DNA of 64,000 nucleotides, taken from positions 256,193-320,192 of the forward strand of contig CP011210.1 of NCBI GenBank assembly GCA_001029675.1, read 5' to 3'. This document shows, piece by piece, positions 1 to 64,000 of the stretch. The position numbers and the translations under genes are program-made. This stretch comes from Candidatus Beckwithbacteria bacterium GW2011_GWC1_49_16 (GTDB taxonomy: Bacteria; Patescibacteriota; Microgenomatia; UBA1400; CG1-02-47-37). Below the pieces are notes generated by a model, which had not been told where the DNA came from, did not search any database, and saw only the letters and a list, made by a program, of their open reading frames with translations. Every line of letters begins with the position of its first letter. Within the stretch, counting starts at the first letter, position 1.

Positions 1-130
1 GTCGGCCAAACGACTTTTTTTAATTCCGTCAAAGACTCTTTGACGAAACGTTGAGGCGCTGATTGTACCATACTTTAACACGTATGGTACCACAGAAAGG
101 TGAGCGCGTGGTATACTTAAAGTCCTAGAT

Positions 131-1027
131 ATGGCAGGAGGCAAGAAAATCTCCAAGGCGGTAATCGCGGTAGCTGGCTACGGCACCAGGTTTTTGCCGG
201 CGACTAAGAATCAACCCAAGGAAATGCTGCCGATCATCGACAAGCCGATCGTCCAGTATTTGGTAGAAGAGTGTGTTGAATCAGGGATTGAAAACATCAT
301 CATGGTGACGCGGTTTGGCCAGAGCGTTTTGGAAAACCATTTTGATTCCAATATCGAACTGGAGCAGCAGCTTCGGGCCAACGGCAAGCTTAGCTTACTC
401 AAAAAAGTCCAGAGGGTGAGCCAAATGGCTAACATTGTCTATGTGAGGCAAAGGAAGCACTTTCCTTATGGCAACGGCACACCGCTTCTGGCGGCCAAAG
501 ATTTGATTGACGAAAACGAAGCCTTTGTGTTTATGTGGGGGGACGACTTGGTCAAAGCAAAAGTGCCGGCCACCAAGCAGATTATTCAGGTGTGGGAGAA
601 AGAGGCCGGCGCTTTGGTGATGGCGGCCCAAGAAGTGCCGGCAGACGAGGTGGACCGCTACGGGATTGTTAAACTCAAAAAGGGCAGCGAGAATCAAGTA
701 GAGGCGTTGGTAGAAAAGCCGGAGCCCGACAAGAGTCCGTCGAGGCTGGCCCAATACGGCCGGTTTGTTTTAGACAGAAGAATCATCGACATTTTGTGGG
801 AGAATTTTGAAAAAAAGAGCTTGGGTAAAGGCGGGGAATTGTGGTTGACCGATGCGATCGAGCAGTTTATAAGAGGCGGTGGTAAGGTGGTAGTGGCGGA
901 GGTTGCCGGTAAGTGGATGACAACGGGAGATCCGCTTCGGTACATGCAAACCCAAGTGGAGTTTGCTTTGGAGAGAGAAGATTTAGGGAAAGACTTTAGG
1001 AATTATTTAAAGTCTTTAAGGCTGTAG
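131..1027 (+). CDS. galU: UTP--glucose-1-phosphate uridylyltransferase (sugar nucleotidyltransferase)
   Basis: N-terminal AVAGYGTRFLPATKxxPKEMLP motif typical of GalU-type nucleotidyltransferases; 298 aa. Confidence 0.8.
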   Translation: MAGGKKISKAVIAVAGYGTRFLPATKNQPKEMLPIIDKPIVQYLVEECVESGIENIIMVTRFGQSVLENHFDSNIELEQQLRANGKLSLLKKVQRVSQMANIVYVRQRKHFPYGNGTPLLAAKDLIDENEAFVFMWGDDLVKAKVPATKQIIQVWEKEAGALVMAAQEVPADEVDRYGIVKLKKGSENQVEALVEKPEPDKSPSRLAQYGRFVLDRRIIDILWENFEKKSLGKGGELWLTDAIEQFIRGGGKVVVAEVAGKWMTTGDPLRYMQTQVEFALEREDLGKDFRNYLKSLRL

Positions 1028-1226
1028 TTTAGCCAATGCGTCAGGGTAAAATTGTTTCTCAACTTTCACAGATTATCTTGTCAATTGAGGCCGTTTCATC
1101 ACAGAGTCTGTCTTGGAGCTTGGATACCTGTCACGCGTGGGCGGCGGGTTACTCTTTGGGTAATCTTGGGAAGTCGTTGATAGGGAATGATATAGTTAAA
1201 GGGTTAAAGATGGCAAAAATACTAGA

Positions 1227-2222
1227 ATGAATGGTTGGTTTAAACGGCATTGGTGGTGGGTGTTGATTTTACTAGCGGTTATTGGAGCGACTTGGTGGGT
1301 GAGAACTGACAAACAAGTGTTTTTGAGCCCGGAGGCGCCGTATGTTTTGCTAGAAAAACCTTTGGAAAAATACAGCTTTGCCAATTTGCGCCAAGCCTCA
1401 TTTACCGGCAGCGAGATCAAGCTGGAGCGGGTGTTGGCGGAGGAAGCCGGTTACACCAGTTGGATGTTTGTCTATGACGCAGATGGGGGGAAAATCAGCG
1501 GCCAGGTAAATATTCCTAAAGGAGAGCCGCCGGCTGGCGGTCGGCCGGTGATTGTGATGTTGCGGGGTTACGTCGATCAAGAGATTTATGAAATAGGAGT
1601 GGGAACGAGTCGGGTGGCGGCAGTTTTGGCCGCCAACGGCTTTATCACTTTGGCGCCGGATTTTTTGGGCTACGGCGAGTCGGATCTGCCGCCGAATAAT
1701 ACTTTACAGGAACGATTTATGCGGCCGGGGCAAGTGATTCAACTAATTGAATCGGTAAAAAGCTTGCCGCAGGCTGACCCTGACAGGGTGGGAATTTGGG
1801 GGCACTCCAACGGAGGCCAAATTGCTCTTTCGGTTTTGGAAATAACCGGCAAAGACTATCCGGCGGTTTTGTGGGCGCCGGTATCAAAGCCTTTCCCTTA
1901 CTCGATTCTTTACTACACCGATGAGTTTGACGACTACGGCCGGGCTTTGCGCCAGGTGGTGGCCGGGTTTGAAGCAGTCTACAACGCCGACGACTACTCG
2001 ATTCACCGCTACTATGACTGGATTTCTGCCCCGACTCAAATCCATCAGGGCACCAGTGATGACGCCGTGCCCTATGAGTGGAGCCAGGAGCTCAACGATC
2101 GGCTGGAAGCTCTGGACAAAGAAGTGGAGTTTTACACCTACCCGGGAGCGGATCATAACTTGCTGCCGGCGTGGGATACGGCAGTTAGTAGGAGTATGGA
2201 GTGGTTCGCCGCGAGACTATAG
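1227..2222 (+). CDS. membrane-anchored alpha/beta hydrolase (S9 peptidase / dienelactone hydrolase-like)
   Basis: N-terminal TM helix; GHSNGG nucleophile elbow (GxSxG); GADHNL near C-terminus. Confidence 0.55.
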   Translation: MNGWFKRHWWWVLILLAVIGATWWVRTDKQVFLSPEAPYVLLEKPLEKYSFANLRQASFTGSEIKLERVLAEEAGYTSWMFVYDADGGKISGQVNIPKGEPPAGGRPVIVMLRGYVDQEIYEIGVGTSRVAAVLAANGFITLAPDFLGYGESDLPPNNTLQERFMRPGQVIQLIESVKSLPQADPDRVGIWGHSNGGQIALSVLEITGKDYPAVLWAPVSKPFPYSILYYTDEFDDYGRALRQVVAGFEAVYNADDYSIHRYYDWISAPTQIHQGTSDDAVPYEWSQELNDRLEALDKEVEFYTYPGADHNLLPAWDTAVSRSMEWFAARL

Positions 2223-2229
2223 GTTAATC

Positions 2230-2238
2230 TGGTATAAT
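2230..2238 (+). promoter_or_regulatory. extended -10 element (TGgTATAAT) about 8 nt upstream of the rpoD ATG; leaderless-like geometry
   Basis: TGnTATAAT at 2230-2238 and ATG at 2247, read directly from the sequence. Confidence 0.3.
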
Positions 2239-2246
2239 CGGGGCTT

Positions 2247-3842
2247 ATGATGGCGGAGATGGAAAACAAACCGGTGAGTCAGGAGTTAGGCGCTGAAGGC
2301 GGTGCCAACTTGACGCCGCTTGAGAGCCTGATCGAGATTGGCAGAGAAGGCGGTCTGGTGACTTTTAATGATGTTTTAAGTTTTTTCCCCGACGTCGACG
2401 AACCCGGGGATTTTGATCGAGTATTGGATTCTCTACAGACAGCAGGGATATTGGTGGTTGAGGAAGAAGTTGAGTCGGAGCCAACGGATGAGGATTTGGC
2501 CGATAACGAACTGACCCGTCTAAGTAGCGGGACAGATTTAAAGCATCTTAATTCAGATGATATCGTGGGAACGTATCTTAGAGAAGTGAGCCGAGTGCCT
2601 TTGTTGACCGGCAAAGAGGAGGTTAATTTAGCCAAAAGGATTGAAAAAGGCAGGCAGGCGAGAGAAGAAGTGGCAGAGGGAGATTATGAGGCGGAAGAGT
2701 TGGGGAGGTTTCGGGAAATCATAGACAGTGGTGATGAGGCCTTTAAGCATTTAGTGGCTGCCAATGGGCGTTTGGTAGTCAGCGTGGCTAAAAAATACAT
2801 GGGGCGCGGCGTGCCTATTGAGGATTTAATCCAAGAAGGCAACATTGGCCTAATCAGGGCGGCTAAAAAGTTCGACTATCGTCGGGGTCATAAGTTTAGC
2901 ACTTACGCCACTTGGTGGATTCGGCAGGCTATCACTCGGGGGATTGCTGATCAGGGCAGGACGATCAGAGTTCCGGTTCATATGGGAGATAGTATTAACA
3001 AGATGCTTAAAGTGCAGCATCAGTTAGTCCAGAAACTTGGTCGAGAACCAACTAATGAAGAGGTGGCGGCGGAGCTTGATAAGACTAAGACGAGTAAAGC
3101 ACCGATTACGGCTAGTAAGGTAAAAATGATGAAGCAAGTTGCCAGAAGGCCGTTGTCTTTGGAGCAGCCGACCGGAGATGTTGAGGATGATTCGGTGTTG
3201 GGAGACTTTGTTGAGGATAAGACTGAACTACCGCCAGATGAAACTGCGGCAAACAACTTACTCAATGAACATTTGGCGGAGGTGATGGCAGATTTGCCGC
3301 CAAGAGAACAGCGGGTGTTGGAGTTAAGGTACGGCTTGGCGGACGGAATGGCTTACACTTTGGAAGAGGTCGGCAGAAAAATGGGTGTAACTAGAGAGAG
3401 GGTGAGGCAAATCGAGGCTCAGGCGTTATCGAGAATGAGACACCCGATGGTGAGAAAGAGGTTAAGAGAGTATTTGTCTGAAGATACATTTGAATATTTT
3501 AAGAAACCAAGTCTTGAGCGAGCGAGAGCGTCAAGAGAAAACATATTTAAGACTGGCAGTTTTGATAGCTACTATCTTAGTCTTTCCGGGAGAAAAAACC
3601 CGATGGTGGTAAGCAGCTTAGATCGATTGGGGGGCATAAGTTTGAGCGAAATTAATAAAACTCTTCTGGGATTTTTAAATTTTGAAAGAAGGGTGCTGAA
3701 AAAAGCTTTGGGAATAGAATTGGAAAGGGGTTTTGTTTATTCGGTGCCAGGGATTATGAAAGAGACCGGGTTATCGCGGTACGCGATTGAAGGAATTATT
3801 TCCAGGGGTTTGGCTGAAATAATGGCGAGATATAAAGGGTAG
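2247..3842 (+). CDS. rpoD: RNA polymerase sigma-70 factor RpoD carrying an extra C-terminal extension of about 120 aa
   Basis: Regions 1.2, 2 (YATWWIRQAITR), 3 and 4 (LEEVGRKMGVTRERVRQIEAQAL) are present. The ORF continues about 120 aa past the normal end and includes an HTH-like stretch (GIMKETGLSRYAIEGII). Confidence 0.85.
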   Translation: MMAEMENKPVSQELGAEGGANLTPLESLIEIGREGGLVTFNDVLSFFPDVDEPGDFDRVLDSLQTAGILVVEEEVESEPTDEDLADNELTRLSSGTDLKHLNSDDIVGTYLREVSRVPLLTGKEEVNLAKRIEKGRQAREEVAEGDYEAEELGRFREIIDSGDEAFKHLVAANGRLVVSVAKKYMGRGVPIEDLIQEGNIGLIRAAKKFDYRRGHKFSTYATWWIRQAITRGIADQGRTIRVPVHMGDSINKMLKVQHQLVQKLGREPTNEEVAAELDKTKTSKAPITASKVKMMKQVARRPLSLEQPTGDVEDDSVLGDFVEDKTELPPDETAANNLLNEHLAEVMADLPPREQRVLELRYGLADGMAYTLEEVGRKMGVTRERVRQIEAQALSRMRHPMVRKRLREYLSEDTFEYFKKPSLERARASRENIFKTGSFDSYYLSLSGRKNPMVVSSLDRLGGISLSEINKTLLGFLNFERRVLKKALGIELERGFVYSVPGIMKETGLSRYAIEGIISRGLAEIMARYKG

Positions 3843-3843
3843 T

Positions 3844-3852
3844 TGCTATAAT
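3844..3852 (+). promoter_or_regulatory. extended -10 element (TGcTATAAT) 8 nt upstream of the ATG at 3861
   Basis: Same geometry as the rpoD upstream element; overlaps the rpoD stop codon. Confidence 0.3.
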
Positions 3853-3860
3853 GATCTTTA

Positions 3861-5177
3861 ATGCCTACCGATAAGCACGAGTTGCCTCCGGAAAGTTTGG
3901 ATTTGAAACAAGCGCTTCACGAAGAGCGGCATATGCTCGAGGACGTCGAGACACCAGTGGTGACGGTATCAGCCACTTACCGCAAAGAGCTGGCGTATAA
4001 ATATCAGACTTTGGTTCACGCCGCGTCTGACGTGGTTTTCTCCCGGGCCCACTACTCGATGGCCGAGGCGGTGGTGCGGGCGTCGACTCTTTTAGGAAGA
4101 GCGGCCCACATGGCGGATCCGACTAACTTTGTTTCGCACCGCGATTGGCAAAAGGTTCAGTTTACCGAAAAAGTGGGGCAACTGATGGCCCGGTCAAAGA
4201 TACTCAAGTGGGTTAAAGACAAAGTCGACACCGTGGCTAGAAATCAACTGCCGATCAACCAAGCGATTACCCCGCCTTTAATTTACCTTACCGGCAGAGT
4301 CCGTTGTCCGGTGGTGTCGCTACACTATGAAGTGGGCAATATTTTGGTTGAAAACGGCCGGGAGGTAGTTCAGGTGGTGACCGACCCGCACGTTAGGCCG
4401 CAGTATTTAACCTGCCTGCCTTCAGACAAAATTACCTACTGTGTTTTTGACGAGAGGACTAAAAAGGATTTATTAAAGCAGGCCAGAAAGATGGGGAAAA
4501 ATATCAAGCGGGGGCAGGTGGCAGTCACCGGGCCGCCGGTAGACCCGAGAATTGTCAGATTGGGTAGAAGCGTTAAAGATCTTGGTAAAAACGAGATGGT
4601 CAATTTGGCGGTGGCGACGGGAGGTTTAGGGACGAACATGGACGAAATCAGGCAAATTTTGGACCAGCTGGTGCCGCTTCTTAAGCCTCCGGCTAAAATT
4701 AGGCTGTTCTTGTACGCCGGAACGCATCGGGACTTTAGGGCTTTGTTTGAGGACTATGCCGAGGACAACGGGGTGAGGATCGGTAACCTGGACGATGAGC
4801 TGGCACCAATAAGGATTCTTTACGAGGACTCGATAATTGATGCCAACAACAACCTGATCCGTTACATGTTTCCTTGGGCTCACGGAGTGGTGACCAAGCC
4901 GTCGGGAGACATGGCTTACGACGCGGCCGCGGCCGGGTGCTTTTTACTCTTTTTGAAGCCTTGGGGAGAGTGGGAAGAAAACATTCAAAAGCGGTTTGTC
5001 AAACGCCGCGTGGGTTATGATTTTCCGCCGGAAGATGCTTTGGAACATTTTAAAAGTTTGTGGTCGAGGGGGTTACTTAATAGCGCCATGAGCCGGGCGC
5101 GCCGGCTGCCCAAAATTTTCCGCGAAGGCGCCAAAAACATCGTTAGGGTGCATCAAGGTAAGCCGTGCCGGGTGTAG
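3861..5177 (+). CDS. glycosyltransferase, GT28 / MurG-UgtP-like C-terminal domain (tentative)
   Basis: AVATGGLGTN and AHGVVTKPSGDMAYDAAAAGCFLLF resemble the nucleotide-sugar binding half of MurG / MGDG synthase family enzymes. Confidence 0.4.
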   Translation: MPTDKHELPPESLDLKQALHEERHMLEDVETPVVTVSATYRKELAYKYQTLVHAASDVVFSRAHYSMAEAVVRASTLLGRAAHMADPTNFVSHRDWQKVQFTEKVGQLMARSKILKWVKDKVDTVARNQLPINQAITPPLIYLTGRVRCPVVSLHYEVGNILVENGREVVQVVTDPHVRPQYLTCLPSDKITYCVFDERTKKDLLKQARKMGKNIKRGQVAVTGPPVDPRIVRLGRSVKDLGKNEMVNLAVATGGLGTNMDEIRQILDQLVPLLKPPAKIRLFLYAGTHRDFRALFEDYAEDNGVRIGNLDDELAPIRILYEDSIIDANNNLIRYMFPWAHGVVTKPSGDMAYDAAAAGCFLLFLKPWGEWEENIQKRFVKRRVGYDFPPEDALEHFKSLWSRGLLNSAMSRARRLPKIFREGAKNIVRVHQGKPCRV

Positions 5178-5179
5178 AG

Positions 5180-5250
5180 CAGGGGCGGCAGGAGTCGAAC
5201 CTACAGTCCGGGTTTTGGAGACCCGTGGTTTGCCATTAACCGACGCCCCT
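5180..5250 (-). tRNA. tRNA-Trp (anticodon CCA)
   Basis: Reverse complement folds as a cloverleaf. Acceptor AGGGGCG pairs with CGCCCCT. Anticodon loop is CUCCAAA. T-loop is GGTTCGACTCC. Confidence 0.85.
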
Positions 5251-5337
5251 ATGAGGCTATTTTAACACGAAGTGGGTTTCGAGCCAGCCACCTATTGACA
5301 AGCGCATTTATTTTCGGGTATTGTTTGTATAGAGGAT

Positions 5338-6111
5338 TTGAGTATGAGGTGGGATAAAGTTATAGTTCACAAAGCTAGGAAATTAAGAACAGGAGGAAGA
5401 ACCTATTCAGAAATAAATGCTCAGCTGGGAGTTAATGTGCCGAAATCTACTTATAACTTTTGGTTTAAAGACTTAATTTTGCCAGAGTCGTACTACAAAA
5501 GAATTGAGAAGTTAAATAAGAAAAATTTTAGTAAGGCGATTCGGGCGGCTCAAAAGATAAACAGGGAAAAATTGATGGCCAGGATTGATAGGCTTAGGGG
5601 TAAAAATAAACACTTGGTTGGTAGAATTGACAAGCAAACAGGAAAATTGCTTTTGGCAATGTTGTATCTGTGTGAAGGGAATAAGTATCCTTCCCATCAG
5701 GCTCTGCGGTTTGGCAGTTCCCATCCGGCAATGTTGAGATTGTTCATTGCTTTATTAAGGAGTTGCTTTAGGCTTGATGAAAATAAAATTAGAGGAGAGT
5801 TGCAATGCCGGGCCGACCAAGATACAAGAAAGCTGCAAAAATTTTGGAGTAAGGTAACAGGAATTTCCTTAAGTAGATTCTATCCAGCAAGAATTGATAA
5901 AAGGACAATAAATAAGCCGACAAAAAAGAGAGATTACAAGGGAGTTTTTGTTGTCAATTACTTTGACGTAGAAGTACAACTTGAGTTACAATTACTGGGT
6001 GAGTATTTAGGAGAAGAAGGGCCCGTAGCTCAGTTGGTAGAGCGCCTGCATGGCATGCAGGAGGTTTCAGGGGTTCGAGCCCCCTCGGGTCCACAGTTTA
6101 CTTCAACTTAG
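5338..6111 (+). CDS. HTH-domain protein with a LAGLIDADG-like motif (putative homing-endonuclease-like). The ORF runs in-frame through tRNA-Ala
   Basis: N-terminal HTH (RTYSEINAQLGVNVPKSTY). LLAMLYLCEGNKY resembles a single LAGLIDADG motif with an acidic residue plus Gly. No stop codon before the tRNA, so the last 30 codons are tRNA sequence. Confidence 0.35.
   Translation: MSMRWDKVIVHKARKLRTGGRTYSEINAQLGVNVPKSTYNFWFKDLILPESYYKRIEKLNKKNFSKAIRAAQKINREKLMARIDRLRGKNKHLVGRIDKQTGKLLLAMLYLCEGNKYPSHQALRFGSSHPAMLRLFIALLRSCFRLDENKIRGELQCRADQDTRKLQKFWSKVTGISLSRFYPARIDKRTINKPTKKRDYKGVFVVNYFDVEVQLELQLLGEYLGEEGPVAQLVERLHGMQEVSGVRAPSGPQFTST
6019..6093 (+). tRNA. tRNA-Ala (anticodon GGC)
   Basis: GGGCCCGTAGCTCAGTTGGTAGAGCGCCTGCATGGCATGCAGGAGGTTTCAGGGGTTCGAGCCCCCTCGGGTCCA; G3:U70 identity pair present; anticodon loop AUGGCAU. 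Confidence 0.85.
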
Positions 6112-6271
6112 TGGTTTCTTTGTGCAAGGTGTGCTGGCGGCAAACCTTGCAGTATTTTTTTAAAGATAGCTTTTCGGTAGTGGTGGTGCGGTTCTTTTGG
6201 GAAATGTAGTTTTGGGAACCGCAGACAGAGCACTTAAAAGCGATTAAAATTCTTGGTCCTTTTTTAGCCAT
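6098..6271 (-). CDS. rpmG: 50S ribosomal protein L33
   Basis: Hand translation gives MAKKGPRILIAFKCSVCGSQNYISQKNRTTTTEKLSLKKYCKVCRQHTLHKETTKLK, with the Cys4 zinc-ribbon pattern of L33. It is below the 60-aa cutoff of the ORF track. Confidence 0.85.
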   Translation of the reverse strand: MAKKGPRILIAFKCSVCGSQNYISQKNRTTTTEKLSLKKYCKVCRQHTLHKETTKLK

Positions 6272-6361
6272 ACTTCGACTCCTTCCAGTCGCTCAGTACA
6301 AGTAATATTCAGAGGCCAATTGTAACAGATTGGTTTGTACTGAGCAATTTAATGCGAAGTG

Positions 6362-6434
6362 AGCCGAGACCGGGAATCGAACCCGGGACCTCGAACTTAC
6401 CATGTTCGCGCTCTACCGACTGAGCTATCTCGGC
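6362..6434 (-). tRNA. tRNA-Thr (anticodon GGU)
   Basis: Reverse complement is GCCGAGATAGCTCAGTCGGTAGAGCGCGAACATGGTAAGTTCGAGGTCCCGGGTTCGATTCCCGGTCTCGGCT. Anticodon stem is CGAAC/GTTCG and the loop is AUGGUAA. Confidence 0.8.
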
Positions 6435-6474
6435 ACCTCGCTGCGCTCGGTGTAAACACAGCAACGAAGGTATT

Positions 6475-7134
6475 TTACGCCAGCCGTCTAACTTTTTCCA
6501 GCACTGCCTGCCAGTTTTTACAGGGAACGATGTTGATATCCGAGCGGGGGGCCTGGTCGGGGTAGTCGTAAAGGAACAGAACTCCTTGATAGTTTTTAGA
6601 CAAATCTTTAGCTAGCTGGGGGTGGTCGTCGACCATACCGATTACCTGGGGGTAAAGGTATTCTAAGACTTTGGCTTTCCAGGAGAGGCTTTCCGGGAGT
6701 TTAACTCCGGGGGTGCGGTAGGCGACTTCGGCTTGGGGAAAGCCGTATTTTTTGAGCCAGACTCGGGTGCCGGGCATGACCGACTTGGACCGGGCGGTAA
6801 GATAAACCACCACCGGGATAATTTGGTGAATTTGGTTGACGATGTGGTTGGCGTTTTTGATTAAGGGAAAATCGCGATGGAGTCTGTCGTCGTGGCGGAC
6901 TTGCTTTTCCCAGGCGCGAACCTCTTTGCCGCTCCAGTAGGGAGCATAGTAGGAGTAGCGGTATTTTTGTTGTACTTCTTCCACGCTCAAACCTTCGGGG
7001 TTGCCGAATTTTTCCATCAAACCTTTGATCCAAAAGTCACCGGTGCGGGCCAAGGTGTCGTCAACGTCGACGGCTAAACCCTTGAGTTTCTTTTTCTTGA
7101 GCTTGGCTTTAAGGTCTTTGATAAATGGGTGCAT
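6475..7134 (-). CDS. HAD-superfamily hydrolase
   Basis: DVDDTL (DxDxT motif I) near the N-terminus; 219 aa. Confidence 0.6.
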   Translation of the reverse strand: MHPFIKDLKAKLKKKKLKGLAVDVDDTLARTGDFWIKGLMEKFGNPEGLSVEEVQQKYRYSYYAPYWSGKEVRAWEKQVRHDDRLHRDFPLIKNANHIVNQIHQIIPVVVYLTARSKSVMPGTRVWLKKYGFPQAEVAYRTPGVKLPESLSWKAKVLEYLYPQVIGMVDDHPQLAKDLSKNYQGVLFLYDYPDQAPRSDINIVPCKNWQAVLEKVRRLA

Positions 7135-7780
7135 AGTTTAATGATTATAGCAACTTGTGATAAATTATCCTCTATGACGATAATAGAACGGGAAAGGGCG
7201 GGTGTGGCTCCAAGACTTGATGAGGCCCAAGGTTTGATAGTCGAGCTTAGTCAACGGTTGGAAACAGGGCTGGCGTTTTTGCTGGTTGATGGTCCGGTGG
7301 CCAGCGGTAAGACAGAGTTGGTTAAGGGGTTGAAGAGCGAATTTAATGGTCTTATGGGTGGGGTCGAGCCCACAGTAATTGAGGTTGACTGGGCAGTGCA
7401 GTCGCGAGAATATAGGAGTCAACATCCAGAAAAGCTTAATCGACACCAGGCTTGGTTCAGGCTGCACCGCCATTATGGTCTTCTACATCAGTATTTAAGA
7501 GGACAAGAGAATGGGGAATTAAGCATTACTCATAAAAATTTTTACCAAGCACAAAGTCGAACCAATAACTATTATGGTGGAGGCACCTTTGGAAGACAAA
7601 GTAAGGCGAATAAGGGAGAGAGCCAGGGCAAGAAATCAGGACCCCGATGAGCAGGAGAGGCGGATGCTAGAGGTGTTTGAAAAGGATTGGCTGTCAAGGC
7701 GGGAAGAGGTGTTGGCTCTGGCTGGTGGGGTGGCAGACTCAACCGAGGGGGAGTTTTTAGTGAGAAGGAATGGGGACTGA
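7129..7780 (+). pseudogene. P-loop NTPase / nucleoside-kinase-like gene split by a +1 frameshift (ORFs 7129-7650 and 7574-7780)
   Basis: Walker A LLVDGPVASGKTELV in the first ORF. The first ORF ends in low-complexity junk while the overlapping frame 7574-7780 reads as normal protein. Confidence 0.35.
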
Positions 7781-7785
7781 GAGTG

Positions 7786-7811
7786 GTGCTGGGGCCAGGG
7801 TTCGAACCTGG
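7786..7811 (-). repeat. 26-nt duplicate of the 3' end of tRNA-Tyr (att-like direct repeat)
   Basis: gtgctggggccagggttcgaacctgg is identical to 10111-10136, which is the T-arm plus acceptor 3' strand of the intact tRNA-Tyr. Confidence 0.7.
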
Positions 7812-7831
7812 TTTGGTAGTACAATAAACTT

Positions 7832-8395
7832 ATGTTAAAGATTAAGTTATATAAAGATTTACCTGAGGAGTTGAGATCAAAATATTCTAAACTGAAGAGG
7901 GGTGTTTTTGTTGGTGAAGCTCAGGAAGAAGAAGATGAGGGAATTGAACACGAAGAGGAATATTGTAGTGAAGCAGATCTTATCTGTTATTTAATTGCTT
8001 ATGAGGATGAGGAGATAATTGGGGGCTTAGAATTATTTAAAAGGAGGATTAAGCATCTTAATCAATTGATAATTTTAGGTGGGATTGGTAGTCTTTGGGT
8101 GAGAAAAGACAAAAGAAGGAGGGGTTTAGCTACAAAACTACTAAAGAAAGTAATGGAGGAATTAAAGATAAAAGGCTGTGAGGTGGTTTATTTATGTACT
8201 GATATAGGGAAATTAAAAAGTCTATATGCCCAAGTTGGCTTTGTGCCTTTAAAAAAGAATTATACTTTTGTAGGTAGGTCTGGGAAAAGATATTTTAAAG
8301 ATGACGGTATGATTGCTTTCATAAAACCTAAGGAAACTTTAAGGAAGATAGTTAAGAGTAAAGAACCATTCGATATTGGAGTAGGTAATTGGTGA
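7832..8395 (+). CDS. GNAT family N-acetyltransferase (AT-rich, probably horizontally acquired)
   Basis: RRRGLATKLLKKVMEEL acetyl-CoA-binding motif; codon usage visibly more AT-rich than the flanks. Confidence 0.7.
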   Translation: MLKIKLYKDLPEELRSKYSKLKRGVFVGEAQEEEDEGIEHEEEYCSEADLICYLIAYEDEEIIGGLELFKRRIKHLNQLIILGGIGSLWVRKDKRRRGLATKLLKKVMEELKIKGCEVVYLCTDIGKLKSLYAQVGFVPLKKNYTFVGRSGKRYFKDDGMIAFIKPKETLRKIVKSKEPFDIGVGNW

Positions 8396-8401
8396 ATTTG
8401 A

Positions 8402-8511
8402 TTGCCGAATTTTTCCATCAAACCTTTGATCCAAAAGTCGCCGGTGCGGGCCAAGGTGTCGTCAACGTCGACCGCTAAACCTTTGAGTTTCTTTTTCTTG
8501 AGTTTGGCTTT
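8402..8511 (-). pseudogene. duplicated 5' fragment of the HAD hydrolase gene, about 95% identical to 7001-7110
   Basis: Encodes ...KLKGLAVDVDDTLARTGDFWIKGLMEKFGN but lacks the start codon, and the C-terminal part diverges. Confidence 0.7.
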
Positions 8512-8537
8512 GTAGATTCGGTTTATAGTGTTGGAAT

Positions 8538-10067
8538 CTATTTTTCTCTTTGCTCTAATGACAGGGTGCCAAAATTGATTTTGGATTTTACAGGACCAAG
8601 AGGTTGCTGCAATTTTTGAAATTCAGGCACAAACATATATAGCCAACCTGGGTCAGATTCGTAGATAGAAAAGTGGGTTGGTTCAGATTGATCGGTTTTT
8701 TCAAGGAGGTCACTGCCGGTAATGCCAACTTGATCGGCGCCAACCCATTTGGGCAAATAACCATATTTTTGCTGGCCATACCAGGAGTAAAGATAAGCCC
8801 AAGTGGTGTTGTATTTATAAGGTGAAGTTAGGGTGGAAATGGAGAAGTTTTGTTTGTCGGCGGCTTGATAAGTGTAGTCAACCAGCTCGAGTAAACGGGA
8901 TAAGAAAGCTCCGTTTTGCACGGTGAAGATGTTAGAGTGAGATTGTCTGATTTGTTGAGCTGACTTAATGTTGGAGACAATAAACAAGATAGTGATTGAA
9001 CTGAGGCAGAAGGTTTTGAGCCAAGCTTGGTTTAGTTGTTTGAAAAGTAAGTACGAAAGAATGAGATAAAGAGCCGGTATTAGTCCGGTTAAAGAGTAGT
9101 AAGAAGCTCTGCCAGTGATTAGAAACATCAGTAAGGGACTGAATAGCCAAAGAACAAAAAAAACTTTCTTAGATGATGAAAGCTTTTTTAACAAGAAAAA
9201 AATTAAGGCGATTAAAATCAAAACAATTGAGAGGGTGGGGAAGGAAGGCAGAAGGGATAATTGGGCTTTTTGCAGATAAAGATTATAGATATTTTTAAGA
9301 ATACTCATTAGGCTAGGTTTTCCCCCTTCGTTAATATAGAAATCGCTAAGTTGATAAACATGATTAATGAGTAATTTGAGCTGAGTGAGAATCATAGTGC
9401 TGATAGCGATAAAGAAAATGGCCAATGATTTGAAGAAGTTTTTTGTGCCTAAAAAGAAGAAGTTTTTTTGCTTTAAGGTTTGGAAAAGGTAGATAGCTAA
9501 AGCAAGGCCGATTAAGTAAGTGGTGTAGAGGGTGGTTTGAATAGAAATGCCTAGGAATAGAGCAGTGAGGGGGAGGAATTTTTTTTGTTTTTTAAACAAG
9601 GATTGCCAAAGGTAATAGTGGAAGAAAGGGACAGACCAGGTAGTTAAGCTGGGAGCGCCGAGCCATGATCCGACTACAGCAGCGTCAACCGAGAAAGCAT
9701 AAAGCACAGAAGCCCAGATGCCAACTAGGCGAGATTGAAAGATTGTTTTACTAATTAAGAAGATGGGGATGACGGTTAGGGAACTTAAAAGGCTTAAGCC
9801 TAAAGTGGGGATTAATGGGTCACCGTGGGAGAGGGTGTATAAAGGGCCAATAACATAATAGTATAAAACACCGCCGTACAGTCTGTCGTTGGTGCTGCTG
9901 CTTGAAGGACCTTGAATTTTTAAATCTTTGTTTTCAAGAATTGATCGTGAAACGATGGCGTCTCGGGCTTGTTGAAAATAAAATTCAAAGTGATTATCCC
10001 TGATAAGATACCAGCGGAATAAGAAGCTTAGAGTGATTAAACTCACCAGAATGAGCTTTTGCCTCAT
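8538..10067 (-). CDS. polytopic membrane protein, possibly a GT-C-fold glycosyltransferase (ArnT/PMT-like), AT-rich
   Basis: 509 aa with at least 10 predicted TM helices and a loop-rich architecture. No confident motif. Confidence 0.35.
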   Translation of the reverse strand: MRQKLILVSLITLSFLFRWYLIRDNHFEFYFQQARDAIVSRSILENKDLKIQGPSSSSTNDRLYGGVLYYYVIGPLYTLSHGDPLIPTLGLSLLSSLTVIPIFLISKTIFQSRLVGIWASVLYAFSVDAAVVGSWLGAPSLTTWSVPFFHYYLWQSLFKKQKKFLPLTALFLGISIQTTLYTTYLIGLALAIYLFQTLKQKNFFFLGTKNFFKSLAIFFIAISTMILTQLKLLINHVYQLSDFYINEGGKPSLMSILKNIYNLYLQKAQLSLLPSFPTLSIVLILIALIFFLLKKLSSSKKVFFVLWLFSPLLMFLITGRASYYSLTGLIPALYLILSYLLFKQLNQAWLKTFCLSSITILFIVSNIKSAQQIRQSHSNIFTVQNGAFLSRLLELVDYTYQAADKQNFSISTLTSPYKYNTTWAYLYSWYGQQKYGYLPKWVGADQVGITGSDLLEKTDQSEPTHFSIYESDPGWLYMFVPEFQKLQQPLGPVKSKINFGTLSLEQREK

Positions 10068-10111
10068 TGAATGATTATAAAATTTTAGCTGGTTGGTTGC
10101 CAGCGGTATAG

Positions 10112-10194
10112 TGCTGGGGCCAGGGTTCGAACCTGGGTAGGCTTGCGCCGCGAGTTTTACAGACTCGTGTGTTTGACCACTCCACCACCCCAGC
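10112..10194 (-). tRNA. tRNA-Tyr (anticodon GUA), type II with a long variable arm
   Basis: Reverse complement is GCTGGGGTGGTGGAGTGGTCAAACACACGAGTCTGTAAAACTCGCGGCGCAAGCCTACCCAGGTTCGAACCCTGGCCCCAGCA. Confidence 0.85.
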
Positions 10195-10225
10195 GTGAGA
10201 ATATTTTAGCAGATTTTGTTTGGGG

Positions 10226-10299
10226 AGCCGCCTTTCGGATTCGAACCGAAGACCTGCTGTTTACAAAACAGCTGCTCTGGCCGGCTGAGCTAAGGCGGC
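10226..10299 (-). tRNA. tRNA-Thr (anticodon UGU)
   Basis: Reverse complement is GCCGCCTTAGCTCAGCCGGCCAGAGCAGCTGTTTTGTAAACAGCAGGTCTTCGGTTCGAATCCGAAAGGCGGCT. Confidence 0.8.
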
Positions 10300-10320
10300 A
10301 TACAAAAAAATGCCCCACTC

Positions 10321-10458
10321 GGCCGATTTCTGGAAGTTGGTCCCCAGACAAAGTCCAGGAGGGGTAGGCTGAGCCGACGGCAAAAGCCTGTCGAGCTACT
10401 TCTCCGAGTGAATTTCATTCGGAGCTTTACGCCTCCCTTTACACAATCATTGAGGAGT
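10321..10458. other. GC-rich, highly self-complementary intergenic segment (candidate structured RNA or leader)
   Basis: Closing helix ctggaag...cttccag. Internal hairpins ccccagacaaagtccaggagggg, cgacggcaaaagcctgtcg and ctccgagtgaatttcattcggag. No ORF is present. Confidence 0.2.
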
Positions 10459-10528
10459 AACCTTCCAGAATGTCAACGAGCCTCGTAGGGCAGGGTCACG
10501 ATGGATATCGGACCAAAATCATTATATC

Positions 10529-11008
10529 ATGGTGTCAATAGCTATGGCTGAAGAAGGAAGAGTAGAAAGAGAAGTTTATTTAGAAAGTTTGTCTCAGTCT
10601 GACCGTGAGAACTTAGGCTTGATAATGACGGCTTTTCTCGATTATTTAGATACAGAAAATCTTACAGGAGAACTTCTGGTTGTCGGTGGAAGCGTTGTGC
10701 CTGAAACTAGAGGCACAAAGCGTAAAGACATTGATTTAGTGCCGTTGATTGATAACCAAAGCTCGTTTGAGGATTTTGAAAAATTGGTGACTTTTTTTCG
10801 TGACAAAACAGAATTTATGAAGATAAAGGTAATAAGGCCGATTATTGACGAGGAGTTTGGAGATCCGGAGATTTTAAGACATGATGGTTCGTTTATCTTA
10901 CTGCCGGACGAGGGGACACCTTTTGAATTTATTAGAATTGATCCAACCGTTGATAAGGGAGATCGTTTTTTTAGCGTGTTGTTACCTAAAGCAACAGGTT
11001 CAAAATAA
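10529..11008 (+). CDS. minimal nucleotidyltransferase (Pol-beta superfamily, MNT-like)
   Basis: VVGGSVVPETRGTKRKDIDLV matches the GS-x11-DxD nucleotidyltransferase signature; 159 aa. Confidence 0.5.
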   Translation: MVSIAMAEEGRVEREVYLESLSQSDRENLGLIMTAFLDYLDTENLTGELLVVGGSVVPETRGTKRKDIDLVPLIDNQSSFEDFEKLVTFFRDKTEFMKIKVIRPIIDEEFGDPEILRHDGSFILLPDEGTPFEFIRIDPTVDKGDRFFSVLLPKATGSK

Positions 11009-11597
11009 ACTGGATAGGGGGCAGAATTAGGTTGATCGCCAAGGAGTTGCCGCCGATGGGAAGAATGAGCAGGATCAGTAGCAGCATGCCGTAGTCGCGC
11101 ATAAAGGAGTTATACTCGTCGGCCCAGTCCATCGGTAAAATACCGTAGAGGATTTTAGAGCCGTCAAGCGGGGGGACGGGTAGGAGGTTAAAGATAGCCA
11201 GGTTGACGTTGATGATGATCACCGGAACAAGTAGGGCAGTCAAAAGCGAGGCGGGGGCGAGTTTCATAATAAAAGATAAGACGACAGCTAAGGCGATATT
11301 GCTGGCCGGGCCGGCAAGAGAAATTAAGGCCGAGTCGCGTTTGGGGTGAGCCAGGTTAAAAGGATCAAAAGGCACCGGTTTGCCCCAGCCAAAGCGAAAA
11401 AGGAGTAACATGATCGTGCCGACTGGGTCAAGATGAGCCAGTGGGTTTAAGCTGACGCGGCCCGAAAGTCTTGCCGTGGGGTCGCCCAAGCGGTCGGCGA
11501 CAAAGGCGTGGGCAAATTCGTGGATGGTAACGGCGATGACCAGGCTTGCCGCCCAGACGAGAAAGAGGATAGGATTTGAGAGTAACTCGGTTAACAT
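10986..11597 (-). CDS. site-2 protease family (M50) zinc metalloprotease, small form
   Basis: HEFAHAFVA (HExxH) and NLLPVPPLDGSKIL (LDG motif); multiple TM segments. Confidence 0.7.
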   Translation of the reverse strand: MLTELLSNPILFLVWAASLVIAVTIHEFAHAFVADRLGDPTARLSGRVSLNPLAHLDPVGTIMLLLFRFGWGKPVPFDPFNLAHPKRDSALISLAGPASNIALAVVLSFIMKLAPASLLTALLVPVIIINVNLAIFNLLPVPPLDGSKILYGILPMDWADEYNSFMRDYGMLLLILLILPIGGNSLAINLILPPIQFILNLLL

Positions 11598-11629
11598 AAT
11601 ATAGATAGTATGTTATCATACTCCCCAAT

Positions 11630-11821
11630 ATGGCTTTAAAGTGTGACAACTGCGGCAAGGGAGTCCAGCACGGCAATTACGTTTCCCACGCCAAAAACCG
11701 AACCAAAAGAACTTTTAGGCCCAATTTGAAAAGGGTGACTTTAAAAATTGACGGCGCCAAAAAGATAATGACGCTTTGCGCTAAGTGCGTCAAGCTTTTA
11801 AAGAAGCGGGCCTATAAGTAG
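11630..11821 (+). CDS. rpmB: 50S ribosomal protein L28
   Basis: [36 protein letters not shown] matches the L28 consensus. Confidence 0.85.
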
Positions 11822-12384
11822 AGCCGGTTTTGTTTGATGTAGCGGGCAACTTTTGAGGGAACTAAGTGTTTGATCGACAGTTGGGCTTTGAGTCTTTTGC
11901 GCACCATGGTGGAGGAGATGTTGGTGACGATTTGCAGCGGGTGGGTTAGGGGTTTCATGCCCGGTTTTAATGGTTTTAAGGGAAAGCCGGCTCGGGGATA
12001 AACGTAAAAAGGCATGAGTTTGAGTAAGGTCTGCCACTGGGGCCAGGAAGTAAAGTTTTTTAGGTTATCAGAACCCATCAAAAAAGAGAACCGGTGTCGG
12101 GGATGCTTTTTTTTGAGGAAAGTAATGTGGTCAATGGTGTTGCCGGACATTTTATTATCAATGACACAGGTTTCGGTTTTAACCTGGCTGTTTTCGAGCA
12201 TTCGAGCCATGCTCAAGCGGTGTTTGACCGGAGCCAGATGAGAATTTTTGGCAAAAGAATGCTGGTAGTCGGGAAGCAGCCAGATTTGGTTGAGGTCTTT
12301 GATTAATTCAAAGGCCTGAGACAGGACTAGCTGGTGGCCTAAGTGGGCCGGATTAAAGGAGCCGCCAAAGAGGGTGACGTTCAT
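11812..12384 (-). CDS. nadD: nicotinate-nucleotide adenylyltransferase
   Basis: [12 protein letters not shown] (HxGH-type nucleotidyltransferase motif). Confidence 0.8.
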
Positions 12385-12388
12385 GGGG

Positions 12389-13084
12389 TTATTTTAGCAG
12401 ATGGGAGTAGCCGTTTTTGAATTGTTTGAGGCTGATCGGGTTTTTGCCCTCAAGTTGGACCATATTTTTAGGCAACAGCTTTAGTATTTTACCATTAGGC
12501 ATGGTTGTCCAAACCCCCGGCCAAGGATAAAAAGCCCGGATTTTTTTGTCGTCAACGCCGTGTTTAAACTCTTCCCAGGAAACAAAACCGTCTTTTTTAG
12601 TGAATTTGTGGCAGTATGGGGTAGGCGAATCTTTCGGTTGCGGCCTCGAGGTGATTTTGCCTTCGATATAATCGGGCAAGGTTGATATTAAAAGCTTAGC
12701 CCCTTCGGTAAAACAGCGCCTAAGCAGGCTTTTGACGGTGTCTTGAAGCAGGATTTTGACCGGTTTTTGGGCGACGATCGGGCCTTGATCAAACTCCTCA
12801 ACCATCTTGATAATCGATATCCCCGACTCTTTTGCTCCATTTAATATTTGGTAAGGCGCGGGAGTGGCGCCGCGGTAAGCCGGAAGAAGCGAGGGGTGAA
12901 GATTTAGCCCGCCGAACTTGATTTTCTCAAGAGTTTCTTGGGAGATTTTCTGGCCGTAGTCGGCCACGACGATCAGCTGGGCGCTTTTAAGGTTGTCAAC
13001 CAGCCTGTAACCGGCCTTTTCCAAGGCGCTTTTAACAATTTGCGAGTTCTCCGACGAGCCGAAAAAAAGAAGGTTAGGCTTCAT
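12389..13084 (-). CDS. fmt: methionyl-tRNA formyltransferase (short form)
   Basis: NLHPSLLPAYRGATP formyltransferase motif; adjacent to def; only 231 aa, so the C-terminal domain is reduced. Confidence 0.7.
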   Translation of the reverse strand: MKPNLLFFGSSENSQIVKSALEKAGYRLVDNLKSAQLIVVADYGQKISQETLEKIKFGGLNLHPSLLPAYRGATPAPYQILNGAKESGISIIKMVEEFDQGPIVAQKPVKILLQDTVKSLLRRCFTEGAKLLISTLPDYIEGKITSRPQPKDSPTPYCHKFTKKDGFVSWEEFKHGVDDKKIRAFYPWPGVWTTMPNGKILKLLPKNMVQLEGKNPISLKQFKNGYSHLLK

Positions 13085-13647
13085 ATTTTGGGAAAGTGTT
13101 CGGCGAGGGAAACCGGGTGGAAGTCGCCCTTTGTGTCGGACTTATAAAGCTGGTGGCCGGAGTGCTTCAAGTGATCGATGAACAAAATGCCGTTTAAATG
13201 GTCGAGTTCGTGGGCAAAGTAGGAAGAATGGGGCGGAGTCAGGGTTTTTTGTTTGAGTAAGCCCTTTAGGTTCATGTAGCTGACTTTGATTTTGATTGGC
13301 CGGTCGATAAAGCCCCAGTAATTTTCTATCGACAGGCAGCCTTCAAGAAAACGGGCCTTTTGGGGTAAGCTCGAGAGGGTTTTTGAAGAAGCTTTGACGA
13401 TTTTAGGGTTGACGACGATTTCGTAGCGTCCTTCTGGCATTTTGACCACAAAGATGCGGTAGAGCTGGTTAACTTGGTTTGAAGCCAGCCCCACGCCCAG
13501 GGGTTTTCCCCGGCGCGGCACCAGGGTTTTTAAAAGCTCTTGGCCAAACTCAAGAATTTCCGGGGTGAACTCGGTTACCGGCCGGGCTTTTTTTCTCAAG
13601 GCCGGGTGGGGGTATTGGACAATGGTGAACATGATGGTATTATACAA
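13081..13647 (-). CDS. def: peptide deformylase
   Basis: GVGLASNQV, EGCLS and HELDHLNG motifs (GxGLAAxQ, EGCLS, HExxH). Confidence 0.85.
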   Translation of the reverse strand: MYNTIMFTIVQYPHPALRKKARPVTEFTPEILEFGQELLKTLVPRRGKPLGVGLASNQVNQLYRIFVVKMPEGRYEIVVNPKIVKASSKTLSSLPQKARFLEGCLSIENYWGFIDRPIKIKVSYMNLKGLLKQKTLTPPHSSYFAHELDHLNGILFIDHLKHSGHQLYKSDTKGDFHPVSLAEHFPKI

Positions 13648-13861
13648 TTATGGTAACTGTAGGTAAGAGACCAGAAGATTTACAAGCCGAAGATCAAAGA
13701 GACGGCTTTTTTGCCCGACTAGGCAAGAGATTTGGAATTAAAGTGTCCTCTCCGGAAGCGCGTGAAGAGGTTTTAAGAAATCCTAGGGGTTCGAGAGATA
13801 TAGAGGCTGGAAAGAGAGAGGGAGGACAATTTAACCCCCCAGGGGTGGGAGAGAGAAAGGG

Positions 13862-15985
13862 TTAGAGTTCTTCCAGCTTGTCTTTGACGGTTTGGTTGGC
13901 GGGATTTAAGTAATCAAGGATGTATTGGTATTGAACGCGGGCCAGATCGAGTTGGCCGGCGTCTTGATAAAGGGAACCTAGGGCAAAACGGGCGGCTTCG
14001 TAGTTTGGTTTTAAGTCGATGGTTTTTTCCAGAATTTGTTGGGCCAGGCCGTTTTGACCCATTTGCACGTACAAAAGCCCTAGGTTGTAGTAGAGTTTGG
14101 CGTCGGTGGGCGAAAGCCTTAGGGTAGTTTCAAAGGCAGACAGAGCCTGCCCCCGGTAGTTTTCGTCGATGGTGGATAAAAGCAGGAAAATCTGGATGCG
14201 GGACTTCCAGTAGTTGAGGTGAACTTGGTTTTGTTGGTTGACAACATCGATTTGGGAGACGGCCTCTTTGACCATCTGGTCGCGGACGGTAGCGGCTTGG
14301 GTGGCCAAGACAGGGTCGGAATCGGTAAGTGTCTGTTGGTGGTAAAGAACGGCCAGTTTGGCGGCGGCCTCGGCGTACTCGGAGCGGAACAACGGCTCGT
14401 CAGGTTGGCTGTCGACGGACTGCTTGAGGGTGAGAAAGCCGTTTAAGATTTGGTCGGCGGCAACAAGGTTTTTACCGGTGTTGAAAGCGACGTCGGCGCG
14501 CCACATGGTAACCAGACCGAAAGCAAAGTAGGCGGCGGTTAGCCAGGCGGCGGTAAGGAAAAGGGATTGTTGGTTGTTGAGGGCTGATGGTTGAGTCGCT
14601 TGGTCGGTTTGAGGGGAAGTGAGGGAAAAAGCCAGTGCCGGCCACAAAAAGAAAAACAAAGACACGGGGACGACGGCAAAGCCGAAGAAGTTGGAGACGG
14701 ATAAGCCGATAAAGCCTGCCAGCAGGGCAATTTTCAATTCCCAATTTTCAATTTTCAAACTTTTTAGACACCAAATTGTAAACCAAATTTGCAGCAGCAA
14801 ATAGCTGCCTAAGCCAAAAATGCCCGTGGTAGCTAAAAAATTAAGGTATTCGTTGTGGGCTTTGTTGTAAAGAAAGTCCCATTCGGAAAGAAGGTTGTGG
14901 GCTTGGGGTTTGAAGTTGTAGTAGGAGTAGGCAAAAGTTTCTACGCCCGAACCAAACCAGGGGTAGGCGCGCCAGACATCAAGCGCCCCCTGCCAAACCA
15001 CGTTTCTTATTTCCTGGGAACTGGAGCCGCCCAAGGTAATGGCCGGAGGGGCAATCTCGTTTCCACCGTCCGAGGAGTCACTTCGTGCCACCTCGGAGGA
15101 GGAAACTTCAACACCACTCCGGGAGCGGAGAAACTCTTTGAAAGTGGGGGTCAAGTCGGTGCCGACGAGGCCGGCGATTAGGGCTAAAGCGGCGCTGGTG
15201 AGTAAAAACTTTTTCCAGGGAAAAGATTTAATTTTTTGCTTAAATAAAATTAAGATCCAGAAGACGGAGTAGGCGACGGCCAGCCCGGCCAGGCCGGAGC
15301 GGGATTTGGTGTAGAGCAAAGTGAGGTAGAAAGCCGTAATCAGTAAACCGTAAACGGTAATTTGTAATTTTGTTCTGGCTTTTAAGAAAAAGGCCAGGGC
15401 GACGGGGATGAGGGTTAAAAGATAGGCGGCCAGCCAGTTGGGTTGGCCCAGGGTGGAAAAAACCCGGTTTTTGACGTCCTGGATCCAGACGTGTTCGTCG
15501 ATGCCGAAGTGCTCTAAGATGCCATAGAGGGAAACTATCAGGGCGGTGGTCAGGGTGACTTTTAAAAATTTTTTGGTAAAGCGGGGCGAGGCAAGGTTTG
15601 AGATATAGGCATAGTAGAGGGTGAGGTAGCTCGCGGTGGACACAAGGCCGCCGTTGAAGCGGGAGTAATAGCCCCAAAGCGAAGTGTGGCGGTCGATGGA
15701 AAATACGGTTGAAACAAGTTGGGAGAGGAAAAATAGAAGTATTGGAATATCAAACGGGGTGCGCCTGAAAATCAAGCGCCGGGCGAGGATCATTTTGCTC
15801 ACCCAGGCGGCGGCGATAACCAGGGTGAAAAAATAAACTGCCAGAATCTTGTTAAACTCAAAGAGTTCGTAGTTAACCGGCGTTAAAATCAGGGGAACGA
15901 TGATGGTCAGAGCGTAAAAGGAGGCGCGGATGATTTGGTCGAGACGATGATTCAAGCTCATTGCTGCCAGTATAACATGATACAA
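13862..15985 (-). CDS. O-antigen ligase (Wzy_C) family membrane protein with C-terminal TPR repeats
   Basis: Many TM helices; C-terminal TPR-like repeats (AKLYYNLGLLYVQMGQ...). Confidence 0.6.
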   Translation of the reverse strand: MYHVILAAMSLNHRLDQIIRASFYALTIIVPLILTPVNYELFEFNKILAVYFFTLVIAAAWVSKMILARRLIFRRTPFDIPILLFFLSQLVSTVFSIDRHTSLWGYYSRFNGGLVSTASYLTLYYAYISNLASPRFTKKFLKVTLTTALIVSLYGILEHFGIDEHVWIQDVKNRVFSTLGQPNWLAAYLLTLIPVALAFFLKARTKLQITVYGLLITAFYLTLLYTKSRSGLAGLAVAYSVFWILILFKQKIKSFPWKKFLLTSAALALIAGLVGTDLTPTFKEFLRSRSGVEVSSSEVARSDSSDGGNEIAPPAITLGGSSSQEIRNVVWQGALDVWRAYPWFGSGVETFAYSYYNFKPQAHNLLSEWDFLYNKAHNEYLNFLATTGIFGLGSYLLLQIWFTIWCLKSLKIENWELKIALLAGFIGLSVSNFFGFAVVPVSLFFFLWPALAFSLTSPQTDQATQPSALNNQQSLFLTAAWLTAAYFAFGLVTMWRADVAFNTGKNLVAADQILNGFLTLKQSVDSQPDEPLFRSEYAEAAAKLAVLYHQQTLTDSDPVLATQAATVRDQMVKEAVSQIDVVNQQNQVHLNYWKSRIQIFLLLSTIDENYRGQALSAFETTLRLSPTDAKLYYNLGLLYVQMGQNGLAQQILEKTIDLKPNYEAARFALGSLYQDAGQLDLARVQYQYILDYLNPANQTVKDKLEEL

Positions 15986-16018
15986 TTTCTAATTGACCTA
16001 ATTTTTAATTAACCTAAG

Positions 16019-17068
16019 ATGAAATTTATCAATCTTTTTCGGCTGGTGGGGAGTGAGTTGGCGGTGGATTTGGGAACGGCCAACACGGTGATCTTTGTCA
16101 CCGGTAAAGGGGTGGTGGTGCGCGAACCGACGGTGGTGGCCAGGAGAAAGAAATCCAAAGAACTTTTGGCGGTAGGGGGCGAGGCTAAAAAAATGCTGGG
16201 GAAAAACCCGGAAGAGATCGAGGTGGTCAAGCCTTTGGTCGATGGCGTGATTGCCGATTTTGACGCGGCCACCGACATGCTCAAATATTACTTTAGACAG
16301 CTTAGCCAGCACGGAGGGATCATTCCCCGGTTGTCGGGGCCAAAAGTCTTGGTGGGGATTCCCTCGGGGGTGACCGAGGTAGAAAAGCGGGCGGTGCAGG
16401 AAGCCGCGCTTAGCGCCGGCGCCCGCCAAGCCTTACTGGTGGAGGAGCCGATGGCGGCGGCGATCGGTTCGGGGCTGTCGGTAGAAAAGGCCGACGGCCA
16501 GCTGGTGGTGGACGTGGGCGGCGGTACCACCGAGATCGCAGTGGTGAGTTTGGCCGGGATAGTCATCAACAAATCGTTAAGGGTGGCAGGATCGGAAATG
16601 GACGAGGCGATCGTCAAGTCGACGAGGTTAAAGCACGGGCTACTCCTGGGGGAGGCGACGGCCGAGGAAGTGAAGATGGCCATCGGCAGCGCGGTACCGT
16701 TTCCCAGCGAAAAAAGCTATGTGGTGCGGGGAAGAAATTTGGAGAAGGGTTTACCCAAGTCGTTGAAGCTGGTAAGCGGCGAGGTAAGAGAGGCATTGGC
16801 GGGGGTGGTGCGCGAGATCGTGGCGGCGGTGGCGGGGACGATCGAGGAGACGCCGCCGGAGTTGGTGGCGGACATTTTAAAACACGGTATCGTTTTGTCG
16901 GGAGGCGGAGCCCAGCTTTATGGCATCGACAAGGTGATTGCTGAGGAAACTAGGATGCCGGTGTGGATGGTCGACGACCCCCAAGATGCGGTGGTCAGGG
17001 GCCTGGCGAAATTACTCCGAAACGGCAAACTTTTGGAGCAGGTTAAGGTGACAAGAGGCTTACGCTAA
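16019..17068 (+). CDS. mreB: rod shape-determining protein MreB
   Basis: DLGTANTVI actin-fold phosphate-1 motif; 349 aa. Confidence 0.9.
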   Translation: MKFINLFRLVGSELAVDLGTANTVIFVTGKGVVVREPTVVARRKKSKELLAVGGEAKKMLGKNPEEIEVVKPLVDGVIADFDAATDMLKYYFRQLSQHGGIIPRLSGPKVLVGIPSGVTEVEKRAVQEAALSAGARQALLVEEPMAAAIGSGLSVEKADGQLVVDVGGGTTEIAVVSLAGIVINKSLRVAGSEMDEAIVKSTRLKHGLLLGEATAEEVKMAIGSAVPFPSEKSYVVRGRNLEKGLPKSLKLVSGEVREALAGVVREIVAAVAGTIEETPPELVADILKHGIVLSGGGAQLYGIDKVIAEETRMPVWMVDDPQDAVVRGLAKLLRNGKLLEQVKVTRGLR

Positions 17069-17362
17069 ATTATTCTAATTACTAATTCCTAATTACTAAC
17101 TAAACACCAAAAAACCAATTACCAATGAACAAAGGGTTTGATTTGGAAGAAAGAACGGCTAAGTTTGGCGAAAAAGTGATACTGGTTAAATGCGCTACCA
17201 GCATTGGAGCCAATTACTGTGAAGCAGATGATGCGGAAAGCAGGAAAGACTTCAAACACAAAATTAAATCTTATTTTCAACTCAATTTATAAAAAGTTGT
17301 GAATTAGTTATTGGGTAATTTTGAATTTGTTAGAAATTAGATCAATTAGAAATTAGATATTG
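17068..17362. mobile_element. MITE-like element: remnant four-helix-bundle ORF flanked by imperfect inverted repeats of about 32 bp
   Basis: The left end (17068-17100, aattattctaattactaattcctaattactaac) is close to the reverse complement of the right end (17329-17362, gttagaaattagatcaattagaaattagatatt). Confidence 0.45.
17125..17292 (+). pseudogene. truncated four-helix-bundle protein (23S rRNA intervening-sequence protein family) remnant, 55 aa
   Basis: MNKGFDLEERTAKFGEKVILVKCATSIGANYCEADDAESRKDFKHKIKSYF matches the conserved SIGANYxEA...SxKDFxHK core but is internally deleted and C-terminally truncated. Confidence 0.5.
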
Positions 17363-17370
17363 AGTTAAGT

Positions 17371-18099
17371 ATGAAGTTAAGTAAGACAAAGGTTTATATA
17401 GTGTTGCTGCTAATCAGCGGTTTATTGTGGTGGGGTGATGGACGAGAATATTTTGACTGGTTAAGGCGGCCGGCGGCAAGGATTTTTCAACCTTTACGGG
17501 CCAAGCTGTATCAAACCCAAATTAAGCCAGAGCCGGAAAGGGCGGAGAAGCTGCAACAGCAGTACGATTTGCTGACTGTCGAGGCAATGAAGTTAAGAGA
17601 AGAAAACGAAAGTTTAAGAAAGCTTTTGGGGGCAAATTTACCGGCGTCGATGGCTTTTATCCCGGCTAAAATTTTAAAGCTTGATGAAGACGAAATCCGG
17701 CTTGATGTCGGCAGTGACCAGGGGGTCAAGACAGGCCAGACGGTGATCGGCGACGGGGCGCTTGTCGGTCAAGTGGTGGAGGTGACGGCGACCGAGGCGG
17801 TGGTGAGATTGCTTTTGAGCCAAGACAGCCGGGTCTTGGCGGTGACGGCCGGCGGGGCAGAGGGAGTGGTAGCGGGGTATTTGGCAGAGGCGGGGTTGAG
17901 ATTGACAGAGGTTTTAAACAAACATGAATTAAATCAGGGAGAGCTGGTGGTGAGTAAAGGAGGAGACGGGGTTAGGCCCGATTTGGGCATCGGCAGGGTG
18001 GCCGAGGTGTTCAAAGAGGACAGGCAAGTGTATCAGGAAGCCAAATTGGCCCCGATAGTTGATGTTTTAAGCTTAAATCAGGTGTTTGTGATCCGGTAA
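17371..18099 (+). CDS. mreC: rod shape-determining protein MreC
   Basis: N-terminal TM, coiled coil, then beta-rich domain (GDGALVGQVVEVTATEAVVRLL). Confidence 0.8.
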   Translation: MKLSKTKVYIVLLLISGLLWWGDGREYFDWLRRPAARIFQPLRAKLYQTQIKPEPERAEKLQQQYDLLTVEAMKLREENESLRKLLGANLPASMAFIPAKILKLDEDEIRLDVGSDQGVKTGQTVIGDGALVGQVVEVTATEAVVRLLLSQDSRVLAVTAGGAEGVVAGYLAEAGLRLTEVLNKHELNQGELVVSKGGDGVRPDLGIGRVAEVFKEDRQVYQEAKLAPIVDVLSLNQVFVIR

Positions 18100-18101
18100 G
18101 C

Positions 18102-18407
18102 CTACTGACCTAAAATCATCTCCATGCCCTGGCGGTGAAGGTCGAGGATGGCGTCGACTTTTTGGGTAAAACTCAATGGTTCGGCGCCGATTTGCTTGAT
18201 GGTAAGTTGGTTGAGGCCGGAGTTTGCCGGTTGGTCGGCGGGATAATCAAGCTCGTCGGCTAAAGGGTCGGGAGGGATAGCTTCTTCGATTAAAATGGCG
18301 TTTATGGCCGGCAAAGACGAGGGGACGATGAGGATGGGGTAAGCCAAATAAATGAACATGAGAGTCAAGATGAAGACCAACGAACGCCAGAGGATCCTTA
18401 AAGACAT
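18102..18407 (-). CDS. hypothetical small membrane protein (uncertain ORF lying in the mreC-mreD gap)
   Basis: ORF with an N-terminal TM helix and an acidic tail; it fills an otherwise unusual 330-nt gap. Confidence 0.2.
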   Translation of the reverse strand: MSLRILWRSLVFILTLMFIYLAYPILIVPSSLPAINAILIEEAIPPDPLADELDYPADQPANSGLNQLTIKQIGAEPLSFTQKVDAILDLHRQGMEMILGQ

Positions 18408-18432
18408 AACTGAAATAGTATATCATGGGGTC

Positions 18433-18705
18433 ATGGAACGAATTAGGCTGATTATTTGGTTGTTGGCGATATCATTAATGGTGCTTCAAACCAGTGTTGT
18501 TGGTGGCAATTGGCTGTGGTTGGTGGTGGCGTGGTGGGGGGCGCGGGGAGATTTTTTGGAGATTTTTTTGGCAGGACTAGCTTTGGATTTAATCGGCGGC
18601 ACCAGGCTGGGAGTAACCAGCTTAGAGTTTCTGGGAGGGGGCTTGGTGGTTTATTTTGCGGCAAGATGGGTGAGGCAGCCCGACTATGGCAAGTTTGGTT
18701 TTTAA
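18433..18705 (+). CDS. mreD: rod shape-determining protein MreD (start chosen at an internal Met)
   Basis: Small polytopic membrane protein lying between mreC and mrdA, which is the conserved operon position. Confidence 0.45.
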   Translation: MERIRLIIWLLAISLMVLQTSVVGGNWLWLVVAWWGARGDFLEIFLAGLALDLIGGTRLGVTSLEFLGGGLVVYFAARWVRQPDYGKFGF

Positions 18706-20125
18706 GTGGTTTGAAGCGGCTTTGGTGGCCGTTTTTATGGTCTTGGTCGGCAGGGTGATGGTGCTGACGGTATGGGAGGGAAGTTACTATCGGGAATTGG
18801 CTGAAGGCAACCGGGTCGAGGTGGTCGACCTGCCGGCGGACCGGGGAGTGATGTATGACAGAAATGGAGTCCAGCTAGTCAGGAATACGCCGGAAGGCAG
18901 GGAATACATTTTTGGCAAAGCCCTGGCCCACGTTTTGGGGCACGTGGGGGAGATTAGCCAATTCGAGGGGGACACCGTGGGCAAGGTGGGACTGGAAAAG
19001 GAGTACGACGCGGTTTTATCAGGACAAGACGGGGCCTTGTTAGTAGAAAAGGACGCCGAGGGCAAGCTGGTCAGGGAAGTGGGCCGGAAAGACCCGGTGG
19101 CGGGAGAGAGTTTAGAGTTGACTGTGGATGTTTCTTTGCAGCAGAAAGCCTTTCAGGTTTTGGCGGGAAGATTAGGAGCGGTGATAGCTAGCGACTCTCA
19201 AACCGGAGAAATTTTGGCCTTGGTTTCTGGCCCGGCGTTTGACCCGAATAAAGTGGAGGAGGCTTTGGCTGATTCCAAATTGCCTTTGTTTGACCGGGCG
19301 ACTTCGGGTGAGTACCCGCCCGGTTCGGTTTTTAAAGTGGTGACGGCGACTGCCGGTTTGGAGGAGGGTCGGGTAAACGAGTCGACCCAAATCGAGGATA
19401 CGGGGGAGATCGTCATCGGCGACTTTCGCTACGGCAACTGGTACTACGATCAGTACGGCAGGAAAGAGGGCCTGCTTAATATTGTCAGGGCTATCGCCCG
19501 AAGTAACGACATCTTTTTTTACAAAATGGGTGAAGCTTTAGGGATTACCGCCCTGTCTGACTGGGCCAAATACTTTGGAGTCGGCCGGGCGGTGGGAATA
19601 GATTTACCGGGCGAGGCCAACGGCCTGATGCCGGATCCTGACTGGAAACAAAAATATATCGGGGAAAGCTGGTACCTGGGCGATACCTATATTTCTGCCA
19701 TAGGCCAGGGGAATATCTTGATGACACCTTTACAAGTCAACCAAATGATGAGCATTGTTGCCAGCGGCGGCCGCTGGTGCCGGCCTCACCTGGTAAAGTC
19801 CGAAACCAACTGTCAGAAGTTGGACATCAGTAACAAAACCATTGCTACGGTGACCGAGGGGTTAAAGCAAGTCACCGAGACCGGCGGGACGGCCTGGCCG
19901 TTTTTCGACTTTACGGTTGATGGCGAAAGAATCTTGGTGGCGGGTAAGACCGGCACGGCCGAGTACGGCGATCCGGATGATAAAACTCACGCCTGGTTTA
20001 CCGCTTTTGCGCCCGCCGATGAGCCGGAAATTGTGGTGACCGTTTTATTGGAAGGGGCGGGCGAGGGGTCAAACGAAGCCGCGCCGGTGGCCAAAGAATT
20101 ACTCGCGGAGTGGTTTAGGCGTTAG
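18686..20125 (+). CDS. mrdA: penicillin-binding protein 2 (transpeptidase), short form
   Basis: N-terminal TM, dimerisation domain, transpeptidase motifs (SVFK-type SxxK region, KTGTAE). Confidence 0.85.
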   Translation: MASLVFKWFEAALVAVFMVLVGRVMVLTVWEGSYYRELAEGNRVEVVDLPADRGVMYDRNGVQLVRNTPEGREYIFGKALAHVLGHVGEISQFEGDTVGKVGLEKEYDAVLSGQDGALLVEKDAEGKLVREVGRKDPVAGESLELTVDVSLQQKAFQVLAGRLGAVIASDSQTGEILALVSGPAFDPNKVEEALADSKLPLFDRATSGEYPPGSVFKVVTATAGLEEGRVNESTQIEDTGEIVIGDFRYGNWYYDQYGRKEGLLNIVRAIARSNDIFFYKMGEALGITALSDWAKYFGVGRAVGIDLPGEANGLMPDPDWKQKYIGESWYLGDTYISAIGQGNILMTPLQVNQMMSIVASGGRWCRPHLVKSETNCQKLDISNKTIATVTEGLKQVTETGGTAWPFFDFTVDGERILVAGKTGTAEYGDPDDKTHAWFTAFAPADEPEIVVTVLLEGAGEGSNEAAPVAKELLAEWFRR

Positions 20126-21777
20126 CGGTTTTTGCAGTATTTTAAGCACAGGGTGGGGTTGGGGGCGGTGCGACAAAGGTCTTGGCAATTTAGTGTGGTT
20201 GGTGGAGGAGTTGGGCTGGGACTGGGTGAGGGCGAGGGATACGGGTCAGGCGGGGGTGGGTTGTCAGCCTCAGGAAGATAGTCGGGGAAGGCGGTGGCCT
20301 CTTTCAGATTTAAGATATATTTCCACCAGTTGTTGAGCCGGGATGCGGTTGAGCCGGAGACCCTGGGTAAATGGCTAAACCAGTATTTATGAAAGTCGTA
20401 GCCGCTGCAGTTCCAGGCTTGGCAGTTTAAGTTTTGTTTGGCTTCGGTTAAGTCGGGATAGTTGACCCAGTCCTGACAGGTGCTTGGAACATAGGTTTGG
20501 TTGCTCCAGTCGTAGTCGGTAACCGAGTTGGGAGCGTAATGAATTGAACCGCAACCGCTGTAGTCGTAGTTCGGAGATTGAGCTTTTACTAAGGCGAATT
20601 TGTCCCAGTCATGGGCGGTGCGGTTTTGTGCCCAGCCGCCAAATGCTTGGGTTAGGGCCGACTCGGCCCTGTGGCCAAAACTTTCCAATGCCTCGTTGAT
20701 TTGTCTTTGGTAATTAAGGCCCATGATGGGCAGTTGACGTTGGCAGCCGGTGCCAGCCAGGGGGGGTGAGTTGTACCAAAAGGTGTCGGGTCCGGCCAGG
20801 CGAGATTCGTAAAAGCCAAACCAGGGTCCACCCCAAATCCAAAGCTCGTCTATTTGATTATCATTGACTCGATCGCAGATGTTGAATTGATCAAGGATTT
20901 TTAGATAATCTGCGGTGGCCGCGTCACAGTTGCCTTGAGCCATACAATCAAGGTAACTCTCGTCGGTAAAGTCAAAGCCGGATTCTTTTACTGGGAAGTC
21001 ATCGATGTCTTGCCAGTTGACGATTTGGTAGTTGACGTAGTAGTCGCTGACGGTTTTAAAATCTTGAACCAGCTGGTTGGTTAATTGTTGAGGGTCCTGC
21101 CAGTTATAGTAGTCATAGAGTTTGACTTTATCCTGACTTTCTAAAATTGGTCGGTAGTTGAGAACAACAACCTTGGTAGCTGTGGCTTGGTTGGGGCCCT
21201 GGATAGTGATGATTAGTTTGGCCGCCTTTTCTTCCTCCCGTTCGTAAGCATAGACCCGGCGGATGGTGGCAGATTGAGAGTCAAGAATGATGGTGAGGTT
21301 ATTGCCGGCTTGCCAGTCGGCTTGGTCGACGATTTCTTGAATCACCGGGGCAAGATCGGGAGTAGTTTTGGTGGTGTTAAAGTCCCAGTTGTCGGTGATG
21401 GTCCAGGCAGAGGTGTTGGTGGTGGGAGTTAAGTCTTTGGGTTGACGGCTGGTGCTTAAGGGGGTGGAGTCGGCGGTAGCTTCGGCGGCGATGGTAACGT
21501 TTAGGGGGTCGGTATAAGGGCCGTCGACGGTAAACTGCAAATGAGCCGAGACTACTTGGGAGCCTTGAATTATGGGGAGATTTTCGAAGCGGAAAGCGGC
21601 GGTGTATTGAGTATCGGGGCAGTTAGGGTCAGCTCCGAGGTAAATTTCGTTTCTGGTTTGGGAGTAGTCGCAGCCGGAGGTGGCGTCGTTGGCGCCAGAG
21701 TTTATCTGAAGCCGGTGGTCGGCGTTGATCACTTGGGAGGACCCCGTTTGGTAAATGGTGGGTTCGTTCCGAAACAA
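20122..21777 (-). CDS. secreted hypothetical protein (paralog A) with a PT-rich linker and a C-terminal Cys4 tail; the true start is probably upstream
   Basis: C-terminus ...SPSPSPSPTPPPTTLNCQDLCRTAPNPTLCLKYCKNR. Extending the frame upstream encodes a signal-peptide-like KFYFSSLIFIFFVAPLAGISLG before LFRNEPTIYQ, but it contains no ATG. Confidence 0.5.
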   Translation of the reverse strand: MFRNEPTIYQTGSSQVINADHRLQINSGANDATSGCDYSQTRNEIYLGADPNCPDTQYTAAFRFENLPIIQGSQVVSAHLQFTVDGPYTDPLNVTIAAEATADSTPLSTSRQPKDLTPTTNTSAWTITDNWDFNTTKTTPDLAPVIQEIVDQADWQAGNNLTIILDSQSATIRRVYAYEREEEKAAKLIITIQGPNQATATKVVVLNYRPILESQDKVKLYDYYNWQDPQQLTNQLVQDFKTVSDYYVNYQIVNWQDIDDFPVKESGFDFTDESYLDCMAQGNCDAATADYLKILDQFNICDRVNDNQIDELWIWGGPWFGFYESRLAGPDTFWYNSPPLAGTGCQRQLPIMGLNYQRQINEALESFGHRAESALTQAFGGWAQNRTAHDWDKFALVKAQSPNYDYSGCGSIHYAPNSVTDYDWSNQTYVPSTCQDWVNYPDLTEAKQNLNCQAWNCSGYDFHKYWFSHLPRVSGSTASRLNNWWKYILNLKEATAFPDYLPEADNPPPPDPYPSPSPSPSPTPPPTTLNCQDLCRTAPNPTLCLKYCKNR

Positions 21778-21910
21778 CCCCAGACTGATGCCGGCAAGCG
21801 GGGCGACAAAAAAGATGAAGATTAAGGAGCTAAAGTAAAACTTTTGAAAATAGGAGAGCTTTTCCAGATAGTTTAATCTAGCGTGAAAAGAGGACGGGTG
21901 TCAAGTAAGG

Positions 21911-23572
21911 CTAGCGGCAGTATCGAAGACACAACGTGGGGTTGGGGGTTTGTTGGCAGATTTGTTGACAGTTGGAGGAAGAAGGTGACGGAGTGGGCGT
22001 AGGTGTGGGTGAAAGGTAGGGGGTGGGGGAAGGTGTGGGTGTGGGGGAAGGGTTAGGTATCGGGGTGGGAAGAGGCAAGTCGGCTCTAAAAAGATGGACG
22101 TTGTAAGGGTTAAAAGTGGAGGTGGTGAAGTAAAAGCCCTGGCCGTTACCAACCATCAGGTTCTGATGGCTGAAGGCGCCGTAACAAGTGGGCAGGTTGC
22201 TTTGGCAATCTAGAAGAGTTTGGGGTGGGCTCCAAGGTCCCCAGAGGTTTTTGGCGGTAGTGAGCACCAGTTGGGCCGCTTGAGGGTTTAAGTAGCTGGC
22301 CTGCCAGAGGGAAAGATAAGGGTTGAAAACGACCGAGATTTCTCCGACCGGGTGGAAAGAAATGATAAAGCTGGCGTTTTGTTCTTGGTTAATCCACAGG
22401 CAATCGTTGGAGTCGGTCAGCTGGCAGAATTGGTAGGCGCTTGAGTCGGTGAGGTCGCCAGCGACGCGGGCTAGTTTGGCAAAGCCGGTTCTGCCGGCCG
22501 GAAGGCCAAAGAGGTAAATATATTCCGACGAGGGTGGTTTGACCGGGTAGATTTGGATAAAGTTTGAGTCAGAGCCGAAAAGGTTGTCGTGGCGGGTGAA
22601 GCTGGCGCCGTCGTTTTCGGAAACGGCCACGCCAGAAAAGTTTGCCTGCCAGTATCCGGGTTCGCCCCAACTTTTGACCGATTGGTAGAAGGCAAAGATT
22701 TTATTATCGTCAGATATGGCCCCGGTGGGAATCAAAGTAACTTCAGCGGCAAAGGTTTTGGAAGGGATGGCCTGTTTGACCTTTTTGTTTGCCAGAAGGT
22801 CAAAAATATGGTTTGACCGGGCGACGGTTTCTTGGTAGATGGCTTCAAACTGGGTGGCGGTGTCTTTGGCCCAGAGGTAATGGGCTTGGTAATCGAGATA
22901 GTCGCGGGCGCGGGTGGCCGGGTCATCGGGATTTTGGAAGGCAAAGCCGAGCAGGTTGAATCTAACGGCGGTTTTGGCGTAATAGGCGGCCAGCTGATCA
23001 GGCCCCTGGTTTTGATAAAAGGTAAGGATCTTTTTGAATTTACGGTTTAGCTCACCGGTTAAAACCGAAACTTCCTGGGTTCGGGACCATTGGTAGTAAA
23101 ACGAGTAGTTATCAAAGATGAGCTTGTCGATATCTTGGTTGGAGCTTTTTTCTTCTTCGGCTTGAATGACTGATTCCCGGGCGAAAAAGTCGGCCGGGTT
23201 TTTGTAGAGGTTTTGGGCGGTGATAAAGCTTAATTTTAGACAATCTTCCGGATCAGTATCCCGGGTAAAGGCTAAGATATTGGCCAGGTCGCTTTTGGGC
23301 TGATCCTGGCTTAAGTTGGTGTCGCCGAAGATAAAGTAAAGTTTATCTTTATGGGAGAAGCTGATGCCCAAATCGGTGCCTTTGACATTGGTAACGTTGG
23401 TGTTGTTGACGCCGGTTAACTGGCAGATTTGTTGGGTGGTGAAGGCTTCGGCCGCCGTCGCCCCCGGGATAGCCTGGTAGATTGCCGGCTCCGGGCGGCT
23501 TAAGAATACCGAGACGGGTCCCAAAACTAAAAAGGAAGCAAGAAAGAGTAAGAAAGATTTGTACTTAGCCAT
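21911..23572 (-). CDS. secreted protein (paralog B), DUF4185 / sialidase-like beta-propeller (tentative), with a PT-rich linker and a C-terminal Cys4 tail
   Basis: Signal peptide MAKYKSFLLFLASFLVLGPVSVFLS; LYFIFGDT and NLWGPWS motifs; C-terminus ...NCQQICQQTPNPTLCLRYCR. Confidence 0.5.
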   Translation of the reverse strand: MAKYKSFLLFLASFLVLGPVSVFLSRPEPAIYQAIPGATAAEAFTTQQICQLTGVNNTNVTNVKGTDLGISFSHKDKLYFIFGDTNLSQDQPKSDLANILAFTRDTDPEDCLKLSFITAQNLYKNPADFFARESVIQAEEEKSSNQDIDKLIFDNYSFYYQWSRTQEVSVLTGELNRKFKKILTFYQNQGPDQLAAYYAKTAVRFNLLGFAFQNPDDPATRARDYLDYQAHYLWAKDTATQFEAIYQETVARSNHIFDLLANKKVKQAIPSKTFAAEVTLIPTGAISDDNKIFAFYQSVKSWGEPGYWQANFSGVAVSENDGASFTRHDNLFGSDSNFIQIYPVKPPSSEYIYLFGLPAGRTGFAKLARVAGDLTDSSAYQFCQLTDSNDCLWINQEQNASFIISFHPVGEISVVFNPYLSLWQASYLNPQAAQLVLTTAKNLWGPWSPPQTLLDCQSNLPTCYGAFSHQNLMVGNGQGFYFTTSTFNPYNVHLFRADLPLPTPIPNPSPTPTPSPTPYLSPTPTPTPSPSSSNCQQICQQTPNPTLCLRYCR

Positions 23573-23599
23573 GAAATCAGGATATAGTGAAGGTTAGGC

Positions 23600-24478
23600 A
23601 TGAGTCAAGACGAGCTCAAGTACTGGGTGGGGGTGGCCGGGTTTGCCGGCATGGGGATAAAGCGGTTTACACTACTTAAAAAATACTTCGGGTCGGTGGA
23701 AGCGATTTGGCAGGCGTCGACAGGTAAACTAATATCTTTGGGAATAAAACCGGAAATGGCTAAAAGTTGGCAGGTGTGGCGCGAGGGCCGCGATCTCGAT
23801 CGGGAGATAGAAAGGTTGGGTAAGGAACTGATTAAAGTTATTACCATTGAAGATAGCAGGTACCCTAAACTATTAAAAGAGATTGACTTACCGCCATTTA
23901 TCTTGTTTGTTAAAGGTAAGGTAAACGTCCTAAACAGGCGGGCGGTAGCGGTGGTGGGGACGAGAAAGGTCAGCAGTTACGGCCGGAGGGTAACGGGTGG
24001 TCTGGTTAGTGGTTTAGTCAAAGAAAAACTGGTAGTGGTGTCGGGTTTGGCGCGGGGGGTGGACAGTTTGGCCCATCGGGCCACTTTGGCCGCCCGCGGA
24101 GTGACGGTGGCGGTTTTGGGGCACGGTTTAGACCGGGTCTATCCGCCTGAGAATCGACCTCTGGCAGAAGAGATCGTTCGCTCTGGTGGAGCCATCGTCA
24201 GTGAGTACCCCTTGGGTTATGGGATTCAAAAAGGCAATTTTCCGGCCCGAAACAGGATTGTGGCCGGTTTAAGTCTGGGAGTGGTGGTGACCGAGGGGGC
24301 GCACCGCAGCGGCACCAAGATCACGGCCGGTTTTGCGGCAGACTTCGGCCGCGAGGTTTTTGCCGTACCCGGGCCGGTAGGCAGTCCGACGTCCGTCGGA
24401 CCGGCAGATTTGATTAAACAGGGGGCAAAATTGGTGACGGGGGTCGAGGACGTTTTAGAGGAGTTGCCGCGGGGTTGA
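23600..24478 (+). CDS. dprA: DNA-processing protein DprA (Smf)
   Basis: Rossmann-like core AVVGTRKVSSYGRRVTGGLVSGL...VVSGLARGVDSLAH. Confidence 0.85.
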   Translation: MSQDELKYWVGVAGFAGMGIKRFTLLKKYFGSVEAIWQASTGKLISLGIKPEMAKSWQVWREGRDLDREIERLGKELIKVITIEDSRYPKLLKEIDLPPFILFVKGKVNVLNRRAVAVVGTRKVSSYGRRVTGGLVSGLVKEKLVVVSGLARGVDSLAHRATLAARGVTVAVLGHGLDRVYPPENRPLAEEIVRSGGAIVSEYPLGYGIQKGNFPARNRIVAGLSLGVVVTEGAHRSGTKITAGFAADFGREVFAVPGPVGSPTSVGPADLIKQGAKLVTGVEDVLEELPRG

Positions 24479-24511
24479 CAACATGTTATACAACATGTTA
24501 TATTAGGCTAT
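24475..24511 (+). promoter_or_regulatory. sigma70-like promoter (TTGACA, 17 nt, TTATAT) with a direct repeat acatgttata x2 (likely TA operator)
   Basis: ttgacaacatgttatacaacatgttatattaggctat immediately upstream of the RHH gene. Confidence 0.35.
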
Positions 24512-24781
24512 ATGTTAAAGACTTATCTTTACGTGCCAGACGAATTAAATCGTGAAGTCGAAGCTTTGGCTACGGCCGGTAAGACCAGCAAGGCGGCGGT
24601 GATCAGAAGTGCGCTTGATGCAGGAGTGAAAATGCTCAAGAGAAAAAAGACTGGTTCTGTGGAGGTTTTAAACCGAATAGCCGAGATTGGCAGAAAATAT
24701 AATCTTAAAGGGCCAAAGGATGCTTCTGCTAAGATGAATGAGTACCTCTGGGATAAAGATTGGAACAAAAAGGATGAATAA
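24512..24781 (+). CDS. ribbon-helix-helix (CopG/VapB-like) antitoxin
   Basis: 89 aa; RHH-like N-terminus; overlaps the downstream PIN gene by ATGAATAA. Confidence 0.55.
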   Translation: MLKTYLYVPDELNREVEALATAGKTSKAAVIRSALDAGVKMLKRKKTGSVEVLNRIAEIGRKYNLKGPKDASAKMNEYLWDKDWNKKDE

Positions 24782-25196
24782 ACAAACTTTGGTGGTGGGG
24801 GACGCAGATTCGATCGTGGCGCGAGCTAATCCCAACGACCTGAAGCACCAGGAAGCTAAAAAGATTACCGATAGACTTAGTGATTTGGAAGCCCAGCTTA
24901 TTTATCCTGTTACCGCTGTGGTTGAGGCGGTAACGTTTATTCAGCGAGCTTTAAATAGTGGGGCAACCGCTTATGGGACAGCGGTGGAGTTTATCGAGTC
25001 GGGGCAAGTGGCAGAGGTAGATGAAGAGATTTATTCCAGGGCCGTTAACGATTTTTTTGACGCCAGTGTCAGCAAACAGGATACTCTATTTGATTGTATC
25101 GTGGCTGCGGTGGCCAAGAAATACGGAGCGGAGGCGATTTTCAGTTTTGATAAGTTTTACCAAAAACACGGGTTTAAGTTGGCGTCAGAGCTGTAA
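24774..25196 (+). CDS. PIN-domain toxin (VapC-like)
   Basis: MNKQTLVVGDADSIV...FDCIVAAVAKKYGAEAIFSFDKFY, a PIN acidic quartet pattern; start overlaps the upstream stop. Confidence 0.65.
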   Translation: MNKQTLVVGDADSIVARANPNDLKHQEAKKITDRLSDLEAQLIYPVTAVVEAVTFIQRALNSGATAYGTAVEFIESGQVAEVDEEIYSRAVNDFFDASVSKQDTLFDCIVAAVAKKYGAEAIFSFDKFYQKHGFKLASEL

Positions 25197-25198
25197 AG

Positions 25199-27184
25199 AT
25201 GAAATTAATTGTGGTGGAGAGTCCGACAAAGGCCAAGACATTGTCTCGATTTTTAGGGGAAGACTATCAGATTGAGGCGTCGATGGGGCACATCAAGGAT
25301 TTACCTAAGAGCAAGTTGGGAGTCGATCTTGAAAAAAACTTTTTGCCCGACTACCAGGTAATCGAGGGCAAGAAAAAAGTGGTGGCGGCCTTGAAAAAGG
25401 CGGCCAATGGGGTAAGCGGGGTGATTTTAGCCACTGACCCGGACCGGGAAGGAGAAGCGATTGCGCGTCATGTTCAAGAGGTGTTGGGCGCAAATAACCA
25501 ATTTTCAAACTCCAATTTTCAAAGAATCGTCTTTCATGAGATTACTAAAACAGCGGTGTTGGGGGCGTTGGCGCACCCGGGAAAGGTGGATTTAAAGCTG
25601 GTAGATGCCCAAACCGCCCGCAGGGTTTTGGACCGGTTGGTTGGATATAAATTGTCGCCAATTTTATGGAAAAAGGTTCGTAGAGGTCTATCTGCCGGTA
25701 GGGTACAAAGCGTGGCAGTACGCTTAATTGTTGAGCGGGAGAAAGAAATCGAGGCTTTTTCGGCTATCGAGTATTGGGAGATTAAAGCACATCTTCGCGC
25801 GACCAAAGGCGAGGTTTGGTTTGATTTGGTTAAGGTCAATGGCAAGAAGCTTGAAGTGGGGAATAAAGAGCAAGCAGATAAGATTGTTGAGGATCTTGAA
25901 AAGGCTAAGTATAGACTAATAGAGGTAGCGGAGAAAGAGGTCAAGCGTTATCCAGCGCCGCCACTGATTACCTCGACTTTGCAGAGGAGTGCGGGCAATA
26001 GGTTTGGTTGGAGCGCCAAAAAGACTATGAGAGAGGCCCAAAGACTGTACGAAGAGGGTTTGATTACCTATCATCGGACAGATAGCGTTAATTTATCTGT
26101 GGTTGCTGTGGAAAAGGTGAGGAAAATGATTGAGGAAAGATACGGAGGCGAGTATTTGCCGGAAAAAGCGGTTTTTTATAAAGCCAAGTCTAAAATGGTC
26201 CAAGGAGCACACGAAGCGATACGGCCTACTGGGCTAAGCACAAAACATGAAGCACGAAGCACGAAACTAGGCAAAGGCGCGGTTTTGCTTTACCGGTTGA
26301 TTTGGGATAGGTTTGTGGCATCACAAATGAAGCCGGCAATAGTCAAAAGAACTATTGCCACTGGTGAAGCGAAAACGGACTCACTTTATTTATTTAAAGC
26401 GAAGGGCGAGCGGTTGGTGTTTGACGGCTGGTCAAAAATCAACGAAAAAATTAATTTACTGACAGTTCAGGAATTACCTCAACTAACAGAGGGAGAAGCG
26501 CTTCAATTAATTAAATTACAACCGGAGCAAAAATTTACCCAACCGCCGGCCCGCTTTACCGAAGCCAGTTTAATTAAAGAATTGGAGCAAAAGGGAATTG
26601 GCAGGCCGTCTACTTATGCGCCGATTATTTCTACCATTCTAATGCGTCAGTACGTAGAAAAAGAAGAAAGGAGTTTGAAGCCGACGGTGATTGGATTGAC
26701 GGTGACGGAGTTTTTGCTTAAACACTTCGCGGGCGTGATGGATTACGAGTTTACGGCTAAAATGGAAAACAATTTGGATCGGGTGGCGGAGGGCAAAGTG
26801 GTTTGGGTCAAGGTGGTAGAGGAGTTTTATCGGCCTTTTTCCGAGAGGCTAACCAAAACTGAGGAAAATGCCAAGAGGGTTAAAATCGCGGTAGAAAAAA
26901 CCGGTGAGGCCTGCCCGGAGTGTAAACAAGGCCTGCCTGCCGGCAGGCAGGGAGAGGTGGTAGTCAGAACCGGAAGGTTTGGCAAGTTTTTATCTTGCTC
27001 GCGGTTTCCGGAGTGCAAATACACGGCTAATTTCAAAGAGGTGGTCAGCGGAGTGGTTTGCGACAAGTGCGGCGGCCAGGTGGTGGTGAAAAAGACCAAA
27101 AAGGGTAAAAAGTTTTACGGTTGCGCCAATTACCCCAAGTGCGATTGGGCCAGCTGGAGCAAGCCCAAACCAAACAAAAGTTGA
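25199..27184 (+). CDS. topA: DNA topoisomerase I
   Basis: TOPRIM ESPTKAKT, active-site Tyr region, C-terminal Cys4 zinc ribbons (CPECK...C..C). Confidence 0.9.
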   Translation: MKLIVVESPTKAKTLSRFLGEDYQIEASMGHIKDLPKSKLGVDLEKNFLPDYQVIEGKKKVVAALKKAANGVSGVILATDPDREGEAIARHVQEVLGANNQFSNSNFQRIVFHEITKTAVLGALAHPGKVDLKLVDAQTARRVLDRLVGYKLSPILWKKVRRGLSAGRVQSVAVRLIVEREKEIEAFSAIEYWEIKAHLRATKGEVWFDLVKVNGKKLEVGNKEQADKIVEDLEKAKYRLIEVAEKEVKRYPAPPLITSTLQRSAGNRFGWSAKKTMREAQRLYEEGLITYHRTDSVNLSVVAVEKVRKMIEERYGGEYLPEKAVFYKAKSKMVQGAHEAIRPTGLSTKHEARSTKLGKGAVLLYRLIWDRFVASQMKPAIVKRTIATGEAKTDSLYLFKAKGERLVFDGWSKINEKINLLTVQELPQLTEGEALQLIKLQPEQKFTQPPARFTEASLIKELEQKGIGRPSTYAPIISTILMRQYVEKEERSLKPTVIGLTVTEFLLKHFAGVMDYEFTAKMENNLDRVAEGKVVWVKVVEEFYRPFSERLTKTEENAKRVKIAVEKTGEACPECKQGLPAGRQGEVVVRTGRFGKFLSCSRFPECKYTANFKEVVSGVVCDKCGGQVVVKKTKKGKKFYGCANYPKCDWASWSKPKPNKS

Positions 27185-27212
27185 TTTGGGCGGGTGATTT
27201 TAGTACATTTGA

Positions 27213-28628
27213 TTGATGGCAAAAAAGCGAGGACGCTTAGTTGTGCGGTATGGGCCGATGTGGTCGGATAAAACCAGTTGGTTAATAAAGCAGTTTGGTA
27301 AAGTGGCTGACACATTGGCTTTTAAGCCCGATATTGATACCAGGTATACTAGAAAGCCGGTTTTAAGGACTCACGATGGAAAGAGCGTGCCGGCAGTAAT
27401 GGTGCCAATTGATCAACCAGAAAAGATTTTCGAGGCAGTAAAAAGAAAACGGGGGGTAATAAAACGAGTGCTGATTGATGAAACTAACTTTTTTTCTGGT
27501 GGTTTGGTGAAAGTAGTTAGAAATTTGATTGGAATGGGGATTGATGTTTATACTGCTGGGTTAATCTTGGATACCGACCTGCAAGACTTTGGTCCAACCA
27601 GGAAGTTAACTAGGATGGCCGATGAGGTGGTAGAAAGTTTTGCTAGGTGTGATTTTATGTTTTTAACTGGTAGGTGTGGGAGGAGAGCCAGGTTTAACTA
27701 TTTTAAAGCAAAAAAGGATACGCAAATTGTGGTGGGGGCCGATGAGTTGTACGGCGTAGCCTGTGAAGATCATTATCAGGCCCTTCACTTTAAGACTGGT
27801 AGTCAAAAACAGTGGTGGTCAAGAATTAAGAAGCTGGTTGGGGCTAATCACCAAAAGAGCGACTGGAGTTGGTTTAGGCGATTAAAGTTACCGTCTAAGA
27901 AAAGGAGGCCGTTAAAGTTTTCCTTTGACCGGTGGCCAAGAATCGAAGTAGTAGCAGACAGTATGCGGGTGGGTAAAACTACGGCGGCTAGGGCTTTGGG
28001 TATAGAGCTTAAAAAACTGGGTCTGCCAGTAAGAGTCAGTTTAGAGGATTGGTCGAATAATCCCTATTTGGAAAAGAGTTACCTTGATTCGTCGGAATGG
28101 ATACTTTTGTCACAAGAGTGGTTTGCTAAGAAAAAATTTGAGCAAATTAAACGTGGAGAGAAAGAAGCAATATTTATTCAGGATGTTAGTCCGGAGATGG
28201 ATTTTGCTTATGCTTTGACCAATGTGCTCATGGGTAGGATGTCAAAGGAGCATTTTAAGGATTACTTTAAGTTCTATTCTAGCCACAAATGGGAAAATCT
28301 GCCGGCTCCAGACGTATTGGTTTATTTGACGATTAGCGATGAAGCCTTAGTGAAAAGGGCGTTGGAGAGTGTTAGGGATCTGGAGAAGATTGATCCATCA
28401 TATTTTTTGTTGATGCGAGCGGTTAATCGAACCTGGCTGGCTGATTCAGACCATATGACGGTGGTTAATATTGATACTGACGACCTTGATTTTTCTAAAG
28501 AAGGCCCGGCTAGAAAAGCCTTAGCCGGGCAGGTTTTAAAAAAACTACACGATTTAGGCTGGAAGTGGGATAATAGTTTTACTGCTGAGATGAAAAGGCA
28601 GGATTGGTTTGCTATGGTAGCAATATGA
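27213..28628 (+). CDS. tdk: fusion protein: thymidine kinase (N-terminal, about 195 aa) plus deoxynucleoside kinase (C-terminal)
   Basis: TK: GPMWSDKTSWLI P-loop, LIDETNFF, CxxC zinc motif. dNK: VVADSMRVGKTTAARAL P-loop and ISDEALVKRALESVRDLEKIDPSYF lid region. Confidence 0.7.
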   Translation: MMAKKRGRLVVRYGPMWSDKTSWLIKQFGKVADTLAFKPDIDTRYTRKPVLRTHDGKSVPAVMVPIDQPEKIFEAVKRKRGVIKRVLIDETNFFSGGLVKVVRNLIGMGIDVYTAGLILDTDLQDFGPTRKLTRMADEVVESFARCDFMFLTGRCGRRARFNYFKAKKDTQIVVGADELYGVACEDHYQALHFKTGSQKQWWSRIKKLVGANHQKSDWSWFRRLKLPSKKRRPLKFSFDRWPRIEVVADSMRVGKTTAARALGIELKKLGLPVRVSLEDWSNNPYLEKSYLDSSEWILLSQEWFAKKKFEQIKRGEKEAIFIQDVSPEMDFAYALTNVLMGRMSKEHFKDYFKFYSSHKWENLPAPDVLVYLTISDEALVKRALESVRDLEKIDPSYFLLMRAVNRTWLADSDHMTVVNIDTDDLDFSKEGPARKALAGQVLKKLHDLGWKWDNSFTAEMKRQDWFAMVAI

Positions 28629-29383
28629 AAAAACAACCGTGGTGGCAAGATCTTAAGAAAATTGGTAGCTGGCCGCTTGGTTGGTTAGCCGAAGTTGAAT
28701 TTCCTGACCAGAGGAAAGCTCAAAAGGAAAAGGGTAGAAAGTGGCCGAGAATTGAAGTGGGAGGCGACACCATGCGGGTGGGTAAAACCACGGCGGCAGT
28801 GGTGTTAAATGAACAGTTTAAGAGGAGGGGTCTGTCGGTTAATTTATCTGACGAAGATTGGCAGTCAAATCCATATTTGTTTGAAAGTTATCGGGATTCT
28901 TCCAAGACGATTTTTGAGTCGCAAAAATGGTTTGCTCAACGTAAGTATGAACAGTTAGGCAGGGAAAATAACTCGATTATGATTCAGTGCGTTCATCCGG
29001 AAATGGATTTTTGCTACGCTTTGACCAACGCGATTATGGGCAAGATGAATCAACGCCATTTTAAAGCCTATATGAGAGTTTATCTGTCTTTGGGGTGGGA
29101 TAAAATTGCGGCGCCTGATTTACTTGTTTATGTCACTGCCAGCGATGATATTTTAGTCAATCGAGCCCAACGGTCAGCGAGAGATTTTGAAGTAATTGAT
29201 CCGGAATATCTTTTGGTGATGAAGTTTTTAAACCAAACTTGGCTCAGTGGAGCTAAAAAGAGAATGGAGGTGTTAGTGATAGATACTGACAATTTTAACT
29301 TTGCCCTCAACCAGAAATCCAGAAAGGAGTTGTCTGACCAAGTGATTAAAAAACTAAAGCAGAGAGGTTGGAGATTAAAGTGA
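28625..29383 (+). CDS. deoxynucleoside kinase family protein (paralog of the C-terminal domain of the upstream fusion)
   Basis: GGDTMRVGKTTAAVVL P-loop, ASDDILVNRAQRSARDFEVIDPEYL. ATGA overlap with the upstream stop. Confidence 0.7.
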   Translation: MKKQPWWQDLKKIGSWPLGWLAEVEFPDQRKAQKEKGRKWPRIEVGGDTMRVGKTTAAVVLNEQFKRRGLSVNLSDEDWQSNPYLFESYRDSSKTIFESQKWFAQRKYEQLGRENNSIMIQCVHPEMDFCYALTNAIMGKMNQRHFKAYMRVYLSLGWDKIAAPDLLVYVTASDDILVNRAQRSARDFEVIDPEYLLVMKFLNQTWLSGAKKRMEVLVIDTDNFNFALNQKSRKELSDQVIKKLKQRGWRLK

Positions 29384-30033
29384 GAAAACAGCAGGGTAAG
29401 TTGATAGTTTTTGAGGGAATCGACGGTTCGGGTAAAGCCACGCAGGCAAAGTTATTGTTTAATTATTTAAAGAAGAGAAAAGTGGCTGTGGAGGAGATTG
29501 CTTTTCCAAGATATGACACCATTCACGGCCAGGTAGTTAAGCGGATGCTTCAGGGTGAGTTTGGTAAAAGCGTTAATCCCTATCTGGCCTGTTTGCCGTT
29601 TGCTTTGGACAGGTTGATGGCTAGAGATATGATCAAAAATTGGCTGGCTCAGGACAAACTAGTGATTGCCGACCGGTATGTGACGGCTAGTATGGTGCAT
29701 TTATCAGCTTTTTTACCGCAGGATAAGCAGCAGCGGAAGTTTATGGACTGGGTGGCGATACTTGAGTATCAGATTCATGGTTTACCGCTGGAGAACTTAG
29801 TGGTTTTACTGAAAGTGCCGGCGAGATTAAGCCAGAAGTTAATGGTAAAAAAAGACATGGTGGAGAAAGATTTAATTTATCAAAAACGGGTTTATAACCA
29901 GTATCAACAGATGGCTAAAAAATTTGGGCATTGGGTAGTGGTCGAGTGCGTTGATAAAAAAGAGGAGATTTTGCCCAAAAGTGAGGTCCACCAGAGGGTG
30001 CTTGAGGCATTAAAGAGAAGAAAGATAATTTAG
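29380..30033 (+). CDS. tmk: thymidylate kinase (GTG start overlapping the upstream stop)
   Basis: LIVFEGIDGSGKATQ P-loop; DRY-type motif ADRYVTAS. Confidence 0.8.
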   Translation: MRKQQGKLIVFEGIDGSGKATQAKLLFNYLKKRKVAVEEIAFPRYDTIHGQVVKRMLQGEFGKSVNPYLACLPFALDRLMARDMIKNWLAQDKLVIADRYVTASMVHLSAFLPQDKQQRKFMDWVAILEYQIHGLPLENLVVLLKVPARLSQKLMVKKDMVEKDLIYQKRVYNQYQQMAKKFGHWVVVECVDKKEEILPKSEVHQRVLEALKRRKII

Positions 30034-30072
30034 GGCTTGACAAGCCCCCATCGGGTTTGGTAACTTTAAATC

Positions 30073-30117
30073 CCAGAGCCACTGGTTGCCTCACGGCAAG
30101 CCAACTCTGGTTTTTTT
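30073..30117 (+). terminator. rho-independent terminator after tmk
   Basis: ccagagccactggttgcc-tcac-ggcaagccaactctgg followed by ttttttt. Confidence 0.6.
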
Positions 30118-30138
30118 ACGGCTCTGAAAGGAGAAAAG

Positions 30139-30396
30139 GTGAAGTTTCCGGAAGGAGCGCCGATTCAAATCAAGGGGTTAATGAGTCAAGACGGAGGAGG
30201 AACATTGCCAGTGGACGGAAAAGATGAAGGTAAGGGTCAAGAAGCTTCAGTAAAACCACCCCATTGGACAGCCATTCCAGACGAAGCATATAAGTCATCG
30301 CCCTGGTTAAAAGACCCTAAAGTCTTGGGGGCGAAACAAACTAGGACAAAACCTGCAACGGTAAGAAAGGGCACTAACCCTGCAGGCAATCCGTAA
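30139..30396 (+). CDS. small Gly/Lys/Pro-rich hypothetical protein (GTG start, good RBS aaaggag)
   Basis: 85-aa ORF bracketed by two intrinsic terminators; strong SD 7 nt upstream. Confidence 0.35.
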   Translation: MKFPEGAPIQIKGLMSQDGGGTLPVDGKDEGKGQEASVKPPHWTAIPDEAYKSSPWLKDPKVLGAKQTRTKPATVRKGTNPAGNP

Positions 30397-30399
30397 GCG

Positions 30400-30422
30400 A
30401 CCACCCGAGAGGGTGGTTTTTT
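30400..30422 (+). terminator. rho-independent terminator
   Basis: accaccc-gaga-gggtggt followed by ttttt. Confidence 0.7.
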
Positions 30423-30461
30423 AAAGTATGAAAGTAAAGCATTAGAAGTTAAATAGTTTAT

Positions 30462-32078
30462 ATGAAGAAGGACTACTACACCAAAGTTTCAAGCTACGAA
30501 GCCAGAATGGGTGAAGTGAAGCGGGTGGTGCTTTTGTATTCTGGGGGTTTGGACACCAGCGTGTTGATGAAGTGGATTCAAGATAAATATAGGGCAGAAG
30601 TGATTGCCCTAACCATAGATTTGGGACAGCAAGGCGACGATTTAGACAAGATCAGAAATAAGGCTTTGAAGCTGGGGGCGAAAAAAGCTTATGTGATTGA
30701 TGCCAAAGACGAGTTTGCTGATGAATATTTGTCGCACATGATTAAGGCCAATGGTTCATATCAGGGGGACTACCATATATCGACAGTGAGTAGGTATTTG
30801 ATGGCCAAACTGGCGATTGTGGTAGCTACCAAAGAGAAGGCTGACGCAGTGGCTCACGGTTGTACCGGAAAAGGTAATGATCAGGTGAGGATTGATTCGA
30901 GCATTTTAACTTTAAACTCCAACGTTAAAATTATTGCGCCAATTAGAGAGTGGGACATGACACGGGAAGCGGAGATCGAATACGCTCAAAAACACCAGAT
31001 TCCTGTGCCGGTAAAGAAAGATTTTCCTTACAGCGTGGATGATAATATGTGGGGAATGACTTGGGAGGGTGGGGAGATTGAAGACCCGGGTAAAATTCCT
31101 CAAATCGACCGGTTTTTGACTGCGTGTAGAACCTTGGACAAGACACCGGATAAACCGCAGATGATTACTTTGGAGTTTAAAAAAGGCGTCCCTTATAAAC
31201 TCAATGGTAAGAGTTATAAGTTAGCAGAGATGATTATGAGGCTTAACAAAATAGCCGGCAGACACGGAGTCGGGGTGGTTCATCATGTGGAAGACAGGCT
31301 AGTGGGCCTAAAAACGAGAGGGGTGTATGAGCATCCCGGTGGTCATACTATTATCCAGGCTCATAAAAATCTAGAGAAGTATGTTTGCACCAGAAGAGAA
31401 AACGAGTTTAAGGAGATTATGGATGTGAGATTTGGCTATCTTTGCTACGGGGCTTTGTGGTTTGACCCAATTATGGATGATATTAGAACTTTGAACGACA
31501 AAATTAACGAAAAGGTAAACGGTAAGGTAACGCTTAGGCTCCATAAAGGCCACGCGACTGTGGTGGCGATGAGGTCGCCTCATGCGCTTCACCACGTGTC
31601 GTTTGAGGACAAGGCGACACCATTTAATGTGATGACCAGTGCGCCTTTTATTGAGGTTTACTCGATGCAGATGAGGTTGTCGCAACAGCGGGGTGAGAAA
31701 AGAGTTTTGTTGTCGATTGGGAGGCAGGGAAATAAAGAAAAATTGTTACCGACTGCCAGGAAGCTTTCTAAGTTGGGTTACGTGATTTTTGCCACTGAAA
31801 AAACTCACAGGTTCTTAACTGAAAATGCGGTGTCCAATTACTTGGTGTATAAAATCAGCGAGAAGAAAGCCCCCAATTTGGGGGTGATGCTTAACGAAAA
31901 GGGGTTTGATCTGATTGTAAACATTCCCACGTCAAGCGTTGACAAGAAAGAAATGACCGACGGCAAGCTGATTCGGCAAAAGGCGGTGGATGATAAAGTG
32001 ACTCTGTTGACGACCGTGGACACAGCCAAGCGCCAGATTGAAAAGCTATATGAAGCTAAATTTGGTAAGCTGGAGTGA
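30462..32078 (+). CDS. argG: argininosuccinate synthase fused to a C-terminal MGS-like domain (CarB allosteric-domain type)
   Basis: VVLLYSGGLDTSV PP-loop and HGCTGKGNDQVRID. C-terminal 130 aa (RVLLSIGRQGNKEKLLPTARKLSKLGYVIFATEKTHRFL...DLIVNIPTS) matches an MGS-like fold. Confidence 0.75.
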   Translation: MKKDYYTKVSSYEARMGEVKRVVLLYSGGLDTSVLMKWIQDKYRAEVIALTIDLGQQGDDLDKIRNKALKLGAKKAYVIDAKDEFADEYLSHMIKANGSYQGDYHISTVSRYLMAKLAIVVATKEKADAVAHGCTGKGNDQVRIDSSILTLNSNVKIIAPIREWDMTREAEIEYAQKHQIPVPVKKDFPYSVDDNMWGMTWEGGEIEDPGKIPQIDRFLTACRTLDKTPDKPQMITLEFKKGVPYKLNGKSYKLAEMIMRLNKIAGRHGVGVVHHVEDRLVGLKTRGVYEHPGGHTIIQAHKNLEKYVCTRRENEFKEIMDVRFGYLCYGALWFDPIMDDIRTLNDKINEKVNGKVTLRLHKGHATVVAMRSPHALHHVSFEDKATPFNVMTSAPFIEVYSMQMRLSQQRGEKRVLLSIGRQGNKEKLLPTARKLSKLGYVIFATEKTHRFLTENAVSNYLVYKISEKKAPNLGVMLNEKGFDLIVNIPTSSVDKKEMTDGKLIRQKAVDDKVTLLTTVDTAKRQIEKLYEAKFGKLE

Positions 32079-33055
32079 TGGTTAAAAAAACTGATGGTTG
32101 GGACTTAAAAAGGTTGCTTGTTGAGGAAATTAAAAAGCAGGGCGGCTGGGTTAATACTCATGCTCATTTTGATAGGGCTTATACTATTTCTCCAAAGCTT
32201 CTTAATCAAGCACATGCGCTTATGGAGCGGAAATGGACTTTGGTTGACCCTATGAAACGGGCTTCTAGCGAAGAGGTATATGAGGCGAGAATCGAAAGAG
32301 CTGTGAGGGCGATGATTAGTCAGGGAGTATCTGCTTGTGCGACATTTATTGATGTTGACCCTGTTGCTGGACTTAGAGCAATAAAGGCAGCATTGAAGGT
32401 AAAGAAAAAATACGCCGGGAAAATTACCATGTTGCTTATTAATCAAGTACTTAAGGGTGTAATTGATGAGGACTCGAGACGATGGGCAGAAAAAGCCTTA
32501 GAGTATGTTGATATTATTGGCGGTAATCCTTCTAAAGACCGACCTCAACCCAGAAAACATCTGGATATTGTGTTGGGATGGGCGAAGAAGACGGGCAAGA
32601 TGGTTCATGTACATATAGATCAGGAGAATAATCCGAAAGAACACGACACTGAACTGTTAGCAAGAAAAACAATAGAGCATGGCCTTGAAGGAAAGGTGGT
32701 AGCGGTTCATTCAATTTCAGTCGGGGCTCAACCAAAGAAGAGAAGAAAAGAAATTTACAAGTTGATGAAGGCGGCTGGATTGATGGTTGTCTGTTCGCCT
32801 TCGGCGGCCATTTCCATGAAGCCGTTGTCATACAGAACAGAAATTCACAATAGCATTGCTCCGGTGCCAGAACTTCTAGATGCGGGGATTACTGTAGGGT
32901 TAGGGTGTGATAATATCGGTGATATTTTTCAGCCGCTGGTTGATGGAGATATGTTTACAGAGTTGAGGTTTTTGGCAGAAGCGTGTCGATTTTACGAGCT
33001 TGATCAGCTGGTGAAAATTGCTACTATTAATGGTAAAAAGGTTTTAGGGATTTAA
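32075..33055 (+). CDS. amidohydrolase-superfamily metal-dependent hydrolase (dihydroorotase-like, possibly PyrC)
   Basis: NTHAHFD (HxH), HVHID and a late GCDNIGD Asp. Translationally coupled to argG (GTGATGG overlap) and directly upstream of pyrD. Confidence 0.5.
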   Translation: MMVKKTDGWDLKRLLVEEIKKQGGWVNTHAHFDRAYTISPKLLNQAHALMERKWTLVDPMKRASSEEVYEARIERAVRAMISQGVSACATFIDVDPVAGLRAIKAALKVKKKYAGKITMLLINQVLKGVIDEDSRRWAEKALEYVDIIGGNPSKDRPQPRKHLDIVLGWAKKTGKMVHVHIDQENNPKEHDTELLARKTIEHGLEGKVVAVHSISVGAQPKKRRKEIYKLMKAAGLMVVCSPSAAISMKPLSYRTEIHNSIAPVPELLDAGITVGLGCDNIGDIFQPLVDGDMFTELRFLAEACRFYELDQLVKIATINGKKVLGI

Positions 33056-33056
33056 A

Positions 33057-33977
33057 ATGGCAGATCTAAAAGTAAAGTTTTTAGGATTAACTTTTGCCAA
33101 CCCGCTGGTGATGCCGTCGGGGATTATTCAGGAGATTGGCGACCACGTGCGGGCGGAAAAAGCCGGGGCCGGCGGGGTGACGACGAAATCTTTAACCAAA
33201 GAACCCAGGGAAGGAAATCCCCTGCCGCGGGTGATCAAATATCCCTTTGGGCTGTTGAATTCGGTGGGTTTGAGAAATCCGGGGATCAAAGAAGGGGTTA
33301 AGCAGCTAAAGGAGTTTGTGGCCCAAAGCAAGATTCCGGTGATTGCCAGTGTTTTTTCGGCCAACGTGCCGGATTTTGTCAGTCTGACAGAACAGGTGGT
33401 AACAGCAAAGCCTGATTTTATCGAGCTCAATCTTTCCTGTCCCAACACCACCGACGAGCTGGGCGAGTCGTTGGGCATGGGGGCGGAGTCAACGGAAAAG
33501 TCAGTAGCGGCGGTGAGGCAGGCAGTGGGAAAAAAGATTAAGTTGATCGCCAAGTTGAGTCCGAATGTGGCCAATATCGACCAGGTAGCCAAAGCCGCGT
33601 CTGACGCGGGAGCCGATGCCATTTCCGCCATCAACACCGTCGGCCCGGGGATGGTGATTGATATTGCTACCAAAAAGCCCAGATTGGGCAACAAAAAGGG
33701 GGGAGTGTCCGGGCCGGGAATCAAGCCGGTGGCGGTGCGGTGTGTTTATGATATTTATAAAGCGGTTAAAATTCCGATTATCGGCATGGGCGGGGTGGAG
33801 ACAGTTTTAGACGTAGTGGAGATGATGCTGGCCGGGGCGACGCTGGTGGGGGTGGGGTCGGCTACCTACAGGCACGGTTTTGGGGTGTACCAAAAGATTA
33901 ACCAAGGTTTGGAAAAATACCTGGAAGAGAATAAGATTAAATCATTAGCAGAACTCGTGGGAGGAGCTCATGAATGA
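33057..33977 (+). CDS. pyrD: dihydroorotate dehydrogenase (class 1-like)
   Basis: FANPLVMPSGI, LNLSCPNT, GMGGV TIM-barrel motifs. Confidence 0.8.
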   Translation: MADLKVKFLGLTFANPLVMPSGIIQEIGDHVRAEKAGAGGVTTKSLTKEPREGNPLPRVIKYPFGLLNSVGLRNPGIKEGVKQLKEFVAQSKIPVIASVFSANVPDFVSLTEQVVTAKPDFIELNLSCPNTTDELGESLGMGAESTEKSVAAVRQAVGKKIKLIAKLSPNVANIDQVAKAASDAGADAISAINTVGPGMVIDIATKKPRLGNKKGGVSGPGIKPVAVRCVYDIYKAVKIPIIGMGGVETVLDVVEMMLAGATLVGVGSATYRHGFGVYQKINQGLEKYLEENKIKSLAELVGGAHE

Positions 33978-34617
33978 CGTAGTAGCTATCTTAAAAAGAA
34001 TCGGGGCGGTGATCACCAACGATCACTTTGTTTACACTTCCGGCAAGCACGGCGAGGTGTATATCAATAAAGACGCGCTTTACCCGCATACTAAGGAAAC
34101 CAGTGAAGTCTGCCGGATTATGGCGGAAAAGTATAAAGATGCTGATGTAGAGGCGGTGGCGGCTCCGGCCGTGGGCGGAACGATTTTGTCCCAATGGGTG
34201 GCTTATCACTTGAGCCAGATAAAGGGTAAAGAGATTTTGAGCGCCTATACGGAAAAAGACGCCGGCACGACCGCTTCGGCGGCGGAGTCAAAGCAATTGT
34301 TTCGTCGCGGCTACGACGCCGTGGTCAAAGGCAAAAAAGTTTTGGTGGTGGAGGATTTGACTACCACCGGCGGTTCGGTGAAACAGGTAGTCGATTGCGT
34401 GAGAGATGCCGGCGGCGAGGTGGTCGGCGTCTGCGTCATGGTCAACCGCGACCCGGAAAATGTCAATTCCGAGTCAGTCGGGACGCCGTTTACGGCCGCC
34501 GGGGTGCTTAAAGCCGAAGCCTTTGACGAGAAGGACTGCCCGTTTTGTAAACAGGGCAGACCGATTAATACCAAAATCGGCCATGGAAAGAAATACCTGG
34601 AAGAGAAAGGTAAATGA
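33970..34617 (+). CDS. pyrE: orotate phosphoribosyltransferase
   Basis: PRPP-binding VLVVEDLTTTGGS. Confidence 0.8.
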   Translation: MNDVVAILKRIGAVITNDHFVYTSGKHGEVYINKDALYPHTKETSEVCRIMAEKYKDADVEAVAAPAVGGTILSQWVAYHLSQIKGKEILSAYTEKDAGTTASAAESKQLFRRGYDAVVKGKKVLVVEDLTTTGGSVKQVVDCVRDAGGEVVGVCVMVNRDPENVNSESVGTPFTAAGVLKAEAFDEKDCPFCKQGRPINTKIGHGKKYLEEKGK

Positions 34618-35036
34618 GTTACGTAGTTTTTTCGATTGCTACGGCTTTGTTTTTTTCGCTGACTTTTTTATTAAGAAAGCTGGCGGTTAAAACTCTGCCG
34701 TTTTCTGCGGCTTTACTGATCGAGGTGGTGGTGGAGTTGGTTTTGTTCGCTATTTTGTTTTGGGTTTTAAAGCCGGAAGGCAGGGTGGAATTGGACTGGT
34801 CAAACAAGGGAGTAAGATACGCGGTTTTGGCCGGAGTGATGGTGGCTTTGGGTGTGGCAGCCAATATCTTGGCAGTCCGAAGTGGGTTTTTGTCTAAGGT
34901 GGTAGCGATTACCTCACCGAGCCAGATTATTTTCGGGGTGCTGTTGGGGCTGGTTTTATTAAGCGAAGCATTGAGCCTGAGGCAGATCGTGGGGGTGATA
35001 CTTGGAGTAGTGGGAGTAATTTTAGTAGTTTACTAG
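34614..35036 (+). CDS. small EamA/DMT-family membrane protein (4 TM)
   Basis: 140 aa with four hydrophobic segments; C-terminal SLRQIVGVILGVVGVIL. Confidence 0.45.
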   Translation: MSYVVFSIATALFFSLTFLLRKLAVKTLPFSAALLIEVVVELVLFAILFWVLKPEGRVELDWSNKGVRYAVLAGVMVALGVAANILAVRSGFLSKVVAITSPSQIIFGVLLGLVLLSEALSLRQIVGVILGVVGVILVVY

Positions 35037-35038
35037 CC

Positions 35039-35614
35039 ATGAAATACAAAGTCGGGGTTTTTGGGTCGGCGGTGGATGAGGGGGACGAGGTGATGGCTAA
35101 GGCGCGGCAGGTGGGCGAAGCGCTGGGTAAGTTTAAAGAGAAAATCATCGTGGTGACCGGTGCCTGCAGCGGCGTGCCCTACGAGGCTGCCCGCGAGGCG
35201 GCCAAGGCAGGAGTAACGGTTTGGGGTTATTCGCCCGAGTTTGATGTTTCAGGCCAAAAGCGGTTTACTCCGGAGGATGACTTGTCAATCTATCAAAGAA
35301 TAGTTTTTGTGCCGCGGCAGTTTGGTTTTGAAGACAGGCCGATGGTGAGGAAAAAGTACAGAAACGTGATTTCTACCGCCGACTGTGACGGGGCCATTTT
35401 TATTGCCGGCCGCTGGGGGACGCTTCACGAGTTTAGCTCGTTAGTTGACTATGGCGGAGTCTGCGGAGTTTTGACCGGCACTGGGGGTATCGCCAAGGAA
35501 CTGCCGCAACTAGATGCCAAGGTCAAAAAAGCCGGCTCGGGGAAAGTGATTTTTGATGTAGATCCTGCTAAGCTGGTCAAAGGAGTGATTGATGAGATTT
35601 CAACAAAAGCTTAG
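35039..35614 (+). CDS. LOG/SLOG-family Rossmann-fold nucleotide-binding protein
   Basis: VGVFGSA...VVTGACSGVPYEAAREA...GRWGTLHEF. Confidence 0.45.
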   Translation: MKYKVGVFGSAVDEGDEVMAKARQVGEALGKFKEKIIVVTGACSGVPYEAAREAAKAGVTVWGYSPEFDVSGQKRFTPEDDLSIYQRIVFVPRQFGFEDRPMVRKKYRNVISTADCDGAIFIAGRWGTLHEFSSLVDYGGVCGVLTGTGGIAKELPQLDAKVKKAGSGKVIFDVDPAKLVKGVIDEISTKA

Positions 35615-36365
35615 TGCGATCCAGAAGAAAAATAACTCGCTGGTATGCGTGGGGTTAGACCAGGGCGAATTTGAGTTTGATAAAAAAATTATTGAAAAAA
35701 CCCACGACTTGGTTTGCGCTTACAAACCCAATTTTTCCTTTTACGAGGCCCGCGGCGAAACGGGTTGGCGGGATTTGAAACTGACGGCGGAGTATTTAAG
35801 AAAAAACTACCCGGAAGTGGTGACCATTGCCGACGCCAAACGGGCAGATATAGGCAACTCCAACCAAGGGTATGTCAAAGCCATTTTTGACGAGTTAAAG
35901 TTTGACGCGGTCACGGTGCATCCCTACTTGGGTCGGGAGGCGGTGTTGCCGTTTCTTGAACGGGCGGACAAGGGAATATTTGTTTTGTGCCGGACGTCAA
36001 ACCCCGGAGCGGGCGAGTTTCAGGATTTGAAAGTTGGTTCTGCGGCGGGTTCGGGGCAAAAACCTTTGTGGCAGGCAGTGACGGAAGGGGTGCGTGATGA
36101 CTGGAATGAAAACGGCAACGTGATGCTGGTGGCCGGAGCCACTTACCCGGAAGAACTCAAAAAGATTAGAGAAGTAGTGGGGGAGATGACGCTTTTGGTG
36201 CCTGGAGTCGGGGCCCAAGGCGGCGATGTAGCCAAAACCGTCAAAGCGGGGGTAAACAGCCGAGGCGCGGGGATGATTGTTAATTCCTCGCGGGGGATAA
36301 TTTTTGCCGACGATCCGAGAACAGCGGCGGAAAAATTAAGAGACGAGATAAACTCGTTTAGATGA
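35589..36365 (+). CDS. pyrF: orotidine-5'-phosphate decarboxylase
   Basis: IADAKRADIGNS (DxKxxDI motif), VCVGLD. Confidence 0.8.
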   Translation: MMRFQQKLSAIQKKNNSLVCVGLDQGEFEFDKKIIEKTHDLVCAYKPNFSFYEARGETGWRDLKLTAEYLRKNYPEVVTIADAKRADIGNSNQGYVKAIFDELKFDAVTVHPYLGREAVLPFLERADKGIFVLCRTSNPGAGEFQDLKVGSAAGSGQKPLWQAVTEGVRDDWNENGNVMLVAGATYPEELKKIREVVGEMTLLVPGVGAQGGDVAKTVKAGVNSRGAGMIVNSSRGIIFADDPRTAAEKLRDEINSFR

Positions 36366-37240
36366 AGTTAACTTTTGCCGGACACTCGGTGGAAATAGTT
36401 TCGGCCCGGCCGGGAGAAAAGATCGACGTTGCCAAACTGTTGGCATACCCAGATGAGTTTCACGGTGACACCCGGGTGAATCATTTGGTTAAGTTCGGCG
36501 ATTCGTTTAGCAGTTTAATTGGTCAAAGCAGGGCGGTTTTGCCGAAAGAGGCAGTGGTGGTTTTAGAACATCATTTTGACGAGGCCAAGAAACTGATGGA
36601 TAAAATTAACGCCTTAGCGCAAAGGTTGGTGGCAGAGCCGGAAAAGTACGACGACATCGGTTTTTGCCGACAGTATTTTGAGCTGGCCCGCGCCGGCTAC
36701 AGCTTGCTTGCCAAGCACGAAGCCGAGTTTGGTTTTGATGCTAAGTCTATTCCGGTGAGTCTGGAGCGGGCAGGGCTGGTGACTACCAGGTTGGCCGGGG
36801 GACTCACTCAAGACGCGGTTATTGATAACGAGGTGGCGGTGGTGACCAAAAGGGTTCACCTTAAAGGCGAGCCGGAAACAAATTTGGCGGTGACGGTCAA
36901 ATGGCGGGATAAGCATAAGCTGATTTCAATCAACGGCCGGGAAGTTTTACTGGCTGATTTTGTCAATCCGGCCTCGGGAGCGAGCGGGGCGGCTTTTTTA
37001 CTGGCGGCCAAAGTGGTGAAAGTTTACCCAATTAAAGTACAGCATCGGTCGGTATCTTTAACCCGGCAGGGGGTGAATTTGATCAAACCAGCGCTGAAAG
37101 AGCTGGGAGTGAAAACCAGTTTTTACAGCGTGGGAGAGGCCAGTCAGCTTAACCGCCAGTATTACCTGGTTGGTAATCGAGCCGTGGCTGACGCCGGCCA
37201 GGTTTTGCGGCATTTTCTGCCTAAGTTTTACAAAGATTAA
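36362..37240 (+). CDS. hypothetical protein embedded in the pyr/pur cluster
   Basis: 292-aa ORF with translational coupling on both sides; no motif recognised. Confidence 0.4.
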   Translation: MKLTFAGHSVEIVSARPGEKIDVAKLLAYPDEFHGDTRVNHLVKFGDSFSSLIGQSRAVLPKEAVVVLEHHFDEAKKLMDKINALAQRLVAEPEKYDDIGFCRQYFELARAGYSLLAKHEAEFGFDAKSIPVSLERAGLVTTRLAGGLTQDAVIDNEVAVVTKRVHLKGEPETNLAVTVKWRDKHKLISINGREVLLADFVNPASGASGAAFLLAAKVVKVYPIKVQHRSVSLTRQGVNLIKPALKELGVKTSFYSVGEASQLNRQYYLVGNRAVADAGQVLRHFLPKFYKD

Positions 37241-37260
37241 GCCCCGTGATATAAGAAGTT

Positions 37261-38148
37261 ATGTTGGTGTTTAGCGGGTCGTCAAATAAGCTTTTGGCCC
37301 AAAGAGTCGCCGCCAAACTAAAGACGCGGCTGGGCAAAGTGGAATTGTCGCGGTTTGCCAACGACGAAGCCAGGGTGTGGGTGAAAGAGGCAAGGGTGGG
37401 TAAGAGAGCGATTTTAGTCCAGTCGATGAGCGCACCGACCGATGAGCATTTAATCGAGTTTTGTTTATTGGGAGATGCTTTGGTGAGGCGGGGGGTAAAA
37501 AAAATTATCGCCGTTATCCCCTGGCTGGGGTACACCAAACAGGATAAGGTGTTTCGTCCGGGCGAGCCTTTGTCGGTGGCAGTGATTGCTAAAATCATCG
37601 AGCTTTTACCGCTTCAAAAGGTGATTACTTTTGACCTTCACAAACCGCATACAAGGCGGTTTTTTAAGACTCCGATTGCCAATTTGTCGGCCCGGGAGCT
37701 GCTCGAGGAATATTTTAGAAAACGAGTCAGCAAAAACACCATTGTCGTAGCGCCTGACGTCGGTTCGGTTAAATCCAATACCAGCTTTGCCAAGAAGCTG
37801 AAGCTGCCTTTGGTAAAGATTGATAAAAAGCGGAGTCTGGCCAACGGTAAAGTCAGGGTGGGGGGAGTCAGCGACGAGGTTAAAGGGAAAAGGGTGCTAA
37901 TTAAAGACGACATGATTGCTACCGGCAGTACTTTGATTGAGGCGGTCAAATTCTTGAAAGCCAAAGGGGCAAGTCAGATCGAGGTGGCGGCGACTCATCA
38001 TCTGTATGTGCCGGGGGCGCAGGCAAAACTTGATCGAAGCCCGATTGCCCGCGTGGTGGTGACGGATACGGTCGAGCCTAGAGTAAAGTCAAAGAAATTG
38101 GTCGTTTTGTCCGTGGCGGAGGTGATCGCCCGCGAGATCAGAGTTTAA
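37261..38148 (+). CDS. prs: ribose-phosphate pyrophosphokinase
   Basis: VAPDVGSVK and LIKDDMIATGSTL PRPP-binding loop. Confidence 0.85.
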   Translation: MLVFSGSSNKLLAQRVAAKLKTRLGKVELSRFANDEARVWVKEARVGKRAILVQSMSAPTDEHLIEFCLLGDALVRRGVKKIIAVIPWLGYTKQDKVFRPGEPLSVAVIAKIIELLPLQKVITFDLHKPHTRRFFKTPIANLSARELLEEYFRKRVSKNTIVVAPDVGSVKSNTSFAKKLKLPLVKIDKKRSLANGKVRVGGVSDEVKGKRVLIKDDMIATGSTLIEAVKFLKAKGASQIEVAATHHLYVPGAQAKLDRSPIARVVVTDTVEPRVKSKKLVVLSVAEVIAREIRV

Positions 38149-38191
38149 TTTGGGGCTTGACAGAAATCTAAGTCAAAGCTAAATTCAACTT

Positions 38192-38218
38192 AGGGCTTGA
38201 TTCAGGCCCTATTTTTTT
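38192..38218 (+). terminator. probable intrinsic terminator after prs
   Basis: agggc-ttgattcag-gccct then atttttttg. Confidence 0.4.
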
Positions 38219-38254
38219 GGGAAACAAATTACTTTTAGGGCCGGAAAGGAAGAA

Positions 38255-38467
38255 ATGAGCGGAGAGAGGTGTTTTCCTGGAGCCGAAGCATTTCTTGTGA
38301 GGCAAGCTGATAAGGCTGGTGAGAGCGGCGGGAGCAACGAAAAAGCAGAACGCCCAGTGGTTCAAGTAGATACTCGTCCGCCGCAAGTAATTCATAAAGA
38401 ATGGCAAGAGGAACAGGCTAGACAGCCCAAGCCGAAGGTGCGCTCATGGACCGGTCGTGGTGGGTGA
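38255..38467 (+). CDS. small hypothetical protein (70 aa)
   Basis: Strong RBS ggaaaggaagaaATG; overlaps the next small ORF. Confidence 0.3.
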   Translation: MSGERCFPGAEAFLVRQADKAGESGGSNEKAERPVVQVDTRPPQVIHKEWQEEQARQPKPKVRSWTGRGG

Positions 38468-38742
38468 AGGAGGGAAAAATGTCAAATTGTGAAGTAGACT
38501 TGGGGCCAAAGGATCCTCCCAGAAGAGTGGGAAATAACTGGGTTAAGGCAAATGAAAATTGGGAGTTAGTAGTAACTGAAAGAGAAGATTATCGACCTAT
38601 GGGTGGGGAAGTCAAACGCAAAAGGGTGGTATGTGGCAATGGATCTGTGAGTATAGGTGAAGTGACTTTTAAGCCTAAGGGTTGGCCTGGTATCAGACAG
38701 GCTGCGGCTACTCGTAGAGGACAGTTGATCGAGACAATTTAG
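38446..38742 (+). CDS. small hypothetical protein (98 aa; alternative start MSNCEV at 38479 with RBS aaggaggg)
   Basis: ORF plus SD; no homology recognised. Confidence 0.3.
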   Translation: MDRSWWVKEGKMSNCEVDLGPKDPPRRVGNNWVKANENWELVVTEREDYRPMGGEVKRKRVVCGNGSVSIGEVTFKPKGWPGIRQAAATRRGQLIETI

Positions 38743-38764
38743 TATTGTTTGGTATACTCAAACT

Positions 38765-39385
38765 ATGAGGACAGAGTTGTTAGCAGATTTGAAGTTTTTG
38801 AGAAGTGAGTTTTTGCGGGACGCCAAAGTCATTGACGCGGATAAAGGTTATATTTCGGTGTCGGCCTTTAACTTGCGGATGAAGCCGAAGATTTTGGCGG
38901 TGGCGGCGCGAGTCATAGCGGCCGAATTCAGAAAAGATGAGATCAGCGCCATCCACGGCATCCCCCATTCGGGCAATTTTTTGGCCACGGCGACGGCGAT
39001 TGAACTCAATCGCGATGTCAGGCTGCACGCGTCAAGAAAAGACCAAAACATTCCTGCCTCCTGGAAAGACGTTTATCGGGAAGAGATTCGTTCTTTTACC
39101 ACCAGCTCGGCAGGAATTGATGTGTTTTCGGGGATCAACTTGTCTTTTGTCAAAAAAGGCGACAAGGTGTTACTTTTGGATGACGTTTGCGCCACGGGTG
39201 AGACTGGCTACCGGATTGTAGCAGGCTTAAAAAAGCGGGGGGTCAACGTCGTCGGCTTCGCCGTTTTGTGGGATAAAGTGTTTCAGGGCGGAGTGGACAC
39301 GGTGGCGAAGTTGGGGATAAAAGTTTTTTCCTGCGTGCGGGTGAAAAAGTTAGGCCGTGGCGACCAAGTGGAACTTTTAGAATGA
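38765..39385 (+). CDS. type I phosphoribosyltransferase (purine/pyrimidine PRTase)
   Basis: VLLLDDVCATGETG PRPP-binding motif. Confidence 0.65.
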   Translation: MRTELLADLKFLRSEFLRDAKVIDADKGYISVSAFNLRMKPKILAVAARVIAAEFRKDEISAIHGIPHSGNFLATATAIELNRDVRLHASRKDQNIPASWKDVYREEIRSFTTSSAGIDVFSGINLSFVKKGDKVLLLDDVCATGETGYRIVAGLKKRGVNVVGFAVLWDKVFQGGVDTVAKLGIKVFSCVRVKKLGRGDQVELLE

Positions 39386-40896
39386 TTGCCGTTATCGACT
39401 TTGGCTCCCAAACTGCCCATTTGATCGCTAGGAGGGTGAGGGATCTGGGTGTGGCGGCCAAGATATTTAGTTTTAAGACGAAGGCCATGGCCCTGAGCGA
39501 AGCGGAGGGGATAATTATCTCCGGCGGTCCGGGGACGATATACCTGCCCGGGGCGCCGAAGCTGGATAAAAAAATTTATTCATTGGCAGTGCCGGTTTTA
39601 GGGATTTGCTACGGCATGCAGCTGATGGGTGACCAACTTGGCGGTAAAGTAAAAAAGGGCAGCAGCCAGGAGTATGGCGGGGTGAGGGTAAACTTAAAAA
39701 AGTCGAAGCTTTTTGAGGGAGCGGGCGGGTGGCAAAGGGTATGGATGAGTCATAGCGACCAGGTGGTTAAACTTCCTTCAGGTTTTGTCAGGACGGGGGA
39801 AAGCCGCGGCACTAAAAATTTGGCCATGGTTGACGAAAAACGAGGACTTTACGGGGTGCAGTTTCATCCCGAGGTGGTCCATACCCAAAAGGGCAGGAAA
39901 ATTTTGAAAAACTTTTTGTTTGACATTTGTGGGGCGAAAAAGAATTGGGGTAAATCAGAGTGGCTTGAAAGTAAGCTCGCGGCGATTAGAAAAGAAGCGG
40001 GAGTCAAAAGAGCCATTTGCGGTTTGTCCGGCGGAATAGACTCGACCACGGCGGCGGCGATGGTTTTTCGGGCGATAGGCAAAAATTTAACCTGTGTTTT
40101 TGTCGACAACGGCTTGATGAGGCTGGGTGAAGCCGGGCAGGTCAAAAAAGATTTTAAGGAGTTTTTTGGAGATAATTTGGTAGTGGTTAGAGCCCAAAGG
40201 GAGTTTCTAGCCGCCTTAAAAGGGGTAACCGATCCGGAGAAAAAAAGAAAGATCATTGGCAGGCTTTATATCCGGCTGTTTGAGGCAGAGGCTAAAAAAG
40301 TTGGGGCAAGTTACTTGGTTCAGGGAACGATTTACCCTGATGTGATTGAAAGCGCCCGAATGCACGATGCCGCCGCTAGCATCAAAACCCACCACAACGT
40401 CGGCGGCTTGCCCAAGAAAATGCGTTTGCAGCTGATTGAACCCTTGCGAGATCTTTATAAGGATGAGGTCAAAGCGGTGGCAAAAAAACTTGGTTTGCCC
40501 CAAAGCGTTATCGAGCGACAACCGTTTCCGGGGCCGGGTTTGGCGGTGAGAATCAGGGGCGAGGTGACTTTAGCCAGGCTTGCCCGCTTGCGACAGGCAG
40601 AGGGGATTTTAAAAGAGGAGATGGAAAAAATTACCCGGCCGAAAGATCTATGGATGGCCTTTTGTGTTTATGTGCCGGTTGCCACCACCGGCGTCAAAGG
40701 CGACTCCAGGAGTTTTGAAGAGATGATTGCCATCCGTTCGGTTGACTCGACAGACGCGATGACGGCGAACTGGACCAGGTGGCCTCCTGGCTTTTTAGCC
40801 CGGGTGTCGGCTCGTATCGTCAACGAGGTACCGGGAATAAACCGGGTAGTATATGATATTACTACTAAGCCTCCGGCGACCATGGAGTGGGAGTAA
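39382..40896 (+). CDS. guaA: GMP synthase (glutamine-hydrolysing)
   Basis: GATase catalytic Cys region GICYGMQ; SGGIDST PP-loop; C-terminal dimerisation domain. Confidence 0.9.
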   Translation: MIAVIDFGSQTAHLIARRVRDLGVAAKIFSFKTKAMALSEAEGIIISGGPGTIYLPGAPKLDKKIYSLAVPVLGICYGMQLMGDQLGGKVKKGSSQEYGGVRVNLKKSKLFEGAGGWQRVWMSHSDQVVKLPSGFVRTGESRGTKNLAMVDEKRGLYGVQFHPEVVHTQKGRKILKNFLFDICGAKKNWGKSEWLESKLAAIRKEAGVKRAICGLSGGIDSTTAAAMVFRAIGKNLTCVFVDNGLMRLGEAGQVKKDFKEFFGDNLVVVRAQREFLAALKGVTDPEKKRKIIGRLYIRLFEAEAKKVGASYLVQGTIYPDVIESARMHDAAASIKTHHNVGGLPKKMRLQLIEPLRDLYKDEVKAVAKKLGLPQSVIERQPFPGPGLAVRIRGEVTLARLARLRQAEGILKEEMEKITRPKDLWMAFCVYVPVATTGVKGDSRSFEEMIAIRSVDSTDAMTANWTRWPPGFLARVSARIVNEVPGINRVVYDITTKPPATMEWE

Positions 40897-40899
40897 GTT

Positions 40900-41556
40900 A
40901 TGCGCAAAAGCGGCGTCATTACCGTAATCGGCAACATTGCTTCGGGTAAGTCGACGGCGGTGCCGATTCTGGCAGAGGCTTTGGGCGGCCAGGCAGTATT
41001 TGCCGACGAGCTGTTCCAAACCGTGGACCCGTTTCGGGATAGGTTTTTAGTTGACATCAAGCGTTGGGCTTTAGCCAACGAGTTGTGGCTGGCGGTGGAG
41101 AGGGTGAATTTATTGAAAACCCACCTTAAGGATGCTAAGCGTCGCTGGCAAGTGATCGACAGCGGGATATTGATGAGTTGGGCTTTTACCCACAGTCATT
41201 TTTTGGCCGGCAATTTGACCGAGGACGAGTGGCGTTTGTTTGAGGTGATTTACCGGCGGTTGACCGATGATTTTTTGGCCGGCACGGTGGTGGTGGCCTT
41301 AAGCTGTCCGGTGGCGACCTTGAGAAAAAGGGTGGTCAAAAGGGGTAGAGTTGAAGAGGAAAGGCGGTTTGAGATTAAATATTACCAAAAAAAGTATCTT
41401 AACAATATTAATAAGGGCTTGACGGCGTTGAAGCGGAAGTTAAGACAAGAAAAGAAAGTTAAATTAATCAGCGTCAACGAAGGTAAGATTATGGATTTTG
41501 CCGCCACCGAGCGGGGCAAGAAACAACTGGTGCGGCTGGTGAAAAAAGAACTTTGA
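40900..41556 (+). CDS. deoxynucleoside kinase (dAK/dCK/dGK family), third paralog
   Basis: ITVIGNIASGKST P-loop; ERV/DRY region; LRKRVVKRGRVEEE lid. Confidence 0.7.
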   Translation: MRKSGVITVIGNIASGKSTAVPILAEALGGQAVFADELFQTVDPFRDRFLVDIKRWALANELWLAVERVNLLKTHLKDAKRRWQVIDSGILMSWAFTHSHFLAGNLTEDEWRLFEVIYRRLTDDFLAGTVVVALSCPVATLRKRVVKRGRVEEERRFEIKYYQKKYLNNINKGLTALKRKLRQEKKVKLISVNEGKIMDFAATERGKKQLVRLVKKEL

Positions 41557-42890
41557 GGTTAGAATACTCTATGGTGATGGACAAAATATTTGAGATTATT
41601 AAAAAAGAAAAAAAGCGGCAGCGGGAAGAGCTGGCGATGATTCCCTCGGAGAACTTTGCCTCCGAGGCGGTGATGCGGGCGGTGGGATCGTCCTTGATGA
41701 ACAAGTACGCCGAGGGTTATCCCAGGAAACGCTATTACCAGGGCAACGTCAACATGGACCTGGTGGAGAGTTTAGCTCAAGAGCGGATTCTTAAAGTTTT
41801 TGGTTTGAATGAGGCAAGGTGGGGGGTTAACGTCCAGCCCTATTCGGGTTCGCCGGCTAACTTGGCGGTTTACAATGCGCTGCTTGCCCCGGGCGACAAG
41901 ATGATGGGCATGTACTTGCCAGACGGCGGGCACCTAACCCACGGTTGGCGGCTTGATAGTCGGCCGATCAGCATTACTTCAAAGTTTTACCGCTCCGAGT
42001 TTTACCATGTGGATCGTAAAACCCGCGTCTTTAACTACGCGGCCATTGCCAAACAGGCCAAAAAGTACCGGCCGAAAATTATTATTTCCGGCGGCACGGC
42101 TTACCCGAGAAACATCAACCATAAAAAGCTGGCCGGTATTGCCAAAAAAGTCGGGGCTTACTACCTGGCCGACATTGCCCACGAGGCGGGACTGGTTGCC
42201 GGCGGCGCCAACCCGTCGCCGTTTCCTTATGCCGATGTGGTCACTTTTACCACCCACAAGACATTTCGCGGTCCCCGGGGAGCGGTAATTGTGGCCAGAC
42301 GCGACTTGATTGACAAGATTAATTTTTCGGTTTTTCCCGGGCTTCAGGGAGGGCCGCATCTTCATACCATCGCCGGGATTGCGGTGGCGGCCGGTGAGCT
42401 TACCACGGCAAGTTTCCGCCGCTACGCGAGGCAAGTGGTCAAAAACGCCCAAACACTGGCGGCGGAACTGAAAAAAGGAGGACTGGATATTGTCTCCGGA
42501 GGAACGGATAAACACTTGGTGCTGGTTGATTTAAGAAACCTTAAGCTTTCCGGGTGGACGGTAGCCTGGGCTTTGGATAAAGCGGGAATTATTGCCAATA
42601 GAAACACCGTGCCCTACGACACCGCCTCGCCCTATTATCCTTCGGGACTAAGACTGGGGACGCCGGCGTTGACCAGCCGGGGAATGAAGGTGCCGGAGAT
42701 GAAAAAAATCGCCGTTTGGATTTTGGCAGTAATAGACCACGTCAAAAAAGAAAAGATGCCTGAAGGTAAAAAAGCGGTTAACCGCTTTGCCAAAAAGTTT
42801 AGACAAGCAGTAGACCGCGACCCCTGGCTTAAGAAACTGAACCGAGAAGTGACGGCTTTTGCCAAGAAATACCCTTTGCCGGGAATATAA
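41553..42890 (+). CDS. glyA: serine hydroxymethyltransferase
   Basis: TTHKTFRGPRGA PLP-lysine motif. Confidence 0.9.
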   Translation: MRLEYSMVMDKIFEIIKKEKKRQREELAMIPSENFASEAVMRAVGSSLMNKYAEGYPRKRYYQGNVNMDLVESLAQERILKVFGLNEARWGVNVQPYSGSPANLAVYNALLAPGDKMMGMYLPDGGHLTHGWRLDSRPISITSKFYRSEFYHVDRKTRVFNYAAIAKQAKKYRPKIIISGGTAYPRNINHKKLAGIAKKVGAYYLADIAHEAGLVAGGANPSPFPYADVVTFTTHKTFRGPRGAVIVARRDLIDKINFSVFPGLQGGPHLHTIAGIAVAAGELTTASFRRYARQVVKNAQTLAAELKKGGLDIVSGGTDKHLVLVDLRNLKLSGWTVAWALDKAGIIANRNTVPYDTASPYYPSGLRLGTPALTSRGMKVPEMKKIAVWILAVIDHVKKEKMPEGKKAVNRFAKKFRQAVDRDPWLKKLNREVTAFAKKYPLPGI

Positions 42891-43696
42891 TGGCGCGAGT
42901 GTTTGACGGCGAGGCTTTGGCTAAGAAAAAAGAAGGCGAGCTTAAAACAAAGATAGAGCGGCTCAAAAAGCAGGGCAAAGGCGCGAAGCTGGCGGTGATA
43001 GTTTTTTCAGACGATGCGGCGGGCAAGCTTTATAGCGACTTGAAGCAGGCGGCAGCCGAAAGGGTGGGGATAGAGTTTGAGGAATTTAACTTTAGTGACA
43101 TTGACCTAGAGCCGGTGATTAAACTGATAGGCAGGTTAAACCGCGACCCGAAAGTGACCGGGATAATGATTCAGCGGCCGGGGGTATCTTGGGGGAAAAG
43201 CCGGGGAATGGATAGAGTTGGGTTTGAGGCCTGGTGGGTACAATTGGTTAAAACAATTGTACCAGGGAAGGATGTTGATGGTTTAAGGCAGGGGAGTCGC
43301 TTTGTGCCGGCTACGGTCAAAGCAGTCGAGGCGATCCTTAACTCGCTGCCGTCCCGGGACGGAAAAGTGGTCGTGGTGGGGAGTTTGGGCTTGGTGGGGC
43401 GGGCCTTGGTGAAAAAACTTGGAGCGACCGGAGTTGACATTGAAACAAAAGATCTGGGAGCGATTACTCTAGAAGCTGACGTTCTGATTTCGGCTGCGGG
43501 GCAGCCCAATTTGATCACGGTCGAAATGGTCAAAGACGGGGCAGTGGTAATTGACGTGGGTTGGCCCAAAGGCGATGTGGATTTTGAGGCGGTAAAACGC
43601 CAAGCGGCAGTAATTACGCCGGTGCCGGGAGGGGTGGGGCCGGTGACTGTGGTTAGCTTACTTGAAAATTTAGTCGAGGCGGGGTATAGTAACTGA
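42890..43696 (+). CDS. folD: bifunctional methylenetetrahydrofolate dehydrogenase / cyclohydrolase
   Basis: VVVGSLGLVGRAL Rossmann region; PVPGGVGPVTV. Confidence 0.8.
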   Translation: MARVFDGEALAKKKEGELKTKIERLKKQGKGAKLAVIVFSDDAAGKLYSDLKQAAAERVGIEFEEFNFSDIDLEPVIKLIGRLNRDPKVTGIMIQRPGVSWGKSRGMDRVGFEAWWVQLVKTIVPGKDVDGLRQGSRFVPATVKAVEAILNSLPSRDGKVVVVGSLGLVGRALVKKLGATGVDIETKDLGAITLEADVLISAAGQPNLITVEMVKDGAVVIDVGWPKGDVDFEAVKRQAAVITPVPGGVGPVTVVSLLENLVEAGYSN

Positions 43697-43700
43697 TCTA

Positions 43701-44438
43701 ATGACCAAAAAAACGACCAAAAAAACAGACTACAAAATCGACCTGAAGGAGTTACTCGATGCCGGGTGCCATTTTGGCCACCAGGCCAGGCGGTGGAACC
43801 CGAAGATGAAGCAGTACATTTATGTCAAGCGCGACGGGGTGCACATTTTTGATCTTGAAAAAACGGCTGCCCACCTCTCGGCGGCGATGGAAAAGGTGCG
43901 GGATTTGGTAGCCGAGGGCAAAGAGGTGGTGTTTGTCGGCACCAAAAGACAAGCCTCTTCGATCGTGGAAGAGGAAGCCAAAAAAGTGGGGGCGCCTTAT
44001 GTGGCCATCCGCTGGCTGGGAGGAACGGTGACTAATTGGGAGCAGATTAAAAAGGGAATCGACAAGTTGAATGAGTATGAAGAAAAAAAAGCCAAAGGCG
44101 AGTTTAAAAAATATACCAAAAAAGAAAATTTATTGATCGCCAGGGAGATGGAAAAGCTAGACCGGTTTTTAGGGGGGTTGAAGACTTTAACCCAGATTCC
44201 GGAGGCGATTTTTGTGGTGGATATCAAAAAAGAGGTGGCAGCGGTAAAGGAAGCCAAGATCCGCGGCCTGGAGTTGATCGCCATGGTCGACTCAAACGCT
44301 GACCCCGACGTGGTGACCGATGTGATTCCGGCCAACGACGACGCGGTCCGGTCGATCAAATTAGTGGTAGCCAAAATGGCCCAAGCTTACAGTGACGGCA
44401 AGGGCTTAAAAGGCAAAAAGCCCAAGGCAAAATCATGA
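43701..44438 (+). CDS. rpsB: 30S ribosomal protein S2
   Basis: LLDAGCHFGHQARRWNPKM. Confidence 0.9.
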   Translation: MTKKTTKKTDYKIDLKELLDAGCHFGHQARRWNPKMKQYIYVKRDGVHIFDLEKTAAHLSAAMEKVRDLVAEGKEVVFVGTKRQASSIVEEEAKKVGAPYVAIRWLGGTVTNWEQIKKGIDKLNEYEEKKAKGEFKKYTKKENLLIAREMEKLDRFLGGLKTLTQIPEAIFVVDIKKEVAAVKEAKIRGLELIAMVDSNADPDVVTDVIPANDDAVRSIKLVVAKMAQAYSDGKGLKGKKPKAKS

Positions 44439-44890
44439 GTAAAATTTCTTTAAAAGACATCAAAAAACTAAGAGACGAGACCGGGGCGGGGTTGATGGAG
44501 GTGAGAGTAGCCCTTGAGGAGGCGGGAGGCAAGGCTAAAAAGGCTAAAGAGATTTTGAAAAAGCTGGGGGTCAAAAAAGCAGCCAAACGCGGCGACAAAG
44601 CCACCGATGAGGGTTTTATTTTCACCTACGTCCACCAGGGCAGGATCGGAGCCATGGTCAAGCTGCTTTGTGAGACTGACTTTGTGGCCAGATCGAGTCA
44701 GTTTCAAAAATTGGGAGCTGAACTGGCGCTGCAAATTGCCAGCATGGAGCCAAAAAACGTTGAGGCGCTTTTAAAGCAGGAGTATATCAGGGACAACAAA
44801 ACCAAGATTGCCGATTTAGTGGCCGCGGCCGCGGCCAAACTCAAAGAGAACATTAAGGTGGACGATATCGCGAGATTAGCTTTAAAGTAA
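44435..44890 (+). CDS. tsf: elongation factor Ts (short, 151 aa)
   Basis: KKLRDETGAGLMEVRVAL UBA-like N-terminus. Confidence 0.8.
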   Translation: MSKISLKDIKKLRDETGAGLMEVRVALEEAGGKAKKAKEILKKLGVKKAAKRGDKATDEGFIFTYVHQGRIGAMVKLLCETDFVARSSQFQKLGAELALQIASMEPKNVEALLKQEYIRDNKTKIADLVAAAAAKLKENIKVDDIARLALK

Positions 44891-44931
44891 TACTTGACAA
44901 TATAGTAATACTTATTTATAGTAGTATTACT
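44889..44931 (+). promoter_or_regulatory. promoter (TTGACA, 17 nt, TATAGT) embedded in the inverted repeat agtaatact...agtattact (TA operator)
   Basis: agtaatacttgacaatatagtaatacttatttatagtagtattact. Confidence 0.4.
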
Positions 44932-45174
44932 ATGACGATTCTTTCTACCGTAACCACCAAGGGCCAGGTGACTATTCCCCAAGAGTTTAGACAAATGCTG
45001 AACATTAAACCAGGCCAAAAAGTACAATTTTCCAAAGGCGGGTCAGGAGCAATTAAGCTTAAACCTGTACCTGATTTTGCGGATATGATGGGTTACTTTA
45101 AAACTAAAATTAAATACAATAAAAAGGCTGCTAGAGCAGCTTACGTTAAGGATTTAATTGCTGGTAAAATCTAA
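44932..45174 (+). CDS. AbrB/MazE/SpoVT-family antitoxin
   Basis: TTKGQVTIPQEFRQMLNIKPGQKV swapped-hairpin motif. Confidence 0.6.
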   Translation: MTILSTVTTKGQVTIPQEFRQMLNIKPGQKVQFSKGGSGAIKLKPVPDFADMMGYFKTKIKYNKKAARAAYVKDLIAGKI

Positions 45175-45557
45175 TGGTTATTGATACGGATATTATTATT
45201 CGATTTATAACCCAAGACGATAACCAAAAGGCGAAAAAATTTCAAGTTTGGCTGAAAAAAAACAAAAAAATTCTCCTGTCTGATGTTACGGTTGCCGAAA
45301 CCTATTGGGTGCTTAAGTCTTTTTACGGTTTTTCTCAAAAAAGAATAATTATCAGTCTTGAATCACTGGTGAGCTATAACAATATCGTATGTAATAAAGT
45401 TTTGCTGTTATCAACGATGGCGCAATTAAAAAGATATAAGATTAGTTTTGTTGATGCTTACGCGTCAGCATATAGTTTGCTGGAAAATGATGGGAAAATA
45501 CTTTCTTTTGACAAGGATTTTGACAAAATTAAAGGCATTAAAAGAATTGAACCTTAG
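45174..45557 (+). CDS. PIN-domain toxin (VapC-like)
   Basis: MVIDTDIIIRF...SFDKDFDKI acidic residues; ATG overlaps the upstream stop. Confidence 0.7.
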   Translation: MVIDTDIIIRFITQDDNQKAKKFQVWLKKNKKILLSDVTVAETYWVLKSFYGFSQKRIIISLESLVSYNNIVCNKVLLLSTMAQLKRYKISFVDAYASAYSLLENDGKILSFDKDFDKIKGIKRIEP

Positions 45558-45580
45558 TGTGTTAGACTATAAGAAATAAT

Positions 45581-46141
45581 ATGGACGAGTCGATATTTGC
45601 CTCGGGTAAAGCCAAGATGGACCAGGTAGTCGAGCTGGTGAGTCAAGAATTGGATCAAGTCAGAACCGGCAGAGCCAAGCCGGCCTTGGTGGAACGGGTT
45701 AAAGTCGAAGCCTATGAGGGGACGACGATGGAGGTACGGGAAGTGGCGGCGATTGCCGCCCCCGACCCGCATTCGTTGATTATCAAGCCGTGGGATACCA
45801 ACGTTTTAAAGTCTTTGGAAAAAGCGCTTCTGAAAGCTGATTTAGGGGCAAGTCCGGTAGTCGAAGGAGAGCAGGTGAGGTTGACGATTCAGCCCTTAAG
45901 CCAGGAGCGCCGGGAAGAGTTGGTCAAACAGGTTGGTCAAAGAGTCGAGAGTGGTAAGGCGATGTTGAGACAGATAAGAAACGAGGTAAAGCATGAAATC
46001 GACGAACACGAAGACGACCCAGGGGTGTCGGAGGACGACGTTCACGCCATGTATGACCGGCTGCAAAGTTTAATTGACGATTACAACGGCAAGCTTGATT
46101 CTCTCGAGGAAGCCAAGGCCAAAGAATTGATGGAGCTGTAA
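45581..46141 (+). CDS. frr: ribosome recycling factor
   Basis: Typical RRF length and sequence (EAYEGTTMEVREVAAIAAPDPHSLIIKPWD). Confidence 0.9.
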   Translation: MDESIFASGKAKMDQVVELVSQELDQVRTGRAKPALVERVKVEAYEGTTMEVREVAAIAAPDPHSLIIKPWDTNVLKSLEKALLKADLGASPVVEGEQVRLTIQPLSQERREELVKQVGQRVESGKAMLRQIRNEVKHEIDEHEDDPGVSEDDVHAMYDRLQSLIDDYNGKLDSLEEAKAKELMEL

Positions 46142-46155
46142 AGTAAATTAACCTA

Positions 46156-47235
46156 ATGCAAATCATTATATTCCTGATTATCTTGTCCGTCTTGGTTTTG
46201 ATCCATGAGCTGGGGCATTTTGTGGCAGCGAGAATTTTTGGCATTAAAGTGGAGGAATTTGGTTTGGGCTATCCGCCCAAGGTTTGGGGTAAAAAGGTCG
46301 GCGAGACTATCTATAGTATCAACTTTCTTCCCTTTGGTGGTTTTGTCCGGCTTCTGGGAGAAAACCCCACTTCGCTCGAAGAGTTACGCGGGGCAGGCGT
46401 TGATAGAAAGAGAACGTTTTTCAGCCAGAAAAAAAGAGTCAGGACGGCGGTTTTGACGGCCGGGGTGGCGATGAACTTTTTACTGGGAGTGATTCTGTTT
46501 AGCGCCATTTATACCAAAATCGGCATTCCCGAGGAAACCGATTATCTGACGGTGACCGGGGTGGCGGCCGGGTCGCCGGCAGAGGCGGCCGGAGTCAAAG
46601 CAGACGATAGGATTGTCGGGGTAACCGGCCTTAGCTTTGAAGACGGAGAAGTGGACCAGGCGTTTATCGACCATGTTAACGCTCACCGGGGAGAAGAAAT
46701 TATTTTACAGCTTAAGGATGGCCGGCAGGTGAGGCTAGTTCCTAGAACCGAAGAAGCCACTCCGGCAAACCAAGGGGCTTTGGGAGTGGTGATCACCAAC
46801 GTTGATTTGATCCAGTATCCGATGTGGCAAAGACCATTCAGGGGCGCGGTCGTGGGTTTGAAAGAAGCGCTTTCGTGGGGCAGGGAGATTTTGGCCTCTT
46901 TGGGGCTGATGGTGGCCCGACTGGCTCAAGGGGTGGTACCCAAGGATGTCGCCGGGCCGGTGGGGATTTACGAGATCAGTAAAAGCGTGTCCCAGGAAGG
47001 CATTTTGGCGGTGCTACAGTTTATGGCGGTGTTGTCGGTCAACCTGGCTATTCTCAATTTACTCCCCCTGCCGGCGCTTGACGGAGGCAGGCTGGCTTTT
47101 GTGGTGGTGGAGGCGGTCACCGGCAAACGGGTCAAGCCGGAAGTAGAGCAGTGGGTTCATCTTGTCGGTATGGTCTTACTCTTGGGCCTGATGGCCCTGG
47201 TGACCATTGCCGATATCAGGCGGCTGGCGGGGTAG
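46156..47235 (+). CDS. rseP: RIP metalloprotease RseP (M50 with PDZ)
   Basis: HELGHFVAA HExxH; PDZ segment; NLLPLPALDGGRL. Confidence 0.85.
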   Translation: MQIIIFLIILSVLVLIHELGHFVAARIFGIKVEEFGLGYPPKVWGKKVGETIYSINFLPFGGFVRLLGENPTSLEELRGAGVDRKRTFFSQKKRVRTAVLTAGVAMNFLLGVILFSAIYTKIGIPEETDYLTVTGVAAGSPAEAAGVKADDRIVGVTGLSFEDGEVDQAFIDHVNAHRGEEIILQLKDGRQVRLVPRTEEATPANQGALGVVITNVDLIQYPMWQRPFRGAVVGLKEALSWGREILASLGLMVARLAQGVVPKDVAGPVGIYEISKSVSQEGILAVLQFMAVLSVNLAILNLLPLPALDGGRLAFVVVEAVTGKRVKPEVEQWVHLVGMVLLLGLMALVTIADIRRLAG

Positions 47236-47268
47236 GTTTGACATTTTTACATACATTGTATATACTTT
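47236..47268 (+). promoter_or_regulatory. promoter (TTGACA ... TATATA) with palindromic tacatacattgtatata upstream of relB
   Basis: gtttgacatttttacatacattgtatatactttgtgtat. Confidence 0.35.
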
Positions 47269-47577
47269 GTGTATATGAGTGACACAGCGGTAATCAACAT
47301 CAGAACCGATGCTCGGATAAAGGCTCAAGCCCAAAGAGTGGCCAAGGAAGCCGGTTTGACTTTGAGCGGCTTGATTAACTTTTTAATTAGAACAGTAGTA
47401 AAGACAAAAAAGTTGGAGTTTGACTTAAACGAGACGCCTAGCCCTTATTTGATTGAGTCACTTAAAGAGTCCGAAGAGGATATTAAAGCTGGTAGGGTTT
47501 CTCCGGCTTTTGACAATGTCAAGGACGCCATTGCCTGGTTAGAGGATAAAGACAGAAAGTATGTCAATCAGATTTAG
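47269..47577 (+). CDS. RelB/DinJ-family antitoxin
   Basis: VINIRTDARIKAQAQRVAKEAGLTLSGLINFLI, a DinJ-like RHH. Confidence 0.65.
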   Translation: MYMSDTAVINIRTDARIKAQAQRVAKEAGLTLSGLINFLIRTVVKTKKLEFDLNETPSPYLIESLKESEEDIKAGRVSPAFDNVKDAIAWLEDKDRKYVNQI

Positions 47578-47824
47578 CCGGAAGTTTAAAAAACAACATG
47601 GCAAGGCACCGCTAAAAATCAGAAAAGCATTCTACCAAAGGTTGACACTTTTTGAAAAAGACAAATTTTCTCCGCTTTTAAACAATCACGCTTTAAGCGG
47701 ACAGTGGCGAGGTTATAGGAGTATCAACATATCAGGAGATTGGCGGGCGGTGTTTATTGAGAGTACCAGAAGCAATTTGGTTATTTTTGTGGCTTTGGGC
47801 ACTCACAGCCAGTTATACGGCTGA
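47561..47824 (+). CDS. RelE/YafQ-family toxin
   Basis: LSGQWRGYRSINISGDWRAVFIE...ALGTHSQLY, a YafQ-like signature; overlaps relB. Confidence 0.65.
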   Translation: MSIRFSRKFKKQHGKAPLKIRKAFYQRLTLFEKDKFSPLLNNHALSGQWRGYRSINISGDWRAVFIESTRSNLVIFVALGTHSQLYG

Positions 47825-47897
47825 TTAATTTATAACTCATTTAGTCTTCATTGATTAGGTATTGACAAAGTAGTTAGTTTGTGCTTAACTTAAGTCA

Positions 47898-48083
47898 ATG
47901 AAAAAGCTGCAGTTATCGCTCACCCGCCAGGAAGCCCAGTTACTCGAACTCAAAGGCGCCGAACTTGGCTACGACCTGACCAAGTACGTTAAGTTCATTT
48001 TGGCGCGCGAGGCGGCCAGCGTGATGGAAGCCGCTCACCCCAGCCAGCCCCAAAAATTTGATCAGGATGATAAAATAGAGTGA
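47898..48083 (+). CDS. small RHH-like DNA-binding protein, 4 nt upstream of the large membrane protein gene
   Basis: LSLTRQEAQLLELKGAELGYDLTKYVKFIL; own promoter-like TTGACA...TTAACT upstream. Confidence 0.4.
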   Translation: MKKLQLSLTRQEAQLLELKGAELGYDLTKYVKFILAREAASVMEAAHPSQPQKFDQDDKIE

Positions 48084-48086
48084 TAT

Positions 48087-50486
48087 ATGACTATAGCTAC
48101 AGGTGAATTAGCTTTACCTTTGCCGCGCGCCAAACAAGGCGTGCCAGAAGTTAGGTCGATAGACTCTTCGGAATTACCGCCGTTGACAGTGGGGGAGATG
48201 TTGACTGATTTGACCCACGACGCCCAAGACTTATATCAGGCAGTAATGGGGGAAGCAGTGAGCAGATATAGTAGGGAGCCGGCCCTGCTTTTGGCTGATT
48301 TAAAAGAGGTGGGTCGGTTTGGCTTGGAGTTTATTAAGCAGCTACCCCAGGACGCCAGAGTTTTTGGTGAGATGATTGCCGGTTTGAAAGAAGCGGATTT
48401 TTCGTGGCGGAACCCAGACGGCGGCTGGAACAGGACAGGAATTTGGAACACGATAAAACTAGCTTTCACCGGTGTGGTAATTGGAGGTTTAGTGTCCGCC
48501 TGTGCTCAAGATCCTGAACGAGTCACTCCAACCCAAGACGGTGATGACGACTGGCTGGGGAGCGAGTGTGCTGGTTTGATAGGAGCGATTCACGGGTTAA
48601 ATCCCGACCAGGTAGATTTTGCTTTTGTTGACGCTAACTCTTTAGACTCCGGTGAGCTGGGCGCGCTTCAGGCTGACTTCCAGGCGGATATTCCCGGCGC
48701 CTTAGTCAGGGGTTTGGTTGGCGGTGCGGGAGATTTTCCGGTTTTGGGGCTGGCAGAGCCTGATAGTACCGGCCGGCTGCAGTCTGTTTGGGCAGTGCCG
48801 GTTTGCGAAGCGGGCGACTCTGTCGGCCTTGGGTTTATTTGGCCGGATTTAAGCCAGGTTGGCCCGGATATGATTACCAGAAGCAATGGTAGTCTGACGA
48901 TTCCTTTGCACCAGCTTGTTTTTAATCCGGAATCAGAGGATTTTGAGCCGGTCGAAGCAGCAACGCCTATGGTGGTAAGGGTTAATGAGGCTGGAGAGTT
49001 TACTTATGAGCTGGAAGGTCCGGATGGCGGAAAGGTGGTTCTGGTCGAAGAAAATTTGACCGATGCATTGGCTGCTGCTTTTTTGGTCGACCAGGTGCAC
49101 GACATTGTTGACGCAGAAAACGAGCTGGCAGGGACGCCGGCGTTTGTGGGTTTTAACCCGGAAATCGTGGCCTTAACCGGTTTGCCGGTAGAGGTTAACG
49201 GTCAAGAATATTGGGCTAACTCGTTTGAGTTGCAAGACGCCCTAAACGACCAAGGTTTGTCGCCGGCGGTGGTTACCGTCAACAACGGCGACGGCAGCAG
49301 TTTTAATGCTTTGAGCATTACTAAAAACGGCGAAGCCTTCGTCAGCTACGCCGATCAACTATATGACCCTTATGACGTCAATGGGCCGGAAGACAAGTTT
49401 ATCGGCATTAATGACGCTGGCATGGCCGAGTATGGTGATGAACTGGACCAGGCAATAATCACCTTGCCTAGCGAAGGCTTGGGTGACAACGTGGGCATAG
49501 CGGCCATGATCGTTACCGATCCGGATAAACTACCGGATCACTTAGGCGAGTTTAAGACAGGGACGGTAATAATTGCCACTGTAGACAAGAATACTAACGA
49601 GGTAATCTCGGCGGTCAGGGCCATTTGGGAGAAGGACGACAAGATCGATATCACCACCGCCGAAGGCAAGATAATTTTGACAGTTGACGAAGGCGACGGC
49701 CAAGTTAGCCGCCACGAGCTGACCACAGTGCTTGAATCTTCGGTGTCGCTACCGACGACTTTGCCCGAGGAGTTGCAAGTGCTAGTCGAGGAAAAAGGGT
49801 TAACTTATGACGATGAGACCAACACTTACGTTAATAGCTATGACGAGAAGAGGCTTTACCAAAACGAGGCCGGCGACTGGGTAGATTTTTACCAAGAGTT
49901 GATTGACAACGCGCCCACCAAGAATTTTTGGGAGAATCGAGAGACTGGAGATGGTGGTATTATCAATCGAGATGCTTGGCCGGTGTTTACCGGAGAAACA
50001 AGAACCATGGAAATGGAGCTCATTTCTGGTACTCAAGTAACTTTGGATGTTTTAGTGGCATTAATTGCAGACCCGACCAACCCAGAAATTATACGAACTG
50101 CCCTCATTCTTGAAAAAATGACCGACTCGAACGGCACAGAGCTTGCTAGCATCTCTCCCGCAGCCTCAGGTGGATACAGACCGATTTTTGAGCCAGGGAC
50201 AGAAAAAGTGCGCCTTAATAGTCTTGATGGTGATGGTGGTTTTTTAAGTGATTTTTCTGGCATGATAGCCGGTGACCAGTTAGGCATCAGTTATTGGTTC
50301 CATTTCCCTTCAATTCTTCCCAGTTGGGGCGTTAAACCAAACAGGGTCGGTTGGTTTTATGACTTAGATCAGACGACTGGCTCGACTAGGGTGCTTGAGG
50401 CGATGTTTTCTGGCCAAGCCTACGACTGGCCCGAAGACGGTTTGATTATCTCCGCGCACACCAACTGGGTATATGTCTTAAGATAG
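48087..50486 (+). CDS. large acidic membrane-anchored protein (about 110-aa cytoplasmic N-terminus, single TM, about 660-aa extracytoplasmic domain)
   Basis: One hydrophobic segment IWNTIKLAFTGVVIGGLVSACA near aa 115-135; the remainder is D/E/G-rich; no motif recognised. Confidence 0.45.
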   Translation: MTIATGELALPLPRAKQGVPEVRSIDSSELPPLTVGEMLTDLTHDAQDLYQAVMGEAVSRYSREPALLLADLKEVGRFGLEFIKQLPQDARVFGEMIAGLKEADFSWRNPDGGWNRTGIWNTIKLAFTGVVIGGLVSACAQDPERVTPTQDGDDDWLGSECAGLIGAIHGLNPDQVDFAFVDANSLDSGELGALQADFQADIPGALVRGLVGGAGDFPVLGLAEPDSTGRLQSVWAVPVCEAGDSVGLGFIWPDLSQVGPDMITRSNGSLTIPLHQLVFNPESEDFEPVEAATPMVVRVNEAGEFTYELEGPDGGKVVLVEENLTDALAAAFLVDQVHDIVDAENELAGTPAFVGFNPEIVALTGLPVEVNGQEYWANSFELQDALNDQGLSPAVVTVNNGDGSSFNALSITKNGEAFVSYADQLYDPYDVNGPEDKFIGINDAGMAEYGDELDQAIITLPSEGLGDNVGIAAMIVTDPDKLPDHLGEFKTGTVIIATVDKNTNEVISAVRAIWEKDDKIDITTAEGKIILTVDEGDGQVSRHELTTVLESSVSLPTTLPEELQVLVEEKGLTYDDETNTYVNSYDEKRLYQNEAGDWVDFYQELIDNAPTKNFWENRETGDGGIINRDAWPVFTGETRTMEMELISGTQVTLDVLVALIADPTNPEIIRTALILEKMTDSNGTELASISPAASGGYRPIFEPGTEKVRLNSLDGDGGFLSDFSGMIAGDQLGISYWFHFPSILPSWGVKPNRVGWFYDLDQTTGSTRVLEAMFSGQAYDWPEDGLIISAHTNWVYVLR

Positions 50487-50536
50487 GCTGTCAAACCGGT
50501 TGACTTTTAACCAGAGCTTCATGCTACCATTAGGTT

Positions 50537-51115
50537 ATGGATAACAGGAAGTTGATTTTGGTTAGCTACATTGTCCTGATTAGTCTGTTTCTTGGTTTTC
50601 TGGGTTACTACTGGTTTGTTAAATACTATGTTTTTCCCAAGCGATCAGATTTAACTCCTTTCCCGGTACTGTCTTCCAAATATGCGACCGTAGGGGTAAG
50701 CGACGAATGGCGCTTTGAGTATATTCAGCCTTTCTTAAAAAACTTTTTCTCTCAAGACGGAGTTAATTATCTTGAAGTTTTCTATTATGACACCGATAAC
50801 AAGAGGCATAATATTAAGCTATTTATTTCCGGTGGGTTTAAGAGTGAAGCTGTAGATGGTATAGGCTACGGTGACGGAACCGATTCGGGCTTGATTGATT
50901 TTGCTGAACTTAAAACTAAAATCAAGCCCGGCCAGCAGGTGGGGATAGAGTATTTAGCCAAGCCCTTTCCCAAATTTTTTAGAACGGAGCAGGTTTGTGC
51001 TAAGTTGGGACATTTATGCCTTTTGGCGGACATTATGGAAGAAAAGTCGCAGGAGGCAGAAGGGGCTACTTTTTTGGTGGCCACGGCTATTTACACCGAC
51101 TTATATGAAGAGTAA
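50537..51115 (+). CDS. small N-terminally anchored membrane protein
   Basis: N-terminal TM LILVSYIVLISLFLGFLGYYWFV; 192 aa. Confidence 0.4.
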   Translation: MDNRKLILVSYIVLISLFLGFLGYYWFVKYYVFPKRSDLTPFPVLSSKYATVGVSDEWRFEYIQPFLKNFFSQDGVNYLEVFYYDTDNKRHNIKLFISGGFKSEAVDGIGYGDGTDSGLIDFAELKTKIKPGQQVGIEYLAKPFPKFFRTEQVCAKLGHLCLLADIMEEKSQEAEGATFLVATAIYTDLYEE

Positions 51116-52856
51116 GTTGTTTTTGGTCGTCTTAGGGGCCATCTTTGGTTTGAGTTTACTGGTGGCAAAAGACAGGGTTTTGGCTGACGAACTTTGCCCC
51201 GGAGGCACTTGTTTGGGGGAGTCGGTATTGGACGTGTATGACTATTGTAAGGCACACCAGTCAGAAAACTGGTGTGTGCAATACTATGCCAGAGATACAG
51301 TTACTTGCGGTGCCTTAACTTGTAGGTATTCCAAGTTTAGCCTAGGCCCAAACGTTAAGTGTATTTCGGAGGATATCAGTATTAACCCTGAGTGTGATGG
51401 GACGACTTTTGAGATGCAGGCAGGTAGTTGTTGTAGTAATGATCCTGGTGGGGGTAGTGGTGGTAGTTGCCCGGCGGCGGCGGGGGTGCCGGGGAGCTTG
51501 ACCATTAGCCCCTCAAACGGCTCGACGACAGAGCCGGACGGGGACGGCAACATTACCGTGTCGTGGAGCTCTGACTCCAATGGCAAGGCTGACGTGTGGA
51601 ATTATGAGATTTACCCTGCCGGCACCAGTTGTTCTAACCCTTTGGCCTATTGCAGTCAGTTGGTGGGCCGGGACAACCGGTCTAAAACCTTTACTTCTGC
51701 CGCCGACACTTACTTTGCCCGGGTTCAGGGAGTCAACGTTTCCTGCAGTATTCAGCCCGGGCCGTGGTCATCAACCACCTTTTTTGTCGGCGAGCCTTTA
51801 GGAGATATATCCGGCACGGTCTATTTACTGGGTGACGGGAGTACCGCTAGCCAGGTGGGATTTTGCCAGCTTGATCCTGGTAGTAGCGCTAGTCCATTAA
51901 ATTTAGGTACCAATGTAACGGTTAGCAACCCGGGAAACTACACCGGAACGGTGGGCGGGGGCGGCAACTACACGGTGGCAGATGTTCCTGCCGGGGGAGC
52001 GTACACGGTGACTTTGGATCCTTCTACCTACACTTGCGCCTGTCCCTCGGGGACCTGCCAGTATGGGGGAGTCAGTTCTCCCCAAGCAGGAGTGGATTTT
52101 TATCTGACAGATTTAGCCGATGCCTGGTGGCAGGCAGAAGGGGGTAATCTTCATGCCGACGGCGGCAGTGTCTCGTCTAACATTCCGGCAAGCTGCGCCG
52201 GGCTGTGTTCGCCTTATCTTGTTACCGAGGATGCGTCCGGCACTACCGGTCTGGTGAGTTACACCGGGTCTTTGGTTACCGGCAGCGGCGACATTAGTCA
52301 GGACGGCAACGACTGGAATGCCAAGACCCAATACAAGGGGCTGGAAACCAAATATGCCTATTTTGCCCGGATTTTGGAGGACGACCCGGAAGAGGCAAGT
52401 GTTTGGGACGGGAGCGAGCCGGGAGCCTCCGGGGTCTATGCCGCCAGCGGGTCGACGGCTACCTTTGGTGGTGATTGGAGTATCGGCTCGGGTACGGCGG
52501 CGGTGATCCTGGTTGACGGCGACGTCACCATAGCCCAAAACATCAACGTTGACGAGGGCGGCTTTTTGGCCATCATTGCTTCGGGGAATATTTCGGTTAA
52601 CTCGGCGGTCACTAACGTCGAGGGGGTGTATATTGCGGACGGAGTAATTGCCACTGGGACAACGGGGACAGGTGACGAGCAGCTTATCGCCGAAGGCATT
52701 TTCACCGGTTGGGGCGGGTTTAATTTGGAGCGGGATCTTGACAGCGGCAACAACAACGAGGCGGCCGAGTACTTTATCTACCGGCCGGATTTACAGGTCA
52801 ACGCTTACCAGTACCTGACCCGTTCCAAGTACCGCTGGGAAGAAGTGGCGCCGTAG
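51105..52856 (+). CDS. secreted Cys-rich, Gly/Ser/Thr-rich surface protein
   Basis: Signal peptide MKSKLFLVVLGAIFGLSLLVA; 12+ Cys in the first 120 aa; GGGSGGS linker; beta-rich repeats. ATG overlaps the upstream ORF end by 11 nt. Confidence 0.45.
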   Translation: MKSKLFLVVLGAIFGLSLLVAKDRVLADELCPGGTCLGESVLDVYDYCKAHQSENWCVQYYARDTVTCGALTCRYSKFSLGPNVKCISEDISINPECDGTTFEMQAGSCCSNDPGGGSGGSCPAAAGVPGSLTISPSNGSTTEPDGDGNITVSWSSDSNGKADVWNYEIYPAGTSCSNPLAYCSQLVGRDNRSKTFTSAADTYFARVQGVNVSCSIQPGPWSSTTFFVGEPLGDISGTVYLLGDGSTASQVGFCQLDPGSSASPLNLGTNVTVSNPGNYTGTVGGGGNYTVADVPAGGAYTVTLDPSTYTCACPSGTCQYGGVSSPQAGVDFYLTDLADAWWQAEGGNLHADGGSVSSNIPASCAGLCSPYLVTEDASGTTGLVSYTGSLVTGSGDISQDGNDWNAKTQYKGLETKYAYFARILEDDPEEASVWDGSEPGASGVYAASGSTATFGGDWSIGSGTAAVILVDGDVTIAQNINVDEGGFLAIIASGNISVNSAVTNVEGVYIADGVIATGTTGTGDEQLIAEGIFTGWGGFNLERDLDSGNNNEAAEYFIYRPDLQVNAYQYLTRSKYRWEEVAP

Positions 52857-52903
52857 GATTACTTCTTGACAAATCTTTACATTTAGTATATTCTTTACTT
52901 ATT

Positions 52904-53161
52904 ATGAATGTAAATTATTCTATTACTTTACCGGTAAGCGCTAAGGGGCAGGTGACTATCCCTGTTAGCATTAGACGCCTACTTAAGCTTGATAAAACTC
53001 AAAGGGTAACAGCGGAAGTAATTTCTAAAGATAAAGTGATCTTAAAACCGATTAAATTTACCCTTGAAGATGTTTACGGCTCAGTTAAGCCGATTGCCAG
53101 GAATTTTAAAGAAATGAGGCAAATTGTCCGACAGGAGAGAGCGTTGCGGACAAGCGGCTAA
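52904..53161 (+). CDS. AbrB/MazE-family antitoxin (paralog of 44932)
   Basis: SAKGQVTIPVSIRRLLKLDKTQRV. Confidence 0.6.
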   Translation: MNVNYSITLPVSAKGQVTIPVSIRRLLKLDKTQRVTAEVISKDKVILKPIKFTLEDVYGSVKPIARNFKEMRQIVRQERALRTSG

Positions 53162-53574
53162 TGAAACCCACTTTTGTTGACACCAACATTTTTATTCGCT
53201 TTATTACTAAAGATGACTCTAAAAAAGCGGCTAAGTGCTGGTTATTGTTTAAAAAGGCCAGAGAGAAAAAAGTCATTTTAACTACCTCCGAGGCTATTCT
53301 GGCAGAAACGGTTTATATTTTGACATCTAAGGCGCTGTATGGGCTTTCGAGAGAAGAGGTTAGGGATAAACTCCAGCCTTTAATCGGGCTTAAAGGGCTA
53401 AAGCTTAACTTTAGAGTTGAAATATTAATGGCTTTGGATATTTTTGTAGAATACAAAATTGATTTTGAAGACGCTTTAACCGTGGCGCGAATGAAGAGCG
53501 AGCAGATAAAAAACATTTATTCTTATGATCAAGATTTTGACAAGGTGGATTGGATCGGCAGACAAGAACCGTAA
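53161..53574 (+). CDS. PIN-domain toxin (paralog of 45174)
   Basis: FVDTNIFIRFITKDD...YSYDQDFDKV. Confidence 0.7.
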   Translation: MKPTFVDTNIFIRFITKDDSKKAAKCWLLFKKAREKKVILTTSEAILAETVYILTSKALYGLSREEVRDKLQPLIGLKGLKLNFRVEILMALDIFVEYKIDFEDALTVARMKSEQIKNIYSYDQDFDKVDWIGRQEP

Positions 53575-53645
53575 GTTCACCTGGCGGGAAGTGACGTCGG
53601 AGCTTGGGGCTGGGATTTTAGGGGGAATTTTGATAGAGTAAACTC

Positions 53646-54875
53646 ATGCGTTATAGTCAGCTTTTTCCCAAGACTAAAAAGGAAGCGCCTAAGGGCGCCG
53701 AGAGCGTCAACCATAAGCTGTTGGTGCGGGGCGGTTTTATCGACCAACTGATGGCGGGGAGCTGGACGTTACTTCCTTTAGGCTGGCGGGTGGTCAATAA
53801 TATTAACCAGATTATAAGAGAAGAAATGAACGCCGTCGGCGGCCAGGAAATGCTGATGCCGTTGCTTCACCCTAAAGAGATTTGGAACGAGACCGGGCGG
53901 TGGGACAAAGCCGACGAGATAATGTACAAATTAAAAGACGCCCGGGACCGGGAATATGTGCTTTCCTTTACCCATGAAGAGATTGTCATGGATTTGTTGC
54001 GCAAAAACATAGTGAGCTTTAAAGATTTGCCGGTGGCAGTGTATCATTTTTCGACCAAGTTCAGAAACGAACCGAGAGCCAGGTCAGGGATTTTGCGCGG
54101 CCGCGAGTTTATGATGAAAGATCTTTATTCGGCGCATACCTCGGAGAAAGATTTGATGGAGTATTACGAGAAGGTTAAGGGGGCTTATGTGAAAGTGTTT
54201 GAGCGCTTGGGGTTTGACTATCGGGTGACCGAGGCCGGCGGCGGCGTGTTTACCGACAAAAATACCCACGAGTTCCAGGTGCTATCAGCGGGCGGCGAGG
54301 ACACGATTTTTTATTGCGACAGCTGCGACTGGGGAGCCAACCAGGAAATTTTTAAGGGCAGCCAGGGGGATAAATGCTCCGAGTGTGGTAAGGGTCAGGT
54401 AGTTAAGACAAAAGCGATCGAGGTGGGTAACGTTTTTCCTTTGGGGACCTGGTACGCGGAGAAGATGGGGATGTATTTTACCGACAGCCAGGGCCAGAAA
54501 AAGCCGGTTTGGTTTGGCAGTTACGGCATCGGCCCGACCAGGGTGATGGGGGCGTTGGTAGAAGTCAATCACGACGAGCGGGGCATTATCTGGCCGGAAG
54601 TAGTGGCGCCGTTTGCGGTGCATTTAGTGTCGCTTCCCGGGGCAGAAAAGCAAACCAAAGAAGCCTATGGCCAGCTTAAGGAGGTAGGAGTGGAGGTGTT
54701 GTGGGATGATCGGGAGGTGTCCGCCGGAGTTAAGTTTGCCGACGCCGATTTAATCGGCATTCCGGTAAGATTGGTGGCGTCGGCCAAGTCGAAAGATAAG
54801 TTAGAGTGGAAGGCAAGAAGTAGCGATAAAACCGAATTGGTGAGTTTAGATGAAGCGGTCAAGCGGTTAAAATGA
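53646..54875 (+). CDS. proS: prolyl-tRNA synthetase, short form lacking the INS editing domain, with an inserted Cys4 zinc ribbon
   Basis: Class II motifs; CDSCDWGANQEIFKGSQGDKCSECG insertion; 409 aa. Confidence 0.8.
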   Translation: MRYSQLFPKTKKEAPKGAESVNHKLLVRGGFIDQLMAGSWTLLPLGWRVVNNINQIIREEMNAVGGQEMLMPLLHPKEIWNETGRWDKADEIMYKLKDARDREYVLSFTHEEIVMDLLRKNIVSFKDLPVAVYHFSTKFRNEPRARSGILRGREFMMKDLYSAHTSEKDLMEYYEKVKGAYVKVFERLGFDYRVTEAGGGVFTDKNTHEFQVLSAGGEDTIFYCDSCDWGANQEIFKGSQGDKCSECGKGQVVKTKAIEVGNVFPLGTWYAEKMGMYFTDSQGQKKPVWFGSYGIGPTRVMGALVEVNHDERGIIWPEVVAPFAVHLVSLPGAEKQTKEAYGQLKEVGVEVLWDDREVSAGVKFADADLIGIPVRLVASAKSKDKLEWKARSSDKTELVSLDEAVKRLK

Positions 54876-55732
54876 AAACTATCGTCACCCATATTTTTCC
54901 CGACCTGGATGCGGTGTGCGCGGTATGGTTATTGAAGCGTTTTGATCACGAATTTGAGGGAGCCAAGGTAAAGTTTGTGCCGGCGGGGACGACCTTAGAT
55001 GACAAAGCGGTTGACAGCGACCCTGATGTAGTTCACGTTGACACCGGTCTGGGCAGGTTTGACCACCACGACAGCAACGCACGAACCTGCGCGGCCGACC
55101 TTGTCTTTAATTATTTAAAGAGTGAAAAAAACATTACTTTAAAATATCAAAGTGCGCTGGAACGCTTAATAGACTTAGTAATTCAGATAGATCATTTTGA
55201 GGATTTTTTCTGGAACGATGCGGCGGCCGATATTTATGATCTAAGCCTCCACCATCTTCTTGACCACCTGAAAATGTCGGGCCGGCTAAACGACAGAGAA
55301 CTGGTGGCTCAAGGGGAGTTACTCCTTGAAGCGGTTTTGTATGGCCTTCATCAGAAAGATTTGGCGGAGAAGGAGATTAGAAGCGGGATTGAGTTTATTT
55401 CTCCCTGGGGCAAATCTTTAGGAACGGAAACAAAAATGAGCCGGGTTTCTAAACTAGGACAGAAAATGGGTTTTGCCCTGATAGTGAGAAAAGAGCCGGG
55501 AACGGGTTTTGTGTCGGTCAAGTGCCAACCGAAGAAAAGTCTTGATTTGACTGCTGCCTACCAGGCGCTAAAACAAGCTGATCCAAAAGCAGACTGGTTT
55601 TTTCATCCCAGCCGTCATATAATCTTAAATGGCTCCAGACACAATCAAAAGGTGAAGGCCTCGAGCCTGAACCTAAAGGAGCTAGTAGACCTATTAAAGG
55701 GGGTGGATTTTTTAAATGCCGGTGGTGGTTAA
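54872..55732 (+). CDS. DHH-family phosphoesterase (NrnA-like nanoRNase / pAp phosphatase)
   Basis: FPDLDAV (motif I), GRFDHHD (DHH), C-terminal NAGGG (DHHA1 GGG motif). Confidence 0.6.
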   Translation: MKTIVTHIFPDLDAVCAVWLLKRFDHEFEGAKVKFVPAGTTLDDKAVDSDPDVVHVDTGLGRFDHHDSNARTCAADLVFNYLKSEKNITLKYQSALERLIDLVIQIDHFEDFFWNDAAADIYDLSLHHLLDHLKMSGRLNDRELVAQGELLLEAVLYGLHQKDLAEKEIRSGIEFISPWGKSLGTETKMSRVSKLGQKMGFALIVRKEPGTGFVSVKCQPKKSLDLTAAYQALKQADPKADWFFHPSRHIILNGSRHNQKVKASSLNLKELVDLLKGVDFLNAGGG

Positions 55733-55925
55733 ATCACAACCTGGTGAATCGACTGATCAAATAATCAAGAAGTTTAAAAAGAAAGTGCTGGCAAGTCAGC
55801 TTTTAACCAAGATTCGGGATCGGCAGTATTACAAGAAACCGTCGGTGAAGAAAAAAGAAAAACTGGCGGAGTTTAAAAGAAGAAGCAAGCGGCGCAAGCG
55901 TTTGAGGAAAAAGAAAAATAAATGA
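55716..55925 (+). CDS. rpsU: 30S ribosomal protein S21
   Basis: MPVVVKSQPGESTDQIIKKFKKKV...KRRKR. Confidence 0.8.
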   Translation: MPVVVKSQPGESTDQIIKKFKKKVLASQLLTKIRDRQYYKKPSVKKKEKLAEFKRRSKRRKRLRKKKNK

Positions 55926-56350
55926 TTTCAGTTGATAAGATCCGAACTGATCTAAACCAGGCAGTTAAAGCCAAGGACGCCGACAAGGTGTCGACCTTGA
56001 GAATGTTGTTGGCGGCGCTTCATAACGCCGAGATTGAAAAAAAGGGCGGACTTGAAAGTCAAGATGTGTTGAGGGTGTTAAAACAAGAGGCCAAAAAAAG
56101 GCAGGAATCGATCGAAGCCTACAGGAAAGGTGGGAGGCCGGAATTGGCGGACAAGGAAACAAGCGAGCTTAAAATAATTAAAGCGTATTTACCCCAAGAA
56201 ATGGGCGAGGAGGAAATAAGGCAGGCGGTGAAGGCAGTTCTCGCCGAGGCTAAAGGAGATTTTGGCCAGGCGATGAAGCTAGCGATGGTTAGGCTTGCCG
56301 GTAAGGCAGACGGGGCGGTGGTAGCCAGAATTGTAAAGCAAGAGTTATGA
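55922..56350 (+). CDS. GatB/YqeY domain protein
   Basis: Typical YqeY length and helical pattern (LRMLLAALHNAEIEKK). Confidence 0.75.
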   Translation: MISVDKIRTDLNQAVKAKDADKVSTLRMLLAALHNAEIEKKGGLESQDVLRVLKQEAKKRQESIEAYRKGGRPELADKETSELKIIKAYLPQEMGEEEIRQAVKAVLAEAKGDFGQAMKLAMVRLAGKADGAVVARIVKQEL

Positions 56351-56715
56351 GGTTGTCGGTGAGGCTGGCCTCACGCTACCGGGTCAAAAAAGAACTGCTG
56401 GAGCAAGCGGTCGCCAGGGTGATCAAAGGCCACGGTTTGACCGGTAATGTCGAGGTTTCGGTGAGCTTGGTTGACGACAAAAAGATGACTCAGCTCAACC
56501 GAAAATACATGGGAAAGCTTGGGACGACGGATGTTTTGAGTTTCCCTCTCGATAAAGAGCCAGGGCCGGATGGGGTGGTGAGATTGGGAGACGTGGTGGT
56601 AAGTTTTCCCGAGGCCACCAGGCAGGCAAACGAACGTGGGGTGGGGGTTGACGAAAGTTTGCGGTTTTTGACCGAGCACGGGGTGCTCCATCTTCTCGGA
56701 GTACATCATGACTAA
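56347..56715 (+). CDS. ybeY: rRNA maturation endoribonuclease YbeY
   Basis: HGVLHLLGVHHD zinc-binding motif. Confidence 0.85.
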   Translation: MRLSVRLASRYRVKKELLEQAVARVIKGHGLTGNVEVSVSLVDDKKMTQLNRKYMGKLGTTDVLSFPLDKEPGPDGVVRLGDVVVSFPEATRQANERGVGVDESLRFLTEHGVLHLLGVHHD

Positions 56716-56770
56716 ATTGACCTAATTTCTAATTGACCTAATCAATGACCAATGACACAATGACTAATAA
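56716..56770 (+). repeat. intergenic array of degenerate TTGACCTAAT units (ttgacctaat, ttgacctaat, tgaccaat, tgactaat) upstream of dnaX
   Basis: Direct reading. The same unit pair ttgacctaat / ttaacctaag occurs upstream of mreB at 15991-16016. Confidence 0.5.
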
Positions 56771-56779
56771 ATAAAAAGT

Positions 56780-58222
56780 ATGGCGTACTATTTAAAATAC
56801 CGGCCGCAAAAAATTTCTGATTTGGATATTAAGGAGGTTAGCTCTGCTTTGGGCGAGATTTTGGCAGCCAAAGACGTGCCCCACGCCTTTTTGTTTGTGG
56901 GGCCTAAAGGTACGGGTAAGACGTCGGCGGCCAGGATCGTAGCCAAGGCGGTAAACTGCACGGCTAAAAGGGGTAATCCGCCAGCCGGCGGAGAGCCGTG
57001 TAACAAGTGTGAGGCGTGTTTGAGTTTGAGCCGAGGGAACGCTTTAGATTTGATCGAGATCGACGCGGCCTCAAATCGGGGAATTGACGATATCCGGGAT
57101 TTACGGGAAAAGATCAGGCTGGCGCCGGCAAATTTAAGCAAAAAAGTCTACATCATTGACGAAGCCCACATGCTGACCAAGGAGGCCTTTAACGCGTTAC
57201 TGAAAACCCTGGAAGAGCCTCCAGAGCACGCTGTGTTTGTGCTTTGCACCACTCAAGCCGAGAAGATACCGGGGACGATTGCCTCGCGCTGTTGGCAGGT
57301 TAATTTTAGAAAGGCTAACTTAGAAGAAATTATCAGGGCGTTGACCCGGGTGGTCAAGGGAGAGAAGCTTAAAATTAGCCTCAATGATTTAAGGCTTATT
57401 GCCAAACAGGCCGGAGGAAGCTTCAGGGACGCGGTCAAAATTTTGGAGCAGTTGGCGGCGGCGGGGAAAAAGATCAGTTCGGCCAAAGTTGGTGAGGTGT
57501 TAAAGACAAAGTTGATGGGTGAGGAGCTTGATGACTGGTTGGTACTGGTTTACCAAAAAGAGGTTAATAAAGCTTTGGAGTGGTTAAGAAAAGCGGGCGA
57601 ACAAGGCATCGACGTGAAGCAGTTGGCGATTAACCTGGTGGAGCGGTTGAGGCAAGTGTTGTTTTTGCGCTTGGGCGTTGAGGAGGAGGCAAGCGACATC
57701 GACGAGCTAAAAGACAAAGATGAAGTTAAAAAATTGCTGGCGCTTTTGGCGGCGGCGGCCGAAAAAATTAAAGGAGCGGTAATAGAAAGTTTGCCTTTGG
57801 AGTTGGCGGTGGTGGAGTGGTCCGCCTCTGCTAAAGCTTCGGAGGATAAAGGGGGTAACCCCAGCCCACCCAGCCCAGAGCCTGATTTAAAAACCAAGTC
57901 GGGAAAGCTTAGCTTGAAGGCGGTGGAGGATAGGTGGGACGAGGTGCTAAAAGCCTTGCGGCCCCACAACCATAGTTTAGAGGCACTGCTGCGGGCGACC
58001 AAACCGACCGGTTTTGACGGTAAGAACCTGGTTTTAGAAGTGTTTTATCGGTTTCACAAAGAGCGTTTGGAGATAGCCCGCTACCGCGAGTTGGTAGAGA
58101 CGGTGGCTTCAAAAGTGCTTAAAAGCCCGGTGGGGGTGAGGTATTATTTAAGCGAGAAGGGGAAGAAAAGCAACGACGATGATATTATTAAAACTGCTCA
58201 GGAAGTTTTTGGGGGGAGGTGA
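56780..58222 (+). CDS. dnaX: DNA polymerase III subunit gamma/tau
   Basis: FVGPKGTGKTSAARI Walker A; CNKCEAC zinc module; sensor motifs. Confidence 0.85.
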   Translation: MAYYLKYRPQKISDLDIKEVSSALGEILAAKDVPHAFLFVGPKGTGKTSAARIVAKAVNCTAKRGNPPAGGEPCNKCEACLSLSRGNALDLIEIDAASNRGIDDIRDLREKIRLAPANLSKKVYIIDEAHMLTKEAFNALLKTLEEPPEHAVFVLCTTQAEKIPGTIASRCWQVNFRKANLEEIIRALTRVVKGEKLKISLNDLRLIAKQAGGSFRDAVKILEQLAAAGKKISSAKVGEVLKTKLMGEELDDWLVLVYQKEVNKALEWLRKAGEQGIDVKQLAINLVERLRQVLFLRLGVEEEASDIDELKDKDEVKKLLALLAAAAEKIKGAVIESLPLELAVVEWSASAKASEDKGGNPSPPSPEPDLKTKSGKLSLKAVEDRWDEVLKALRPHNHSLEALLRATKPTGFDGKNLVLEVFYRFHKERLEIARYRELVETVASKVLKSPVGVRYYLSEKGKKSNDDDIIKTAQEVFGGR

Positions 58223-58229
58223 AGGATAA

Positions 58230-58532
58230 ATGTTTGATAAAGTCAAACAGTTGGGCCAGTTGAAAAAAATGCGCGATCAGGCCCTAAAGATTCAGAAACA
58301 GCTGGCAGCAGAAACGATCGAACTTGATGAGGACGGAGTCAAGGTGGTGATTTCGGGTGACCAAAAACTGGTGAGTCTAGCCATAGATGGTATGGCCAAC
58401 GAGCGGGTGATGGCAGTAGTCAACAAAGCGGTAAAAAAGTCTCAAGAGTTGGCAGCGCGTAAATTGGCCGAGATGAGCGGGGGCTTAACGGGGCTGCTAA
58501 AAGGCCAAGGGCCGATGGGGGCAGGCGAGTAA
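58230..58532 (+). CDS. ybaB: nucleoid-associated protein YbaB/EbfC
   Basis: MFDKVKQLGQLKKMRDQALKIQKQL. Confidence 0.85.
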   Translation: MFDKVKQLGQLKKMRDQALKIQKQLAAETIELDEDGVKVVISGDQKLVSLAIDGMANERVMAVVNKAVKKSQELAARKLAEMSGGLTGLLKGQGPMGAGE

Positions 58533-58534
58533 GT

Positions 58535-59329
58535 TTAACTAAATCTTTCAAAGTCGATTTCGGATTCAACCGGGGGTTTGCCGAAGTGAAGGTAAGCGTT
58601 GCCGGAGCGCAAAAAGACCTCGATGAAAGGGTCGGGGCCGCCGGAACTGCCGGGGGCAAAAGCCAGGTCGCCGGCCTTGACGGCAAAGTTGCCGTTGGCG
58701 TAGTAGGCGGTATGGGTCAAGTGGTTGATGGTGATTCTTAGTTTTTCTCCGGGCTTGAATTTAACCTTAGAGCTTCTGACGGTGGTTTTGAGGTTGCCGT
58801 AGGAGTCGATGTGCATTAGCCGGTTTGGGGGAACTTCCGGTATGGTGGTTTTAGAAATTGGCGGACCTAAGTACTTTAATTTTTTGCCGCTTAAAATGCC
58901 GACGGCGGCTTGGGGCCAGAAGTCGCGGGAGCGAAACTGGGAGCCGCTGTGTTTGACGTTGACTAATTGGAGTTTTTTGATATGGGATTTTATAAAGCTT
59001 AAACAGTAGCCGGCGTTGACGGCGCAGATTTCCACGCCGTTTTCAAGCTTGAGGTAAACGAATTTTTCGCCTTCATTTTGAAGGCGCTTTTGGGGGTTGT
59101 CCTTCCGGGGAGCGGTGTTGGAGTAGATAAATAAGTTTTGGCTGGGGTTGTAAAGGGTTAGTTGGGCTAGACAAAAGCCAGTGTTGAGCGTGGAAAAAGG
59201 CGGAGTCGAGGTGGCAAAAACTTCGGCTTGGGGTAGCAGCTGTTTAAATCTTTGAATAACTTCGGCGAAGGCTAAATCACCGGTGCCGTAGTCAGCGACG
59301 ATATGGATGAAGGGAACTTTTGCGGCCAC
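58535..59329 (-). CDS. SAM hydroxide adenosyltransferase / SAM hydrolase (DUF62, fluorinase-chlorinase family)
   Basis: IHIVADYGTGDLAFAEV N-terminus; IDSYGNL motif. Confidence 0.55.
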   Translation of the reverse strand: MAAKVPFIHIVADYGTGDLAFAEVIQRFKQLLPQAEVFATSTPPFSTLNTGFCLAQLTLYNPSQNLFIYSNTAPRKDNPQKRLQNEGEKFVYLKLENGVEICAVNAGYCLSFIKSHIKKLQLVNVKHSGSQFRSRDFWPQAAVGILSGKKLKYLGPPISKTTIPEVPPNRLMHIDSYGNLKTTVRSSKVKFKPGEKLRITINHLTHTAYYANGNFAVKAGDLAFAPGSSGGPDPFIEVFLRSGNAYLHFGKPPVESEIDFERFS

Positions 59330-59351
59330 GGGGCTATGTTATACTGGGAAG

Positions 59352-59951
59352 ATGAAGTTGGCAAGGGGGGCAAGACGTTTAATCGACGCTTTTGAGCGCT
59401 TACCGGGTATTGGTCCCAAAACCGCCCAACGCTTAACTTTTTATCTGCTTCATAACCCGCAGAGCCAGCTAACCGAGTTTGGCGAGGCGGTCAGCCGGTT
59501 GAAACTGGATACCAAAGAGTGCGGTTTGTGCTTTAACGTGGGGGAAAAAGACCCGTGTGAAATTTGCACCGATAGAAACCGGGATCAAAGTAAAATTTGC
59601 GTGGTGGAGAGCGTCTTGGATATTTTAGCTATCGAGCGGGGTGGGTTTTACAGCGGTTTATACCACGCTCTGGGAGGGGCGATTTCGCCTTTAAATAACA
59701 TTGGGCCGGAAGAGCTTCATTTGAGAGAGCTAACGCCCAGGATTAAAAACGGTAAAGTAAGCGAAGTGATTATTGCTACTAACCCGAGTATGGAAGGAGA
59801 AGCCACGGCGATGTACATCGCCAAGTTAATTGGCAAACGCAAAACTCTTAAGATTACCCGGATCGGGCGGGGACTGCCGACCGGGGCCGATTTGGAGTAT
59901 GCTGACGAAGAGACTTTGAACCGCGCCTTTGAAGGCAGAAAGGAGTTTTGA
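59352..59951 (+). CDS. recR: recombination protein RecR
   Basis: HhH LPGIGPKTAQRL; Cys4 CGLCFNVGEKDPCEIC; Toprim. Confidence 0.85.
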   Translation: MKLARGARRLIDAFERLPGIGPKTAQRLTFYLLHNPQSQLTEFGEAVSRLKLDTKECGLCFNVGEKDPCEICTDRNRDQSKICVVESVLDILAIERGGFYSGLYHALGGAISPLNNIGPEELHLRELTPRIKNGKVSEVIIATNPSMEGEATAMYIAKLIGKRKTLKITRIGRGLPTGADLEYADEETLNRAFEGRKEF

Positions 59952-60475
59952 TGCCCAAGACAGTGGTGCGAGACGTTTTCGGCGAGTTATTGGAGACCGA
60001 TAAACAAACGGTTAAAGCCGGCGGCAAGGCGGCAGGCGATGTGGCTAAGCAAACGGCCAAAACGTTTTTGGGCCAGGGACAAACTGGAGGCCAGCGGCCT
60101 CCGGCGCCGTCTGCGGCCATTGACAGAATGGAAAGCCTGCGTCAGCAAAGGCAGCAGCAACAGCAAAGGGAGCAGGGAGAGGAAGAGACGAGAAAGAAGC
60201 AGATCGAAAAGTTGAAACAGATGGATAAGGATCGATCGAGAAAGGCCTACGAGGAAATCCAGCAGCAGATAAGACACTATCAAAAAATAAAAGCCAGCCA
60301 GCCGAGAAAGTATGTCACGGCTGCTCCGACTTTTGACCAAGAGCAAGTCGAGGACCCGGAAGGGTTTATGGAGAAGATGAAGAAAAAGGCGGCCAAAGCA
60401 AAGGAAAAGTTTTTGCCCTGGACTTCGAAAAAGGGCATGGGCACGGGAGAAATACAAAGAGGGGTGTCGGGATGA
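59948..60475 (+). CDS. hypothetical K/E/Q-rich coiled-coil protein
   Basis: RQQRQQQQQREQGEEETRKKQIEKLKQ low-complexity helix; translationally coupled to recR and cysS. Confidence 0.4.
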   Translation: MMPKTVVRDVFGELLETDKQTVKAGGKAAGDVAKQTAKTFLGQGQTGGQRPPAPSAAIDRMESLRQQRQQQQQREQGEEETRKKQIEKLKQMDKDRSRKAYEEIQQQIRHYQKIKASQPRKYVTAAPTFDQEQVEDPEGFMEKMKKKAAKAKEKFLPWTSKKGMGTGEIQRGVSG

Positions 60476-61893
60476 AGCTCTACAACAGCCTAACCCGAAA
60501 GCTTGAGGAGTTTAAACCGATTGTGTCGGGCAAAGCGGGGGTGTATACCTGCGGGCCGACGGTTTACGACTACATTCACATCGGTAACTGGCGTACCTAC
60601 GTGCTGGGAGATTTGTTAGTCAGGACGCTAACCTGGAATGGATTTAAAATTGATTACATTATGAACATTACCGATGTGGGGCACTTGACCGGCGACAATG
60701 CGGGAGACGCGGATACGGGTGAGGATAGGATGGAGAAGGCGGCGGAACGCGAGGGTAAAACGGCTTGGGAGATAGCCAAGTTTTATACCCAGGATTTTTT
60801 GGCTGGCTACGACAAGCTTAATTTAATCAAGCCGAAACAGTTTACCAAGGCCACGGAACATATAGCCGAGCAAATAGAACTGGTGAAAAAAATTGAGGCG
60901 GCAGGATTCACCTACAAGATCGAAGACGGCATTTACTTTGACATCCAGGCTTATGAAGCGGCGGGTAATACCTACGGGGCGTTATCGACCCTGGACCAGC
61001 GGGAGGCGGGGGCAAGGATTGAGCCTAACCCCGACAAAAAAGACCGGCGGGACTTTGCTTTGTGGAAATTTTCCCCCTCGACTGCGCTCGGGGCTGTAGT
61101 TCCCAAGCGGGAGATGGAGTGGGATAGCCCCTGGGGCGTGGGATTTCCCGGTTGGCACGTTGAATGTTCGGCGATGAGCATGGGCTATTTAGGGGAACAG
61201 TTTGATATCCATATCGGCGGAGAGGACTTAAGAAGCACCCACCACCCCAATGAAATCGCCCAGTCAGAGGCGGCAACCGGTAAGAAGCCGTTTGTCAAAT
61301 ATTGGCTGCACGGGGCCCACCTTTTGGTTGAAGGGGGCAGGATGGGTAAAAGCCTAGGTAACGCCTACACTTTGGCGGATTTAACCAAGCGCGGCTTTGA
61401 ACCCTTGGCTTTGCGCTACTTTTATTTGACCGGCCACTACAGAAAGCAATTAAACTTTACTTTTGAGGCTTTGGGTGCGGCCAGTGAGGCTTATAAAAAA
61501 CTAAGACAGGTGGCTGGTTCATGGCTGGGGCAAAAAGGCAGAACCAGTTTGAGCCAAGAAAAGCTCGAAAAACTTCAGGGTTTATCCTTGAAGTTTAGGC
61601 AGGCGGTAGAGAATGATTTGAACTTTCCCGAAGCTTTAGCGGTGGTATGGGAGATGGCCAAAAGCAACCTTCCGGAGCAGGACAAGAGTGAGCTTATGAC
61701 TGATTGGGATCAAGTATTGGGGTTAAAGTTAACCGAGCCGCCGCAGAAGGTAAAGGTGCCGGAAGAGGTTGAAAAGCTTATGGCCGAGCGGGAAAGGCTG
61801 CGGCAAGCCGGTGACTTTTCTAAGGCGGATAAGCTAAGAGAGGAAATTGAGGAAAAGGGTTTTAAGGTTGAGGATGACAAAATTAAGGCTTGA
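60472..61893 (+). CDS. cysS: cysteinyl-tRNA synthetase
   Basis: HIGN and RMGKSLGN (KMSKS) class I motifs. Confidence 0.9.
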   Translation: MKLYNSLTRKLEEFKPIVSGKAGVYTCGPTVYDYIHIGNWRTYVLGDLLVRTLTWNGFKIDYIMNITDVGHLTGDNAGDADTGEDRMEKAAEREGKTAWEIAKFYTQDFLAGYDKLNLIKPKQFTKATEHIAEQIELVKKIEAAGFTYKIEDGIYFDIQAYEAAGNTYGALSTLDQREAGARIEPNPDKKDRRDFALWKFSPSTALGAVVPKREMEWDSPWGVGFPGWHVECSAMSMGYLGEQFDIHIGGEDLRSTHHPNEIAQSEAATGKKPFVKYWLHGAHLLVEGGRMGKSLGNAYTLADLTKRGFEPLALRYFYLTGHYRKQLNFTFEALGAASEAYKKLRQVAGSWLGQKGRTSLSQEKLEKLQGLSLKFRQAVENDLNFPEALAVVWEMAKSNLPEQDKSELMTDWDQVLGLKLTEPPQKVKVPEEVEKLMAERERLRQAGDFSKADKLREEIEEKGFKVEDDKIKA

Positions 61894-61965
61894 CAGGAAG
61901 GAAGATGATCGGTAGATTTAGTCTATCTGTTAGTCTATTCGGGTAAAAATCCAAAAAGACTAAGT

Positions 61966-64000
61966 TTGACAATCGAGTCTTTTGGCGGCAAGGCTTTTAA
62001 TCTTTTTAAGATGGCCGCGTTTAACAAGGTGGCGGTGCCGCCTTTTTTTGTGGTTTCGGCAGATTTGTACCGGTTGCTTTTGAAGGAAGACAAAGCCTTG
62101 GCGCAGATGGTGGGGCGGTTGAACGACGGTTTGAAATTGCCCCAAGTGGAGGAGTTGACTGAAAAGATCCGCGGCTATTTTGGCAAGGTGACTTTGCCCA
62201 CTGCGGCGGAAAAAGAAATCATTACCGCCTACCAAAATTTAGACGGGATCAAACCCTTAGTGGCGGTCAGGTCCTCGGCGACGACTGAAGACTTAGCCGA
62301 GGCTTCGTTTGCCGGCCAGCAGGACACCTATCTTAATGTTTCCGGAGACAGGCAGCTTCTTACCAGCGTCAAGAAGTGTTTGGCGTCGCTCTTTACCACC
62401 AGGGCGGTGATGTACCGCAGGCGACAGAAAGTTAGTCAAAAGCGGGCGGCGTTGAGCGTGGTGGTGCAGAAAATGGTTAAACCAGTAGTTTCCGGGGTGG
62501 CTTTTTCGGTGGAGCCGACGACGGGTTTTGCCAGGGTAGTGAGGATTGAAGCCGCCTTTGGACTGGGCGAGGGCATTGTTCAGGGGCTGGTAACCCCGGA
62601 TACTTTTTTGGTGACCAAAAGCGGCGTGATGCTGGCACGCGACATGGGGGCTAAAGAAAAGCAGGTGGTCAAAGCGGCGGGGCGGGGGACTAAGATCGTC
62701 GCCACGTCAAAAAAGCAAGCGAGGAGTTGGACCCTGACCGACGGGCAAGTTTTGCGCCTGGCAGAAACGGTAAAAGAGATCGAGAGCTATTACGGCCATT
62801 TTGTCGACGTCGAGTACGCGGTCGACTCAAAGGGCAAGATTTGGTTGCTCCAAGTGCGGCCGGAAACTAAGTGGCAGGCATTGGCTGATAAAAATCCCAG
62901 CTTAATTCCTTTGAGCCAAGCCAGATTGGATGCCGAAGTAGCCAGGAAGCCAACTTTGACCGGTTTGGGAGTGTCGCCCGGAGCCGCCGCCGGCCGTGCG
63001 GTGTTTTTAGGGGAGGGAGAGTCGCTTTTAAAGGTGAAACCGGGGAACATTTTGCTTACCAAAAGGACTGACCCGGACATGGTGCCGGCGATGCAGGTTT
63101 GCGGTGGGGTAGTGACGGCGGTGGGCGGCAGAACCTCGCACGCAGCTATAGTTTCTCGAGAATTGACCCTGCCGGCAGTGGTGGGCACGGAAAATTTGGG
63201 TCAACTGAAGCGTCTGGACGGGCAAGACCTGACGATCGATGGCGACACCGGGTTGGTTTACCGCGGGCTCTTGCCTTTAAAAAAGCGGTCTGCGGACATT
63301 GATACCGGAAACGTTCCCAAGACCCGGACCCGAGTGGGGTTGATTTTGGCCGACGTTAACCAGGCGTTTAAACTTTCAAAGCTCTCCGAAAATGATTTTG
63401 AGGTGGGACTACTTCGGGCTGAGTTTATTTTGGGCCGGATCGGCATCCACCCCAAAGCTTTGGATGAGTTTGACCAAGGTAAACTGGCGCGCACCGCCCC
63501 AAAAGTGTCTCAAGCGATAAAAGACAAGCTGGTAAGTTCCGGCTTTACCTCGGGCAAGAAGTATTTTGTCGACGGGTTGGCTAGCGGCATGGGGGCGTTT
63601 GCCCAGGCTTTTTTTGGCCGGCCGGTGATTTACCGGACGACGGATTTTAAAACCAACGAATATAAGGCACAGTTAGTCGGCGGCGAGCTTTATGAGCCAG
63701 ATGAGGATAACCCGATGCTGGGCAACCGGGGAACGGGTAGGTATTTACAGGATGAGAATTTGAAATATTTAGGCTGGGAGCTTGAAGCCTTAGATATTGC
63801 CCGGTCAAAATTCGAAGGCGACAACTTAGAGCTAATGCTGCCGTTTGTCAGGACGCTGTTTGAAGCCCAAGAAGCGCTGAAGTTTATCAAGGCCAAAGCG
63901 AAAACAGGCAAGCTCAAAGTGATTGCCATGTCGGAAATTCCGTCCAATGCTCTTATTGCCACAGAGTTTATCAAAGTGTTTGACGGTTTTTCCTTGGGGA
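61966..64000 (+). CDS. ppsA: PEP-utilising enzyme (phosphoenolpyruvate synthase / pyruvate phosphate dikinase family), partial. It has a TTG start and runs off the window
   Basis: FGGKAFNL ATP-grasp N-terminus; phosphohistidine domain GGRTSHAAIVSRELTLPAVVG; C-terminal PEP-binding TIM region. It is absent from the ORF track because no stop codon lies within the window. Confidence 0.7.
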   Translation, partial: MTIESFGGKAFNLFKMAAFNKVAVPPFFVVSADLYRLLLKEDKALAQMVGRLNDGLKLPQVEELTEKIRGYFGKVTLPTAAEKEIITAYQNLDGIKPLVAVRSSATTEDLAEASFAGQQDTYLNVSGDRQLLTSVKKCLASLFTTRAVMYRRRQKVSQKRAALSVVVQKMVKPVVSGVAFSVEPTTGFARVVRIEAAFGLGEGIVQGLVTPDTFLVTKSGVMLARDMGAKEKQVVKAAGRGTKIVATSKKQARSWTLTDGQVLRLAETVKEIESYYGHFVDVEYAVDSKGKIWLLQVRPETKWQALADKNPSLIPLSQARLDAEVARKPTLTGLGVSPGAAAGRAVFLGEGESLLKVKPGNILLTKRTDPDMVPAMQVCGGVVTAVGGRTSHAAIVSRELTLPAVVGTENLGQLKRLDGQDLTIDGDTGLVYRGLLPLKKRSADIDTGNVPKTRTRVGLILADVNQAFKLSKLSENDFEVGLLRAEFILGRIGIHPKALDEFDQGKLARTAPKVSQAIKDKLVSSGFTSGKKYFVDGLASGMGAFAQAFFGRPVIYRTTDFKTNEYKAQLVGGELYEPDEDNPMLGNRGTGRYLQDENLKYLGWELEALDIARSKFEGDNLELMLPFVRTLFEAQEALKFIKAKAKTGKLKVIAMSEIPSNALIATEFIKVFDGFSLG

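Follow-up and report, generated by a model that had tools for sequence, protein, structure and literature searches.

An argininosuccinate synthase with a CarB-type MGS domain and a paired amidohydrolase as a candidate front end of pyrimidine synthesis

The stretch of DNA analyzed here (64 kb, referred to as the window) contains a run of forward-strand genes that opens with a 538-aa open reading frame (ORF 30462-32078, +) encoding an argininosuccinate synthase (ArgG) with a C-terminal MGS domain. It is followed by an amidohydrolase, which we call AMIDO, and by pyrD, pyrE, pyrF and prs. The features of the locus are as follows:

30398..30422, + strand: terminator-like hairpin with a U-run, at the end of the preceding salvage genes TK-dNK, dNK and tmk
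30462..31691, + strand: ArgG core, aa 1-410 of the fusion (PF00764, PF20979, NCBIfam argG equivalog)
31692..32078, + strand: C-terminal CarB-type MGS-like allosteric domain, aa ~411-538 of the fusion (PF02142)
32075..33055, + strand: amidohydrolase (AMIDO), 326 aa (NCBIfam NF005365/PRK06886)
33057..33977, + strand: pyrD, dihydroorotate dehydrogenase, class 1-like (PF01180, 8.6e-70; PRK07259, 321 bits against a cutoff of 269)
33970..34617, + strand: pyrE, orotate phosphoribosyltransferase, Thermus type (PF00156)
34614..35036, + strand: small hydrophobic (membrane) ORF of 140 aa within the operon (ORF list)
35039..35614, + strand: SLOG/LOG-like protein (PF18306, 8.7e-19)
35589..36365, + strand: pyrF, OMP decarboxylase, subfamily 2 (PF00215, 9.7e-33; TIGR02127, 218 bits against a cutoff of 110.6)
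36362..37240, + strand: ORF of 292 aa within the operon
37261..38148, + strand: prs, ribose-phosphate pyrophosphokinase, PRPP supply for PyrE (PF13793, PF14572, PF00156)
38191..38211, + strand: intrinsic-terminator-like hairpin with a 9-bp stem and a T-run (consensus scan)

The upstream hairpin folds at -15.6 kcal/mol (z = -4.3; none of 200 shuffled sequences was as stable) and was unflagged by a consensus terminator scan; since it closes the salvage genes, argG-MGS is the first gene of the operon, whose end is probably marked by the hairpin at 38191..38211. Between these hairpins the genes are tightly packed. The ArgG stop codon (TGA, 32076-32078) overlaps the start of AMIDO, as the earlier note on this DNA had observed, by 4 or 1 nt, depending on whether AMIDO starts at the GTG at 32075 or the ATG at 32078. 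AMIDO ends at 33055, pyrD starts at 33057, and the last 8 nt of pyrD are shared with pyrE. The earlier note also had the amidohydrolase followed directly by pyrD, pyrE and pyrF, with prs close by; this holds for pyrD, pyrE and prs, but pyrF is separated from pyrE by two ORFs, the small membrane ORF and then the SLOG/LOG-like gene. The latter recurs just 5' of or beside pyrF in three other loci (L031, L079 and L091), while the membrane ORF had no homolog among 81 loci and the 292-aa ORF had neither a Pfam or NCBIfam match nor a homolog in the fetched loci. The product of pyrE scores slightly below the cutoff of TIGR01367 (pyrE_Therm, 133 bits against 150), and its orthologs hold the same position in related loci. 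No pyrK adjoins pyrD, and no PyrK match was found within the window.

The absence of aspartate transcarbamoylase and carbamoyl-phosphate synthetase, previously remarked upon, was borne out by tblastn searches of the full 64 kb: E. coli PyrB, PyrI, ArgI, CarA, CarB and PyrC gave no match in the window, and neither did CPR (Candidate Phyla Radiation, Patescibacteria) PyrB, type-I PyrC, ArgH, DDAH-like and AspA-like queries. Of a canonical pyrimidine operon, the window has pyrD, pyrE and pyrF, together with prs, and lacks carA, carB, pyrB and pyrC. Genes for nucleotide salvage are abundant in the window, but it contains no gene for arginine deiminase, a DDAH-like enzyme or ornithine transcarbamoylase that could supply citrulline.

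Judged by its sequence, the N-terminal part of ORF 30462-32078 is a bona fide ArgG. Pfam places Arginosuc_synth at aa 21-181 (6.9e-63) and Arginosuc_syn_C at aa 190-405 (2e-59), the cutoffs of both NCBIfam equivalogs are exceeded (PRK00509, 473 bits against 334; TIGR00032, 428 bits against 268), and the core aligns end to end with the solved structures 6xnq (5e-97) and 1j1z (7e-91). The PP-loop SGGLDTS lies at aa 27-33, the substrate motif GKGNDQVR is present, and the motifs Y-G-Y...T...R, HG(A/C)TGKGNDQVR, PYS-D-N...EGG-EDP and VE-R-VG-K-RG-YE, which we take to be citrulline- and aspartate-binding, are kept relative to 6xnq and 1j1z. All sequences previously quoted for this protein (SGGLDTS, HGCTGKGNDQVRID and RVLLSIGRQGNKEKLL...DLIVNIPTS) occur in the translation. 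With ~50% identity to solved ArgG (EC 6.3.4.5; Thermus thermophilus 1J1Z) and the PP-loop and substrate motifs kept, the enzyme most likely catalyses the known reaction, citrulline + aspartate + ATP -> argininosuccinate. It departs from known ArgGs in carrying the extra C-terminal CarB-type MGS domain, in standing first in a pyrimidine operon instead of an arg operon, in having no argH, argF or argR partner within the window, and in that ArgG-MGS fills, in related genomes, the syntenic slot of carAB-pyrB-pyrC.

The reading of the tail as a CarB-type MGS domain, already proposed in the earlier note, was confirmed by a domain search, which matched MGS (PF02142) at aa 428-517 (7.4e-15; 55.3 bits against a gathering score of 24.1). 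In addition, the tail aligns with positions 933-1049 of 1058 of the NCBIfam CarB model (2.3e-14) and with the MGS domain of human CPS1 (2yvq, 8e-7). Set against the allosteric domain of E. coli CarB (residues ~937-1073), the ArgG tail matches CarB over its last ~120 residues, but is attached to ArgG and not to an ATP-grasp synthetase. The residues corresponding to K954, T974, T977 and K993 of E. coli CarB, presumably the UMP/IMP phosphate pocket, are invariant in all 26 ArgG tails compared and in 3 CPR CarBs, and the tail is predicted to be a nucleotide-monophosphate sensor. Several base- and ribose-contact positions differ in the ArgG tails from E. coli and CPR CarB, and the effector may differ from the UMP/IMP of CarB. 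Fusions of the same MGS subtype also involve CarB, type-I PyrC, PyrD, AMIDO and an AsnRS-like ligase, the last of which is in turn joined to PyrD and a PRTase; as a fusion partner, this subtype is restricted to enzymes of the pyrimidine pathway.

For AMIDO, family membership is clear: it matches NF005365 (PRK06886) with 439.3 bits against a cutoff of 340, with aa 11-326 covering positions 9-324 of the 327 of the model. This family is a "hypothetical protein" equivalog, whose members are variously labelled amidohydrolase or cytosine deaminase. The earlier note had called the enzyme dihydroorotase-like, a label that did not hold. No dihydroorotase was found among the NCBIfam and Pfam matches, in a PDB profile search (E <= 1e-3) or in the Foldseek top 50. 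The closest solved relatives are instead AtzC (1e-33) and CodA (2e-30), and the AF2 model (pLDDT 94.7), which consists of a TIM barrel only, has cytosine deaminases and AtzC as its top Foldseek matches (TM about 0.8-0.87). Sequence and predicted structure thus place AMIDO in the deaminase/dealkylaminase branch (AtzC, CodA, isocytosine and guanine deaminases) and not in the dihydroorotase branch. In an alignment of 42 sequences H29, H31, H180, H212 and D279 are invariant, and the active-site columns follow the mononuclear CodA/AtzC pattern of HxH, H, H and D, with a near-invariant K127 also present. AMIDO was likewise considered as the sole dihydroorotase candidate of its operon; a canonical type-I pyrC stands alongside it in L007 and L038, which argues that AMIDO is not merely a substitute for PyrC.

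Within this branch, CodA (E. coli 1K6W) and 5-methylcytosine deaminase (4R88) are the top structural matches (query-normalised TM 0.84-0.87), and the model of AMIDO predicts the same mononuclear-metal TIM barrel. However, AMIDO lacks their beta-sandwich domain and falls far below all NCBIfam cytosine-deaminase cutoffs, the CodA type among them (PRK07572, best 90 bits against 438). In addition, its HVHIDQ motif ends in Q183, invariant in the 42 sequences, which we take to occupy the position of CodA E217, three residues past the third metal His; an invariant Gln where CodA has its catalytic Glu217 argues against a plain cytosine deaminase. AtzC (2QT3, 4CQB) is the best solved sequence relative (profile E 1e-33, TM about 0.81), and its HxH, Gln, His, His and Asp-Asn positions (2qt3) align with those of AMIDO and do not vary across the AMIDO family. 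On N-isopropylammelide, AtzC expels an alkylamine by hydrolysis at a ring carbon between two nitrogens, which is the chemistry we propose for the release of ornithine from C2 by AMIDO. The two enzymes are only about 24% identical, and AMIDO is shorter (326 against about 400 aa), has no beta-sandwich domain, carries Arg rather than Lys after the HxH motif, and occurs in a context of arginine and pyrimidine metabolism rather than triazine degradation.

We then considered how ArgG-MGS and AMIDO are distributed among related loci. Gottesmanbacteria-type genomes share a conserved frame, consisting of the atp operon, a CBS gene, a variable front end and pyrD-pyrF-pyrE(-upp-pyrG-rplS). In L091, L092 and L093 this variable part consists of carA-carB-pyrB-pyrC with inserts, L001/L005, L006 and L008 have ArgG-MGS followed by AMIDO there, and L007 has both sets together; the window has the ArgG-MGS and AMIDO form. 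This pattern supports an in-situ replacement of carAB-pyrB-pyrC by the two genes. Considering that both sets coexist in L007, the module could be accessory, and a pyrB elsewhere in the genome would not by itself make it "ordinary". As a weak sign that pyrB is missing, none of the best 120 PyrB homologs lies on a large module-bearing contig. ArgG-MGS was found in 28 of 53 non-Bacteroidota loci, in 19 of these directly 5' of AMIDO on the same strand, and a true ArgH (TIGR00838, 310 bits against a cutoff of 279.5) in a further 17 of the 53, often with pyrD/E/F, while 10 Bacteroidota loci contain an isolated ArgH-AMIDO pair. AMIDO is therefore linked to ArgG-MGS or ArgH across phyla, and argininosuccinate is the sole metabolite common to ArgG and ArgH. 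In L052, AMIDO pairs with the AsnRS-like MGS-tagged ligase, so its substrate may not always be argininosuccinate.

Taken together, we consider it somewhat probable (roughly 55%) that ArgG-MGS and AMIDO form a pyrimidine front end, citrulline + aspartate + ATP -> argininosuccinate -> dihydroorotate + ornithine, and would jointly stand in for carbamoyl-phosphate synthetase, aspartate transcarbamoylase and dihydroorotase. By strong homology, ArgG would join citrulline, as the carbamoyl donor, and aspartate with ATP into argininosuccinate, thereby making the bond that becomes N1-C2 in the ring. AMIDO, in what would be a new reaction, would act on argininosuccinate or its cyclic anhydride, shutting the six-membered ring and hydrolytically expelling the ornithine amine from C2 to give dihydroorotate and ornithine. 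The ring in question would be that of the six-membered cyclic anhydride which argininosuccinate is known to form, equivalent to dihydroorotate with an ornithinyl-imino group at C2, and the net conversion of argininosuccinate to dihydroorotate and ornithine would be atom-balanced with zero net water. The route would demand that AMIDO both close the ring and hydrolyse the C-N bond, or that cyclisation occur slowly and spontaneously. From the gene content, PyrD, PyrE, PyrF and Prs, encoded downstream, would finish UMP synthesis, and through the CarB-derived MGS domain nucleotides of the UMP/IMP type would control the new committed step. The overlapping genes between two terminator-like hairpins support a single operon, which we count in favor of this route. 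A literature search found no description of the reaction argininosuccinate -> dihydroorotate + ornithine. The earlier suggestion that (dihydro)orotate may be reached by a non-canonical route, with ArgG under nucleotide control, is, once separated from the idea of a dihydroorotase-like hydrolase, backed indirectly by the in-situ replacement, the pyrimidine-restricted MGS fusions, the conserved pocket residues and the gaps in Blattabacterium described below.

Metabolic models of Blattabacterium contain no dedicated pyrB or pyrC gene, with both activities given to carB (PMC3819652, PMC3287516), and an earlier model needed import of dihydroorotate (PMC3819652 supplements; PMC3287516). An AMIDO ortholog is encoded in all 3 Blattabacterium genomes fetched and in strain BPLAN, and is kept in a 65-member cluster at 90% identity. 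In addition, an argH-less Blattabacterium strain has kept the arginine pathway as far as ArgG. We regard Blattabacterium as an independent natural test that supports the route through argininosuccinate, which, if true, would also account for these old gaps in cockroach-symbiont genomes.

Several other explanations fit part of these data. The one to which we give most weight, while judging it unlikely, is that AMIDO is a non-canonical dihydroorotase and ArgG-MGS an ordinary arginine enzyme, with pyrB and carAB elsewhere in the genome and the CarB-type domain only balancing the flux between arginine and pyrimidines, both of which use carbamoyl phosphate and aspartate. AMIDO and dihydroorotases share a superfamily, AMIDO lies directly 5' of pyrD in many loci and heads carA-carB-pyrB operons in L007, L038, L084 and L045, and Blattabacterium has no recognisable pyrC. 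However, the operons of L007 and L038 already hold a type-I pyrC, AMIDO matches dihydroorotases in neither models, solved structures nor fold, and a dihydroorotase alone leaves a gap in Blattabacterium, which also lacks pyrB; the ArgH-AMIDO pairs of Bacteroidota, the in-situ loss of carAB/pyrB and the MGS fusions would be left unexplained. The same genomic evidence that favors our route would equally fit a module feeding pyrimidines by other chemistry, which seems to us rather unlikely: AMIDO could hydrolyse argininosuccinate to N-carbamoyl-aspartate and ornithine, with a separate cyclase needed, or ArgG could make guanidinosuccinate from urea or another ureido donor, which AMIDO would cyclise and deaminate to dihydroorotate. 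The predicted CodA-like fold fits a true deaminase, and the AsnRS-like-MGS variant hints at an interchangeable ligase step. Against this, the ArgG is ~50% identical to solved ArgGs, with intact citrulline/aspartate motifs and an equivalog-level score, Gln replaces the catalytic Glu of CodA, and carbamoyl-aspartate needs a dihydroorotase, which most module loci and Blattabacterium lack.

It is improbable, in our estimation, that AMIDO serves metabolite repair, reopening spontaneous argininosuccinate anhydrides for ArgH, with an incidental pyr neighborhood in CPR. In two phyla it is tightly linked to ArgG or ArgH, its superfamily is capable of cyclic-amidase action and arginine-producing endosymbionts have retained it, all of which would be in keeping with such a role. 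However, many CPR loci hold ArgG-MGS and AMIDO with no ArgH within reach, and repair leaves unexplained why carAB-pyrB-pyrC is replaced at one constant place in the gene order, why AMIDO overlaps or directly adjoins pyrD, why it is fused to MGS, why the MGS tag is specific to pyrimidines, and why argH-less Blattabacterium has kept ArgG. Slightly more improbable still is the absence of any functional link, with an ordinary ArgG bearing an uninformative tail and an unrelated AMIDO, for example a salvage nucleobase deaminase, merely co-transcribed. Public labels ("argininosuccinate synthase", and "amidohydrolase" or "cytosine deaminase") and the wealth of nucleotide-salvage genes in the window would agree with this, yet dozens of divergent lineages share the pairing, with genes that overlap or lie close together, MGS-AMIDO fusions occur, all 26 ArgG tails compared keep the ligand-pocket residues, and AMIDO has lost the catalytic Glu of CodA. 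A supply of fumarate by ArgG (with ArgH) as electron acceptor of a class-1A PyrD, with AMIDO unrelated, is suggested by FumC/AspA-like lyases adjoining pyrD or pyrC in L091, L093, L006 and L054 and by an ArgH directly 5' of pyrD in L038. We consider this very improbable: the window, L001 and most loci have no ArgH near ArgG-MGS and thus no fumarate release, a route that consumes ATP would waste energy relative to aspartase, the pyrD of L038 is paired with pyrK (the NAD-linked type, for which fumarate is not needed), and AMIDO would remain unexplained.

The two-gene unit of ArgG-MGS and AMIDO occupies the usual place of the first four pyrimidine-synthesis genes, and it probably provides the ring precursor by a route not described before. 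It would share with CarAB, PyrB and PyrC (the CAD fusion in animals) the predicted product dihydroorotate and the operon position 5' of pyrD, and its first enzyme likewise carries this kind of allosteric domain, while its enzymes are non-homologous to theirs. It would also differ in proceeding without free carbamoyl phosphate or carbamoyl-aspartate, with citrulline/ornithine as the carbamoyl carrier and ATP converted to AMP + PPi. In loci where ArgH stands beside AMIDO in place of ArgG, argininosuccinate might be formed from arginine and fumarate through the reversible lyase. In free-living Bacteroidota with AMIDO the canonical pathway may be complete, in which case the route would be redundant there.

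The gene at 30462-32078 (538 aa) encodes two argininosuccinate synthase (ArgG) domains followed by a C-terminal MGS-like domain, as an earlier note on this DNA had proposed. The protein, here called ArgG-MGS, scores 473 bits against the NCBIfam argG equivalog (cutoff 334) and is ~50% identical end to end to solved ArgG structures, with PP-loop and substrate motifs intact; we infer from this similarity that it makes argininosuccinate. Over its final ~125 residues it matches the allosteric domain at the C-terminus of CarB. The surrounding features that the text refers to are as follows:

27213-30033: salvage block directly 5' of the operon, with a thymidine kinase-deoxynucleoside kinase (TK-dNK) fusion of 471 aa (TK aa 8-188, dNK aa 250-443)
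28604-29383: second dNK of the salvage block
29368-30033: thymidylate kinase of the salvage block
30462-32078: argG-MGS
32075-33055, + strand: 326-aa amidohydrolase (AMIDO)
33057: start of pyrD
34614-35036: hydrophobic ORF of 140 aa
35039-35614: SLOG/LOG-like gene (PF18306)
36362-37240: ORF of 292 aa

The TGA stop codon of argG-MGS (32076-32078) overlaps the start of AMIDO (GTG 32075 or ATG 32078), pyrD begins two positions beyond the end of AMIDO, and pyrD and pyrE overlap by 8 nt. The proposed gene order holds up to this point, but pyrF does not follow directly: after pyrE come a small membrane ORF and the SLOG/LOG-like gene, then pyrF, an unassigned ORF and prs. With a stable hairpin and U-run 5' of argG-MGS and a strong terminator-like hairpin 3' of prs, the genes from argG-MGS through prs look like a single operon headed by argG-MGS. 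In line with the reported absence of pyrB and carAB, we found no carA, carB, pyrB, pyrC, argF/I, argH, DDAH-like or aspartase gene in the 64-kb window. These domain, junction and gene-content results confirm the original observation except for its label for the hydrolase. Nearly all genes in the window lie on the + strand, with a strongly positive GC skew, and the gene content is of the type seen in small-genome Patescibacteria (Candidate Phyla Radiation, CPR); the nearest relatives of the focal genes are found in Gottesmanbacteria/Microgenomates MAGs.

AMIDO had been described as dihydroorotase-like, a label that our searches did not bear out. It belongs to NCBIfam family NF005365 (PRK06886, "hypothetical protein"; 439 bits, cutoff 340), the families that score next are of cytosine-deaminase type and far under their cutoffs, and no dihydroorotase (DHOase) model matched in the NCBIfam scan. 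A 42-sequence AMIDO profile searched against the PDB ranked AtzC (N-isopropylammelide isopropylaminohydrolase, 1e-33) ahead of cytosine deaminase (2e-30), and retrieved no DHOase. The AlphaFold model (pLDDT 94.7), a barrel only, has cytosine and 5-methylcytosine deaminases and AtzC as its Foldseek neighbours (query-normalised TM 0.80-0.87), followed by triazine hydrolase, isocytosine deaminase and guanine deaminase; the top 50 contained no DHOase. The invariant residues form a mononuclear HxH / His / His / Asp pattern. Where CodA has its catalytic Glu, the AMIDO family has an invariant Gln, which makes a simple cytosine deaminase unlikely as well. Among the candidates scored, the family comprises 1850 proteins at E <= 1e-5, from at least two phyla.

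The ArgG-MGS fusion recurs as well: both parts are present in all 120 best homologs, which are annotated merely as argininosuccinate synthase. Searching 1.84 billion cluster representatives with the tail only gave 705 hits, in the architectures ArgG-MGS, CarB, type-I PyrC-MGS, MGS-PyrD, MGS-AMIDO, AsnRS-like-MGS, AsnRS-like-MGS-PyrD and AsnRS-like-MGS-PyrD-PRTase. This marks the MGS domain as a tag of pyrimidine-pathway enzymes, and places ArgG with the enzymes that are controlled within pyrimidine synthesis. When the tails were aligned with CarB of E. coli and CPR, the equivalents of E. coli CarB K954, T974, T977 and K993, which we take to be its IMP/UMP phosphate pocket, were invariant in 26/26 ArgG tails, so that the tail probably still binds a nucleotide monophosphate-like effector. 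The AsnRS-like proteins consist of an AsnRS catalytic core without anticodon domain (an AsnA-like ligase) and the same MGS domain (L052 8331-9818, - strand; proteins P0397, P0401 and P0383), and are elsewhere additionally fused to PyrD and PRTase (807 and 1134 aa). In L052, one of the loci that we fetched from relatives (L numbers), this gene heads a pyrD...pyrF operon divergent from AMIDO. It looks like a second ATP-dependent front-end enzyme of pyrimidine clusters, and shows that enzymes other than ArgG can take the ligase step.

Comparison of Gottesmanbacteria-like genomes revealed a conserved frame consisting of the atp operon, a CBS-domain gene, a variable front end, and pyrD-pyrF-pyrE(-upp-pyrG-rplS); flanking proteins common to these genomes have 60-89% identity. 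The front end is the canonical carA-carB-pyrB-pyrC in L092 and L093 and, with variations, in L091; it is ArgG-MGS followed by AMIDO in L001/L005 (OY969569.1, a 995-kb chromosome), L006 and L008, and the window carries this same form. Such a swap at a fixed site is the pattern expected if one functional unit replaces another, and we classify the locus as a pyrimidine operon with a non-homologous front end. Some genomes carry the module, i.e., ArgG-MGS plus AMIDO, alongside canonical carAB/pyrB/pyrC genes; in L007 the order is ArgG-MGS, AMIDO, carA, carB, pyrB, pyrC, pyrD, pyrF. With a CPR PyrB query, none of the top 120 homologs lay on module-carrying contigs (995,214; 1,103,789; 1,173,889; 940,728; and 831,433 bp), a result that is at most suggestive, since these 120 extend only down to ~62-64% identity, about where such an ortholog would fall.

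We surveyed the gene context of AMIDO in 80 genomes. The family spans Patescibacteria and Bacteroidota, the latter including Blattabacterium, the Geopemphigus endosymbiont, Flavobacteriales, Weeksellaceae, Chitinophagales and Saprospiraceae. Of the 53 non-Bacteroidota loci, 28 had ArgG-MGS; in 19/28 AMIDO follows it directly, with both on one strand, and several others have a DDAH/arginine-dihydrolase-like gene in between. A further 17 of the 53 have a genuine ArgH (TIGR00838, above cutoff) adjoining AMIDO, frequently clustered with pyrD/E/F, and argininosuccinate is the sole metabolite common to ArgG and ArgH. The commonest downstream neighbour of AMIDO in CPR is pyrD, and in L014 and the metagenomic L004 an MGS domain is found on the N-terminus of AMIDO itself. 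In Bacteroidota, an ArgH-AMIDO pair occurs outside any arg operon in 10 loci, and 11 Weeksellaceae-type loci carry AMIDO, a DDAH-like gene and CtlX (L022, L033, L040-L042, L046, L057, L063, L065, L069 and L080), the Weeksellaceae/Moheibacter-type order being AMIDO, a divergent DDAH/arginine-deiminase-like gene and CtlX (NF046062, 454 bits). CtlX is a putative citrullinase (PMC9007349), and this conserved triplet centres on arginine, citrulline and ornithine. Many MAG records from binchicken/SRP co-assemblies labelled "uncultured Gammaproteobacteria" or "Pseudomonadales" (L006-L008, L011-L013, L023, L037, L038, L044, L050, L054, L055, L061, L075, L076 and L084) have Patescibacteria-type gene order and proteins 50-70% identical to those of Gottesmanbacteria, and these taxon labels look wrong.

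From the protein identities, domain architecture, operon structure, gene associations and synteny that we observed, we propose that the module serves an unrecognised de novo pyrimidine pathway, widespread in Patescibacteria and also present in Bacteroidota including Blattabacterium, in which ornithine would act as a catalytic carbamoyl carrier. We put the probability of this reading at about one half, taken as a whole: the ArgG step, the AMIDO step, the taxonomic range, the Blattabacterium gaps and the capture of the UMP-sensing domain of CarB. ArgG would convert citrulline, aspartate and ATP to argininosuccinate, and AMIDO, as an "argininosuccinate cyclohydrolase", would convert argininosuccinate to dihydroorotate and ornithine. 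In this putative new reaction, the free guanidino nitrogen would close the ring onto the beta-carboxylate; a six-membered anhydride of this kind forms spontaneously from argininosuccinate. Metal-activated water would then displace the ornithine amine from C2, likewise to the displacement of isopropylamine by AtzC. As C10H18N4O6 = C5H6N2O4 + C5H12N2O2, no net water is consumed, and by our own estimate the overall step should be favourable through guanidine-to-urea hydrolysis. Where ArgH takes the place of ArgG, argininosuccinate could arise from arginine and fumarate, as the lyase is reversible (an AspA/FumC-like gene adjoins ArgH in L054), and the DDAH-like genes between ArgG-MGS and AMIDO may supply citrulline from arginine. 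ATCase, DHOase and, in organisms obtaining citrulline or arginine, CPSase would be dispensable, and ArgG, as the first enzyme, would have taken over the UMP-sensing domain of CarB.

All three B. cuenoti genomes that we fetched encode an AMIDO ortholog, as does strain BPLAN; the Blattabacterium proteins form a 65-member cluster at 90% identity, annotated as "amidohydrolase" or "cytosine deaminase". The Blattabacterium models include pyrD, and their gene set encodes neither a dedicated pyrB nor pyrC; the later one fills this gap solely through the assignment of both EC 2.1.3.2 and EC 3.5.2.3, CAD style, to BLBBGE_317 (PMC3819652 supplements). As this gene is carB, we ruled out that it is an AMIDO ortholog to which DHOase activity had been assigned. 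Strain BCpu has lost many amino-acid pathways and lost argH cleanly and long ago, yet carAB, argA-F and argG remain intact; CPUbr and MADAR also lack ArgH (PMC9603385). If AMIDO converts argininosuccinate to dihydroorotate and ornithine, both puzzles of 2011-2012 would vanish, namely the import of dihydroorotate that had been assumed and the argininosuccinate that is a dead end in strains without argH.

We weighed this pathway against other readings. That AMIDO is a DHOase analogue next to an ordinary ArgG is favoured by its position ahead of carA-carB-pyrB in L007 and L038, and seemed supported when an E. coli PyrC query gave no match anywhere; this was an artefact, as the query is a type II enzyme and misses type-I enzymes. 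We downgraded this reading because a canonical type-I pyrC, with the full set of catalytic residues, lies in the same L007 operon, and the coexistence of AMIDO and PyrC there and in L038 (where ArgH lies between pyrC and pyrD-pyrK) shows that AMIDO is no mere stand-in for PyrC. We also rejected an N-acyl-citrulline deacylase of a Bacteroidota arginine pathway, because the ArgH-AMIDO pair stands apart from arg operons and CPR lack the upstream pathway.

FumC/AspA-like lyases adjoin pyrD or pyrC in CPR pyrimidine clusters (L091 10942-13271, L093 13090-14418, L006, and L054 12320-13660), and L091, in which no pyrD was called in the cluster, has a FrdA/FrdB-like flavoprotein and iron-sulfur pair between pyrB and pyrC; these genes suggest fumarate-linked dihydroorotate oxidation. 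Such lyases would fit a role of ArgG/ArgH in supplying fumarate to PyrD, but most ArgG-MGS loci lack ArgH, and we therefore rejected this role for ArgG-MGS. We further considered a role in the pyrimidine pathway through different chemistry, repair of argininosuccinate anhydride by AMIDO, and coincidence without functional link. The alternatives each leave part of the evidence unexplained, whether the syntenic swap, the link to ArgG or ArgH across two phyla, the occurrence of AMIDO together with PyrC, the fusions of MGS or the gene content of Blattabacterium.

To our knowledge, the six steps of de novo pyrimidine synthesis are considered almost universal and invariant. The first three of these activities serve as drug targets and as textbook cases of allosteric control, and Patescibacteria commonly count as incapable of pyrimidine synthesis. 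If the chemistry of the ornithine-carrier route is confirmed, it would be a new pathway with a new enzyme reaction, giving a function to a large "hypothetical" family. Metabolic reconstructions of Patescibacteria would change, with nucleotide supply tied to host-derived arginine or citrulline, and the fusion would be a clear case of a regulatory domain that has followed the control of a pathway and not its catalytic partner. In public annotation the pair is listed as a normal ArgG and an unspecified amidohydrolase, and our full-text literature search found the fusion, the AMIDO family and the reaction nowhere described; the amidohydrolase in the GapMind 2026 preprint is a different one.

Among the other genes, neither the 140-aa nor the 292-aa ORF has a homolog among 81 related loci, and the latter has no Pfam/NCBIfam match. 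The SLOG/LOG-like gene lies immediately 5' of pyrF again in L031, L079 and L091, and thus accompanies pyrF in ArgG-MGS-type and canonical clusters alike. The TK-dNK fusion ahead of the operon is unusual. Finally, short ORFs resembling PIN/VapC-type toxins by eye lie between housekeeping genes at 24512-25196, 45174-45557 and 53161-53574, with a small antitoxin-like partner ORF, also by eye, at 24512-24781.

Follow-up and report, generated by a model that had tools for sequence, protein, structure and literature searches.

A conserved envelope-protein operon between rseP and proS in Candidatus Beckwithbacteria and related CPR bacteria is a candidate for machinery of attachment to other cells

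Our analysis of a 64-kb window of a Candidatus Beckwithbacteria genome (the whole stretch of DNA examined), from an uncultivated, ultra-small CPR lineage, has shown that four genes, here called RHH (its product RHH61), BIG, SM and CYS, lie between rseP and proS (Table 1). An ORF scan of the window found all four, proposed from the sequence alone, on the + strand, and the gene models of the public annotation are the same four ORFs. The 11-nt overlap claimed for SM and CYS was correct, while the spacing from the RHH stop to the BIG start is 3 nt rather than the 4 nt given earlier. These ORFs are real beyond chance, because CYS has at least 49 homologues and BIG has 13. We conclude that the promoter, RHH, BIG, SM and CYS form one operon, and that this is a conserved, CPR-specific cell-envelope module with three fast-evolving, extracytoplasmic products.

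Table 1. Features of the operon and its flanks, in window coordinates
Feature	Position	Strand	Remark
RseP (M50 site-2 protease) gene	46156-47235	+	upstream synteny anchor
RelB-YafQ toxin-antitoxin (TA) pair	47269-47824	+	flank, outside the module; Pfam: RelB E 1e-10, YafQ 4e-11
Promoter and candidate operator of the operon	47845-47902	+	alignment of nine loci
RHH-like gene	47898-48083	+	61-aa ORF; candidate autoregulator of the operon
BIG gene	48087-50486	+	799 aa; very acidic envelope protein
BIG TM helix, residues 118-140	48438-48506	+	hydropathy; ends in lipobox-like LVSAC (Cys139)
BIG C-terminal domain, residues 556-799	49752-50483	+	most widely shared part of BIG
SM gene	50537-51115	+	192 aa; small, anchored by its N-terminus
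CYS gene	51105-52856	+	ATG at 51105; 583 aa; secreted, Cys-rich, modular
CYS variable Cys-rich head, residues 28-124	51186-51476	+	ends in GGGSGGS
CYS stalk, residues 125-334	51477-52106	+	Fn3-like 125-230; Ig/CarboxypepD_reg-like 231-334
CYS conserved C-terminal domain, residues 335-583	52107-52853	+	family-defining part; ~250 aa
MazE/AbrB-PIN TA pair	52904-53574	+	flank, outside the module; Pfam: MazE/AbrB 2e-6, PIN 1e-13
Prolyl-tRNA synthetase gene (proS)	53646-54875	+	downstream synteny anchor

BIG has a pI of 4.06 and carries 132 Asp and Glu against 45 Lys and Arg residues. Hydropathy analysis indicated a single moderately hydrophobic helix at about residues 118-140, preceded by an N-terminus of about 117 residues, which bears out the topology proposed earlier (a cytoplasmic N-terminus, one TM helix and an acidic outer domain). 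At the corresponding place after the helix, about 14 of 20 positional equivalents from other loci also have a lipobox-like Cys, in boxes such as LLAGC, VITAC, IAAAC, VLTAC, LLGSC, MVAGC and FLAAC. In this respect, BIG and most of its equivalents resemble bacterial lipoproteins of the Lgt/Lsp pathway, since their only hydrophobic helix ends in a [LVI][AST][GAS]C-type box. They differ in that the window protein has its ~117 residues where a lipoprotein has an n-region of 5-10. Several BIG homologues, unlike the window protein, do possess short or TAT-type n-regions, and in some the C-terminal domain is all that follows a lipoprotein or TAT-type signal. Neither Lgt nor Lsp was seen among the ORFs scanned within the window. 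The 13 homologues are distant and were recovered by an exhaustive HMMER search; a word-indexed search returned BIG itself only. The AF2 model of BIG has a mean pLDDT of 64, with confident beta-rich domains at residues 380-545 and 560-690 (pLDDT ~87-91 for residues 570-690), and Foldseek found no match for it in PDB or BFVD. OspA, prolyl oligopeptidase and tail fibres were dismissed as fold relatives, their TM-scores of 0.1 or less being meaningless. BIG contains few Cys and is fast-evolving.

The N-terminal anchor claimed for SM is present. About 22 of 31 informative loci have a small N-anchored protein at the position of SM, and SM is 28% identical to a 179-aa protein that follows CYS in locus L010; beyond this one pair, SM proteins could not be aligned. 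The GC content of SM (0.41) is below that of its neighbors.

Variation in CYS is concentrated at the N-terminus, and the C-terminus is conserved. Identity to homologues rises along the protein from 24% in the head through 30% and 42% to 57% in the C-terminal domain. A Sec-type signal peptide (cut between VLA and DE, judged by eye) precedes the head, in which 11 of the 20 Cys fall within residues 31-122; the signal peptide, the Cys-dense N-terminus and the GGGSGGS stretch had all been described correctly. The head can barely be aligned with homologues (24% identity, 52% coverage) and has an AF2 pLDDT below 50. Within the stalk, residues 125-230 are modeled at pLDDT 80-89 and gave Foldseek matches to tandem FnIII domains (E ~3e-4); CYS also has a weak CarboxypepD_reg match (E 0.1), and some homologues match Big_2 or fn3. 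The C-terminal domain has a beta-helix-like core (VILVDGDV..GGFLAIIASGNI..VEGVYIADG) and a conserved W-x-E-V-A-P tail. The AF2 pLDDT is 82-92 for residues 430-520 and 56 for CYS overall, so that this model, like that of BIG, is of modest quality. Twenty positions of this domain are invariant in alignment A4, including the polar residues Q343, R422, E530, R543, D562 and E580, and H350, D427 and R560 are at least 90% conserved. The family counts 49 members by protein search and 75 metagenome loci by contig scan. The C-terminal domain is the one robust family marker of the operon, and A4 can serve as a searchable marker domain.

None of the three large proteins has a relative in Pfam, NCBIfam or PDB. 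The sequence-only reading, which had recognized none of them, is upheld on this point and on their extracytoplasmic location, and profile searches of Pfam and NCBIfam assigned none of them to a well-known housekeeping family. For CYS, Foldseek against PDB yielded generic FnIII only. Profiles A1, A3, A4 and A6 were run against PDB sequences and matched none. Matches to Shiga-toxin B, MinC and CarboxypepD_reg (E 0.01-0.4), obtained when the four proteins were scanned against Pfam and NCBIfam, were set aside as noise or generic folds. The class III prepilin signal (G, cut before F-T-L-x-E, and a hydrophobic helix) is absent from BIG, SM and CYS; the only such motif of the window lies inside topA.

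BIG and CYS, usually with SM, occupy the same gap between rseP and proS in about 20 related contigs. The recurrent order is FolD-S2-Tsf-RRF-RseP-[BIG-(SM)-CYS]-ProRS-DHH-S21-YqeY-YbeY-DnaX, and it was found with the module from FolD to DnaX in L004/L001, L006, L008, L010, L014, L020, L028, L031, L035-L040 and others. Of 31 informative distinct loci, about 28 encode a large acidic protein (pI 4.1-5.2) upstream of CYS. The GC and GC3 values of BIG, CYS and RHH are those of the core, and those of the TA genes are 10-20 points lower. The position between rseP and proS is thus a fixed feature of the lineage and the module is not an accessory island, as had been suggested; that relatives keep it together with the core gene order is what the sequence-only reading itself had named as speaking against that idea. 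BIG, SM and CYS form a unit, and this trio architecture also holds in unrelated contexts such as L009, L043, L081 and L095.

Both flanking TA pairs pass Pfam thresholds, as does a second MazE/AbrB-PIN pair that had been noted near 44.9 kb and was found at 44932-45557. They do not bracket an island. Rather, they are variable, AT-richer insertions that are absent from 11 related loci. RelB-YafQ has its own strong promoter (47238-47266; 11 of 12 matches in a promoter scan), a GC content of 0.41-0.42 versus about 0.50 in the core, and is missing at this position in most relatives. MazE/AbrB-PIN, likewise with its own promoter (52866-52894) and a GC content of 0.37-0.40, occupies a TA insertion hot spot at the 3′ end of CYS, where 29 of 68 loci carry a TA. 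In the 11 loci with no TA between CYS and proS, the gap measures 23-88 nt. TA families vary between loci, and L020 and L036 have no TA at all. The TA pairs are hitch-hikers unrelated to the module, and they alone come and go.

The promoter and the RHH gene are conserved in related loci. The promoter-like sequence reported ahead of RHH has a perfect -35 (TTGACA, 47863-47868) and is conserved in eight related loci, which speaks for it; its -10 (TTAACT, 47886-47891) is degenerate, and the consensus promoter scan missed the promoter because this element is poor. As the RHH ATG lies about 7 nt past the -10, the mRNA leader would be very short or absent. CATTGA occurs at 47849-47854, within an 8-nt inverted repeat (TTCATTGA/TCAATGAA) at 47847-47854 and 47895-47902. 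CATTG and TTGACAA are invariant in the nine aligned loci, and a single CATTGA-N7-TTGACAA was found in the window and in each of seven loci, always upstream of the RHH gene. In relatives, two copies of a direct repeat, TGA(G/C)AAGTCATTGA, lie 22 nt apart, the second of them overlapping the -35; in the window this second copy is degenerate.

The eight RHH homologues share 18 invariant residues, all in the first 35, and RHH61 begins with a beta-strand-like KLQ(I/L)(T/S)LT followed by two predicted helices. RHH61 has no significant Pfam match and a PDB profile search gave nothing meaningful; its homologues have weak matches only (DUF6364, 0.007; DUF6290, 0.04; ParD, 0.17). Together with the conserved promoter, an RHH-like gene heads the operon in eight other loci. 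In seven of them (L029, L030, L031, L035, L039, L058 and L059), a homologue of 57-60 aa sits directly upstream of BIG with no following toxin; that of L029 comes after a HicA toxin gene. The homologue of L010 is longer (89 aa), and its gene overlaps a YafQ/RelE-like toxin gene. We considered whether RHH61 might be a decayed orphan antitoxin, based on the toxin-paired L010 copy, and dropped this in view of the seven copies that lack a toxin, are well conserved and have a conserved promoter. That RHH and its promoter head eight other loci, seven of them toxin-less, supports the dedicated small regulator that had been proposed, as does the conserved promoter and repeat region upstream of BIG. Like CopG/Arc/antitoxin-type RHH autorepressors, RHH61 has about 60 aa and is encoded first in its operon, with repeats overlapping its own -35, and its longer relative pairs with a RelE/YafQ-like toxin. 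It differs from these families in having no significant match to them and in that most copies stand first in an operon of surface proteins, with no toxin.

The trio architecture recurs in five other CPR contexts, within or adjacent to type IV pilus (T4P) clusters. L017 reads PilC-pilin-PilD-minor pilins-[428-212-550]-PilM-N-PilO, and in L018 the trio is followed by a TA pair and then by five pilin genes-PilD-pilin-PilC-PilT-PilB. The trio is convergent with minor pilins in L021 and lies amid a complete T4P cluster in L080, while L016 (Woesebacteria) has SM-CYS-PilM-PilN-PilO on one strand. Among 97 loci, pilin-type signal motifs were found in L017, L018, L021 and L080 only; L016 has PilM/PilO and no pilin motif. 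These five are among about 22 contexts outside the rseP-proS gap, the others abutting unrelated genes, for example mreB/pbp2, NDK, glycosyltransferases and a papain-like protease. No pilus genes were found near the module in the window or in any locus of the rseP-proS type. An iterated BIG profile failed to reach the BIG-position proteins of L008, L020, L036 or the T4P-linked loci, so calling the latter the same module relies on CYS homology and architecture.

A further pointer comes from DUF7305 (PF23981), the sole recurrent family match of the CYS C-terminal domain. Ten of the 49 family members match it at E 0.01 or below, all sub-threshold (best E 1.7e-5, 25.2 bits versus a 27-bit gathering threshold). 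The matches cover the beta-helix-like core and profile positions ~40-110 of 185; the window CYS itself has none. DUF7305 presumably belongs to proteins that are PilX-like or resemble large pilins, and the Thermus tip pilin ComZ presumably has a beta-solenoid. CYS differs from DUF7305 proteins in having no prepilin N-terminus.

The closest functional parallel may be PilY1 of the type IVa pili of Pseudomonas, Neisseria and Myxococcus. PilY1 is secreted by an ordinary type I signal peptide, is encoded beside minor pilin genes, and combines a variable N-terminus with a conserved C-terminal domain that binds minor pilins (PMC7541494). [quoted passage not shown] Paralogous CYS sets can also share one genome: L004 and L015 contain two CYS-type genes each, and L010 and L012 come from one MAG. 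However, the conserved domain of CYS is beta-helix-like in the AF2 model and not a propeller, and Pfam matched the PilY1/Neisseria_PilC beta-propeller domain neither to CYS nor to the 49 family members. In addition, CYS is not near pilus genes in the lineage of the window, BIG and SM have no counterpart in PilY1 systems, and CPR cells have neither an outer membrane nor a secretin.

We predict, at a probability of roughly 45%, that the operon encodes a pilus-associated adhesin module, analogous but not homologous to PilY1. CYS would be exported by Sec and stabilized by disulfides. Its beta-helix-like domain and W-x-E-V-A-P tail may dock to the pilus machinery (a minor-pilin tip or priming complex), to BIG and SM, or to both; the Fn3 and Ig domains would form a stalk, and the hypervariable Cys-rich head a ligand- or host-binding surface. 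CYS would thereby resemble PilY1 in action though not in descent. BIG, an acidic protein held by its TM helix and with a probable lipid modification at Cys139, and the bitopic SM may keep CYS at the membrane or assemble it there. RHH61 would bind the repeats that overlap its own -35 and thus autoregulate the operon. A more specific version is somewhat unlikely: the CYS family would be the CPR-specific, non-homologous functional counterpart of PilY1, an adhesin at the tip or base of the pilus. Its hypervariable, disulfide-rich head would determine partner or host specificity, two dedicated envelope proteins would deliver it, and a domesticated antitoxin-type RHH repressor would control it. The extreme accumulation of unrelated TA and Abi modules 3′ of the gene would then be the sign of a recombination or defense hot spot at a locus of specificity.

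The cell-surface or host-interaction role proposed in the sequence-only reading is still the best reading. BIG could be an abundant, acidic, S-layer-like protein with a lipid or TM anchor, and CYS a disulfide-rich partner displayed on it, in a surface coat or adhesin complex independent of pili, the occasional pilus adjacency then reflecting general clustering of envelope genes. We regard this as somewhat unlikely. BIG is large, very acidic, Cys-poor and fast-evolving, as surface-layer proteins are, though its acidity and size by themselves are not diagnostic of one. The window-lineage module lies among highly expressed housekeeping genes without pilus genes close by, non-syntenic contexts are mostly not T4P, and a general adhesin role has been suggested for Cys-rich extracellular CPR proteins. 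Against it, positions embedded in T4P clusters or operons in five independent contexts are hard to obtain by chance, BIG has no SLH or other S-layer anchoring domain, and the DUF7305-like signal would point to pili. It is improbable that CYS is instead a secreted beta-helix enzyme, for instance a glycan or cell-wall lyase or hydrolase acting on a host or on the envelope of the cell itself through a catalytic C-terminal domain, with BIG and SM as membrane partners. Beta-helices are a common fold among polysaccharide-active enzymes, the invariant polar residues surround the beta-helix-like core, and in L015 a papain-like protease adjoins two family members. However, no enzyme family was matched in Pfam, NCBIfam or PDB sequences, a hypervariable Cys-rich N-terminus on an Fn3/Ig stalk is typical of adhesins, and the pilus-cluster contexts also speak against it.

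Two readings have very little probability in our view. One is that of the sequence-only reading, a horizontally acquired accessory island stabilized by the bracketing TA modules. TA pairs do stand on both sides in the window, the L009 trio lies on a contig binned as Chloroflexota, and BIG, SM and the CYS head are extremely divergent, but the position is fixed across many relatives, including the TA-free L020 and L036, the composition is core-like, and the TA families differ by locus. The other makes BIG a signaling protein processed by RseP, either anti-sigma-like and bitopic or a lipoprotein with a long signal-peptide remnant cut as by Eep (enterococcal pheromones), with CYS as ligand or sensor partner. 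Such a role would suit the architecture of BIG (a large outer domain joined by one TM helix to a cytoplasmic N-domain), the nearness of its gene to rseP, the lipobox-like Cys after an unusually long N-terminal region, and a short motif, P-[ST]-[LFV]-x-[ED], that recurs by eye in the N-terminal extension of homologues. Nevertheless, rseP next to proS is an old, conserved arrangement that the module has interrupted, and modules elsewhere have no rseP nearby. Moreover, residues 1-117 contain no anti-sigma domain or zinc motif (e.g. HxxxCxxC), no sigma gene is adjacent (RpoD is 44 kb away), the extension is replaced by an ordinary short lipoprotein or TAT signal in many homologues, and the N-terminus of BIG has a pLDDT below 50.

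Type IV pili are the only machinery of CPR/Patescibacteria host binding with experimental support, obtained in Saccharibacteria. Since distant relatives sit inside T4P gene clusters, the operon is a candidate for machinery by which CPR bacteria attach to other cells. A role in attachment has been put forward for large Cys-rich extracellular proteins of Peregrinibacteria (PMC4736985), and pilus or cell-contact families enriched in CPR bacteria have been reported (10.1101/335083). CYS resembles these proteins in its signal peptide, Cys density, strain variability and proposed attachment role. The difference is that those reports concern a general class; the three-gene module, the CYS C-terminal domain, the rseP-proS position and the RHH-promoter head were not found in the literature searched, nor was anything specific on DUF7305, Beckwithbacteria surface genes or CPR lipoprotein processing. 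If the pilus-associated reading is true, a module with PilY1-like logic that recurs in pilus clusters would be a concrete specificity-determinant candidate in Microgenomates. The TA hot spot beside it offers a tractable case of selfish or defense modules accumulating near hypervariable surface loci in streamlined genomes. The T4P link of distant homologues, the lipobox-like Cys of BIG and the gradient along CYS from a variable N-terminus to a conserved C-terminus are features that the sequence-only reading had missed.

Our analysis identified a new, unnamed module that we place among the adhesins by which CPR bacteria (Patescibacteria) would act at the cell surface or through pili. The window belongs to a Candidatus Beckwithbacteria genome (Microgenomates), as shown by the public names of proteins identical to its own. 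The module is a predicted operon between rseP and proS in which a promoter is followed by genes for an RHH-like protein, a large acidic protein (BIG), a small anchored protein (SM) and a Cys-rich secreted protein (CYS). An ORF scan of the window recovered all four ORFs where the earlier sequence-only reading had placed them. Its 11-nt overlap between SM and CYS was correct, but RHH and BIG are separated by 3 nt from stop to start rather than by 4 nt. None of the four products matched any family in Pfam and NCBIfam scans. SM is anchored at its N-terminus. CYS bears a Sec-type signal peptide and contains 20 Cys, 11 of them within residues 31-122. In BIG (pI 4.06), about 117 residues form an unusual N-terminal extension ahead of a single moderately hydrophobic helix at residues 118-140. 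This helix ends in LVSAC. Of 20 positional equivalents of BIG, about 14 have a lipobox-like Cys, some of them behind ordinary short or TAT-type signals. On these grounds BIG probably represents a lipoprotein family. In L004 the pair is duplicated: another BIG homologue (757 aa) precedes another Cys-dense protein with a signal peptide, which is truncated by the contig end (L004:11738-15250). This tandem copy lacks the small protein and comes just after the toxin-antitoxin (TA) cluster that lies 3' of the first module.

Features of the window and pilus-linked contexts of remoter CYS homologues (square brackets enclose the module-type genes)
Feature	Position or locus	Strand	Size or gene order
RHH-like protein	47898-48083	+	61 aa
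BIG	48087-50486	+	799 aa
SM	50537-51115	+	192 aa
CYS	51105-52856	+	583 aa
CYS 3' TA/Abi hot spot	52857-53645		3' flank of CYS
ProRS (proS product)	53646-54875		409 aa
EF-Ts	44435-44890		151 aa
Thymidine kinase-deoxynucleoside kinase fusion	27213-28628		471 aa
Argininosuccinate synthase with MGS-like domain	30462-32078		538 aa
Large ORF	3861-5177	+	438 aa
Large ORF	8538-10067	-	509 aa
Large ORF	20122-21777	-	551 aa
Pilus-linked context	L017		PilC-pilin-PilD-minor pilins-[428-212-550]-PilM-PilN-like-PilO
Pilus-linked context	L018		[1182-184-518]-TA-five pilin genes-PilD-pilin-PilC-PilT-PilB
Pilus-linked context	L021		[937-210-499] convergent with minor pilins
Pilus-linked context	L080		[661-256-613] in centre of complete type IV pilus cluster
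Pilus-linked context	L016 (Woesebacteria)		[163-801]-PilM-PilN-PilO, one strand

A protein search found CYS homologues solely in CPR metagenomes. Their contigs were retrieved, and the window proteins were mapped onto them to assess synteny. About 20 contigs share the order FolD-S2-Tsf-RRF-RseP-[large acidic protein-(small anchored protein)-CYS homologue]-ProRS-DHH-S21-YqeY-YbeY-DnaX, among them a 260-kb contig (L020) without any TA genes. The sequence-only reading had taken the block for an accessory island, a view it had staked on the order not being kept with core genes in relatives. This view fails, since the module holds a fixed rseP-proS position in these contigs and its composition is core-like. 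In the GC comparison which that reading had called for, the BIG, CYS and RHH genes (GC 0.505-0.55, GC3 0.53-0.66) resemble the adjoining housekeeping genes, and the TA genes are lower (0.32-0.42). The remainder of the window is housekeeping, including rpoD, mreB, pbp2, topA and genes of nucleotide and pyrimidine metabolism. The module is a stable component of this lineage. In L008, rseP and the BIG gene are separated by an IS200-like (Y1_Tnp) transposase gene (3207-3893, minus strand), indicating that the module's upstream edge also accepts mobile elements. Three contigs with a CPR-type module (L009, L011, L015) have been assigned to Chloroflexota, 'uncultured proteobacterium' and Pseudomonadales, which probably reflects mis-binning or chimeric assembly, with horizontal transfer as the alternative; L011 contains many frameshifted ORFs.

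In about 28 of 31 informative distinct loci, CYS is preceded on its own strand by a gene for an acidic protein of at least 350 aa (pI 4.1-5.2), and a protein of 130-260 aa with an N-terminal anchor lies between the two in about 22 of the 31. The small gene follows CYS in L010, is found upstream in the opposite orientation in L020 and is absent in L008. Loci other than rseP-proS also have the trio (L009, L043, L081, L095, L021/L022 and others). The proteins diverge at very different rates. An exhaustive search of 1.8 billion representatives detected only 13 relatives of the 799-aa BIG. An iterated BIG profile recovered the BIG-position proteins of 13 loci and matched none of those from L008, L020, L036 or the pilus-linked loci. 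SM could be aligned to one relative only. Identity of CYS to its homologues rises from 24% in the Cys-rich head through 30% and 42% in two middle domains to 57% in the C-terminal 250 aa, where 20 positions are invariant and a W-x-E-V-A-P end is conserved.

In contrast to the highly divergent BIG proteins encoded downstream, the RHH homologues keep 18 invariant residues within their first 35, although family and structure profile searches gave no significant match that would place the 61-aa protein among RHH proteins. We initially regarded it as a decayed antitoxin, because its 89-aa homologue in L010 overlaps a YafQ/RelE-like toxin gene, and dropped this idea on finding toxin-less homologues in metagenome loci. 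Such homologues are 57-60 aa long. Six of them are encoded between RseP and BIG (L030, L031, L035, L039, L058 and L059), and another directly follows a HicA gene in L029. The family therefore occurs in three forms: toxin partner (L010:3859-4381), post-HicA (L029:1-483) and toxin-less operon head, the last in the window and six loci. From sequence, this looks like an antitoxin DNA-binding domain that was domesticated as an operon regulator. The 60 nt upstream of the RHH gene are conserved in all nine loci compared, with CATTG and TTGACAA invariant. The -10 element is TATTAT or TATATT in relatives and has decayed to TTAACT in the window. Relatives also carry two copies of the direct repeat TGA(G/C)AAGTCATTGA, 22 nt apart, the second overlapping the -35. 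The pattern CATTGA-N7-TTGACAA occurs once in the window and once per locus elsewhere, and the whole would fit an autoregulated operon promoter.

The flanking TA pairs described earlier, RelB-YafQ upstream, MazE/AbrB-PIN downstream and a second MazE/AbrB-PIN at 44.9 kb, all score above Pfam thresholds. The gap between CYS and ProRS is 23-88 nt in 11 loci and otherwise 567-3200 nt, and the long gaps are filled by RelB/YafQ, MazE-AbrB/PIN, MNT/HEPN or AbiEi/AbiEii, singly or combined. In 29 of 68 distinct loci, the start of a TA gene lies no more than 700 nt beyond the CYS stop, in most cases 9-82 nt from it (these loci include L001, L004, L008, L011, L018, L026, L029, L033, L034, L042, L043, L045, L053, L055, L063, L066, L070, L075, L081, L091 and L096). 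Across the other 488 kb the same queries matched just 10 gene starts, a density at which about one of the 68 loci would be expected. This comparison is subject to ascertainment bias, because the queries were drawn from these very CYS-flank positions. The insertions also occur in non-syntenic contexts (L018, L043, L045, L063, L066, L081), and the unrelated TA/Abi modules at the CYS 3' end represent at least five TA families. TA genes lie at the upstream edge of the module in at least eight loci. Three candidate causes of this insertion pattern come into question: the operon end may be permissive, the TA genes may hitch-hike on a recombination hot spot that surrounds a hypervariable locus, or defence-island logic may apply.

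Structure prediction gave models of modest quality. The AF2 model of CYS (pLDDT 56) contains a confident Fn3-like domain (125-230) and a confident beta-helix-like stretch (430-545), and Foldseek against the PDB returned tandem FnIII proteins only. In the BIG model (pLDDT 64), residues 380-545 and residues 560-690 form beta-rich domains predicted with confidence, and the model had no meaningful structural match in PDB or BFVD. Profile searches of PDB sequences with the module proteins found nothing. Only one family signal recurred: in 10 of 49 family members, the beta-helix-like core of CYS matched DUF7305 below threshold (best E 1.7e-5). DUF7305 probably occurs in PilX-like pilus proteins, a point that serves as a lead and not as a test.

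Of about 22 non-syntenic contexts, five separate ones place remoter CYS homologues within or next to a pilus cluster, at a distance of one to a few genes in every case. Prepilin motifs occur in only 4 of the 97 loci (L017, L018, L021, L080). By our rough estimate, which was not computed, a gene unrelated to pili in a genome of about 1 Mb would be so placed in no more than a few percent of cases. The best explanation, to which we give a probability of about 0.45, is that this conserved envelope module is linked to type IV pili and that CYS acts as a PilY1-like adhesin; CYS would follow the same logic as PilY1, but its fold is unrelated. In Saccharibacteria, these pili have a central part in the association of CPR cells with their hosts (PMC9894109, PMC11623550), pili have been linked to CPR-enriched unknown families (10.1101/335083), and an adhesin role has been proposed for large Cys-rich extracellular CPR proteins (PMC4736985). 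The main rival, a surface coat or adhesin complex independent of pili, seems to us the less probable, if serious, reading. Of the sequence-only interpretation, the surface module and its dedicated regulator stand, while the island and the meaning given to the TA bracketing do not.

Several other observations concern the window itself. Every 1-kb bin shows a positive GC skew, the cumulative skew rises monotonically from 0.23 to 15.3, and nearly all genes are on the plus strand. This may be related to the strand compositional disparity reported for a Microgenomates genome (PMC7143001). Low GC (0.38-0.39) marks the 8-10 kb region, and three large ORFs have no Pfam family. Thymidine kinase and deoxynucleoside kinase are fused in one ORF, and argininosuccinate synthase bears a C-terminal MGS-like domain. 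The ProRS of the window and that of L020 (407 aa) are without an editing domain. Close relatives have a ProRS of 556-557 aa with an inserted tRNA_edit domain (L001:3935-5605, L010:9245-10918), indicating that this insertion is variable within the lineage. EF-Ts is much shorter than the roughly 280 aa of E. coli EF-Ts, and the same short form is present in L004, L010 and L020.
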